Positions 1 to 64,000 of a stretch of DNA of 64,000 nucleotides are shown in pieces. Position 1 is the stretch's first letter; every line of letters begins with the position of its first letter. The DNA comes from Balanoglossus misakiensis. Its lineage: Eukaryota; Animalia; Hemichordata. The position numbers and the translations under genes are program-made. Under the pieces are notes generated by a model. It saw nothing but the letters and a program-made list of their open reading frames with translations, was not told where the DNA came from and did not search any database. The DNA lies in contig CM082583.2 of the NCBI GenBank assembly GCA_040954595.2, positions 12,314,987-12,378,986 of the forward strand, given 5' to 3'.

Positions 1-3000
1 TCCAATATAAACTATTTCATTGAGATCTGGAGCCCAGGCATCGAATTCTCTCTGCCACGCTGTCATGGTTGACAAGGGAACGACTAAGAGATGAGGACCA
101 TACAATTGGTATGCATTGTGCAGGTATGAGAGGAATGCTATTGCCTGTATGGTTTTTCCCAGGCCCATCTCGTCGGCTAAAATTACACCATTATCTCTGA
201 AAATACACAGAACAACACTAGTGTTAAAACTTATGGAAGAATACTTTGTAATATAAATATCCAATATAAATGTATTTTCAGATGACAGAATGTTGGGATT
301 TGTTGACAGTGTGTGTGTGTCGCATCTTGTCTGACTGACTCAATATGTATGCACATACATAGTTTGCCTAGTTTTATACTCACTTGCACCATGAATGAAG
401 CAGCCAGTTCAAGCCGTCAAGCTGATAGTCTCTGAGCTGAAGTGTATCGGTATTCCCAAAGAAAGACGGCTGCTTTTTCAGAGCAGTAAACCTCGGTCTC
501 TGCTTTAGCACCTACAGAAGACAGCAACATTACATTACATAATTTAGAATGGTATTCTATTTCATTATGGCTATTTTGGAAAAGACATTCACAACTATCT
601 ACACTGTACACCTGTGGGCTGACTCACTGCCAAATAAAGTGGGCATCAGATACACATTTAATCACAAGAGATCAGGATTACGTCCCATGTGCAGAAGTAC
701 ATCATCATATATGCGCCACAATACCAGAGCAGTGCCATGCTTTAAAATTCCTTCAGATGCAAATGAAATGTCCTGTGTGATCCAGGATGTTGTAGTGAAA
801 TCGCTTTTTACCTTACTGCTCCTGGATGGCACTTTGTGGGATTTCATTCTATTGTTGTATTCTTCCACGACCTGTGTAAATCTCTTGGATACGAGGTTAC
901 CGTCTTCCCAGGTGCCCTCGCAGTACGGAAGACCCTGCCACTTGCACAGGTAGTCGGGATGCCCTGTCGTGGACTCTCCTGGATTCTTCTGGTTTGTGTG
1001 GACTGAAAGATGAGATTTGGCTTTTTCATTTTATGCTAGGAGCATCAAGTTATTGTCATGATTTGTCAAGATTTTGAGTTAAAGCATAAACATGTGCGTC
1101 CAGGGACTTCCGCATACCATAAATGATGACAACCACTGTATAGTCTCCACTTACCGATAATTCTTTCAACTTGTTGGTATTGTTCGTATAATTGATATGC
1201 CATTTCTTGTTGACACTCAAAATACTCTATGTCCTCTGGACTGGCAATTCTCTTCCTACAAGTAATTGAAAGCGGAATGTGAAATTTGGCTTACTTCTTC
1301 AGCCATGACATGTGGAAGTTAAAGCTTGCACTAACGTTAATTCCAGAATCACCAGAATGATACAGTGTATCTCTCTCACAAGAGTGACAATAGACTTAAA
1401 TTACCAGGCAGCGAGTTCTTGTTCTCTCTTGATGAAGTTGTCCAATTTTTTGAGTCCTTTGACGTTCTGGGCTCTGAGGTTTTCCGCCGTTTCCCAAGTG
1501 TTATGGATGTGAGCCCAGCCTTTCCACTTGATGAGGTACTGTGTTTCAGTTTCTTGAATTTCTTCGTCGTCTACAGGAGGAGCTGCTGCGACGGTTCCCG
1601 CGGCGATTGCAGCCTGCTCTGCCTCTACGTTGTAGATGGTCGTCTTGGAACCAGTTTCTGTTGGACGCATCAAATGGCATGGAAATTTTGTAGGTTAAAA
1701 TCCAAGGACTTTCCAGACGTGCATGAACTCAGATAACTTCTTAATCCGAAACAACAACTTACGTCCTTTCTTCCCTCTCCGACAATTCAACACTTTCTCA
1801 ATGGTTTCCTTGTTGTCGTCTTCTACCTCTTTCATGTTCGTTTCAATGATGTCATCAGAATCGGTGACATCATCACTGTCTTCTTTGTAACTGTAAATTG
1901 ATGAGAAGGGATCATTATTGTAGAGCTGGACATCTGAAGTGCATATTCCAGGTTGGTAGCTTTATGCTAATTTGCTTCAGGTATCAGAAACGCTCTCTCT
2001 TCTGATGGGTAATAATGCAAAATGGGCATCAGATACACGTTAAATCACAGGAGATCATTATTACGTCCCATGTGTAAAAGTACATCATCATATGCATATC
2101 ACAATAGTGCAACAGGTCCAGCTTTCTTAGCTCAGTCAATGGATCACTCACTCACCTTACATGAGCAGCTGCTCTCCTCTGTAAAAACCTCTTCCTTTCT
2201 ATATCACTATCATCCTCTTCAGACGAGGAGGCTTTCTTCTTCTTCCTGTTTGCCACAGGTCTCTTTTTCTTGACTCCTGCTGCTCTGGCTGTATGAGAGA
2301 TCAGCACATTGGAAAAGATACTGTTAAAGTAATGTAAAAACGGAGGAGGCCTGCAAAGAACCATGGCCTCCGATGTAAAAAAAAATTATGTTTCAACCCA
2401 CATTCCCTCCCTGCCTCCACTGCTATGACCTATGACCCATGACCTCACTGTGACATCATACCTTTAACTCTTGGCTGCATCCTTCCAGCTGCTCTCTGTA
2501 GTCTGCTTGGCCTGGCTGATCCTTTGGATCTGGCGCCATCTGGAACGAAATCCGACTCGCTGCTTTCCCCACTGCTTTCTTCACTCAGCTGACTCGTTCG
2601 CCAGTCTTCACTTCTACACACAAAAAGATACACACAGTACAGATTAAAGAAGCAATTTTCAATCTCTGGTTCTTGCATTAGCTCTTGTTGACACTGAATG
2701 TATATGTGGTGCGAACCTTTTGTTTTCCATTGAAATCATAATCAATATAATCTATAAATAAAGATGCGATATTTGCTACTGTGACTGGTAATACGGTATT
2801 ACAAAATGTGCATCAGATACACGTTAAATCACAGGAGATCATTATTACGTCCCATGTGTAAAAGTACATCATCACATGCATAATACCATCATAGTGCCAA
2901 GCATTTGACATTTCCAGCCTATGATATGAAAAGCACCCCAGGCTGGCCTTGGGTTAGCCCATGACCTCCTAAACCAAAGGAATAAACACTACATACTCTT

Positions 3001-4283
3001 TTCTCGATCTTGCTCCACTTCCAGCTCGACTTCTTCTCTTTTTAGGAGAACTGCTATCATCACTTTCTTCATCACTTGAAGCCTGATAAAAAAAAGTTGC
3101 AGATCTATGGTCAATGACAATGAAAGTGGACACAAACTTGCAAAATATAAGAAACTCGCAATAAAAGTTTGAAAATGCCAGTATTTCTCATTCCAGATTC
3201 AACGTATTTCTCCCAAATTCACCGCAGCCAATTTTTTAGACCAGCTTAGCAATTGTAAATGTGCATTACAGCTATATACAAGCAAAGCTGAATGGGGTTA
3301 TCCATGCATTAGTAATGTAAAGCTGGTGACTTTGAATGTACCCAATGATGGCAATAAGCAGTTTTTTAACAGCACCAGAGAAAAAAAGGTCTACCTTAAC
3401 CTGAAAACGGTCAACTTCTCTTCTAGATCTGCTTGATCTCCTGACACCATACATATCTGGAAACTCTTCCCACATCTGAAAAAAAAAGTTCAAAAATTTG
3501 CACCGGAATGTTGCAATGTGTCACCCAGACAAGACATCTCTCAATAATTCAAAACCAAATATCAACTTGTGTAACATTTTCAACTCACAAAATTATCTTC
3601 AGTGCAAAAGCTTTAAAGTTTGTACACTGAACAGTGCATCATTTCTCTCACAAACTGCCTGCTGGCACTTAAACGCTTACATGATTTACAACTTCTCTTA
3701 ACAACACACCAAGGTGTTATACACAATAGATTTGCCTTCTCAAAACTGAAATCTTTGAACTAAAGCCGCTAAGAGTTTAATCTTTGCTTTGAACTGAAAC
3801 CAATGAGAATTGTTTAATCAGCATCACATGCTCAACAGCTCATAATCCCAGACACCTGTAGCATTCTGTTCTTGCAAACTGCATAGGAAATAACGCTTTG
3901 GAGACAGAAGGAATAACATATTTTTTGGTGACTGACTAAACTTGCCTACCTGTTTCAGATCTTTGAGTCTGTCTTTCTTGCTACCACCTCCTTTCAAAGA
4001 CGAAGAGTTAACTCTACTATCGTTTGTGGAATCGTTATTGGTGAAAGCATCTCTGGTATCCATGGATTCCTCATCATCTTCCTGCACATCTTCCGATTCT
4101 TCGTTCTTCAACGAAGAGCTTGAATTGGAATTGGACTGACTGTCTTCTTCTTCTTCTTCTTGACTTCCAGATTCTGAACCACTTCCTGAATCCGAGTCTG
4201 ATCCAGATGCCGACCCTGATCCTGATGCGGACCCAGACTCCGAACCAGACTGGCTGGAATTTGATCCAGAGCTGCTTTCATTG
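1..4283 (-). CDS. CHD1: CHD1/CHD2-family chromodomain helicase DNA-binding protein, 5' coding exons; gene runs off the left edge
   Basis: GT-AG exons that join in frame: 4283-3950, 3475-3395 (or 3401), 3082-2997, 2613-2462, 2288-2156, 1890-1763, 1657-1405, 1255-1155, 1002-812, 511-384, 196-<1. They encode a Ser/Gly-rich N-terminus, chromodomain 1 ([18 protein letters not shown]), chromodomain 2 ([18 protein letters not shown]), [15 protein letters not shown]2 motif I ([15 protein letters not shown]) and motif Ia ([16 protein letters not shown]). CHD1 versus CHD2 cannot be resolved; this is probably the pre-duplication orthologue. Confidence 0.95.
639..717 (-). ncRNA. Intronic box C/D snoRNA copy 1 (SNORD82/U82-like; predicted guide for the 18S site equivalent to human Am1678)
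   Basis: On the minus strand: C box ATGATGA (708-702), guide GGGACGTAATC (686-676), D' CTGA (675-672), C'-like GTGATTA, D box CTGA (649-646), terminal stem GTGG(C)GCA/TGCCCAC. It lies in CHD intron 512-811, sense to the host. Confidence 0.88.
2023..2097 (-). ncRNA. Intronic box C/D snoRNA copy 2 (SNORD82-like)
   Basis: C box ATGATGA (2091-2085), guide GGGACGTAAT (2069-2060), D' ATGA (2058-2055), D box CTGA (2032-2029), short GCA/TGC stem. It lies in CHD intron 1891-2155. Confidence 0.87.
2806..2882 (-). ncRNA. Intronic box C/D snoRNA copy 3 (SNORD82-like)
   Basis: C box GTGATGA (2875-2869), guide GGGACGTAAT (2853-2844), D' ATGA, D box CTGA (2816-2813), TGCA/TGCA stem. It is near-identical to copy 2 and lies in CHD intron 2614-2996. 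Confidence 0.87.
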
Positions 4284-5636
4284 CTAAAATAGAAAGAAAG
4301 AAAAATCAAAATTAGTTATCAAACACGCAAAAAAGTCACTGTCAATGACATTAATTTTGTAGATCCTGTCTATACATGAGCTGTAAAAGCAACTCTGTGT
4401 ATTCTTGGAAAGGAAAAATTAAAAACCTGTCAAAAAGATGAGTTTTTAGTATTATTTAATTTGTTAATATGTGGTACGTCAGTTTTACGTCTCTGTATTA
4501 CAGTTTGAATGTTCATGGTTCTTCAAATATCAAGTCAAACTCAAATATAACATTGGTTTGAGACTGTAAAACTCGCGTTAAGAAGAAAGAATAGACAGCA
4601 TATATAAGCTAAATAGTGTTAAATACACGTGGGTTAAAGCATATAGTACGAGTGAAACAAAATTTCAGGATGAATGAAAAAATTTTCATATATGCAAATA
4701 TCCTCCTGTGGCCTCTGCAGCAATGCGACACAGTAGTTTGCATTTCAAACACAACGTGATTCACACACAGTTTTCCAACGGAAATATGAATTTTGGACCT
4801 GAATCTGGAAATTTACACTCAAAATTTCACCACTTGTAGTATTTGTAGTAAGTAACAACACAACAAAAAGTGTCATGAATGAAAAAAAAATTATTTGCCA
4901 TCGAAATTTATTTAAACTGCACGGAAAGGAGTGTCAAGATAATGAAATAACTACACCTAGCACAATTTTTACATTTTCTCAACTGGATGCCACAATTTTT
5001 CTCTTATTATTTCAAAATCATACCCTGAAAATGGTCTTCTGTACAAACATATACACAAATTCAATGAAGGCATGTATAGTATACGTCAGCCAGGAGCTCA
5101 ACAGAATATATCACTGCACTGTCTAGTGCCGTAACAACACACAAGCTCACATAAAAATTGGAAACAGAACTCAAAATACAACCTAAAATCTTAAATATGA
5201 AAGAAATCAAGTTTGTATGGGATTTCCAATAAGGTCAAAGGTCAAAATCTGTCCTTGAAAGCACTGTATCTGTATGCGCTAAACATATCCATGCTGGCTG
5301 CTGGACTTTGCCCATTGTGTTCAAGCTACCTGTGGGCCCCAATTAAATTTTCCTGATTTTTCCTCCACTTGAAACGTTGAAATATGATGTTTTAAACAGA
5401 AATATTTCTTATCCTAGGCAAATTCTGCTTGAAGTTACCCACAGACTGATGTTTACAACATGGCTGGTCGAAATAGACATCATCAAATCTGCACATGACA
5501 TTTTCTCTCTTGGCCACATTTTAAGTCGGCCATCATAGCTTATATGACGCAAATTTAAAGAACAAAATCACAAATTCCACAAAATAGCTTCAAAATTGAA
5601 ATTTTCAACTGTGTGGGGAGGAGAAGGGATGCTTAC

Positions 5637-5657
5637 AAGTAGTTCTGTACCATTTTG
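5637..5657 (-). CDS. Candidate 21-nt CHD microexon carrying an in-frame AUG (aaaATGG; M-V-Q-N-Y-F)
   Basis: ctgcag|caaaATGgtacagaactactt|gtaagc. It ends in phase 2, matching the exon starting at 4283. The polypyrimidine tract is weak. Confidence 0.3.
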
Positions 5658-7716
5658 CTGCAGATTGAAGCCTAGGTGTTTTGGCAAGGAACTCATTTCA
5701 GTTGTCAAAATCATGCAGACAGACACATTCTCAGGGCAGTGGAAAACCCCTGTGTGGCCTCAAACTGCACAGAAGAATATAAGTACGATCTGAAAACCTT
5801 AAATACTTGCTTTCAGATCTTCTGTAGCAGTATCTGTTGCGATACAGACAGAATATTTGCCACGGGTCGGCCAATCTTGTGCCGGTCACATCTATTGGCA
5901 AGACGATGTCCAAGATTGAATCTGGACGCAGAAATGAATTCTGGAGTATTCTGCATGAAAGCTTTACATTTTGCAATAATTAAATGCATTCTATATATCA
6001 TATATCCTTGGTGGAGAATGCTGCGTTAACATATGCTAGGTGGCTAATGCATTGGATGCAACATGGCTGAAATCTTTTGCAAGTATTTCAAACAGGTAGA
6101 TCCCAGGCTAAGTAAAATCTTGACCATTATCTCAAAATTCAGTCCAGGATAAAGAAATGATAAACCTGTTTTTCAAGATAGTACTCTGTATAATCAGATG
6201 ACGATTTCTAAACTCTAAAATGCGTACGCCCAGGGACAACATGTAACTTTTGACTCGTAGTTGAGGCAACTTTGCTGGATAACAGCAAGTAGTTTTCAAA
6301 TCTTGTATAAGTTTACAAACTATTCGTGAAGTTCCAACGGCAAAGGGTGAACTGTTGACTGGTGAAAACCTCCATCAGATAGAGCTAATGGGTAGTATGA
6401 ATGCTATCTACAGGTCCAAGGGGCCTGGCTAAACGCTCGAAGTAAAGGTTCCCTGAGAAACACGGATGACAGATGCCTGAGATGGGAAGAAAGGGGGAAA
6501 TCTCTGGGCCAAAAAAGCAGCTTTGGTTCCTATCCATTTGAAATCGTTTTGATTGAGTTTACACAGTAACCATCTTTATTTCTCCTAAACATGCTAAGAT
6601 AATCTAACTTGAACTGCGGTTAGTCCAATTTGTATCACTGTTAAAATTCTGAATCAATGGCAATGGTTGCTTCGGAAAGACTGTTCCCCATGAGAAACAC
6701 AAATACCAAGACCCTACCCTGCCAACATCCAACAGGTGCCACCAGTTAGGCCATATACAGCCAAATGCAAATGTACAGATGTGTCTTCCAAAATCCTACC
6801 AAATGGCCAAACTTTTCCAAGAGTTCAGTTCCCACACAAGCAATTACCGAACTCTACACAAAAGTTGGATGATTTGAAGCAGGACATTGTTATGACCCTT
6901 ATCACAAGGTCATCAACCAAGTGTATTACCGGCCCTGTCCACAGTCGAAGAGAACGTTGTTTTATTTCAATACAATACTGGGACAACAAGTTGGATAAAC
7001 AACATACATGTATGTACTTGACTTAAGCAGCTATTTGCAACATAATGAAAGCACTGACTAATGAAATGATATTACTACCAGTATTTGATAGTTCAAAATG
7101 TCCAGTTAACTTTTTTTCTTGCTCATTAATACTTTAAGAGAGAAAGCCACCTGAATTGGCCTATATACAGACTTATCTTTTGAAGGTTACTGAATGTTAG
7201 ACAATGGTTACTATATTTACAGTTATGTGTCATGATCAACAAAGATATCAAAACTTGTGAAAGCCAGTTACAGAAACCAAGGTGACCACTTTTAAAACAG
7301 TTCCATCATTATGGAGTCTTTCAAGGGTTTAGTTAGATCCATGAAGTTAACCAGGCAACATTCCTTATTAAACAGGCCAGGAAAGTTTGAAATGATTAAA
7401 ATTCACCACCTGGCTTTTTCCCTTTGAACTCCACATGTTAATTAATGGAAATGCACCTTTACAAGTGTGAAACCAATTCCACTTCACAGTGCATTGGTGA
7501 CAAGTTGTGTCACAATCAAAACAGTATAACAAAGTTAAAACTGTAAACAGTATTAATTAAAGCTGTTAATTGATTGGGCTCTGTACCTTAAACCATTTCA
7601 GATGCATACTGAAAAACTTGTACAGACTTCCCAAGTCAGTGTTGGTTGATATTAAAAGTGCGATGTTCTCTAGTGCACTGGATGAACTGAACTAGCTCCA
7701 AGTTTATTCTGCTTAC

Positions 7717-7734
7717 CTGTCATTTGCTGTTTTC
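7717..7734 (-). CDS. Candidate 18-nt frame-preserving CHD microexon (x-K-T-A-N-D-S)
   Basis: ttctctaacag|gaaaacagcaaatgacag|gtaagc: a strong donor, a plausible acceptor and phase 2-2, compatible with the flanking exons. Confidence 0.5.
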
Positions 7735-10022
7735 CTGTTAGAGAAATCACTGCATAAATCAAGAGAAGTACAAAACATACTTTATCCTTCTAAGTGTATT
7801 GCATGTGAAGAAGAAACTGTACTGACAGGTCTGTTTGTGTTTACATGCAAGGCAAATTCATCAGCATATAATCCTGCAGATCAGTATTAACTTGCAAGTA
7901 TTAGAACTTCAAGGATACATATATTTAAATAGGTCACGTAGATTTCAGTAAAAAAGCTTCGCCATTTTACCCCTTTTCAGCTTAAAAAAATTCCTAAAAC
8001 CATTCACACATTTAAAAAGTTTAAAATTTTCACAAACTGCAATATTCACAAACATTTTTAGTAACTTCAATGACAGGCAGTGCACAAGTTTTGAAATGAG
8101 CCTGCCACAGCTTTCACGCTTAAGAAAAAAAAATCCAAGATGGCTGCCATTGCCCTGGTAGTCAAACACATCCTCATTGCATATGCGAGTCAAAAAAAGA
8201 CTACAAACAGTGACCCAAGAAGAGTTTAAGCAGTAAAACTACATGAAGGCTGCAGATGTTCTTTTAAAGTTGTGATTTTGGAATGTCAACCTACATTGGT
8301 ATAGATCACAACAGCCTGCAAGGCTTAACTTACAGTACTTGTTTTTCAAAATGATCACCAATATACGGTACAGCCAACATGTCCTTTGTGTTGTTATAAA
8401 GTACAAACACGTACAACATATGTGAAAAGTAGAAAGACATTTATTCTAAACTTTAATTCAGAGTCAGTGTCTGATACTAACATGACACCATGACTATAAA
8501 AACATGGCCACAATTTGCTAGAGGGGCATACATGGGATCAGAAGAACAGTCGTGGTGAAGCTGTTAGGTTGTTGTTTTTCACATTTGTAACAGCTATGTT
8601 AGAAATCCAAGATGGAGGCCGTTAAAGAAAGACATGTCGCCAAAAATATAGAAAAAATTGAATTCCTCTGTTCAAAAGACGATATTCCACAGTAAAATGG
8701 TTGGACTTTGAGAGCTATGGCAATGGGCAGACACTGCACCTGTTTGGGAGAACTTTCAAGAGCAAAAGTGAAAATTTTAAAATTTGCATGCTGCTATCAA
8801 CAGTCTGCATATGGAATATACTGCTTCAACACAGCAAAAGCACAGACTGCAACAGTACAACCACAAATACGGAAAGCAAAGGATAGGGTACACTACAAAG
8901 TTATGGCCATGTGCTTCTTAGTGTTCTCAAGGAATGTGTTATTGTCTCAAACTACCTGAGAGGGAATCCCAACAAAATTCACAGAAGCCCCGGACAAATT
9001 ACATAGAGCTTCATAGAGAAGGAGACCTAGGGCCAGGGTAAATTTAAGCTAGGTCCCAGAGGCTATAGTTAATACTATTCAGCATGAAGACAGAATATCC
9101 ATTCCCAAAACAAACTCCAATTCATATCAGACTTTTTGTCCAATAACCACTGCATGATCAACCTGTGATAAACTTCTTTTTTGTTGAAAAGTACTGCACA
9201 AGAAAACTTGCTTGTTCTTGCCATTTTAGTGTTTGGGGGGAAATGGAGTGTGCTTCAACCACAAGTATGATAAGCAACATCTTTTTGTAAGATCTGTCAT
9301 GCCTTCTTCAATGAGTTAGGTGAACTTCTTACACCTTTTGTTGGCAAAAACAGTATCGTGGAATCCTGTCAAACCTCATATTTCCAGAGGAAAAGTTTTT
9401 TGGGGAGGGTTGCTCTTTTTCATTGTCACTGTGGTTTCTGAGATGGTGTGAATCTTAGAAGAGTAGAAGAAGGTTACATGAAGCTTCCAAAACACAACAT
9501 GACATAAGCTGATGCTCCAGGAATACATAATCAATTGCATAAACACCCCAGGAAGATGAAATAGACATGATCTCAAAAACAAGCATGTCCCTTCTTATTT
9601 CAAGCAAACTATATTGTGAATCAATGTAGTAACAAACGAACATGCTGCTTCAGGGTATAGCCAATGAAACATACATGAAACCTCAAAACTGACATGGTGT
9701 TTTGTTTACAAGAGACAGTGTGGAAATCAATAGTTGGTCAACAAGTGTCAAAAATGTCTTTAAAAACTGGTAAGGATTACAAGAAGTTGGTGCCAACATT
9801 TTATGTTCTCTGTGAAAGATACATGCAAGAAATGAACATTTCAGCACATTCAGTGACACTTTTGGCTTCCAAGAAACCAAGACAACGACCACTTCCGGTT
9901 CTTTTGCCAGACTGAAGCAACTCCACGTGGTTGAGCACATGTAAACATTAGAGCAAAAGCTGCAACGAGTGAGAAAATGAGTCCCTAAAGAAAGGTGGAA
10001 AAGATGGCGGGGCGATCCTTAC

Positions 10023-10355
10023 CTCGAGGCTTCGCTTTCGCCCGACGACTCCTGCCCATTGTCCTCCTCAACATCGACGATGCCTTCGAAATCCTGTGAG
10101 AAAATATTCTGACCGTCAACCTGGGTCCCTGGGACAGGTTGTGAAGGGAAGGGGAACCTGTAATGACCGTAGTCTGCGATGACATCCGTTGGTAGAGCTT
10201 CGATAGTGGTCAGCTCCGGACTGGGCGCAACAGCAGCGACATGCTCATGCGGGACACGACTGTGCCCTTGGGGAACTATTTGCCTAACATCTCCATATGC
10301 GAGGAAGGGAGACTATATTGGGTAAAAGCAAGCAAAATGGCACATTATTCGTCTG
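10023..10355 (-). other. CHD second (leader/first coding) exon
   Basis: Pyrimidine-rich NAGNAG acceptor (cttttctgttctacagcag) and donor GAG|gtaagg at 10023. The CHD-phase frame ends ...DVEEDNGQESSGESEAS, resembling the CHD1 N-terminal NG..SSGES stretch. Confidence 0.65.
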
Positions 10356-10587
10356 CTGTAGAACAGAAAAGAAGCCAAAAAATTCAACAAACACGTAACA
10401 GCAAGAACGTTAGAAACATGCAAACTAAATAAGTCGCGGCGAAAATGACGGTAAATATGTGAAACACGCTGTGATAGTCAATAATATCTCATGCAGTGGC
10501 AAAAATAAGAAGCATGGTGAAACGTTGCCACCCGCGCCAGGATACAACGAAGCAGACGAATTTGCTACCATAAATATAGGGCCTCAC

Positions 10588-10900
10588 CTTCTCCATAGCT
10601 TAGATCAGTTCCGTCGTGCACCAAGTACGCAAGCTCCCACGGCTTGCATCCGAGGGCGGCACCAAACAACGCCTTTTTTAACGAAATGCCCACCTCTTCA
10701 GTTTCTCTCTTCGGCAATTTTCCCTTCCTGAAACAGAAGCATTTTGGATAGGTATAAGGATTTGGGATAAACGTCCAAATCTGTCTGCTATTTTGTCAGC
10801 AATCCCGCACTTCTTGGGCATTTGAACAAGGCTGGACAAACGCAACGTGAGGGTGAAAACAATGGAAAATTCCACGGAATGTGACCTTTAAACCGCTATT
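10588..10900 (-). other. Probable CHD first (leader) exon; 5' boundary uncertain
   Basis: Donor AAG|gtgagg at 10588, locally CpG-rich, with CRE-like TGACG motifs just upstream (10901-11142). Confidence 0.45.
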
Positions 10901-11877
10901 TGACGTACCAGATTAAGTTGAAAATGAAACCACTAAACGTAGTTGAAATTTCCGAAATGATACACGTTAGGTGTTCACAATATGACGTCTCTCATTGGGT
11001 AAAAGCTGACTGAGATTGGAGCTGTCTCCCAAACAGCCGCCATGTTCTATTGACTTTTTCGTTTCTCTTCTCCCTTTTGTACAGGGGCAGTCAGACTGCA
11101 TTGTGGGATAGATCTTTGACGTAATCGTTGTAAAATACGTCACATCGAAGAAATAAAGCGGGGTTTGAGATATCAAGCGTCTTTAATATAAAGAATTCTA
11201 ATCTTTTTTCATATTATGACTTTCATGAAATCAGCAATGAACAATTTCAACCGGGGTATAATGAAGGTGATCGACAATCAATGCCAGTTAGTCTGTCGTC
11301 AACAGCGCCCCCACGACGCTAATAATAATATTAATCACCTGTGACTTACGACCTGGACTAGTATGTTTGAAACACTTCATTTTAGTCTAATTGAGGATAT
11401 TAATTTCGAGACCATGGAAACGGGAAAGAAAACAGACCATTCGTTTCTTGCAAATCCAAGAGTACAAACAATTAAGAAAATATTTCAACATCATCAGCGC
11501 GCATCAGAAAAAGAAGTCCGATCCAAGGACATACTTGATTGTCCGTCTATGCTTGATATCAAACAAAATGCGAGCATATGGCAACTTATTGCTTTTTATA
11601 TTCTACAATACAAAGGCTACGATCGAAAATGCCACCAGTGGTACAAACACATAATGCACATAATTAATATACAAACTACCAACATCCGACCTGAACTATG
11701 AATTTGTATCATGCAGCCCAAATCTGTGAAACGCACTACCTCTTGACATCAGGAATCTACAGACCTGGAAACTTCCAAAAGAAAACTAAAAATTGTATTC
11801 TCAAAAGAGCGTACAGTGTGGTTTAACTATGAGCGCCATCGGGCAAAGTTTTGGATTTTGGCGCTATATAAACTTTT

Positions 11878-11912
11878 GTTGATGGATTGATGGATTGATT
11901 GATTGATTGATT
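11878..11912. repeat. (GATT/GATG)n microsatellite
   Basis: Directly visible. Confidence 0.8.
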
Positions 11913-12744
11913 CACTGGCGATGAAAAACCTTGCCACGTAAGAAAGCCGCATAATCTGCATCACCGTTTTCATACGTCACTAACAAACTGTTGAAAGTAT
12001 CATTGTCACTGGTGGTGACTGTAAACCCCGTTACTCGGGAAAATCGTACTGTAACGGGGGGAGAGGGTCTCGGGATTGTTGAAAATTTAAAGAGCTAATT
12101 TTAGGGAACCTTTGAATGAGCATACCGAGTGCGCGAAATTAATTACTTTCAACAAATACGAAGTTTAACTCTACACTTTCAATAACTGGAAGATAGGCTT
12201 AATAAATGTGACATGTCGTACAGCAAAACTTTAATTTACTGCAGGTAAAGCAATCTAAAAGCCTATGAAAACGTGTCCTGATGCAATACATGTATCTGGT
12301 CTTTGGATAAAAGACCAGAGACCTCCGCCCGACACTTTTATTTTTTGGTGAATTAAATGCGCGTGGGGGAAAAGGTTTGTGTTATTTCAGAATGAAAATG
12401 ATATTCGGCTGGTGTCCTATATTTAAAATAAAAATAATGTTGCAATAATGATATGTCGCACTATATATATATATATACCAATTACAATTTCGTAAAGGGG
12501 GTCTACTATAAAATTAGGCCTGCACAAAAATAGCGCTACATACGCACTTTTTGCATGAAGTGATACCCAAATGAGTATTCAGCTCCATCGGAAACAGTAA
12601 ATTCCTTCTAGATTACAGACTACCGATCCACTAAATTTGCATCTTGCCTTTTCATTATTTTATTTTAGTCGTAAAATTTCCAAATAATCATCATCCTCAT
12701 CATCATCGTCCACGAACGTTGGGGGCAGCAGCAGATCTGGTACT

Positions 12745-13400
12745 GGGGATTCCCCACTTTCAACCAATCGTTTTCCTCTATGACGGGGATTTCCCAGAAG
12801 TGGGGTTCAGCACACTGGCCCTTTAATCACAGCTGATATCGTATACTGGCGTTCCCCGTAACCAAAGTGAAAGATAACATTTCCGATTAATCAGTTTGTT
12901 AGTCAGTGTTTTTCGTATTTCTCGACCGACATGGAGCACATCTCGCATCTCTGTTTCTGACTCATCATATGCGCGGAAACATCGTTGTGATGATGGGAGA
13001 CCGAAGTGGCTGAAATATTGAACTGCTCACAGTCACAGGGCCTGGTAAATTTTCTAATTATAGCTAAAAGACAATGGCGACGATTTTTTCGTCTACCTCC
13101 ATTATTGTGACAGGTTTTCCTGCCGATGCCAACGAAGACAAGTTGACCATATATTTTCAACGTCGGGGAATTTCCGGAGGAGGAGACGTCGATGGTGTCT
13201 GTATCCGAAACCATGGAAACGGTGACGAAGCAATCGTCAAATTCGCCGATCCCAAGGGTAGGTGTATTGGTATATTGACTGAGTGATAAAATCGTCAGCA
13301 ACCGGGGCAAAGTACAGTATGTGTTAGTCATACATGTACGTGTGCATATATTGTTGCGTACACTGCAGATTCATTTCGGGGATGCGATCGAAACGAAAGT
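12745..13400 (+). promoter_or_regulatory. NF-kB / STAT(GAS) / IRF(ISRE-like) motif cluster at the PARP14-like promoter
   Basis: GGGGATTCCCC (12745-12755), GGGGATTTCCC (12785-12795) overlapping TTCCCAGAA (12791-12799), AACCAAAGTGAAAG (12860-12873), GGGGAATTTCC (13165-13175, in exon 1) and GAAACGAAAGT (13390-13400, intron 1). Confidence 0.6.
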
Positions 13401-14548
13401 AATGTGAAAACTGTCAATTTGATCGAGCCGCATGTATAAAATTATGTAAGATTATGTGCATTTAATTGATGACATGGAAAGTGCATTCTTATAATTGTTT
13501 CAACAAATCGACGGCCACGGCAATTTAATATTGACCCATGGTTTGGTACGGCCGCATAATTTATCGATTAATATAAAAACTGAAGCAAACAAGTACGTAT
13601 CACGTGTTCGATGAAATACGTGTGTTGAGGCGTTTTTATTTACAATATATGACGTTGTACTGGAAGAATCTTTTTGTCTATAATAATTAATCCCCGGTTA
13701 TTTAGTACCAGAGAATGAGTGCATGATTGCATTTCGTGATGGAGAATATTTTGGCATATTGGCATCACACAGCAGACGTACGTGTCATTCGATCATTTCT
13801 GACAGAAAAATTGAAGACAGGCAATATTTATTGTGCCATTGCAGTTGTTCAGCGCGTCTTGGAGAGAAGTCATACATTCAATGAACAGCCGTTGACGGTG
13901 AAACCATGTCCCGTAGAATTAGAACCAATCTTTGATGAAAGCAGTAGCAGCAGCAGCAGTGATGACAGTGACAGTGAGGAGGATGGCGGAAAACAAGAAC
14001 CTGTTGCTAGGCAACCTCAGATGTTGGGCGTGGACCAAAAGGGTGGTACTGATAGTGTGGGGATGGAAGGTGCTGTAAGGACAATAGATGGAGATAAATC
14101 AGATGGGGAACAGCAGCATTTTTACCTTCCGTCATCAATTTTTGGCTCTGACAATAGTGACAATGGTGATGGTGACGTTAAAGACGTTGACGGTGGTGGT
14201 GATGGTTGGCAACTGTGCGATGACAGTGATGGACCCGGTGAGAAAAGCCAAGAGCGTGTCAGTTATGCAGATACTGGTGCTGTTGATGGTGACCACGTGG
14301 TAGGTGCTGATGATGGTGATGCTGGAAGTCTTGTTGATGGTTATGTTGTTGTTGATGTAGACAAGAACAAGGAGATTGACATTCCTGAAGAAGACAACAA
14401 TGACATTATGTGCTCCAGAAAGACAGAGCAGGACAATCAACAGCAACAGCCACTACTACCACAGATTAATGAACGAAGTGAGAGGATATATCCTTCCCTT
14501 GGTGAACTTGGTGAAAAGCTGCCCACTGTCAGACAAGAACCAACAAAA

Positions 14549-14634
<86 letters not shown>

Positions 14635-17600
14635 GGATGATGATGATGTCAAGATTGAAAAAACTGATGACATCTCTCCAGAAGGGATGGGAGGAGGTGT
14701 TGTAGATGATGAGAAAGGGGGGCAAGGAGAAAGAAAACCTGCAAAACCAAAGGATACTGATGATTCTGATGGAGAAGACAGTGCAACAACGGAAGAGGAC
14801 TCAGAAGAGGAAACTGGTGCTGAACCCAAAATGAAAGAAGAAAGGGAAGCTACGAATATGTCATCCCTTCGAGAGTTTGCCAAAACGTACAAGGAAAACC
14901 TGCGCAATATAAACCCACTGATGGAATCTATGCCTTTCCCAGGCTCATATCCAAAATTTTATCCCGGAGCGTATCCTGATGCTTCCATGAGAAACCCACA
15001 CGGACAATTTCCACCTCACATGCCACCACCACCACCAATGCCACCAGTATACCCGGCAATGGCTGGTTTTGACCCTCGAATGTATAATTATCCTGCACCG
15101 GTTGGAGTTCCGCCCCAAGTATCTCAAAGTAACACTGCACAGCAATATCCGATACCTGCAGAGCCACAAGAGATCGACCCAATACCAAAACCAAATGTAC
15201 CACCAGGTCAGTGAAATTATCCAAATGCAAAAAAATGTATTTGATTGTGAAACTTGAATCCCACTTTTTTGTTCGAGGTGGATGCTTTTGCTATTGTGAC
15301 TTACATCACTTTGTTTTTTTGTGTGATTGTAGTTGTAGCACCTGTACATGAAGAGCAGCAGCATAGTTGGCCAAACAAGGAGAACCAGGAGTGTGTGAAG
15401 AATGAAGACACAGAAGCGAAACCCACACCTAGCTCCCCCTCCTCCTCATCTTCTTCTTCTGAGGATGATGATGATGATGATGAAGATGGTGGTGGTGATG
15501 ATGATCCTGGTATTGTACATACTGACAGCAGAGAGGAGGAGGATCTTTCTGGGCCAGTAAATGATGACAAAGATGCAACACTCTCAAGTGACGAACCAGA
15601 GCCAGACACGATAGAAGTCACCAATTTGTCCCCCGAGACAACAGAGGAGCTCATGGAAATGTACTTTGAAAGTCGAAGGAGTGGTGGGGGTCCTGTAACT
15701 AAGGTTGAGTTAGCCTCAGACAGAGCGTATGTGACCTTTGCAAACCCATCAGGTAAGTTTTGTAGATCGGTTGAAGGCAAGCTTCCTGATAAATACGGAA
15801 CTTTAGTACTCAAATTGATGTATACCTGTGATTAGTAATGTTGTTATATTTTCCTGAAGCATCTGCTAACGCAAAATGTAAGATAGATTCACTCATTATA
15901 ATTAAAATTTGATTATAATTATGACTTATCAATGGGATGCTCACTCTTATACCATATGATATTTCTATTTCTACCTAGATGTTGTGGCTGTCTTGAAGAA
16001 AACACACAAACTTAATCAGCGTACGCTACAAGTTCGAGTCGCTCCTCCGTTGCCACCGGTTGATCCTCTGAGAGTCATTGTCAAGGTCAGTAGAATTTAA
16101 TGGGTAATTGTATTTTGTTTCAAAATAATGTTTGAGCAACACATGACTTTCAGTAAAATTTTGTGTTGGCCAACTAGTGTGCTACATGCATAAGTCTAAA
16201 TATTTCAAAAAACTTGTCCTTGTGGTGGGTCTGTATAGAATATTGCAGAGAAGACAACCGAAGATTGCCTGTTTCTCTTCATGGAACACATGAGTGGATG
16301 TGAAGTGAACCAGGTGGAGTATGGGATGGAGGAAGGTGTTGCTATGGTGACATTCACTGATAAACCAGGTGGGTTTTTTGTTTTCTTGTTGGTGCAGCAA
16401 AACACTCAATATTTTAGACCAAGAAACTATATTTGCTACACCGAACAAAAATACTGGAAAAAAATAGACATAATTTTCAGCTAATATCCATCCTTTTAAT
16501 CTATCAGTTTTTGACAAAATGGCGGAGAAAACCCTGAAGAAGAAGCTGGACGGCAACATTGTTGATCTGAGTCAAGTCTTGGTCACAGACTGCGTTCTGG
16601 TTGCTGGCATCAATCAGGTCACAAATGAAGACACTTTGGAGCTCTATTTCGAAAGTAAACGAAGCAGAGGTGGCGAAGTTCGCGACGTTGAATGGAACCA
16701 CGAATCACACACAGCGGTGGTTTCTTTTGATGATTTTGATGGTGAGTGTTGTGAAAGTGATCAAATCAGAACGTTTCTCTGGAAGGTACAGAGTCGCAAA
16801 TCTGCAAGAATATCAAGCCATGGTCTTGGCTCTTTTTGCGTGGAACAAATCTCACTCTGAGAATTAAGATCTAAAATTGTCAGTCAGAAAGTTGTGCCAG
16901 GTGATGTCCTTTAGTAGGGTTTTATAATGATTTGTAAGACTGGTAAATGCTTCCATGATGTAGTTACATATTAAATAATTGTGACTTATTTCTTTTCCAG
17001 TTGTTGAGAGAGTGGTACAACAAAAACATGTCTTGAACAGTGCAACACTGACAGTGGTTCCCTACTATCAATCATTTGGACCCCCGAGGTCCATGAAGGA
17101 GTTCTTCATCCCAAACCTGCCAGATCCAGTAACCATTGAGGTGGACCCATCAGTGGCAGAGTTCATCATGAAATGGGGAGAGCATCAGGCTGTGGTTGAT
17201 CGGGAGATGGAAGGTCTCCACGCCAAAGTAGAATGGACTTCTGTGAGGAGTGGGGGTGTAGAAATCAGCCCAACCCTGACTGTAGATATGGAAGACATCC
17301 GGAATCTGGTGAAAACTTGGTCCAGTGATGTGAAACAGAGAGCTGATGAAATCCTTGGAGAATTTTCTTCCAAGGAAGCCAAGGCTGCACCAGAGTTGTG
17401 GCCAAAGCTGAGAGAGAGACTGGCGGAAATCAAAAGCATTGGTGAACAGTCGCAGCTGCAGGTAGAGGAGGATGATGGAAACCACACCGTCACTTTCACC
17501 GGACTGGCAGGGCACGTCACCGAGGCAACCGATGCGTACCGGAAGGTTGTCAAGGAGATAGAGGAGAAGATGAAGATCGAGGCGACCGTGGTGTCTGACC

Positions 17601-20600
17601 GGTGTCTCAACGTCAAAGTTGACAAGTTGCGACTTCTGCAAACGATGAATGTGGAGAGTCAATCACCTGATGAAGACGTGGAAGTGAAGATCGCCTTGGA
17701 GCAAAATGAAATCACTTTTAGGGGTCAGTCATCGTTGGTCATGGAAACCAAACTGAAGATTTTGCAAACTCTGTCAAATGTTCTAGAGAAAGAATTGGAG
17801 CTTCCGGCGGATGTTGTGACATTGGTGAAGAAAAATTTCAGTCAAGTTGAAAAGTGGCTGGCTGCGAAATGTCAGGTCATTGTCACAGTTGACTATAATG
17901 GGGCGCAAGTTACAGCCATGTCGAGACAGGACCTGGATGTTGCAGTTGCCTTTCTGGGGGGTCTAATCGTAAAAGATGAAATCCCTTTGAAACAAGGATG
18001 GGAGCCTCTCATGGATGACATTAACTTGCAAAAGCTAATCAGCAAACTGGAAACTGATCATTTGCTTGACATCAAAATTGTGAAATCCACAATCAAGTTT
18101 ATCGGTACACAAGATGCTGTCGACCTAGCCACCAGACAGATTGAAAAATTCATGTCAGATAATGCCATATATGAAGTGGTTGTCAAGGCGACGCCCGCCG
18201 TGCTGCAAGTTTTATTCACCCACCACCAGACGTTTATTGAGGACACAGAGAAGGGACAGCGGCATCAGAAAGTGAAAATCAAGCGAGCTAAAAACGGACT
18301 GCAGATTTCCGGTACCAGTACAGGAACGACAAACGCCAGAACCTCAATAGAAGCCATTTTGAGTACTTTCATGACGGAGAGGATGACAATAGACAAACCA
18401 GGTATGTGGCAGAAAAGTTGATCGCTCTCTGCATTGTGTGCCTTGCATGACAAGTACCAGTATTTCACCAGTTATTCTTTGGAAGAAAAATTGAACCAGT
18501 AATTATATGTATGCTTACAGCATGAAACTGTTTTGTTTCAGGCGTCAGAAAAATATTTGAGCAAGGAGATGCAACAAATATACAGTGGATAAGCATGGTA
18601 GAAAAAGAGCATCAGTGTGCAATAAATGTTGAATCCAAAATCGATGATGGTGCTGCGTCTATAGGCAGACATGACGATGCCATTGCTGCAACTGCATTTG
18701 CTTCTGAGGTGATGTATAGATAAAAATTCTTATGTCAGCAATCTGATCATTTGTTTTCAGCAAAGGTCTTGTGCACAACCAGACAAGCCTTGTTAGACAT
18801 TCAGTCCTAAGGCCGTAATATTGTATCACTTTGCTATTGACTGTGTGTCAATTAGACAGAATGATATTTATTCACACGTACTAATGGTGTGGATGCTAAC
18901 TTTCTTCTGCAATTCTTTGCACTTTTTCAGTCATCGAGTGAAGTTCCTGCAATGCCGCAGCTGCAGAGGACCCCTTCACCCAAACCAAGGTGATTTAGCC
19001 CCATTTGCTCCATATATGCAGCTGATGAAATCTTTGGTCAATGGCCTAAGAAGTGATATTTGCATGTATGTTAGTGAATAGGGGTGCATTGGAAATTGGG
19101 CCACTTGCCAAAATTCAAATTCTTGTCATATATTAGAGGGGAAGTCCACTTGCTTGGTGTAAATGCTGCCAATTTTCACACAAAATGGTTGTGATCTGCA
19201 CACAGGCATCGTAGTCACAGTACCCCTAGCCACAGAAGATCTCGGCAACATCAAACCACCCACAGTCATGGTGGAAGTGGGGACAAGATAAGCACAGCAG
19301 AGGGAATTGATATTATACTCAAACAAGGAGACATCACTCAGGAACAGGTCAGTCAGTCAGTGTGTCTGCAAAGAAGTTCACCATACGAGATTTTTTAAAA
19401 GTTAGATATTGGACAGTTTTACTCTCCCACACTCAGGAATATAATTTTTATCTCCATCTGTCTCCCTGGTATTGTAAAAGTTAAAGTGATCTTACCCTTT
19501 TTGCAAAATCTGTAACATTTTCTGGATGTCCATCCTAGGCTGATGTCTTGGTGAATACATGTGCTGGTAATCTGAAGTTGTCTGGTGGTGGTGGTGTTGC
19601 CAATGCGTTTGGTCAGGCTGGTGGGTCTCAGCTGCAACAGGTAAAATAAAACCCACTGTCATTATCCAAGTTATTTTTTTTGACAATTTCTCAAGGAATA
19701 CTAGTTCAATCAGATGTAGAGTTGGCTTGGTCCCCCATTTGCTGTTTCTTTGCTGTTCTGGTCTTGGATGTAGTGTGATGGGCATCTGAGAACAGAACAG
19801 CCAAGAACCAGCTAATATAAGGATCGATCGCGCCAACCCTACATCTGATTTTAAGCAGGTTGACCATAGTATACTGTACGAGTCTGCATCTTCTGCAAAT
19901 GAAAAAAAAGAAGAGATTTCTGAAGTTCTTTGCTTGGTAACTATGGTGACACTCATTCTCTTACTCAGTACTGTGATGCCATTGGTAAAGCCAACACTGG
20001 TGAAGTTGTTGAAACTGATGCGGCTGGTGCCCTCACGTGTCAGTCTGTGTATCATGCTGTTATGCCGTCATCGGGTCGTAATGATGGTCAGGTAAGATCT
20101 TCCCTGTGAGGCTTATACGATTTGTGTTCTGAGATTTGGAAACCTGGTTGCCTCTGATTTAATTCCTCTGATTTGAGTTTTTTTTTTCATTCTATCAATT
20201 CTTCTTTCAGACTGTCTGCGACATTGTTAATGAATGCCTTACAATGGCCAGCAATGATAATTTTGGATCGGTGGCTTTCCCAGCCATTGGCACTGGTAAC
20301 CTTGGTTACCCGAGGGACGAGGTCGCGCAAAGCATGTACGATGAAATATTCAGATTCAGTCAGCAAAATCCAAACACTTCCTTGAGGGTAAGTGGATGAT
20401 GTCTGTTTTCATATTTGTGGTTTTAGTGGTCTATGTGAGAATTAATTACTTGGTTTGATCTTTTATTGAACTACTGCAGGTGCATGGGGGAGGCCAAACT
20501 TTCTGAACCCATAGTTTATTTCTTTTGATCATTTCAGACCATTTACTTCGTGGTTTTCGACGGTGGAACGGTGCAAGCATTCCTGACAGAACTAGCACAA

Positions 20601-23600
20601 AGACAAGGCCATCCAGTGCAATTACCAGTAACACCCAACATCCCTGTTCAAAGGAGCATGTACAGTAAGCGGAGTGCACAGATTTCCTCTCAAAGATTCA
20701 GGCACGCAAAGTCTTTAAGACAACAAATGCAGCCTCGTATGAGTCCAGCATTGCGGAAGTCGCGGTTTGCATCGGTCAGTGCTCCAGCCTCCGGACAGCA
20801 AAAAATGACCATAGGTGGCATCACATTGGAAGTCCAACAAGGTGACCTTACGCAGGAGACCACTGATGTCATCGTCAACTGCACAGGTGGCAATATACGT
20901 AAGTCACCATATATGGGGTACATAATAGTTGGCAGGGAGGGGGTTTGTGTTAGAATCTGCACCTTTATGCATGGATAGAGGCAGAATTTTTTTCAAGAAA
21001 CAACTTCCCACATAGTCATATTTTTTTTCATTTTTCAGTTTCTGGTGGTGGAGTCACAAAAGCTCTGATTGCAGCTGGTGGCAGTGCCTTACAACAAGCA
21101 TGTCAGCAGTATACAGGCCAAGCACAAGGATCTGTAGTACAAACAGGTACTCACACACAGACATGTATACACAGATTACATGACTGTATAACAATGTACA
21201 TGTACCTGGTACAGTACTTGTACCAGTATATATTGGTACTTTACTCCTATCTGATTTTTTAAAAATTGAAGAAATGTCCACTTTACCAGTATAGAGGGTC
21301 TTTATAGTGGTTCTATGCAAAAGGGCTACAATTAATGTGCAATTGATGTATCGATGTATCTTAATTCTCTTGAAGTCGGTGGCAATCTCTCCTGTCAGAA
21401 TGTCTACCACCTGGTCAACCCACCTCCTCAGACTCTGAAAGACTCAATACTGAAGTGTCTTCAGATGGCTGAAAACAGTGGCATGAACTCCATTGCATTC
21501 CCAGCTGTGGGTACAGGTATGTGTTTTAAATTGTATCATTCATCTGACTAAGATAACGTACGTGAGTTAAGAGATTTAAAATTATGCAGATGAGAATTTT
21601 GTGGTTTCACATTTACCATTTCACAGGCAGCCATGGTACGACGCCTCAAGCCTGTGCCCAGGGGTTGTTGGAGGGCATAGACAACTTCACACAGCAGAAT
21701 CCGGCCGGAAATTTACAGCTGGTTCGGATAACGGTATTCCAGGCTCAACACTTGCCAGTATTCCACGCGGAGATGAACAACTATTCACAGTCCGGCATTG
21801 TGTCATCTGGTTTTCGCCCATTGAAACGCCAATTGTTCACTCAAGCTCCTATGGCTGTAATGTTTCCAGCCACTCCTGTTCCTGTTCCGTTGCCCGTACC
21901 TGCAGCTGGAAATTCAGCCACAACTCCAGCACCAAAGAAGAAAAGTAAGGAAGGAATATTGTTCATCATGCATCTATATAGGTGTCACCTGCAGTTACTG
22001 ATTTTTGTGCTGAGAGCAATAAACATCTATGTATAAGTCTTATGTGTGCCATCATGTGTGATATGTGTGCATGTGTACATGAACTAGAAACTGATTCTTT
22101 TACCATGAAGATTTCAATTATACCTAATTAATTTTATCCAATATTTTCAATATCAATTGCTATCTGTAAACGGCAGCTTCAGTTAATATTACCTATTTTA
22201 TTTCAGACTGGGATATACTTTGTATTTTCAACAATTTTTCTGTTCTTCTCAACATTACCAGAGGACAGTCGCACTGTGTGGTCTGCCTTCAAGGACTTTG
22301 TGTCTGGAATTGGCAGTTCAAAGAGCAGAAAGACGGAACTCACTGGCATCTCATTATCAATCACTGCAGCAGATAAATTGCATATCAACTGTGCCAAAGA
22401 TGCTATCAACAAGTTCCTCTCTGACCAGCTGAAAGAAACAGTAAGTGGAGTTTACATTGTGACTTATTTTTTTTACTCTGGACAAATGTCCAGATTTTTC
22501 TGATTGCAAGGTTTTAGACATTATATGCATGTACCATACCCTCTGAAAGGGAATTATCTTTCACCCTGGTCGTGGCATATTTTTTTAACCACAGGAACTT
22601 CGTAGCCCTATGATTGGAAAACTCAGCCGTGTTGAACTGGAATCACTTGAGGTACTTGGCATTCAGCATGACGTAAGGGTTGAAAAAGGTACAGAGCATA
22701 TATCATTCAATTCTAAAATATTACTTTACATCTGTGCATAAAATAACTTATCTTCTGATACAGATGATTTCTTACCTGTACATTGATGTTAAGAAAATAA
22801 TGATTGGCAGAGATGACACTGTCATCGTGTCCAAATTTCACAGATTGTGACTTCAACTTGCAGTCTTTACCCTTCAATGCTATTTTTTCCGTCATCAGAT
22901 GGCAGAAATAACATCCTCAAATTGTCGGGCAACACCAATGATGTCCTTCACGTCTACTCGGAAATTTCCTCGATTCTAGACGCAAAAAAAGATGAGCAGG
23001 CGCAGAAGGAAAAGGCTGAGCTGCAAAAGAAAAGTGTCCAATGGTAAGTGGATCGAGTTTTTGTCCTCATTGCTATTTATTAATTCATAAAAATATGCTT
23101 GGAATGAAAACTTGACATTACCAAGTGATTGGACTTTTTAGTACGTCCTACAGAACAAAGATTGCAAAATAAAAAAGCCAGTTCCTCGACTGATCCTGAA
23201 GGACTGGGAAGGTTGATTTGCACTGACTGACACACACAACACTCATGTTGCATGCGTTGATCACAACAGATCATGCAGATAGATGTTTTTTCAATTGTTA
23301 TTCCAGGTACTGGTACGACAGCAAGTGTCAGCACATGATTGCATACGACGCGATCACTAATATGATAATAGAAGAGGCGTTTGATAGCAAGAAATCAGAG
23401 GTATTTTACGACCTGAATGACAACGGGCAGCGTCAGAAATGTAAAATAGATTTCAAAAAGAAGGAGGAAATCATTTTAGGGACAAAAGAGACACATAAAG
23501 TCAATAGAGAAGATTTACTTTCGAATACTGTCTCAATACAAGGTAGGTACCATCTTCTTAATGTCCATTGCAACAATAAAAACTTATAGTCTTTGGCATA

Positions 23601-24613
23601 CTCATTAAACTTTCATTTTCCATACTATTGAAAAATGTACTTTCAATGTAAGATACATGAGTATGCATGAAAATAATACAGTTTTGATTCTGTATTTAAA
23701 TGTTCATAATATAGGAAGTGTCATACCATCCAATTGGGATCCCCAGCCACTCCAAGCAAACAACCAACCAGTCTCATGTCATCGAGTGAATTTGCCACAA
23801 GGTCATCCAGAGTATCAGACGGTCCAAGCAGCATTCAGCAGAGGTGGTCGCCAAGTTGTAGCCATTGAACGCATTCAGAATCCGCATCTGTGGCAGCAAT
23901 ACTGTGCGCAGAAGGACAAGATGAACGCGCAGAATCAAACTCGTGGGTAAGAGTTAGCTCAGCAATGTTTCTTGATGCCTAGGGAGCTGTGTGAAAAATA
24001 TGTTAAGAAAGAAACGTATTAAACAAAGAGCTCGACTTCACTGAGTTGTATATAATTTGCGCTTTTACCTTCAGAGCCAATGAGCAGCTGGTATTCCATG
24101 GAACAAGCGAGGCTTCAATTGATAACATCAATGAGAAAGGATTTAACAGAAGTTTCAGTGGCAGGGCTCATGGTGAGTTGTACATATTTGGCTTTGGAAA
24201 TAATGACAAGAATGTTACGCGTTATGTTGATTCACAAAGGTTGTTATCACAAATTACAATCAGACCCCATTTACATGCAAGTATATATACATATATATAA
24301 TATACCTGTATACTCCACTTTTCATCTTACAGGAACTGCCCTTGGCAATGGCACATACTTTGCTGTGAATCCTGGCACATCTCTAAGTTATTCAAGAACA
24401 GGAAGTAGTGGTTATTGTTATATGTACTACGCTAGAGTCTTGGCTGGAGAGTACACACGGGGACAGCCCCGTATAGTCTTACCCCCACCCAAAGACCCAA
24501 ACAAGCCCTTTGATGTCTACGACACAACAGTGGACAACGTCAGCAACCCAAATGTATACGTTATATTCAATGACAATCAAGGTTATCCTGAATATCTGAT
24601 AAAATTCCAATAA
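13074..24613 (+). CDS. PARP14: PARP14-like macrodomain mono-ADP-ribosyltransferase (4 RRM-like modules, KH-like region, 2 macrodomains, WWE, PARP catalytic domain); about 24 exons
   Basis: Approximate exons: 13074-13257, 13845-15206, 15333/9-15752, 15979-16085, 16239-16368, 16508-16741, 17001-18401, 18542-18708, 18931-18989, 19206-19347, 19539-19640, 19969-20091, 20211-20387, 20538-20898, 21039-21146, 21376-21516, 21627-21944, 22262-22440, 22595-22688, 22899-23044, 23307-23541, 23715-23946, 24075-24172, 24333-24613. Motifs: LELYFESKRSRGGEV (RRM-like), QGDITQEQADVLVN..FPAIGTGNLGYP and QGDLTQETTDVIVN..FPAVGTG (macro), VQWYWYD..YD..IEEAF (WWE), IERIQNPHLW, VFHGT, GFNRSF, GNGTYFA, RVLAGEY and YPEYLI (ART). 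The symbol denotes family likeness, not proven orthology. Confidence 0.92.
14549..14647 (+). repeat. Coding trinucleotide repeat (GAT)28-GAG-(GAT)4, poly-Asp
   Basis: Directly visible inside PARP14-like exon 2. Confidence 0.97.
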
Positions 24614-25353
24614 AGAAGTTCCTCTTGCCATCGGGTCATATATTATTCCAGAGTGTACATGCACCCACTTTTGAAGTGGTATGCAGGTTATAGAAGTTAT
24701 TTGTAACAAGATGTTTTAGGAAAATAAATTTTTGCCGTAAAAATCGTGTGTCTTTTTTTGAAAATTAACTTTACTCAGACTTAAGCAAGACAAAAAAAAA
24801 CCCACTGTAATCTGTCAATCTACATTGTTCTTCCATATTTTAACAATTGCTTATGTCCAAATTCTTTCTCATAATTCCAAACTGCAGCTCGTTTTTTTAA
24901 CAGAAAAATATGCTGATTTAATCAATTCGCTTTTAACCCAACTCATTTACACTTCTCTGTTGTGTATCAGATTTTCATTGCTTGCTTCGTCACAAAAATA
25001 CATGAAATTTATCTACACAATTTACTGTGATGGACTCTGTCTCTTGAAATTTGACTGTTACATGTATAATAAAGTGTTAAACAATTATCACAAAGTATGC
25101 CTTATTTTCTGTCAAAGCGTGATTGGTAAGAAAGTCATGATCAAAACAAAACAACTCCAAGCATTAGGGACTGGTCAGTTTCTTCGGCCTGGGATGGGTG
25201 GATTCTATTTTGTAGATATCAAAAATTAAAGTGACTGACAACCCCCCCCCCCCCCCCCTCCCTTCTTGAAGATGGAAAAGTGGGTTTATCAGGGTGGGCA
25301 AAACAGATAAACCACACACAAAATGTTAGATCTTGTTAGAAAAAGCAGACTAT

Positions 25354-25359
25354 TTTATT
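25354..25359 (-). terminator. Candidate polyadenylation signal for the NCX-like gene (about 3 kb 3' UTR)
   Basis: AATAAA on the minus strand, followed downstream by T/GT-rich sequence. It is one of several possible sites. Confidence 0.35.
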
Positions 25360-27586
25360 GAATTTGGCAAATTCATGTAAATTTGCAGTGTACAATATAG
25401 AATGAACACACTTAAAGACAGAGCGACTTCCGGAAATAAAAAGACAAATCAGCTGTGTTTCAATACCAAAAAAAAACACAACATCAAGAATAAATAATAA
25501 ACTTTCACCAAAAATAATTGGGAAAAATATGAACTTCTGTAAATGTGATTGTCAAACACTTCCTCATTTCAATTTCCAACACTGAAGTTTCTTTTCCACA
25601 TCACGGAATGCAATCCGTGGCCGGCAATCAAACACAGCCAGTTATACAGTTAAAGCCAATTTGGCTGACACGAACTGATCAGATCTCAGACTCAGTCAGT
25701 CTTATTTCAGGGACTACTTGCGTGAAACTTTTGAGGGAATATTAATTGGTATGATGAGCTCTCAAAATTGAGTGCAGGGTTGTTGAGCATTTGTGTCGTA
25801 ACTTCCCGCGAGGAAAACAAAATCTTTTCGAAATACCTTTTTAACAGAGAGTTTCAGTTACTGGTTGATGGGCCCTGTAGGACAGCTTTTAATAGTTTCA
25901 TGTGCGTTTCTTGAATTATTATAATGTATACTTGGCCATGGCATGATAGCACACGGCCTTAGCACTCGACCCCTAATTCTCTGATTCTGAAGCTACCAGT
26001 ATACAGTGTACGCCCAGAAGTACCGTAGTACACTTTTCAGCTAAGGTTACCATGGAGATGAGGTAAGAAATACCACACAAACTGATTGGAAATCATTCAT
26101 ACATACATGAAACACAAATCAAAGACTAAAAAAAGACATTTTTTTCAATATTTAAGCAACATTTTCATAGATTTTCAAATATGTACTAGTCATTCTTGAT
26201 ATGTGCATAATTTGTAAGAATTTTTGATAAAATCTGTCGGCTAAAAATTTAGAACCTTAGAACTGTAATACACATTTGTTCTGTTGCTCATATTACTGCT
26301 ACAAATTCTCGACACGGTATTCGTATGTCTTTGATTTTTCCCTAGAAGCCATCTACATTTCACAGCACACATTATGAAAACCAATAAAAATTTTCACTAA
26401 AAAAATTGTGAAAAATTCTGTAAATACTTCCACACAATGTCCATTTGAATCCTGAAATAAAATTTGAAGAAAAAATAAGCTCTTTATAGTCAAAGTGGAG
26501 TCTGTGATTATTTACACTAAAACTAAAATTTGTACTCTGTTACCAAGTGTTGGTATCTACTGGGTAAAAGACAATTTTATTTAAGCGAAGTTTTTTTTTT
26601 CCGTAAAGCTGTGTCACTTTCCTTTTGACAACCAAACATTAAAAAGAGCAAACTGAATTCTGACTGGTCAAAACTCAGCTCTTATTTGCATTTGTCTAAC
26701 AGCGTCCATGATTGGTTTAATGCAAGTACCGTTCTTTCTTATTGGTCAACGATGGTTACTATTACAAACTGACACCTTCACAGCAATCTAAGAGAAGCAC
26801 CAGATTTTTTATGCTAAGCTTTGGGAATTGGTCAAATTTTGCAAGTAAATGTCCCCGATTGCTGCTTATTTATTTTACGAGACGCTGAATTTTGGGTGTG
26901 GGATGCACTGAAAACATCCCTTAGGAAGAGACAGTGGCATCTTCACTGAGACGATATCATGATTTATAATTCTCTGCCTACATTCACGATCGACCCTGAA
27001 CTTAAAACACTGAAAAAAATTTCAATTCACAATCTGAGATTCGTAAATCTATCTCAATAGAACCAGGGACAGGTTACATAAAGAACCCTTGGTCAAACTC
27101 AAAGTCAAAATTTGGAGACAACTCCGTTAGAAATCTGTAAAGAATCATGAGCTCAAAAGTATCTTTTGAACTCATAAAAAATCTTTTTATAAAATATACA
27201 ACACACGATAAATAGATAAAATCTTACATATACAACAACTAGCTCTATTTGTACAAGACAATTTCAAATGTCATGGATGGAAACAAGTAGGGGCTTAAGA
27301 AGCTTAAAAATCATTAGGATTAAAAGTTTTTAGAACAATTTAAAATTTAAATAATTTTTTCTATAAAAAAATCACTTGTCACTGATTTTGAAATTTATTG
27401 TGCTTTTTATACAGCTTGATTGGTTGATTATGATTGGTACAGACAGAGAGTAAATGGTTGTGCTGATATTAATGTAGAGAAGAAGATATTGTGAAGTGAT
27501 CTTTTCTAAATGTTTTACTCTGACATGGAAAGAGAAGACTTTGTTTGAAATCAAACTGACATAGCTGTGTGGAGTTCTGCAAGTGA

Positions 27587-27770
27587 AGCTGATGATGATG
27601 GTGGTGGAGGTGATGATGGTACTGATGATGATAATGCAGATGATGATGGTGATGATATTGATGGTGGTGATAGTGATGGTGGTGGTGGTGGTGATGATGA
27701 TGATGGTGATGATGAATGTTGTTAATGACAATGATGAAGATGATGATGCCACTTACAATGACATTGATGG
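27587..27770. repeat. Degenerate (GAT/GGT)n microsatellite
   Basis: Directly visible; it generates the spurious poly-His/Ile/Met ORFs. Confidence 0.92.
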
Positions 27771-28369
27771 TAGTCAATTTCAAAACAACAGAGCAAAGTT
27801 TAAGGCAGATTTATAATTGGTGCGTTTTGAGTGGAGTGGAATGGAATGGAATTGATGAAAGAATGGCTTATCTTTACAGAACTCTCACAGCTGGAAGATA
27901 TTCTTTCTCAGACGTTAGATACCATTATTAAACATGCATATCATTTTTTTCTTGACTGCTCTTAGCTTTCACAAAGAAAAAAAATAAAACACACAACAGT
28001 CAACACACACTCCAATTTGTTGCAAGTATTAAACAAGTATGTACAACAATGCAACATTATCATTCATCTGTACAGCTTCAAGATATTTTCCTTCATTTTT
28101 CACCGTGTATGGTGCGAAGGAAACTGGAAGCAAAGTAATACATTGTAAAGGGTTACGATGACTTCATCATCGTTTGAGGTCCATAAAAATTCTCAACAGA
28201 ATCCGTGAGGCAATTCCTACTAAAATCCAGTTCCAAGGAACTTGCCATATTGCAAACACGAGCAGCGATTGGCTCGAGAAGTCAATCCCACATGTTAGTC
28301 ACATGGCTGTCATGTGACTTCCTCTCCTGTCCAATGGGCAGTTACTGGCTGCTTGATGAGGAAACTGCT

Positions 28370-31300
28370 TTAGATGTGGTTGTAAGCTCTCAGTGAGCAG
28401 ACGATGACGTATGCAAACCACAGCAACAAAAGGAAGGCACTACATATGTATTTGAAGAATCTGGGTCCGCCGAGCTCACCGCCAATTACCTGATTTTACA
28501 AAAAAACAGATAAATGGTTGAGAATTGACATGAACAATTAGTGTAGTTCACATGTAAACATGGCGATTACCTTGATTCTTAAAGACATTAGTACGAAACA
28601 AGTGATATGCAGAGCTGAGTCACGGAAATCTTTCTAAGCAAGTTTCTTATATTGATTAAGTTTCCTCAACAGTCAGAATCAATGAGTGACTCATGGGACT
28701 ATGTCTAATTAAAAAATTCAAATGACATCATTTCATATTATTTCACATGGGGGCAGTCACTGGAAAAACAAAAGGCAAACGCCAACACTAGCATTGATGG
28801 CGCCCTTCACAACAGCTCATTCACTCACCTTCCTGCGAATTACAAGAAGCACCAGGCATCCACCGCCACATGCAGCAAACACTGTCACAGCCAGATCTAA
28901 GTTGGCCGTCGCGTAGCGCAGCGTTTCGTTTTTGGCATATTTGTACATTGCGTTAATCACCCAGGGAAGTCCTAATCCGAGGAACACATTCACACTGTTG
29001 CTTCCTGTGGTGCGAAATATCAATACAGAGACTAGTATTAAAACAAACTTTCTGCGTGATGATAAAAGTGACACATTTGAGAAAAAAATGACTTGGGAAT
29101 GATCACCTTTTACTTTTGTGAATCCTAATCTGTATTTTATAGCACTGCTGCTCTAAGTAAAAATAAATTCGGCTGTGGAAAAACAGTTTTATAATTATTT
29201 TTTTGTTTGTTCATCTGACCTGTTATATTGCCAATGGAAGCATCAGCATACTGGTCTTGCATGGCTGCAGTTCTGCTGGCAAATGTGTCTGGCAGACTGG
29301 TTCCCAGTGCCACAATTGTGATGCCAGTCACACTAGTCCTTATCCCAATCACGCAGCCCAAAAGATGACTCAACTGGAAACAAGAGGAAAAAAGATGTCT
29401 TTCAGAATTTAAAAAAATGAGTCTGCGATCACTTGGTAAATTTGATAGAGAACTAAATCGATTAGCCTGAAAGGTATGTTGCATGTGAGTACAGACGACA
29501 TATTCAGAAAGTTCTTGAGAATCATCAATAATGCAAAAGGGACAGAAAGACTGTTTTGCAAACAACAAAGGGCTCTAAACATCCTTTTGTTTAAAGTCTA
29601 TAGAATGTAATTACCACAGTCAATTGACATGGTCGATTTTGCTGGTATTGAATTAATCTTTGCAGAGACAGCAATATACCTCCTTTTGAAGTTTTCATTG
29701 AAAAAACCTGGGCACTTTTTGGAGGTTTTATTCAAAAGAATGAATACCGATATATATTTGTAAATATTTTTGTCCGGAACAAACCTTTTAGAAAGGAAAT
29801 GGACAACTTTCCGAAAGCAAGATATATTTCAAAGAAACCTTTTGATCAGAAATATGAAAGGACAACATGGTGGGAAAAGGTATGATTACGTCAGTACTTA
29901 ATAATTGTTCCCAAATTCCAATTCTATATTATTTGTTTTAAAACTCTGAGAGCAGTTATTGACAATTATAACAGCCAGTGAAGTATTGATCTAATTTGTG
30001 TTAATTGCTGAATAGCCCCAACGGTTGGCTCTAACGGCAACTCTGAAAAGTCGAAGATAATGACGTCTTTGTGATCTCGGGAACAATTATCCAAAGTGAT
30101 GAATAACTTCCTAAATGGCATTTTTTTTAAAGCGCACCGCTCTCTCAATTGGAATCTATTGATTTGCCAGCGGGTGAAATCAATCACGCAATCAACACGA
30201 AAACAAAAGCTACATTAGTGCAAGCCAGGGAATCTGTAACTGTGCATTCTCATACTCCATTTTCACACAAAGAATTCCATTATCTCCTTGAAATCTAATT
30301 GTGCAGACGTGTCAATTTCAATTGGCTCTTAGTGCATCAAGTGACAGTCACATTGACTGAGAAATCTGATCATGAAATTGACAATGCTTAAAGAGGAAAG
30401 CAGCTGTAACTTGGAGCTAATTTTTTTTCCTGTTAATTGTTCTGTGTGGCAACTGCATGGTTCCTTTTTGATTGATCATTGATTGGAATCTTACTCGGAC
30501 TGAGACGCAAAAACTGCATCTTCAGAAATTTGATCAGAAACACCCTCGCTTCACAGAATCAAGTCTGCATGTTTTCATACCTGTTCAATCAAAGCTGTCA
30601 GTGCAGCGATCATCATCAGAGAAAAGACAAACGTTGGCCATCCTCCCAGGGCTTTTCTGAAGAAGAAAATAAAAGAATTAATTGTGCATGTTGCTCTGTG
30701 GTATTTGAACAGACAAAATTGGTCAAATCTGTGGTCAGCTCAGGACACACTACAAGGTCATCGTAGATCACCACAGGTCAAATTTCAGGTCAGTGGCGGT
30801 CAAATCAGAGCAGTGCATGTATAGGTCATTGTACTTACTTTGGGGGAACAAATGCAAAAAGCACTTTCCAGAAAAATGTAATGAAATGTAAAACGTAGTC
30901 TACGTTAGAAGCTGGGATGTCATTCCCGTCTTCATCTTTATCCCCTCCAACTGTCATTGCACTGAAAAATAAAATCCAGCATAATCGTCAAAATTCATAT
31001 TCAAACATTAAAATTAATAGTTATCTTGTGACAAAATTATCTCATATTAAACACGGACTTCAACAGAAGCACATGATCCATCAAAATGACTTCCACCAAT
31101 GCTTCAATAAGATGAAATTCAAAATTTAGGTTTTAAATTTCATGCTTGGCTGATTGGGTTTCCGTTTCAATGACTAGTGAAGTGTGCATGCGTTGGTTGG
31201 TGAGTGAGTTTTAGCAATTTAAATATCAAAGACTCTACTTAGGTATTAAGGGAATATGTATCTTCAAGCACTGACTGGTGGGGATTATGGCTAGGATTCA

Positions 31301-34300
31301 GGAAGTTGCATTGGATACGTAATTTGATGAGCAAGGGCTGCCACAAAAGCCTGCCTCGTTCAAAACGTCACACTTACTTTCTAAACTGGTCTCCCCATGT
31401 TTCATCTTCCTCCTCATCATCACCAATGATATTAGCAATTCTATCTTGCACATTGTCTGAAAAAAGTGAGTAAGGAAAACTGGTTTCATAATCTTCCACT
31501 CTTGTTTCATTCACTGCTACAATTACTTTTTGCGGAACCTTTTCAGTTTTGTACAAAACCAACACAACTGTATGAAATCTTGGGGGAAAACACTAAACAC
31601 CCACACAGACTGAAGTGTGATGCTAAAGCGTGCATGAGATAATTTTTATGACATCTCCCTCTTTTGACAGATGGAAACAAAGACGTTTTAATCTGTAAAA
31701 TGTCAATGAATAAGGCAACGCTAGTCCCTCTTGACCTAAATAAATTTTAAAATCCATAATTTAATGGCTACAGAAGCAGATCAAATCCAATTTTGCCATC
31801 TCCGTAAACACAGAAAAAGTGGAGCCATCTGCTGACAAAATTAACGATGTTCCACATCAGTGATCCCGTTGGCATGGCGGCCAATATTGCTTCCATGGCA
31901 ACAACTCACCTCCTCCGATATTCGCCACACAGGCACTGTGCTCGCCGATCTTAGCACCTATGCTGGGGTTGCGCAGGGTGATTACAAAATTTTTCAATTT
32001 CTACAAGAAAATCATGCGATAAATAAAAAAGGAAAGTTTGGTCAATAAATTAAAGGAATATTAATATATGAATGACAACTTTCAATATCAGGGAATTTTT
32101 TTTTTAAATTTCAAGAAAAAATTTAAAGATTGTGAGGAAAATACCTTGCAATTTTTGTTGACATTCACAGTGATCTGTTTGGACATTTCTCGGTGTTTGA
32201 AACACAATGTTCCTGAACTGTTTGTGTAGTCAGCCTCCTCATTTCCATCTTCACCTCCCTTGGCTGATCCATCACTGGATTATGGATTAGAATAAAGGGA
32301 TTATCATTTCACTAATCCGCACCTTAAATACACGTTCAGTAAAAGTGCTTATTCATTCCCTTGATAATACATTATTGGATTAGAGTAAAGGGATTATCCA
32401 ATCATCATCAAATTTCACCAGGTGGAAAAGAAAGTTTCAACATGACTCACATAGTTGTGTATTGGATGGTCACGTTTCCATCAGAGCCTTGGGATCGCAC
32501 AATGGTGGCAGTTAACATCCCTTTGGGTAGGTCGGCATGGTAACTGGGTTCACCGAAGGAAAATTCTCCCGGTACTGAAGAGGTAAAAAGTTTGAGATGA
32601 CATTTATACTTTTAAAATGTTAATCACAGGTGTGACGAGTATCTGTTACAAACCCGAATGGTTACAGCCTGAAACACAATACTGCGGACATGAGTATCCA
32701 AGATTTACTGCCAATGTTCAACTAACTCATTCACTTTACAGCTATGAGTTTTGTTGCGATGAAACTCTGGTCTCAGACAATCATTCTGACTTACCATCAT
32801 CGTCAATGATGGTGACTCGACACACGCTTGGGTCCCCTAACCCACCATCACCACCTGGGTTCTTCAAAATGACGTAGAAGTCCATATCGCTCTCGTATTG
32901 GTTGTCGTTGACGATGGGAATGGAAACTGTCTTTTTCCACTCTGTGTCTTTGAATATCTGTGGAGCAAAAAAAAGAAAACATATTTTGTAGTTAGTTAGA
33001 ATGTATGTTTGATTTAAGTTACATGTATTTTTAAGTTAGTTATAAGAATGGCATTTATAATTGTTTGAGTATTTATTCATTTTTCCTGTGTAAACACATT
33101 TCCTTTGATTGTGTACCTTTCTATCCACGCTAAGTCGACAGAAATTAATTTGGACTTACCAGTTTTCCCCGAGTAAACTTATATTCTGTATCTCTCTTTG
33201 CCGACCCGTCTCTCGTTTCGTAATCTACAGTGACAACGCCAGTGATCATGTCCTCGTCAACTGGCGGCTCGTCAAGCAGTTCCAGGTTCCCATTTTGCTG
33301 TGAAAGAGAAACAACATTTTTTCACTGATGTACTCGCCAAATACGGAGAGACACGGAAGTCAATCAGAACACTGACCCCTCTCGTGTGACCTTCACATTT
33401 TGCCGACTCCGACATAACTATCGTTTCGCATCATCGTGCCACGCAACAAATATTCTACTGGAATGATTGACGACCGTGGGCCCCAGCCTCTGACATCCTG
33501 TCCCTCTAAGCTTTGTGTCGCGACGTATGCTCAGAGATGAATCCATATGTTTGTAATATTATTGAGCATGCCTAAATTTTTACAAAACGGTAAATACACA
33601 AATCAGCAACTGTCACTAAGATTGATTCACTTGTGGTGTCTGATATATCTCTTCATAACATCAGGGAAATTAGCATTTATCTGTGTATTATCTGTATCTG
33701 CGACTGATTTTATTTTCAATAACCTAACCTGGGGCACAATCTGATACCATGGAATCATATTTGACACAACTCGGTGATTTTTCTTTTGACCTGGTATGAT
33801 TGATGGTTGACAAATATTGATGCAAATTTCATAGAATGTCTACAGGCAATAAACATGATAATTGTTATATGCATGCGTGATGAGAAAAAGTGGAAATCAC
33901 ATGATTGGTGTAGATTGAGTTCACTAAAAAAAAATCATTGTGACATGCGGGTTTGATAGCAATTAAAACATAATACACCCGGTTCAGTTTTTAATTAAAA
34001 ACTATAAAAAATCACGTTTTTATAAATGAGATCCCTCCAGCGATGCAACTGAATGACTACTATTCATTCACATGTCATATATATGTCGTTTATTTTTAAG
34101 TGACCTTTAATTTTTATAGTTTTTCTCACTACTGGGAGATCACGGCGACTGTCAGTTGATAAAATTTGTTCATATCTGGCGAGCGTATTGATTTAAATAT
34201 TGATGAGATGGTCCACTATTGTGCAGAAGTAACACTGCCTTTGAATTTGATATCTGATTTGTGGATGTATTCTTTCCAGGTGTAAGTGATACTGTGTCAG

Positions 34301-37300
34301 GTAATTGATTAAGCAATAAAACACCCCCAGCCATGGTATATCACGAGATTTTGACCAGTTCACGACATATACGCACGAGCGATAGCGAGTGCGTATATGG
34401 AGTTGAACTGGTCAAAATCGAGTGGTATACCATGGCTGGGGGTGTTTTATTGCTATTATATTATGCCAGTATATTGAAACTTTGCATAAAACATTTTAAA
34501 AAGGCATTTTCTTTGACTATGATATATGACTGTGGTATATGGCTAATATATCACGGTCACGTGTCATGTCTCGACCAATCAAATAGCGTGATTTACACCA
34601 TCAATATGCTGGTATAATATAATATGTCATAGCCAATTCCATAAACTCAAACATTCAACCATTTCATCAGCACTATTGTCCTCATGCTAGACAAATATAA
34701 ACGATGCAAACATCAACAGAAAGTTGTTTACAAGCTTCCTCTGTGTGTTCCAGGGTTGATGTACTGCCCCCAAGAGTTCAAAACATGTCTATATTTCACA
34801 GATGAATTCACCCGAGGCGATACGGATACAGCAGGGATTTGTCCGGGCTCTGCATATCATCGCGGCAAATCAAGTGATCTTTGTTGGCTTGACATAGATA
34901 AGGAATATATACACAGAAGCAGTCTTGCTCAGATAAAGCAAAGTCACAATTGTACATATTGAATAACTCTGCCAGTGTGTCAATCATGCACATAACAATC
35001 TATTCTCACAAAAAGTCACGATTCAAACTTTCCCTTTTTTTGTTTCAGTAACATTGCAGATGACTTCAAAGTACAAGTTGACCTTCAGAAATGCTGTATG
35101 CTTTATAACGAACTCTGCAGCCAATAGTCATGAAGACTTCGTGTTCAAAACTTAAAATGCTTGCTTTTGTCACCGTTTTCTGAACAGAACAAAACATAAT
35201 ACCACAGAGAGTTTCAAACCACTAGATGTGACAACATTTAATGTAGTTAGTTTTCTTTAAATTTTTGAATCTGCTAACAACATCCTCTGAGAATAACATC
35301 GTGACCATGATGAGCTATTTTTGAATACGATTATTTTAGCCTTTTTTCCTGAAACCAAGAAAGGTCAACAATTATCTAACATTTCAGTTTTAAATCCAAA
35401 TCAAATGTCAAGATTTTCTATTTTCCAAATGAATTCATACTGAAAATTGAACGAACTAAAACGAAATCTATCTTTTTTTGTAAGAAAATTTGGTCAAATT
35501 TGGTCCCTAAGCATCAACAGGTTGGCAGCCATTTTGAATTAATTTCCATAATTCGGGTCTCTGATCCAAAACTCAAGTGCTCCGAATTGCAAGTTTGCAA
35601 TTTGAATGAGAACAGTGGAAGGGGCACTCTCAATACAGCAACAACGAAAGCTGAAGTTTATTTGTGTACAACCTTAATAATTAATCTTTTTAAAGCATAA
35701 TTGCGACTGTAATGGATCAGGAATAATTCAATCCATTTGTAAAGTGCTATGAACCGAGAATTCAGAAGGGACTTGCATTGGGCAAAACATTCGCCCTGAC
35801 AATGAAAAATGACCGGCCAAGGTGGAAAACATGCGCCATCAATTACAAGACACATTGCACAATGTATTTGATAACTGAGCTAAACAACTCCCATTCGTTT
35901 GCAAATTTTTCATCTATCATAGCGCAAAACAAACTCCCCTGTTTCATGCAGTAAACAGACGCAAATAAGAAAGCATAATTTATAGCCACTGGATCAGATG
36001 CCGACTTGATCGTAATCCCGTATTGGGGCACTCAGAGGGAGAATTAATGAAATGTATGGCTTTGTAATTTTCAGAGTAGGCATGCGTAAGATGATATATG
36101 CTGGCATTTGTTATATTTAGTTCAATATATAATTAGTTTATGATTTGATTGCATATTGCACACTACTGGGTCTGTCAGAGTTGACTTTGATCAATTAAGA
36201 TTATGACACAAGTTCATTTTCAATATTTTTTTCTTTCTTTCTTTCATTTTACGTATTGCCATCTTCCTGGGTTTGTCCCAGGAGATATGCCAGTGCATAG
36301 TCTTGGAGGAGCTGTTCTAATTACTATTATTGTCATTAAATAATACAGCATTAAGCAACAATTTGGTGACTTACCACATCAGAAACTCTTAGCTTTGATT
36401 TTGACCTGCAAGATAAAAAGATGGAATAAAACTTGTCATTTATCAGAATATCTGAACTATTTTACTTCCACGCAAAAATGAAGGCTGTGCTGTTTTTTGA
36501 AGCCTTTCAATTGTAAGCTCAGAAATGTGCCAAACATGGCCAGAATTATGCTGCACTCATTAGAGACCCAGTTTCAAAACCCAATTTCTCGGTAAATGTG
36601 ATGTGAAAGAACAATTTTTATACAATACGGGCGGATGCTATAAATAGCTAGGTAGATTTAATCTGCTCCACTTTCTATGGCAAGAGAACAACTTCCCGCC
36701 ATTAGCATCACCATTTCATCTTTTGGCTTCGGAGCGGAAACAAAAATGAGACCTTTTCACTCCACTATTAACTGTGCTCATCAATGGAATTTTGTTTTTG
36801 CAAAACTTGCTTAGAATGGGAATTAGGGTCGGTGTGGCCTTTTGAAGAAACAAACAAACACATCGATAGGTAGCTGCAATCCAATTAAAAAGAACCAAAA
36901 TATATGAATTACCGGTACGATACAGAGTAAAACCTTTATTCCTCATTCTGACCTCTGTTCTGATGTCAAACTTTTCCACTCACAATGAGTTTTTCTCTCC
37001 CAGTCATTCAGAAAGACCCGTTTCAGCAAAATCATAAATATAATTTGATACCACAATAAGTAGCTCCTTAGTTAACCACTCAAAAAAAAATCACGGATTT
37101 TTTCAATCTACATCGATCGTTTTCTGAGCAGACCGTAAAATGTGATTGATTGTGAAAGTGAAATTCGATGAGCAGCTCTGACGCTTGATCACTGTTCTAG
37201 CAAACACTTTAATGCACAATGATAAATGGGTTTCAGAATGAACACAGATTTTGAATTTGTTTTGTGTTATATTCAATTTTTTTGGTATTATGTGGTAGAA

Positions 37301-40300
37301 GATGGATAACACTTGAGTTCAATGACACAGTTTGACTTACATACAATGAAACTGGGATAATAAGTTTGAGTTACGACCAGGGAGTTACGAACAGTTCTAT
37401 ATAGTTTAATTTATGTCATATGAGATAAAATTCTAGAAAATCTTTGTTTAAAATGATCGCTCGAAGATGGGGGGACAACATTTTAAATTGAAAGGTCATT
37501 TGGAAAAACCTAGCTGTGTAACTCCAATTACTTTTGGAGGCATAAACTGAAATTGTCTGGGACTACATTTCTGTCAATTCTTGAGACCTTTCACTGCCAT
37601 CCAATCAACCTTAACCGCTGGCAGTTGTTCAATGTGGTAATGAAGGTGTTGCAACTTTCATTACTCCACTGGCCATCTCATCTAACACGGAAAATTAACA
37701 GGCGATGGAAGACATTGTAGGGCTTGATTTCAATTTTGATACACTGCCGTTTACAATGGGGAATACAGGGGAGCATGCAAAATACCTGACGTTAAAGGAT
37801 GTGAAAGAAATCAGATTGTGGACTTAATTCACTCAAGTCTGCACTAAACAGGAAAAACGTTCAAACACTTAAAATATAGTACATTAATTGAACAGATGTT
37901 TGTTGCCAAAGACAAGTACAAGTGCTGCCTTGGTTCAAGATTTAATTTTTTCATTTTGATGTGCAAATTTTTCACTACTTGTAATCTGATTATCACTACG
38001 TGACCTACAATCACCAAGTATGAAATATACTCTGTTTTCACAGTTCAACCGTACTATCTGATGGAAAATGAGGAAATCTGATTTTGTACGTGATATGCAA
38101 AAAAAATTAGGCCATCACCATCCAACAGAATATGAGAAAATAACATTAGTCCCATCGCTCTGTAGAAAAGGAAATTAAAAGTCATGCACGTCATCAAGTC
38201 CAGGAAAAAAAGTCTGGTTCTTTATGAATTTAGATTGTAGGCTGATTATATATGCGCTGTTCGTGAACATTGTTGTGATCAATTTTAATTCTGCAAAAAA
38301 GTGCAGTGATATATATATGCAAACAGTCAGATCAGTAGTAATGGTCTTTTGATGTCTACATCAAATTACTCGTGTCCGAGTAGAAGAGGATATTATCCAA
38401 TTGATAATGTTTGCATGGATAAAAAAGTACAGGCAACTCGTACGCTATTTCATATTGCCTGTCTGCAGACAACTACCGGTAGCTGGAATACAGCCTTTAT
38501 AGAAAACCTCATGATTTTTATGGTATGTTGTTTGCTGTTAATTCATACACCGGCCCAAAGATATAATGTGATCTACTATGGCAGCCACAGTAAACAAGAA
38601 GTAAAGTTTTAGGTGAATCGAAACTGGCATGGCAGTTGGGAGATATTGACACCGTGAGAGTCAATATCTGATCAGTGTGTACTTGTGGTGACAACAATCG
38701 CCTCGTTGAGGAATTGTGATCACCTCGCGGTATATCGATCTCTGTCAAATCCCTTAGATCAGTCGAACTTACACATGGCTATAACAACTCGGTCTACGCG
38801 ATTGCTAACATCTTAATTAAAACCGACTCTGACACGAGCACACCAATGTAATTTCATAGCGTCAGTCGGGATGGGAAGTCAAGAGACCGACACTGAGAAA
38901 AGCTGTTTCGTCATCGCGTCTGATGTCTGGGTGGCGCGAACGAGATTGGATACACGGCCTGAATCAAGACAATCATCCCACGGAAGAGTTCAGCAAATTA
39001 CCCCAAAAATAGAGAAAGGCAGACCGGCGCTCAAAGTGTGAATCAACACACAGACAAACGGATTTGCGTGGAGCTTATGGCAAGCTGACATCCATTTTCA
39101 TTTTTATTGATCTCGCTCTCCGTTTTGAAGAGCAGACTCAATTAGGACACAGTGAAACTGATACAATGTTTTCACGCAGGATTTAGTCGCCAGAATATTA
39201 AAGAAATATGAGAAAATTATCAAAAGGGACATCAAGTGTGTATTGTCGCGCCGGATAATAACAGCATACACATTATTGATGAATATCAAAACTTCAGATT
39301 TATTGAATGCCATCTCAGCATTATGTTTGCAAACAAATAACACAGGCCTCAATTTTTCATATTCCTCCTCGATACTCTAATGGTAATGAACACTTAATTG
39401 CAGTTTTGTACTCGCTGGACGTTCTGCATCGATCAAAATGAGACGCACTGTCTGCTCCGAAAAAGATTAAATTGATTCCATTAATAATAATTGTAAAGAA
39501 TACGTTGCCTGCGTAGTTTGGAAATAAAATGAAAAAGAAAATTCCATCGCTAATAACTGGAGGAGAGAAAACTGCGGCTGTTACTAGGAGACAAGGCACG
39601 AGTGGTAAGTTTGTGATGATGATTATGGCCCCGGGCAATAATTGAATGAAATTCATCAGCTGTTGAGAGTAATATTGAAGTCCTGCTCCAACAATTGAAG
39701 TCACAACGGAGTTATGAGTGTGCTTTTCGAGAGAGACATCGAGAGATCTTCACTAAACATTGACGCCTACCCACGTATGTTTCTCTTCAAATTGAATTTC
39801 GGGAGTGGCAGCAAGAGTGGTAATTACACTCATAAATATTAACTCTTCGTGGAAAAGTACAAAGAGGATCGAGCTTGACTCCTGTGGAAAACACAAGTGG
39901 CCACGTGATCAGTGAAGAGAACACCATGACTCCCTATTTACATTTTTCTGCATTTTTTTTATTTCAATCATGAATTATAAATTTGCACTTTCATTAATAT
40001 GAACGCGCCCTAGAAAACAGTGACCAAAGCGTGACAGGCCTGATGAAATGACAATACAAGCAGGTGGGTGATTCTCGATAATTGCTATTTTAAATTTGCT
40101 ATTGATTAATTTTCATATTTTATAAATAAGTCATCGATCATCATAGAAACAACCAACTTTCCCCTCGTTACAGAAAACATAGTAATTAGACACTGTTGAT
40201 GTGAATTCCTTGATGCGATTTTTGATTGACATCTTATGTCGACCGAAATTACAATTATGGCAAAGAATGCCTGTGCTGTCTCGTAGACGTCATATTTGAC

Positions 40301-43300
40301 ATTTTGACCGAGTTCATTGACTCAGAGAGAAGATATTGAACCAAATCATTACGAAGATGACTGGTGCAATGCCAATATCCTGAAGGTAATTCTGCCAAGG
40401 TGTCTTCCAGCATTGCCTTATTTCATGCTGTTGTAATCAAAGATTGACATCCCCGAAGGGAAGTTCTAAATTTAGCTGCATGGGTGCCACGGAACGAGAT
40501 TTGAGGCCTCTACAAAAGCACACACAGAGTTTCCACCCGGTGTAAATTGAGTTAAAGTCAGAGCTAACAGGCTGTAAATGGGGCACCATGGCAGTGCACT
40601 GCCCTTGAAACAAATCCCAAGTTGACTTTTAGACCATCATGCTTGGCCCAGTTTCCACCATCATCATGTACACTTGGCCTAGATTGAGAGGGTAAATTAG
40701 AGTCTTTGTACACTTCAACCTTTTCCAGCTTTTCCCGGAAAAGGTATACCTTTCCCACCGACGTCTCTTCCCTCCAGTGTAGAGCCACCTATGGTATATG
40801 ACCACCTGTTGTCACAGTGATCAGACTTTTCCATTTCCCATGAAATATATAGGGGTGTTGCAAAAAGTCTTTGCAAATGATGGAAAAAACCTGACGTGCC
40901 AATGTCAGTGAGCTCTACAGCTGAGGCATTTCTACCGTAAAATAACTTGAAGGAGGGGGGGGGGGGCTGATTTGGAATAAATGTTGATTGTTAATCATCA
41001 ACTCACACCAGATGGCCACCATGCATTAACGTACACGTAGTATATTTTAACTATTTCCCTATATTTAATATCCATAAAATGAAGACTAATGTATGTGTTA
41101 ATTCTTTGGTGCAAATTAAATCATGAAGTATTGACGTCAAGGGCCGGTTCGGTTTCCCGGGCAACGCTTGCGTATTATGTAACAGATATAGCAAAGTTAA
41201 AACATTTATTGAACTGATAGGCGCTGCTTTTTAATGGGAGTCGCCAACCCTCTGACAGAAAAAAATCAATTCGCCATGACAATCTCATTAGACAACTTCT
41301 GATTTTGAATCCACAGTGGAGCATATTGATTGAACCGAGAACGTGACACCAAGTCACGCTTCAACTTTTTCGCTGGCAACAATTGCGAGTGAAATCATCC
41401 GTACACAAACGACATGCTTCAACTGGACCATGGGGTAACTAAGTTACGAATGGAATCACGGTGACCTCACTCATGACGTGATAAAAGAAGTCTAAATAAA
41501 AGAAGTCATACTCACGGCTTTTTTCTGTGGAAAAGAACATCAATTTCTAAGGCCCCTGCGCTTTCAAAGACTGAATAACTGGCTGATGCAAATGTAAATT
41601 TACCGCATAAATCTGGAAAAGGCGTGTGACAAAAAAGAACAATGTTATTAACAATTTTAAAAGCCAGTGAGTGAGTGAATGAGTGAGTGAGTGAGTGAGT
41701 GAGTCAATGAATGAATGAATGAATGAATGAATGAATGAATGAAACACACCTAATGAAAATTTAATTAGCCAATTTGAGTTAATTCACAATTGGCGTAAAG
41801 CCTATACTACTGTAAACTGACAACTCCTCCACGTACGTACCATCATTGGCCGGTGGCTGCTCCTCATTGGAGGCTTGCATAGCGCGTACTTTGTCTACCA
41901 GAGCGGCCATCCTGGGAGGGCCGGCTGCTTTGGGCGCCAGTGGAGGGAGGGACTTCTTCTTGCCACCCAGCATCGACCGAACTGCAGCATGACGGAATCT
42001 GTGACAGGAAATTGGGAAAGATGTGGTTAGAATTGGGATAATCTGTAGATCACGGGATTAATGCACTATCACTGGGGAAAACATCATGTAAAAAACACCA
42101 TGCGTTTTTTCTGTTGACTGTGTACACTTGGTGAAGCCACTTCAATGCTGCGAATACGGCCAAGAAAGTCGGGAGTAATCCATGCTGAGGTGGCAGAGGC
42201 AATGCAGTGAAAGTCTCTACACAGATTATCACGCAACTCTCACGGCAAAATCTCAGTGAACTTCAGAAAAATTTATACACAGCAACTATAGTCACTGCAC
42301 TTCACTGTGTACACACAACTTTATATAAAAGTGTGTATGAAATTGAAAAAATATAAGTGTGGTATAAAGATGACATCACACATGGCAGCCAACAGACATA
42401 GAGAAGAATTTATCATTTTTTCCTTCATGTTTGGGTACTATACTTACCGAGCTAAAGATACACTGTGTGTTTTTTTGATTGAAAGCAATTTATGAGACAC
42501 AAAATCAGGACATATTATAATGATAGCTATATTTCATAAAAACAGACGTAGAAATAGTCTGCAACTTTTTAACAAGAATTCGAAAGAGGGATCTCTCAAG
42601 CATACATGTACCGGGTAGGCTACATGTATGAATTAAAAACCTGAATGCTGTTTGAGACTTAAATCAGGAAACGGGCAATTAGTGTGAGTGCTGTGGATGT
42701 GCAAACTGGTCGATTAATTTGTCTGTTGGCATGTTTGGCTGTCTGTCAATTTGCATTTCTTTGCAAGTAGCCTGTCTGCATGTAGATATACATGTATGTG
42801 TGTTATCAATCAAATACAAGTTAATTGTTATATGCTTCATATGTCGGCCAGGTTGTCAGCCAATACCGGTACATACGATTCAATTGGCCATCTGCATGTC
42901 GATATGTCTGTCTGTCAGTCTGTAAATGTATGTGTAATCAGTTTTGCCTGATTGTGATTTCAACATCACTAATGTTACCTGATTTTTTTTTTTTTTTTTT
43001 TTGGGGGGGGGGATAAATCAGAATTGGTATCGAACATTTGTGTTCAACTTTTGAAATGATGTATTGCACCCACAGATGGCAGTAGCAGAAACCACTTGAT
43101 ACATTATCGCTCTCGGCTATTTGACAGACTTCATCCTCCATTAGAGGATAATACATAGCTATACATAATAAAATATTAACTTGTTATCACGGCCAGAGGA
43201 AGACATTTGATATTAAGAGGGCGACATATCACATCCCATGCTTGGGGTGATAATCCGGAAAAGGATGTACACAGAATTAAAAAAAGATGAAGACAGCTCG

Positions 43301-46300
43301 ATCTCTCTGAAGAGTCTGCCGGAACGAAAGTTTGAGCAACGAAATATGAGGACGTGTCCGATAGAGACAAATTGTGGCAAGCAGCCTAGTGTTTTCAGAT
43401 TTTGTGAACGTTTATGGTTTGGTGAACTTGGAAACACTGGCCACATTCTAGGTAGGTTTCAAAGGGAATGGTCTGACACAAAAAAAATGTTTGTCGATCA
43501 CTCTGTGCGACTACAATAACTACCACTGACAGAAAATAGTCAACAGTTAATTTTTCTGTGCCAATTAGAAAGCTCGCTTTCTCCTTTCAAGGCGTATTAT
43601 GCAAAACTATAGTAATCTCATTCGCGAGGAGTATGAGCTTCCCATAATCCCTGGTTATATAAGCTTGCAAGTCTCAATGAATACTTATTTCTATCTGAAC
43701 ACATCAAGTTTTTTTTTAGATTAAAGTCACCAAAAAGTAAGACATTCGATCTTCCAAATAGATACAGAAGATTTTCATCACTGTTAAGTATAGCTCTGCA
43801 AAATCTACCTGACCTGTTTTAATCAAAAGCAGTTGCCAGTTAAATAGTAAAACTTTTTGGGTTTTTTTTTGCAGATCATTAATAAAATTAATTGAATGAG
43901 ACAGCCATGTGTGATGTCAAATATCATTAATGGTCAAACTATAACAGAAGCAATTAAACCCCTCCCCATCAACCAAATGGAACAGTCCGCTTGACTGTGG
44001 CACACATTGCATTCTGTGCTCACTTGGAGTGTACCACAGAGCAGCTGAGGGGGGGGGGGGGGGAGTAAAGAGTACAAATCCCTGCAAGTAAAGTTAAATA
44101 TTAACAGAAAAAGAAATTATGAAAAGGAAAATTTACCTGTTTCTGAAATAGTTGAAGTTCCGTGCGTTGTTATAGGTGAGAAAGACGAAAGCCAGAGTTA
44201 TTTATACAGGATACAGGACTACAGACCAGCTGCTCTACAGAAGTGCTTTAATAAACTAAATGTGCTGTGAGGCTCAAAATCCTAAATACAAGAATTAGTT
44301 AGTGCAAACTGCAAATCAGTGACAATCACATGAAAGTATTAAAAGCAATTAAACAAAGAGCAAAAAAGTGTATTGAATCTTTGATTTTTGTGTGTTTGTT
44401 TGTTTGTTTGTTTGTATTGAAGCTAGTATGCTAGTATAGTCTTCAACAGACCCACTACACACACTCAACACAAACTATCCAAACATACCATGTAATTTGA
44501 TAAGAGCATATACCTGCTCTATCATTGGTCGGAAATTTGTTAACAACGTAACTACTTTTTGTCACGCACATTGTCTTTGATATTGCCGTCGTGTTAGCAG
44601 TGAAATTAATCATGCCTCGTGAAGGTACAAGCAGCTCATTTATTTTTCACTTTGAAATCCGTGAATTGGCTTGTGGAAAAATCGGGAATTTGCCACCCCA
44701 CTGGGTTATCGATAAGCTTGATGAAAGTATGTGAGGCTCGTAAATGTACACGATTATACCGCAGGTATGAATGTTTAATTTGTAACAAGACACCATCGCG
44801 AATCTGAAGTCACATTTAGTTCAAAATCCAAATCGATAATCTGTTTGACTTCAGGTCTTTCAAGAAGTCATCAGTTTATTTCTTCTTCTCTTTTTCTGTC
44901 AGGTTCTGATGTAAATACTGAGCAGATCGGCAGCGATTGATCAAATCTGCAGATAGCACGACACTATCAAGATACAGGGAAACCTGTTTATCAAACCCTG
45001 TCTAATCTGGAAACTTTTCCAGTCACGGTCACTTTCACACAGGACAAACTAAATTATATCCAGACGCTTCTCTAAACTGAACAGTTTACTTGTAGTCTCT
45101 AACAGTTTGGTTTCGACATGTTTCACTGTACTGGTACTTTGAAAAAAAAAATGCCTGTAGGAAAATCAGTGGTGTTGTAGCAGTGGAGTTCAAATCCTAT
45201 GAGATAGCTGGGAAAAGAAACTCATTACTCAACAAGTATCGGTACTTGTTTGTTTCTGTTGCTTTTTTGTCAGAAAAAATGTACAGTGCACCAACAAAAC
45301 TCTACAAACACGAGGTATATGTAACCTTAGTTTACACACTGTCAAATTTAGATTTTTTAAATCCAAAGAAAAACCTTCGCTACAAGATGTGGACACAGGT
45401 TTTAGTCGAAAAACAAATAGAAGAAAAAAAAACAGCTAAAGGAAAAACACACACATCTAAAGTTTTTGAAAAGTTCTGCTCTGAACACAATGTTCCTGTG
45501 GAAACTTCCAGACAGAGCAGCAATGGAGGGAGGGAGGGAGGGAGGGGGATTAGTTTTACCTGGCTCTGGCAAAGGACTGTTTTTCTTCAGGCGGAGCGAT
45601 GGCCTTCATCGTATTGCCAGCTTCGAGATCCCTCAGGTGTCTGCAAAATCCAAGAACATGCGGCAAAACAGTTTTTAGTGTGTTAACGTCTCTGTAACGT
45701 AAAACCTGGCATCAAGTTGCTGGTCTACTCTGACAATTAATCTGTTTATCTCGACAACCCCTTGGGTGAGTCACTGAGACAAACTTGCTTCAAGTGGTGA
45801 TAAACTTAACACATATTCTCATAACAGAAAAAAAGTTTTACACGTTCTTACTTCTTAGACGTCATTTAATATTAACAAGTTCTCCTGCTAAAAAGTTTGG
45901 GATTAAATCCTAAACTTTAATGCAAGAGATAACTGTCTTAAACTGCAGATATGAGTATCTATGCTTAAACCTGTAAAAACTAAGAATGTTTTTGATCCAT
46001 AAACAGGCAGATTGATGTTAACGGTTTATCATTGGATTTGACTTCCAGTGTAAGATTTTCAATACAAGAGACAAGATGCAGATATTGAGACAGTACTCTC
46101 ATCATTGCAACTGTTGCATTAATTAGGATACACTGAGTACATGGCAAGAGTTATTTCCCAATTTAATTGTTAATCTGGGCTAATAATGGTCTGCCCCTTT
46201 GTCAGCTAATTGCTGATATTGATTGTGCTGTTTGTGCTATTGTTTATGTTGCCTATTTTTTCTGTATCTGTATGGTAATGAGATGTGACAGTAAGGAGCT

Positions 46301-49300
46301 AAATTTGCTAACCCACATTGGAGTTGGAAACTCGGTTCTGATCTGTTCTCTTCTGTATAATATATGTTCCTGTTATTACAAGTCGAGGTAGTGCTGATTT
46401 CTAAGAGGGTCCCAATTTGACCATTTTTGCTAAAAAGTAATCATTATGGTGTTTCAGCAAAAACATAACCCGCCCCCTCCTTTCTGAAAACTTTACTCCT
46501 TACAAGTGACCCTTACCACTCGGTTAGATAACAGGATGACTTTTGTTTTCACGACTCATGCAATATTTTTCAAACGGATCTAAATAGCTATTCATCGGCT
46601 AATTCCCCAACCTGTGGACAGTTATATGTACAGAATCATGAATAAAAGATGAGGTCTCATTCACTTCGGAGAGATCTGCGGCAGATTAACGGTGTTTCAT
46701 TCCCTTTTATTTACAGTTAGAGTTCTCTGCGGCACAATCACTTCTATTGTCAAGCCAGGCCATTCACGTTGCATAAGGTGGATTTCTCTGGGCCGTGGAA
46801 ATCCATTCTGTCAATGAGCAGCGGACACTGCCATTCTTTGTCACCGACGAAGAAAGTGCGGGGCAGTGTTCGTCACAATAACAAAGCCTTCTGACACTGC
46901 GCCAAGCACAGTGTTATTTTTTTAAAGACAGCTAGGTTGCTTTTGTCAGTAATACTCCTTGTTCTGTGGTTTAACTCTTGTTTTAGAGATGTGTTTTGCC
47001 AAAATAGGGGTGTAAAGGCTGTCCTGTCATATGTTAGCAGGATAATTGACATCAAGAAACGAAATATTCACAAAGTCGTACAAACCAACTTTTTACAAAT
47101 TGTTGAAAAACAACAACTAAGTGATAGACCACCTGTTGATTCTGTACCACTGTTACCAAGGTTACCTATTACACACTCAGGACTCTTGCTGAGTTGCACT
47201 TAAATGACATTTGATTCGATTCAAAACACAAGAAAATTTCAGGTTCTGTGATTATTTTCTGACCAACTGGAACACTGTCCTTCTCAGCTTCGCACAAAGT
47301 CACGGCGCCAAGATGAGTAGGGCCTTTTCTCGCATGGACCCCAAAGTAAACATGCAAAGGCAATTCCGCACAGACTAGCGCCAACTTGCTTGCCAAGTCT
47401 GCTTCTATGCAGGTCATTGTCGTAAAAATAATAATTTTCCCTTACATGTCATTAGTCTTGCCTTCAGATATTGTCTTCAGATTGGCTTGACTGTGAAAAA
47501 AAAAGAGAACAATGATATTAATACACAGGCAACTCACAGGACTTCTGATCAAATCGTAGCAAACCTGCTGAGAACGAACGTACAGTACACAGTAGATCTA
47601 CTAAGGGCCATGCCATGCTTGGCAATCTCACTTCATTTTCACCATCACAGGCTAAAATGGGATGTAACGTTTTTGAAATCAATTGGACAAAAAAAATTAA
47701 TCCCAGGAATTTTGCACCCTAATTGCTATTCATGTACTTGTTTACCGCTTCATGGCAACGTTGAACTGAAATCAATTGGAAAAAGACGTACGTTTGTATT
47801 ATCTAATGCAATTCCTTTCACGGTCAATGCAATAATTTCCTGTGATTTAACGTAAAGAAGGTTCCCTTTGAAAGGAGGCACTCAGATATTACCATCAGAA
47901 AACGTCTCAGGGTTTTTGAAAAGGAACCTCAATCCTCTTAACTCATCTAATCTCAGACGGAGATCCGTGCATGGACTGAATGAACATCCATGGATCGAAA
48001 GATGCTGATCTGTGTTGTAACATTACCAAACAGAACGATGGACGGACGTTCTGGAATTCACCACCTGTCCTTCTGACGGGATCGTGCAAAACACTTGCGA
48101 AGTATAAATCGAGCACGGTGATATAGCAAATGAATTTGTATAAGGATTTTCTTGCAAGATGGGATCATGTTCAGTGGCTTTGAAAAAATTGTGTCATTAC
48201 TAATAACATTCCTCATGAGCATTATAAGACTTTGTTTGGTTTCTGTTTTCAATCAGCAAACAGGCAGAGACATACAGGTCTGGCCTTCATGATTACTGCA
48301 GAAATAACACAAAATGTCAAAACCAAGAGTTCCCATTGCGAGTTAACAAGACACCCAATACATAATCAGAATATGTCCCAGTATATATGATCAGTTTAAT
48401 TCAGCACCGACGTTTGCAGCAAATTAAACTCATGAAATTTTAAATTTTGCAATTAAAACAGAAACCTTTCCCCACTTGCCTCATATTACAGAAACCCTTT
48501 TCTCAGCAGTTATGGCATTAATGGCCAATTCAGTTTTTGGGCCAAGAGGGCAGGCATTGTTAAAAATGACATATAAATTTCCAATTTCATAAATGTCAAA
48601 ACATCCACGATCAACTGTGGTATTAGCAGACTAAATGATGATGTATTGAATGCTGAATGCTTCTTCAGGAGGTGAACACAGAGTTAAATTACGTACAGTA
48701 TTACTGCACCACAAGAATTAAATTACACATTCAATATAGGAACCAAAAGAAACAGTCGAAAGCTATCAAAATTGCGTCAAATTGACAAAGAGACAGAACT
48801 TGCATGATACACATATGAGAGAAAGTGAGAGAATTATAACGTCCATGCAACAAATTCTAAATAACACACGGTAATGTCTGAACAGAAAGAGGTTAGAAAT
48901 GTCAACCTGATCACAAACAAAATACTTCATCCGAGCCAGCTACAATGTACAATACCTTCGGGGCGTGCATATTTACAAAAAAAAGCACGCACTTGTCAAC
49001 TTCAAATCATTTAATTGACATTTTTCTGGTTTTCAGTCTACTGGATTACGTTCATAATTCAATAGCTATCATGGATATTCTTTTTGTGAACAATGACAAA
49101 CAGACAGAGTGTCTGCTCTGAATGTCCTTTACACACAATCTTCTTCTTCTGATGTTTTCGCGACTATTATTCCTCATTCCGCTTTGAATGCACTGATGAA
49201 AACCTGGATTCAATTTACTTCCCTGCTCAACTTTCCCTAATTCCTCCTAAATCAGACAACGAGACAGAGACAGCGAGAGACATGTAAATCTAAACTTGGA

Positions 49301-52300
49301 GGGTTAAACGGATAATGGATGGTCTGACAGCAGGCCATCTCTTGACATGGACACTTGTGTGTGCGACAAGGGCCTGATAGAAATCACACAGGAATGCTTT
49401 TTCTTATCAGTTTCTTCCAAGAAAACCTCTATTGTTCGCAATTCAACGGATGAGACTATGTTTCTTTAAATGAGCACAGGTGTAAAAATCAGTTCTCAAA
49501 AATAAACCACTTGCGCTTGACTTTATCTACTCAGATTTTCCACGAGGACAAACCCTGTACAGTCGCTGTTGCCAGGCGACAACAAACAGTTTGCAAGCTG
49601 GATATACAGTTGCTTGGCGATGTTCCTTTATGGGTGACAACAAATCCAATGTTATTTTTTCTGTTTAATTCTATGTAACAGAGATCTTCATTGTCTGTTC
49701 AATGCTGCATACTAAACCCAGAAGAATAGGTTAAAAACAGGGGATTTAGTTTCTTACTGGTTGAATCTTGCTTTTAAAATGGAACTTCCACTAATATCGT
49801 GTTTATATGCCAAAAGGATAGAGATAGAAGTGAATCTCTGAAAACTTTCCTCGAATCTGATACATGTAGATCTGCTGATGTTTGACCATCACACCTCAGT
49901 GGGGGCATGCAACATTAATGAATTACCGTGGCAACTTGTCACCTGTACTTCAACAAACAAAACATTTCTGGGACACGACATGAAGATGGGCTGTGAATCT
50001 AATGATGCGTTTTATAGCTAAATGGTTCACTGGCACGCTATGGTGGTAAAAACCATTGTTAAAAAAAACGTGATAAATGCTTCTCAGATTGAGGCACCTT
50101 GCCCGCATCCATGCAAACAGGAATGAAGTTTTAATAAGTTACAAGTACGAGACAATAAAGACAGTCAAATTGGGTGTACTTCCAGAAGCATGTGTTAGCG
50201 TTACAAGAGTCTATTCAAGGCCATGCTGGAAATGACTGTTAGCGATACCTGACTGCTACTTCAATTTTCTGATGACAATTAACTAACGTCCCCCCTAGGA
50301 ATTACTCTACACACACAGCCAGCACGACTCGCTTTTGTGTTATTGCCAGAAGGTTGGTTTTTGCAGTGTCCATGAACAAACAAAACACACATCTCCACAA
50401 CAGTTAAGCCAGACACCTTTTTCTTTTTCGTTTCACTTTTTTACTAAGTGCAAACTGTCCACCTCAAAATGAAAACATGTTTTTAGTATACCTAACCCGA
50501 GCAAAGAAGCATTAGCCACTGGCAAACTTTGGACGCTTATTAATAAGCCCTTGTTACACCTACATGTATGCAAATTGGTTCAACTTAGCCAATGATGGGA
50601 TTATGTGACTCAGCGTAGATGTGACGCAGGCAAGGTATCATGGGATACACATGCAGAGAGAGAGGACACAGTTTTAGTTGAAATCGTGTTTTTTTCTTTC
50701 CTCCGACACCTCCAAAGTGTCTCCCCAAGCACCCTACTTTTCTACGGCCATGAATCATACGGACAGACATCGACTCAGTAGGACGTGACAGCTCAGTGTG
50801 AGGCGGTGCAGTTTAAACATGCAATGTGTATTTGCTTTTTTCTGTCTGGAACATTCTGAAGGGACTTGCTTTTGATGTCATCTGTAATGTGGCCAAGCTT
50901 TCAAAAAAACCCATCCATATTCAGTGAGGATGAAAAGATGACGTCAGGTGTACATTCTAGCCTGACGTCAGGTGTTTATTTTTCAGAAATGACTAAAGAA
51001 AATGTAATCATTATCTGAAAAAGATCAGAAGTATTATGACACTAACAAAGACTCATAGTCATGTGAAATGAGAATCGCTTCAAATATTTTTATTTCTAGT
51101 GCTCCCTGAGGATTACAAAATTAATCTAAATAAATATATTCAAATTTTCCTTAGCCATCAGGGGAAATCAACGACTTAAATAAATGATAACCAATTAATT
51201 AGCTAATCGTTTTCAAACAATGTAAATGAAAATAATGGTTCACAATCCCTTCTGTCACAATCTTGTCTCATTCATTTTAAATTCAGAAATTAACTTAACT
51301 GATTAAGTCAACTACTTGTCAATGCACGCAGTCAGTGTATTTGCATCTTTTAAATATTTCATGCCTATATCCAATTACTCAATTCATTGCTTTACTGAAC
51401 TCAATTACACTAGGAATAAACTTGAACCATCTTCACTGGTATTGCCAAAGCGAACTTTTACAGATTGCATATGACTAAAATATTATGGGCGCTGGAAAAA
51501 AAGACTTGTACCAGCTAACTTTTGGAGAACAATTTGAAGTGATTATTGAATAGTGTCATCTGAAGTGAGGTCATAAAAAAATCAAGTCTGTGTGTAATCT
51601 GATGAGCACCCAGACAACATGCTTGAAATTTCAAAGTTCACGGAAACTCTAGGTGGGTGTAACAACTACACCTATGACATTTCGTGTGTAGCAAATGTAT
51701 AACCACCTACAAAATGCCTCCTTTTTAATATTGCAACATGATGTGGCATATCTAAGTCCCGAACGCCGACGATATGAAATATGCCACCTCTCTGCTTGAC
51801 ACTGACAGCCAGCATGCATGTCACGCAACGCAAACGAACAACAGTAGGCTCACTGATGTCACAACCAAGAGTCCTGCCCGGACTGTTCAATCATTCACCA
51901 CTTGTTCTAATTTCCCTCAGCACCCTGTAATATTCTGTCCTCAATTCCTAACTACCCAAATGAAATACCCCAGATATAGATATGCAGGTTTCCTTTCTTT
52001 AAAACTCTGATTTGCTCTTCTTGTTGCGGCGAGCACAATTTGATGAATTAATCAAGGCCAGCTGCTCTGAGATAACTCTTAACACTGCAGCTTTATTGAG
52101 CTGTTCATTTGTCTCTAGCACTGTCTGTCTCTCTCTCTCATCTCTCTCTCCTCTCATCTCTCTCTTACTCTAAATTAACTTCATGCAAATAAATGGCATT
52201 CAGATTTTTTCAGTAACACATCCTGCACATTGTTTTTCCTAAAAGTACCATGCACTCTTCCGACATTTACTGATTCAATTTGCTGATCTTGGTGATAAGT

Positions 52301-52640
52301 TATCTGTCTGCACAGGCAAGAGTATATTGATGTGGAAATGCAAAGCTCAGGGAAAAGCCATCAACAGTAAAATGACACTGGCTGGGAACGTGCGAGTTTC
52401 GCCACAAGATCCAGACATTGTGGCAATTTAGCCCGTTACAATCACGGAGATGATGGCACGCATACCATTTCAAGGTGATTTGTTTACATGCTGGGTGGAG
52501 GTTTGCGTATTTGGCCGCAGGGCCGAGAGATCGACTCACCTTGTGTAGTGCTTCTCAGCTTCTAGTGTGGCCAGTTCCTTCGAAGGGCCGTGAAATACAC
52601 TCGCTCTCGGCCGAGCTCCTCCATTGACAATGCGAACATT
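28370..52640 (-). CDS. Sodium/calcium exchanger (SLC8/NCX-like), 3' part; upstream exons not identified
   Basis: Exons: 52640-52540, 45640-45560 ([10 protein letters not shown]), 41998-41841 ([12 protein letters not shown]), 33297-33160 ([12 protein letters not shown]), 32957-32795 ([17 protein letters not shown]), 32574-32450, 32275-32145, 32000-31910 (Calx-beta 1 and 2), 31456-31378 (TWGDQFR), 30961-30839 ([17 protein letters not shown]), 30656-30581 (GGWPTF), 29373-29220 (alpha-2 repeat [22 protein letters not shown]), 29004-28829 ([15 protein letters not shown]), 28489-28370 (GGELGGP..TAA). Exons between 41841 and 33297 (start of Calx-beta 1) are unresolved. Confidence 0.92.
34308..34624. 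mobile_element. Non-autonomous double-inverted-repeat element (Crypton-like/MITE-like)
   Basis: IR1 at 34312-34454 (AGCAATAAAACACCCCCAGCCATGGTATA...TATACCATGGCTGGGGGTGTTTTATTGCT, arms of about 65 bp). IR2 pairs 34454-34477 with 34601-34624 (22/24 match). No coding capacity. Confidence 0.7.
41667..41722. repeat. (GAGT)n/(GAAT)n tetranucleotide microsatellite
   Basis: Directly visible. Confidence 0.92.
50939..50975. promoter_or_regulatory. Tandem perfect CRE palindromes (TGACGTCA x2) in an NCX intron
   Basis: 13-bp direct repeat TGACGTCAGGTGT at 50939 and 50963. Confidence 0.35.
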
Positions 52641-55052
52641 CTGTGAAGGTTGAAAAAAAGGAAAACCTGAGTCATTACACAGGAAAGCTATAATCATGGT
52701 GACATCTGGAGGGGAAAAGACATTTAATGTCTCAGACATATTGGAAAATTTAATATCCTTCTGTTGTTCGTGTGATCAGCACGAAGTTGGAAAAAAAGTA
52801 ACAGCCCTACCCAGTTAGGTCAATATTTTCAACAAACCGCCTAAAACATGTTTATTGATTATAAAGAAAAAACTGAATTTAATATATGAACAATTGACTT
52901 ACTGACTGTCTAAATATCAAGATTGTATACAGTGTATTGAACTCAATTAGATTAATTTTTAATATCCCGTACACACCTACAGTGTATCATTTTTGTAATT
53001 AATAATTTCCTGTTGTATAGGTACTTGTTATCCTCTTTTATTTCAAGATTGAAGATTATAGCTAATATTTGATCCAAGTGGGTATTTTATTAAGAGGCGA
53101 TTTTGTCATAAAGTTTGTGTCTAAGAAAAAGGTATTATCTTGAAAGGAAAAATATAAAGAGGCGGATTTAGTTGCCACAAAGGACAGCGCCATGTTGATG
53201 GGCAGTAAAGGCAAGCCACGCTTATTCAGTTACTTTCCTGTTTAACTGCTGTCAAGGTCATTTCAAAGTCATTCTCAGACTATTAAAATCTCTCATGTAC
53301 TTCTAACAGCCACAAGCTTTTCTTTTTATCACTTATACTCGCAGAATGAATGCGAAAAACTTTTTCGGCGTATGATGAGAGCCATATCACATCTACTGAC
53401 AGTTGGTGTTTCGAGCATTGCTTCTGGGGTGCATTTTGAGAAACTTTATAAAGGTGCAGGGTATGGTAGATTCTGTCTAACAAGCGCGATGCCTGTTTTC
53501 GTATCGTGCTCCATCTAACACTGATCCCAGTATCATCATGCCAACACATAGTCGCATGTACAAGTGTACCAATTTTCCCGATCTTCACCAGTTGCTAGGT
53601 GAGGACCCTTTGTCAACTATGTACCCAAGACGTTTCTAAGGCCGCATACACGAATTGCTCAAGCAACGCGTGTAAATTAATAACTTGTGACTTCCTAAAT
53701 GTCTTTCTCCCGCCATTCAGCCCACATCGTTAAACAGAGTGATTAAATCTACAAGCAATGGCGTACAAACATCCGTATGATTCGACTTAACGTGCCATTC
53801 AGAATAGACGCGATTTTGATCAATTCTGACTGACATCTCCCCATCAACGTATGCGAATATTCAAGGCCTTCATCCCTGTGTACAGCCATGCGTACATCCT
53901 TTTATTGCTGTCAATTATTCGGCATGCAAGATTTTGATATTTCAAGCCTACGCACGATGCTTCCATTGAAATATTGTCAAGTCCTATTTAACTTTCGCTT
54001 GCCGTGTACCGTGTAGAGTTTTTTGCCAGACAAAAATGATTTATGATTACTTCCCGTTCTAGTCACTGTACTTTTTCTTCATTACTGTTCACACCCCACG
54101 TCTCAATATTCAGGGAAAAAATTATAATTTCCTGAAGCGCTTTTCTAATTCATCATCATAAAAATATAGCTGAGCATGGGCATTGCCCTGGATGTAATAA
54201 TTGTGGAGGGAAAATTTTTGCAATTTCAGGAAGTTAAGCGAGCCTTGCGGAGCAATATTCTCACTGCTGGGTAATGGTCGCACAAATGGAGGATGTTCAC
54301 CTTATGAAAAACCCGCTGCACATTGATAAAACATCATCTCAAAATTACATAATTGGGAAAATGCTCACTTGAAATAATAAATTTCTCTTGTACTGCTTCG
54401 TCTTATTACAAAATCTGGATTATGAGAAGAAAGTCCTTCCATACACATTTTAATACTAAATAAAAAGTCTTGATTTGAAATGTGCAGTCAATTTACATCC
54501 AATATTACATTTAAAAAATAGTACAACTGGTAAAAATGTACACTAAACAGCAAGTATGTTCATAAAGAAAGCCTTTCCCTCATACTAATATAATGTACCA
54601 GTAGTATTATAGATAATTAAATCAGGATTATTGTAGTTAGGCATATAATTACCTCAGCTTATGATGTTATAAATCTAAAACAGATGGGCTGTTGTTACGG
54701 TGGATTAGAAAATCACATTGTGCACTTTGATGAAATTGCAATTTGATGAACAGATGTTACTCTAAAAAAGCAAAACACAGGATTATCAATTGTGAATAAA
54801 TATATGACTCGAGAACTGAAACAACTCATTTATTGCTGATAATTCCATGCATGTAAACAACGCCTAAAGTGTAATATTTAAAATTCATTTTCAGTGCTTC
54901 AACCTCTAAAAACCTTTATTATTAAACGTGCTAGTGATGCTAATAGAATTATGAAGTTGTGCATGTGCTTTCAGTTGTCAAAACTTGTCATTAAATGGGT
55001 TTAGAATTTTGCGAATGCAAGTTCCTGGTGTTGTGAGCAATATAATGTGTAG

Positions 55053-55120
55053 TGTTTTGTTGTGTTGTGTTGTTGTATTCTGTTGTCTTGTATTGTTTTG
55101 TGTTGTGTTGTGTTGTGTTG
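55053..55120. repeat. Degenerate (GTTGT)n pentanucleotide repeat
   Basis: Directly visible. Confidence 0.8.
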
Positions 55121-58100
55121 TAAGTGATATCAACTGATTCACTCCACTTGCAAAAGATGACCGAGGTGAAAACACACTCTCACAAAGCAGCGATACAACA
55201 GGTGGGAGAAATATCACGCACAGCAACACCTGCCAGGACTCAAAATGGAAAATTAATTCACTTTTTTACGAGACAGGGTTGATTTTAATAATGGAAACCC
55301 AGACATATAGCATGGTCATCAGATTTCACCGATATCGGTCCTGGTGTATCAATTACTTTCCAAATGAGCTGCGCGCAGGATGCAGCCATTAGAGTAGGAC
55401 AGCTTGGCTCACTTTCTAATAGCTTGGAAAAGCTCACACATTGTGCGGCGTGGCCATTTTTAATAGCCTGGTGCATTTTCCCGAATAGATCACTTCATCA
55501 AAGCAGTCGGGGATGCCAATCTGATGGCGTGTATCAGCTGCTGCTTATCCGATATCCTGTGTTGTTATTTGATTTTGTTGTGCCCGCTAATATTCCATTC
55601 TGCTGATTTCCGCGGCAACCAAATGGGCTCGCACCAGACATCCTGTTTGGATACGCGCGGTATATGTTTGACTGGCATCTCCTTCACCTTACTGCATCAT
55701 CTGGCGTTTGCTTTCTGCAGGGTAAAACTGCCCTACAATCCATTCCACATCCACCGTTCGATGCAGACAGCAACCATTTACATGCTGATTTGCATAAAAT
55801 TTACCCCAAGGAGAACCGGCAAACCGGACTTTATACCATAAACAGCCCTGCAACACATTACAAATTGTTCTCACTAGATCTAATTATTCATGTACTAGCT
55901 CTTTCATTAGTTTCTTGCCATGTGCTGTCAATATCAAAACATTTATGAACTTGCCAACTTTTTAAAAGCTATATCAATGACAAATCTTGCGTCTCCACAT
56001 TTATTTAGACATCTGATAACGTCATTTATTACCATGGTACATGCATAATTGCCTGGGGTTACACAATTATCTCCAGACCAATCAGAATAAACAATATTCC
56101 CATATGTGACTCAGACAGTTCACAAAAACATGATTATTTGCGTCCTGATGGATTTGTTTCAGCTGAAAAAATATTTTTGGTAACCATTCCGGAAGAAACA
56201 AACAAATTTCTGTTCATTAACTCTTTCGACCAATAGAAAAGATGGATCAGTCTCAAAACAGTGAAAGGTAGAAAAAGACCAGAAGAGCAGAGATAGAAAA
56301 CAGCCATTTTTTTTCACTAAACCACTATTTAATGAAGACTGGTGATGTTTAATTAGTACTTAGTGGCGAGGAAACTAACATGGTTACAATCCCAGGCAAT
56401 GTGACTGTTTTAATTTAACATGTTACAGTTTAAGCTTTTCCACATTAGCCACACTTTATTTGTTGCATGGAATTAAATCTCAACTAGCACAGCAGATTGA
56501 TGGGGGCGGACACGGTACGATAAAAATTCCATAATCCTTGTCAAGGAGCATTATCTTTCAAAAGTGATGATAATAGAGTGAGATCGTTGAAATTAAGAAT
56601 TAGCCAAAGTGCCTGCTGTCTGATGGATTGTGCCATTATATAAAAGCATCATTATTATACAGTTGAATTGGCCAATATAAAACTTTCTCCAGTGAGTCAG
56701 CTGACCTGTTGAGAGTGCATTAGATCATCTGGCTGACTGAGCATCTCAGAGACCGACTCCACCTGTCGCTCTCACTTCAGATTGGACTGAACTGCAATTT
56801 AAATCGAGATGCTCCTCATTCGCCGATGAGCACAGAAGTCATTACAGATGTACCAGGTACTAGTGGTTCGCAAATAACTCAGCACGTAAACAGAACATCA
56901 CCTACACATCTGCATTCTCTCTCTCTCTCTCTCCTCTCTCTCTATTTTGACACAGTTTTCAATTTCAAAATTGCCACGATCATCTATGTAATATCAATTG
57001 GAAATCTTGACGTGCGCTTACGGTAGTGATGAAGTCTATAATGCAGCCTATGATAAATTCCCCATCATTTTCTTTGGTCGTAGGAACTAAAAATAACATG
57101 AATAATCTGCCAATCCACTATGAAAAGAAGTAATCCAAATAAAGTATAGATCTTCCCATCACTTCGATCAGAGGAATTCAGCTGCCGATAGTTTATCAGA
57201 CAGCTATTGTCAACATACAGACGTAACTTTCGGTGAGTGAAATCATGTTTACATATTACAAGACTGCTCAATGTATTTTTGAATGATGATTACCTCGTCC
57301 TCAATATTATATGTCTGAAAGTTTTCTGCTTTTTGACTATTTGAGATCAATTTTCTATTCCTGAGATTAATGCTCCATTTTTAAACTAAACCCTCGAGTA
57401 ATCGTGTGTGCATTAAATGGAAAAACAGCAGAGACAGGAAAATTACAGGCATAAACTCTTTTCTACAGTTTCTTGGTAACAAAAAAATAGTGAAAGCTGA
57501 CCAGACATTTATCTATTAAAGATGATAATATTCTGGTCATTTGCGTGAATACAATTACATGTTCCAATTTTTATCATCTTTTACTTCCCCTTTATTTTTA
57601 TTTTACTTATTATTATTAATACTTATTTTTTTTCTGAAACAACTGTCCTCTGGACAGTGGGAATCTCTATTGTTGCCACAGACATAGCAAACACCACAGG
57701 TAAATGCCTGCTGTCCAAACACAACACCAGAAACAAACAAGAAACCACCCATTTTTGCAAGTTTGAGTGAAAAAAAAGACTCCCCATTGTCTGTCAACTT
57801 CTTCAAATTAAACGTCTAATTTATCTCAAGTCTGTTGACAGATTGAGTGGATGACTGTTCGATCTCGAAGACAGTCATTCATCCGAAACGAGGAGTCCTT
57901 GCACAGACGTAATTATCCCTCGAACAATGTTCCGGAAGACCACCGCCACACGCGGTGTAATAACCGCATTAGCGGGCTGTTGCATCATGTCGCCATGGCA
58001 ACGTGAGCTTGAGTGTAACCTGTCATTTTTGATTAGTCATTTTTTCACACCAAGGAGAGTCAGTGGGGAATCCCACAGTGGTTCTGCAGATCAGCTTTTA

Positions 58101-61100
58101 CCAGCTGTTTTAAAATATTACGATGTGACTACCATACGGTCATTGGTGCAATTTGCTCAGTAATGACACAGGATTACTTAAATTGAACAGGTGAATCTAT
58201 TTCAAGATATTTGAATATATATTTCACCTCAGTGATACAAGAAATAATTTATATCTTACAAAATTTATGTTACAAAAAAAAAATTTTCTTCCCCAATTCA
58301 TTTTATGAATAGAAAACTGGGGTCATGAATCTTTAAAAAAAAACAGGAAAAGAGAATTACGATCAGTCATCCAAAGATATCTGGCGAATAAAACTATATC
58401 TATTTCATATCTCAGGGGGAAATTTTCCGCTCGTTTTCACATTTCAATGTGATCCATCAAACCATCGCAAGACAAAGTTTCGACAAGCAAGCTGAAAACT
58501 GCACTTATAAAGAATATCACAGCACAGTGCTTCTCCAAACCATGTTCAGATCAAAAAGAATTCTGACAGGGAAAGTCACACCATCACAGTAATTATTTGA
58601 TGAAGGCAAAAGTTCAACTGGTGTTAGTTTAGTTCAATGTGAATTTCACCTTTGACCTAAAGGCTTATGAACCCTTTAATGATAAAACAAAATTGAAAAA
58701 AATCAACCCGTCAACTTCATCAAGTTTAAAGTGAGTAAAGTTTGAACTTTTTTGCGTGCATTGTTCCTACGAATCAGTAACTTTCCAAAACCATAATTAG
58801 ATGTGGCAACTTATGTTCCAGAATACCATATGGGCATGATGAGCAATAATATCTTTTGGCCTGTGTCACATATAATATTTTAGTCTTTATTGTATTTACA
58901 ATAACTCCTGGTTTTTGGAAACCCACCAGCCTTTTCAGTCCCTCTTTTATAAAGTTTGAACGATCAAAAAACATCTGTTGGTTCTTGAAGGAATGGTTAA
59001 GACAGTGTTGATTTTTCTGCAGTATCAATATTGAAACTGTTCTCTATAGCATTGCAGGTTGTCAACAAACAAAACTGCGTCGAAATCATTTTGAATTAGA
59101 AAACTTTACTTGTGAAGAGAGAAAACACTGTGGTCAATTGATCCAGTGGGTCGAAATGAACTAGGGTGCACAAACTGACAAAGGGGTATACAGCATTACA
59201 AATCAAACAAGAGGCAACAATAGGTAGCGGTGACGCAGACATCGGCTTGCATTGCAGCAGACAGTAGAGCACCTTGAATGCACGATATTGTCTGTAAACC
59301 GAGCGCACAAAAGAAACAGCAATTATCTGGTGACCCATGAAGACTGCCAATGTGTTAATCAAAACTGGACTACACGGCCAGGGCAGTCGCCGCGACATCG
59401 GAGCCTTTCAGGAAAGCCATGTTAGGAGTGTAAAGGCAACAAATGTTCTCGTCCCCCCAAGTACAGGTTTTCAGCCCCAAAACGCTGCCATCTATAATCA
59501 CGCGCCCCGGCCGCAACAATTGACAGACAGGTGTCTTTGTGCCTCAGCCTGGATCTCTTATTGATCGTTGTCTCCTTTCAGCGCTCACAAACACAACCCC
59601 GCTATTTGGACACCGGCATTCATCACACTTGCAGAAGCTCATAATATGATTAACAGACAACAATGGATCCCACACCGGTTAGCTAATTACAAAATCTATC
59701 GCACAGCAGGGTACCAGTGAAAGGACAGCTCGGACAATGTCCCACAAATGCCAATATTAATGTCTGTACAGTTCAGTAACACCATACTCTGAATATATCT
59801 AGTTTAATAATTCCAAATTGCAATGCCAAAAAACTTCAAAATTCTGTTCACATCAAAGTAAGCCTTTTTAATGCCTTAACAATGCCCTTGTTTTTTTGTG
59901 TGGACTCTCTGTCCAAAAAATCTAAACAAGTTCGTGTTTACAGCAATATGACGAAAACGTTACAAAATACACAATTTCAAATTTGGGTTTACAGCCAAAA
60001 TTTGTCTCTTTCACTACACTTTTTAACATGAAACCTGTGGTCTGAGACACAAATGAACAATAGCCAGTGAACAATAGATTAGAAATTATTTATATACGCT
60101 GTCCTAGCAACTACAGCTTACGTACATGCCTATACACCTGTTGTTACTATGGTTGAGTTTATAAGCCGTGGTCAGAAAATACTCTCAACGCCAACTCCAC
60201 CTAAAGACGGCTTTTCACAAAATTCAAGTAGAAGGTATATTAATTAATGAAGTCTAGGCAAATCTCCTTGAAATAAAAATTTTACTGCCCCCCCCCAAAC
60301 TTGAAGTGGTTGGTCCCTTTATAATATGTCTGAAATTATCCACTTCATAAGTCTATTCTGTGTTCCACTTCACAATGCCTCTCTAACTTTGATTGTGGAT
60401 TCCTTCGAGGAGATATTGAACCTGCAGCCTTCTGACCCTGTAATTACGAACTTCGCAAATGAGCAACAAAACGACCGCATTTCCAATCAGTCGTTGCCAC
60501 GGCGACTCATCCAAATGAATTAAATCCGGGTCTGCAGCTGTCTGGAATAATGTGGATGACTGCGAGAGCACATGGCTTAACAAACTCCACACAGCCTGTG
60601 CCGTTTAATGACCGCCGTCGCCATGCCAACCCAGCCCGCTGATGAGCGTATTACCAAGCGAGGCTTACTCTCCTTAAAAGAGATTTGCATTGAACTGCAA
60701 TGTCAGACACGCAAAGAAGAAGAAGAAGAGAGAGAAAAAAAAACAACCTTGTGAAATAACTACTGAACTGAATACCGCGCAAAGCACGCTCATCTCGAGA
60801 TAATCTACTCTTAAAACGCAGGAGAAAACATCCAACAAATTTGTTCAAAAGGAATATCTTTTATTACACCTGCATAGATCCCACCGCTAAAAACAGAGTT
60901 CTTGGATGGAATTAATGACTGCGTGGTAATGAAAGACAGTGAATTGATTGGATTAATTCCTCAGATTTTGCAAATCACTCTTCTTAGAACCGCATATATC
61001 AATGCTATTTTTTGTCCATATACACATGTATCTTCCATTGACTATTCATTCTAACTAAATTAATAACAGGAAAATGACTTGGGTCTGCTGAGCCTTGAGA

Positions 61101-64000
61101 AAGAAAGACAGAGAGAGAGAGGCACACACACAATTCATACATGAAAGGTTGGCACATTCCTGTCTTGTTTTTACAGACAGTACTGATGATAATTGTGGAT
61201 TTTGATCCAACTATGATGAATATCTCAAGTGTGAATCAATTTTAGACAGATTCATTCTGTGGAATGACACACAGAAATCTGATCTTTATGACACAGTCTG
61301 TCAAGGATTTTCAACTGATAATGATAGCAATATGGATCTGAAATTTAAGCATATGGTTGAAAAGATCTGAATTTTGATCATTCTTTTTAAAAAGGAATCC
61401 ATCTGTATGGATTGGGGCAGACACAGACAGACAGACAGGCAGACTGTCTCCAGTTCCTCAATTTTCTTTTCTCATAAATTCTACTCTTCACAATCCACAG
61501 GCCTCGAGCATTGAGCGCGACCGTTACAACAGAAACCACACTCTGCATGAAACATTTAATGACAAATTTCACTGCAATGTTATTTTCTCTTTCCTTCTAC
61601 CACCATTACAAGTTTTTACTGCAAATACGATCCCCGGCATATGGATTCACACAAAAAAGTGAAAAACAATTGGGATGGACCAAAAGCATGAGGGGTGACA
61701 GGGTTATCAAGGAGGTCAGGTCTTGCCCAGTTAAATAAGCCCTCATTTCATCAGTTTGGCTAAAAGCCTAAAACCACAAGAAGAACCGCGTATATATGAA
61801 CTGAGTGTAAGAGAGGTGACGTGGCCACGTGCAGCCGATAGCTGCGCACAGCAGGCAGCCACTGTTGTCATAAGTAATGACCTGATAATGATCCAACAAG
61901 TGAAGGTAATGTACCAAAAACTAACATCAATTACTGCGCTAAAACAACCCCTACTGTGTGGCCATTACTGCAGAAAGGGCCTACATCAATCTGCTGTAGA
62001 TGCGTGTAAGGGTTTGTATAGGCTTTGACGAGATCAGTCAGTATGTGTGGTTCTGGTATGCATGTGTAACAACAGCAGCTAGCTGAGTGCAATTATAATT
62101 ATTATTTTTTGAACTGAAAAAAATGCACAATCAATTATTAAGTATGTGCCACAGTCCTGTGAGAGGTGTGAAATGCTTAATTGTGAGTGGTGAATTATAT
62201 GGCCAACGACTTTGAAAAAAAAGTCTACAATGGGAGAAAGAAGTGTGACCGCTCATTACCTCTGATAATTAGTTCACACCCAACTTGACGTTGGTTGCCA
62301 AGCAACAAAGACCGTACATAATGATGGGCTCGGTTACTCATCATGTCACGGCCTTTAGCGATGTAAACAGAGTTCCATGGACACTGCTGTGGTGCAACTG
62401 CTTATTTTCCAATGTGTGCTTCTTACGTACTTTACAGAAACAGAGAGAGAAAATTAAAACTCTGTGGAGTGAGCGAAATCCCACAGGGTATTACATGGCC
62501 AGGCAGCGGACCTTGTTAAAAGAAATGAGATTGGCAATCTCCGATGCCAAGTATGTAATTTGTTCTAATTCACGACTGTGCGTTCTAGGCCTCTGCATAA
62601 TGATGAGAAGATAACGGTGATTCGAAACTAATCACTGGACTGAGCTTCATGCGTGTACCCGCGTACAGTGTTATTTCATTTCTACAGAGACAGATTTGAA
62701 GGTTTGAGGCGATGATTTTAAGTGCACGATGAGGCGCTGAAGTGATAAAAGCAAACGGCCCAAATCGGAATGTTTCAACTCATCAACTTGTTACGCCCAG
62801 AAGCTGGGCTTTGATCAGCCCTCGGGATGGTACCTAATGCAGGAAGAGATTCTGACTCATTTCTCCCCAAAGAGAGCGCAAATGACCTAACGTTAATTGT
62901 TGTCCAATCAATCTGCAATAAACCATGCCCTCCCTACTCTCGTTCCAGAACCATCCCGTGATGACTGACGAAAAATCCACACTGTCCTGAATTGCTCCTG
63001 ACAAACACTCATTTCCTCGTCTCCCAGCCAAGGGCGATTTTTTAAGAGAAAATTGACAGCATTAATCTTCCGAGTCATTCTGGAAGACAAGCACACCCGC
63101 GTGTGTGTGCCACCATCGCTTCCAGAGTCAACATAATTCCACTTCCACTCCGGCAGCTGCCTTTCCATTACATCAATTTCATCCAGGAAGCGTTCATGCG
63201 ATCGAAAAATCACTGATCCGACACCCCCACTTCTTGCTTTTAGAGGAATGAACATTTCAGGGCCCCTAGCACCTTGCAAGATTAAAGTGACAGCGATGGC
63301 GACCTAACTACAAGAAAAATGATGTCTCGACGGCAAACACCTAGTGACTCAGGTTTGACAGAGCTAGTCTGTTTGCATATGAAGGGCAAACTCGCAGGTA
63401 CGGCCGATTGCCGTCTTATTTTCCAAATTTAAATGGCACCTGTAAATTGCCTCTCAAATTCACACACAGAGCTCAGTCTATCTCCAAGAGTTCAAGCAAA
63501 ATGTTACCAACATGATAGTCTGAAATTAACTGATAGGACATTTCCTGATGATTGCATTCAGCTTGACATCAAGAACATGTATCTAAGACGACAAGGTGCG
63601 TTCTACAGTCTTCAGTTGAAGAAAACACATCCACACCATTACAAAAATCCTCCCGTTGAGAATCTGTACAATATTGTACATTAAGAGAAAAAAAGGCCCA
63701 CCTAGGTAGTCGGCCAGCCATTTCTATGGCAACATATAACTAAACGCATTCTTTTGAAATGTGAAATACCGCATTTCAACTTAATCATGTTCACTATTCA
63801 GAAATGTAGCACACAAAATTTGACTCTGCAGACACGAGTCTCTTTTAGATTCCTTGAGGTTTAACAGTCGTATTTCCCTTTTTTCTTGCTCTCTGTCTCT
63901 CTCTCTGCACAACAGACAGCAAAAGGTTCAACATCCTACACTGCACTGACATTCTAAACAAGCAACGAATACACAGGAAAGCCAGTATCATGTCTCAGGG

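What the first reader, a model, noticed from the sequence alone, without database searches (positions are those of the whole stretch)
639..2882. Three paralogous box C/D snoRNAs nested one per intron in a CHD1/2 chromatin-remodeller gene
Seen: a roughly 75-nt unit recurs at 639-717, 2023-2097 and 2806-2882, each in a different CHD intron and sense to the host, while the flanking intron sequence is unrelated. Each copy has RTGATGA...CTGA boxes, D'/C' boxes and a terminal stem that differs between copies but still pairs. Established: GATTACGTCCC(TGCCC) is a conserved 18S rRNA stretch upstream of the decoding-site GTACACACCGCCCG. The D'+5 rule puts the methyl on the A of GAUUA, equivalent to human Am1678, which SNORD82 guides from the nucleolin gene. 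The guide pairs with the non-vertebrate ACGUCCC variant rather than human AAGUCCC. Inference: a SNORD82-like snoRNA has changed host to CHD1/2 and expanded by intron-to-intron copying, linking remodeller transcription to rRNA methylation.
Basis: partly seen in the sequence, partly recalled or inferred. Interest (0 to 1): 0.8.

Follow-up and report, generated by a model that had tools for sequence, protein, structure and literature searches.

The report
SNORD82-type snoRNA trio in CHD1 introns
Three introns of a CHD1 chromatin-remodeller gene, likely from an acorn worm, each carry a close copy of a small RNA unit predicted to guide a ribosomal-RNA methylation already mapped in humans, frogs and flies; it is likely an ordinary, mobile guide RNA in one more host gene.

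Summary
Three 63-nt box C-to-box D units (708-646, 2091-2029, 2875-2813, minus strand) lie one each in three of ten GT-AG introns of a CHD1-like gene that is 86% identical to Ptychodera flava CHD1-like. All share a 10-11-nt guide before box D' that pairs with 18S rRNA. The D'+5 rule lands on the A equivalent to human Am1678 and fly Am1806. The guide matches the Rfam SNORD82 consensus guide except at the one base that tracks the rRNA variant, but the copies score far below Rfam's cut-off (15.2 against 43 bits).

The framing is oversold. The fly orthologue is known and intergenic, chicken U82 sits in nucleolin, and a metagenome scan found same-guide units in EEF2, PA2G4 and HIPK introns. Host switching is therefore routine for this guide, its direction cannot be set, and nothing links remodelling to methylation beyond shared transcription. 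Expression and this species' own 18S could not be tested. Verdict: new member of a known kind, low interest.

The parts
641..713 (-). snoRNA copy 1 (mature ends inferred): box C 708-702, 11-nt guide 686-676, box D' CUGA 675-672, box C' 665-659, box D 649-646
   Evidence: Rfam SNORD82 only 15.2 bits
2024..2096 (-). snoRNA copy 2 (ends inferred): box C 2091-2085, 10-nt guide 2069-2060, box D' AUGA 2058-2055, box C' 2048-2042, box D 2032-2029
2808..2880 (-). snoRNA copy 3 (ends inferred): box C 2875-2869, 10-nt guide 2853-2844, box D' AUGA 2842-2839, box C' 2832-2826, box D 2816-2813; one base from copy 2 between boxes C and D
512..811 (-). host intron of copy 1 (300 nt; box D 134 nt from the 3' splice site); holds a copy-specific external stem at about 624-735
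1891..2155 (-). host intron of copy 2 (265 nt; box D 138 nt from the 3' splice site)
2614..2996 (-). host intron of copy 3 (383 nt; box D 199 nt from the 3' splice site)
1..4283 (-). CHD1/2-family host gene: 11 modelled coding exons, open for 594 codons (tandem chromodomains and the start of the SNF2 ATPase); the gene runs off the window start
   Evidence: Pfam Chromo x2 and SNF2-rel_dom; PDB best hit CHD1, E 2.7e-22; 497 of 579 residues identical to P. flava CHD1-like
10025..10312 (-). upstream coding exon of the same CHD1-like gene
   Evidence: tblastn to P0001 residues 4-98, 75% identity

Best explanation
Three introns of a CHD1-like gene each hold a box C/D unit with the same 18S-complementary guide, and these are likely SNORD82-type snoRNAs that would direct 2'-O-methylation of the 18S adenosine equivalent to human Am1678, riding on CHD1 as a likely passenger host. 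Inferred mechanism, from the standard box C/D pathway: the host pre-mRNA is spliced; core proteins (15.5K/Snu13, Nop56/58, fibrillarin) assemble on the C/D kink-turn; exonucleases trim the intron to about 70 nt; the D' guide forms a 10-11-bp duplex with pre-18S, and fibrillarin methylates the base paired to the fifth nucleotide upstream of D'. The D-side element has no good rRNA match and probably extends the kink-turn stem. The three copies likely arose by within-gene duplication. Copies 2 and 3 are either the youngest pair or were homogenised by conversion.
For: Shown: boxes, intronic and sense position. The guide gives 11 (copy 1) or 10 (copies 2, 3) Watson-Crick pairs at the same 18S site in all 7 SSU-containing rRNA loci tested; the target A is SSU position 1801 in L036 and 1614 in L060. 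Only 0.14% of window 11-mers and 0.54% of 10-mers are antisense to an rRNA set. A published table equates fly Am1806, human Am1678/SNORD82, Xenopus Am1636 and the unmodified yeast position 1614 (PMC11014333 Table S4). The Rfam SNORD82 consensus guide differs only at the base opposite the C/A rRNA variant. A same-guide unit in a PA2G4 intron passes Rfam's SNORD82 cut-off (50.2 against 43 bits). All 8 variable columns between boxes C and D avoid the 30 box and guide positions (P=0.004, with positions chosen after seeing the data; P=0.23 for the guide alone). Same-guide units occur in EEF2, PA2G4 and HIPK introns, intergenic in fly and in NCL intron 5 in chicken, which fits the published constrained-drift and passenger pictures.
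Against: The window copies miss Rfam SNORD82's cut-off by a wide margin. Copy 1 scores 15.2 bits (E 0.82), below a spurious SNORD37 hit; copy 2 is not listed at E<=10; copy 3 is not listed in the 4.5-kb scan. The duplex is short and the terminal stem is 3-5 bp without covariation. Box D lies 134-199 nt from the 3' splice site, against 61-93 nt in the six other-host loci. Fold z-scores are unremarkable (-2.2 to +0.3). The three-copy model recovers only 1 of the 6 other-host loci at E<0.01 (L029, E 0.0012; L019 E 0.16; four not listed), so homology outside guide and boxes is weak. The species' own 18S, RNA expression and methylation were not observed.
Confidence: 0.85

Rival explanations
1. The location and triplication are selected: CHD1 transcription or splicing sets the dose of this 18S methylation, or the snoRNA-intron stems feed back on CHD1 splicing as SNORD2 does on EIF4A2.
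For: There are three intact copies, whereas chicken lists one and fly one. Copy 1 has a strong external stem. Precedent for host feedback exists (PMC10324135 passages).
Against: The same guide sits in at least five other genomic settings (NCL, intergenic, EEF2, PA2G4, HIPK). Paralogues in several introns of one host are common (PMC2653536). The external stems are not shared between copies, and copy 1's stem ends more than 100 nt from its 3' splice site.
Confidence: 0.06
2. The units are silent relics: copies of a guide gene that lies elsewhere in the genome, and none is processed from CHD1.
For: The distance to the 3' splice site is longer than in the other-host loci, the terminal stems are weak, D' is AUGA in two copies, and the rest of the genome could not be searched.
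Against: Boxes and guide are intact in all three while the flanks have diverged to near-randomness. All three are sense and intronic. The distances lie within the range reported for human hosts (median 109 nt for ribosomal-protein and 168 nt for translation genes, PMC13736004).
Confidence: 0.07
3. A dispersed repeat or short mobile element whose rRNA complementarity is chance.
For: Copies 2 and 3 are 97% identical; genome-wide copy number is unknown.
Against: No further copy in the other 61 kb. All three are intronic and sense. The complementarity is in D'+5 register with a mapped methylation site.
Confidence: 0.02

Closest known systems
SNORD82 / U82 / Z25 (Rfam RF00158; chicken GGgCD28)
   Same: Same guide position (before D'), same target (human Am1678; chicken 18S A1633 with an 11-nt 5' guide), similar length, and guide identical to the Rfam consensus except at one compensating base.
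   Different: Host is CHD1-like rather than NCL intron 5 (the chicken host is; the human NCL host is recalled, not read). Three copies rather than one. The spacer between box C and guide is longer (15 nt against 7-11 in other-host loci). Score is far below the Rfam cut-off.
Drosophila snoRNA:Me18S-A1806 / snoRNA:CD41 (FBgn0086074)
   Same: Invertebrate guide for the equivalent site; 73 nt; expressed; Am1806 is supported by RiboMethSeq and nanopore data (PMC11014333 Tables S3, S4, S6).
   Different: Single and intergenic with its own promoter annotation.
Cis-duplicated intronic snoRNA paralogues (e.g. chicken U18a/b/c in RPL4 introns 2, 5, 6)
   Same: One copy per intron in several introns of one host, with guide and boxes kept (PMC2653536).
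   Different: The host here is a chromatin remodeller rather than a ribosomal-protein gene. From recall, with no call behind it, vertebrate CHD8, CHD4 and CHD3 also host sno/scaRNAs.

Membership tests
Box C/D methylation-guide snoRNA | Box C (RUGAUGA) near the 5' end and box D (CUGA) near the 3' end | tested here: met
   3 of 3 copies, 63 nt from C to D
Box C/D methylation-guide snoRNA | Internal D' and C' boxes | tested here: met
   D' CUGA/AUGA/AUGA; C' matches RUGAUGA at 6 of 7 (copy 1) or 5 of 7 positions
Box C/D methylation-guide snoRNA | At least 10 nt of complementarity to rRNA directly before D or D', in +5 register | tested here: met
   10-11 Watson-Crick pairs on other eukaryotes' 18S; the species' own 18S was not available
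Box C/D methylation-guide snoRNA | Terminal stem joining boxes C and D | tested here: inconclusive
   3-5 bp, no two-sided change; external stem significant in 1 of 3 copies
Box C/D methylation-guide snoRNA | Accumulates as a discrete RNA bound to fibrillarin and directs the methylation | not testable with these tools
   needs small-RNA sequencing and RiboMethSeq of this species
SNORD82 (Rfam RF00158) | Score at or above the gathering threshold of 43 bits | tested here: not met
   no hit at gathering in the window; copy 1 15.2 bits; copy 2 not listed at E<=10. Filed as SNORD82-type by guide, not as an Rfam member.
SNORD82 (Rfam RF00158) | D' guide aimed at the 18S A equivalent to human 1678 | tested here: met
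SNORD82 (Rfam RF00158) | Common descent with vertebrate U82 beyond guide and boxes | tested here: inconclusive
   A profile from 5 other-host loci ranks the three copies first (32-35 bits; next 9.2), but those loci were picked with a pattern drawn from the copies. The reverse search is weak.
CHD1/2 remodellers (host) | Tandem chromodomains followed by an SNF2 ATPase, closest to CHD1 | tested here: met

The most novel reading that the evidence does not exclude
These copies use a two-part grip on 18S. Besides the D' guide, the five bases directly after box C pair with the 18S stretch 15-19 nt downstream of the target, beside the decoding-site Cm1703 equivalent. This compensates for the short guide and could make this lineage's SNORD82 a local folding chaperone whose dose follows CHD1 transcription. 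The extra pairing adds 4-6 kcal/mol but is only borderline against shuffled spacers (p=0.044-0.064), and the same bases can pair internally with the pre-D segment.
Probability: 0.07. Interest if true: 0.4.

Novelty: new member of a known kind. Interest (0 to 1): 0.17.

Why it matters
It adds a probable hemichordate data point for an animal-type 18S methylation (modified in human, Xenopus and fly; not in yeast, Arabidopsis or Dictyostelium). With the metagenome loci it shows one guide in six different settings: NCL, intergenic, EEF2, PA2G4, HIPK and CHD1. That is a clean illustration of snoRNA host mobility and shows that Rfam's SNORD82 model misses most invertebrate-type members (1 of 5 other-host loci passed; 0 of 3 here). 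It is useful for annotation but does not change how these RNAs are understood.

Tried and rejected
Expression: no RNA holder was listed for window 1-4400, so no reads could be laid. Whole genome: none is held, so genome-wide copy number, the 3' part of CHD1 and the species' rDNA were not examined.

Second guide before box D: best matches were 9 pairs or fewer within rRNA-coding stretches and inconsistent between copies and loci. One 10-pair hit (with a G-U pair) in L042, downstream of the 18S site in a stretch not annotated here, was not reproduced in any other locus. The segment is not conserved in other-host loci. Rejected as a guide. snRNAs were not tested as targets.

SNORD37, snoU31b, snoR122, SNORD48 and SNORD57: weak Rfam hits that rest on the boxes only; rejected.

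CHD1 as host elsewhere: tblastn of P. flava CHD1-like against L001-L029 gave no hit at E<=0.01.

Metagenome scan: 28 loci returned. I kept 6 (L013, L019, L021, L023, L024, L029; L013 and L021 carry the identical element). L002 and L006 lie among bacterial-type genes. The other 20 were dropped on inspection of the match without a host check. The EEF2 identity of L023 and L024 rests on by-eye likeness of their exons to L029; Pfam gave no hit for them. The ESM Atlas gave no usable hit for placing L021.

A hand-written structure string was out of register and was discarded in favour.

Literature searches without a relevant hit: Me18S-A1806, fly RiboMethSeq terms, A1806, U82 + nucleolin gene, snoRNA + CHD1 + intron + box C (4 papers, listing only, none on this by title or abstract start), snoRNA + hemichordate (0 papers). 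Earlier-findings look-ups gave nothing on this unit; one search listed unrelated intronic snoRNAs.

Full report
Observation. The window's first 4.3 kb holds the 5' half of a CHD1/2-family gene on the minus strand. Pfam finds two chromodomains and the start of the SNF2 domain, and the best PDB match is CHD1 (E 2.7e-22). The only protein returned by the homologue search (1 of 4 candidates) is Ptychodera flava CHD1-like. An 11-exon model with ten GT-AG introns is open for 594 codons and 85.8% identical to it (497 of 579 residues), so the source is probably an enteropneust hemichordate (inference). A repeat family has three copies, each inside a different intron and sense to the host. From box C to box D each is 63 nt. 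Copies 2 and 3 differ at 1 position, and copy 1 differs from them at 7-8. The flanks are essentially unrelated, and no further copy lies in the window.

Anatomy. Each copy reads: box C, a 15-nt spacer, a 10-nt invariant guide, one variable base, box D' (CUGA or AUGA), a short loop, a degenerate C', about 10 nt, box D. Folding places boxes C and D side by side between a 3-5-bp terminal stem and an internal stem, as a kink-turn needs, but the z-scores are unremarkable and no pair covaries on both sides. Copy 1 has a strong copy-specific external stem, copy 3 a borderline one and copy 2 none. From recall, such stems can help processing of snoRNAs that lie far from the branch point. Here box D is 134-199 nt from the acceptor.

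Target. The species' rDNA was not available, so I used eukaryotic 18S fragments from public collections. The Rfam eukaryotic SSU consensus carries the complementary site. The guide forms 11 (copy 1) or 10 (copies 2, 3) Watson-Crick pairs there, and the D'+5 base is an A at SSU position 1614 in L060 and 1801 in L036, 25 nt upstream of the decoding-site C. Table S4 of PMC11014333 (supplement rows read; main-text passages) equates yeast 1614 (unmodified), fly Am1806, Xenopus Am1636 and human Am1678/SNORD82. A review table also lists Am1678-SNORD82 and Cm1703-SNORD43 (PMC11550049 passage). Chance complementarity of this length is 0.14-0.54% per position. The Rfam SNORD82 consensus guide differs by one base, the one opposite the C/A variant, and the window guides lose about 6 kcal/mol on the A variant. 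No convincing target was found for the D-side segment.

Family membership. The copies fail Rfam's SNORD82 threshold. A pattern scan of metagenome contigs returned 28 loci, of which 6 (5 distinct elements) look genuine: intronic, sense, with boxes and a terminal stem. Their hosts are eEF2 (L029, E 7e-39; L023 and L024 by eye, in a different intron from L029), PA2G4 (L019, E 6e-8) and HIPK (L013/L021, E 2e-122). L019 passes Rfam SNORD82 at 50.2 bits; L021, L023, L024 and L029 do not reach the cut-off. So an ACG-type SNORD82 exists in invertebrate-type DNA and the Rfam model misses most such units. A profile from those loci ranks the three window copies far above background, partly by construction; the reverse search is weak. 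I therefore call the units SNORD82-type by guide and probable descent, not Rfam members.

Host. Chicken U82 is in NCL intron 5 as one copy (PMC2653536 table passage). The fly guide Me18S-A1806 is intergenic, expressed, and its site is mapped. With EEF2, PA2G4, HIPK and now CHD1 that makes six settings, so no ancestral host can be named. Published work already describes both processes: cis-duplication into other introns of the same host (PMC2653536 passages), and constrained drift between broadly expressed hosts (PMC3511168 abstract and passages). Host sets also shift between vertebrates (PMC6984369 passages), and most expressed human snoRNAs are classed as passengers (PMC13736004 abstract and passages).

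Mechanism. Shown: position, boxes, guide complementarity to other eukaryotes' 18S, register, and orthologous sites in the literature. Inferred: processing from the spliced intron, RNP assembly, methylation in this species, and origin by within-gene copying. A borderline extra pairing between the bases after box C and 18S 15-19 nt downstream of the target (p about 0.05) is kept as the novel case only.

Novelty. The host-guide pairing looks undescribed, but the RNA kind, target, invertebrate orthologue, duplication mode and mobility are all known. Verdict: real, new member of a known kind, interest 0.17.

Noticed in passing
window 13727-24610 (+): PARP14-like gene (RRM, KH, Macro, WWE and PARP catalytic domains), head to head with the CHD1-like gene, whose upstream coding exon is at 10025-10312.
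   Followed up: no
window 28820-33035 (-): Exons of a sodium/calcium exchanger (Na_Ca_ex and Calx-beta).
   Followed up: no
window 3395-3401 (-): Two possible splice donors 6 nt apart at a CHD1 exon end. The P. flava isoforms X1 and X2 differ by 2 residues (1924 and 1922 aa), and X1 aligns 2 more residues to this model, so tandem-donor splicing may be conserved.
   Followed up: partly
window 47792-47869 (+): Weak model hit (19.2 bits, E 0.024) sharing a 15-nt stretch with the C' region of copies 2 and 3 but lacking guide and boxes; probably chance.
   Followed up: partly
L029 155-229, 3004-3078, 4022-4078, about 4488-4570 and 5580-5650: This EEF2 gene is a multi-snoRNA host: two SNORD18 copies, the SNORD82-type unit, and a further duplicated box C/D-like unit seen by eye with no Rfam hit at gathering.
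   Followed up: no
L023 1-480; L024 about 390-1010: The EEF2 intron upstream of the snoRNA holds a tandem array of roughly 60-nt units, each repeating the preceding exon end and its splice donor.
   Followed up: no
L001 1-2692: A contig in the viral collection joins an apparent RNA-virus polymerase-like frame (seen by eye) to the 3' part of a eukaryotic 18S; probably a chimeric assembly.
   Followed up: no
L030-L067: Eukaryotic 18S sequence is a common contaminant of prokaryote genome records: about 320 stretches estimated in the collection.
   Followed up: no
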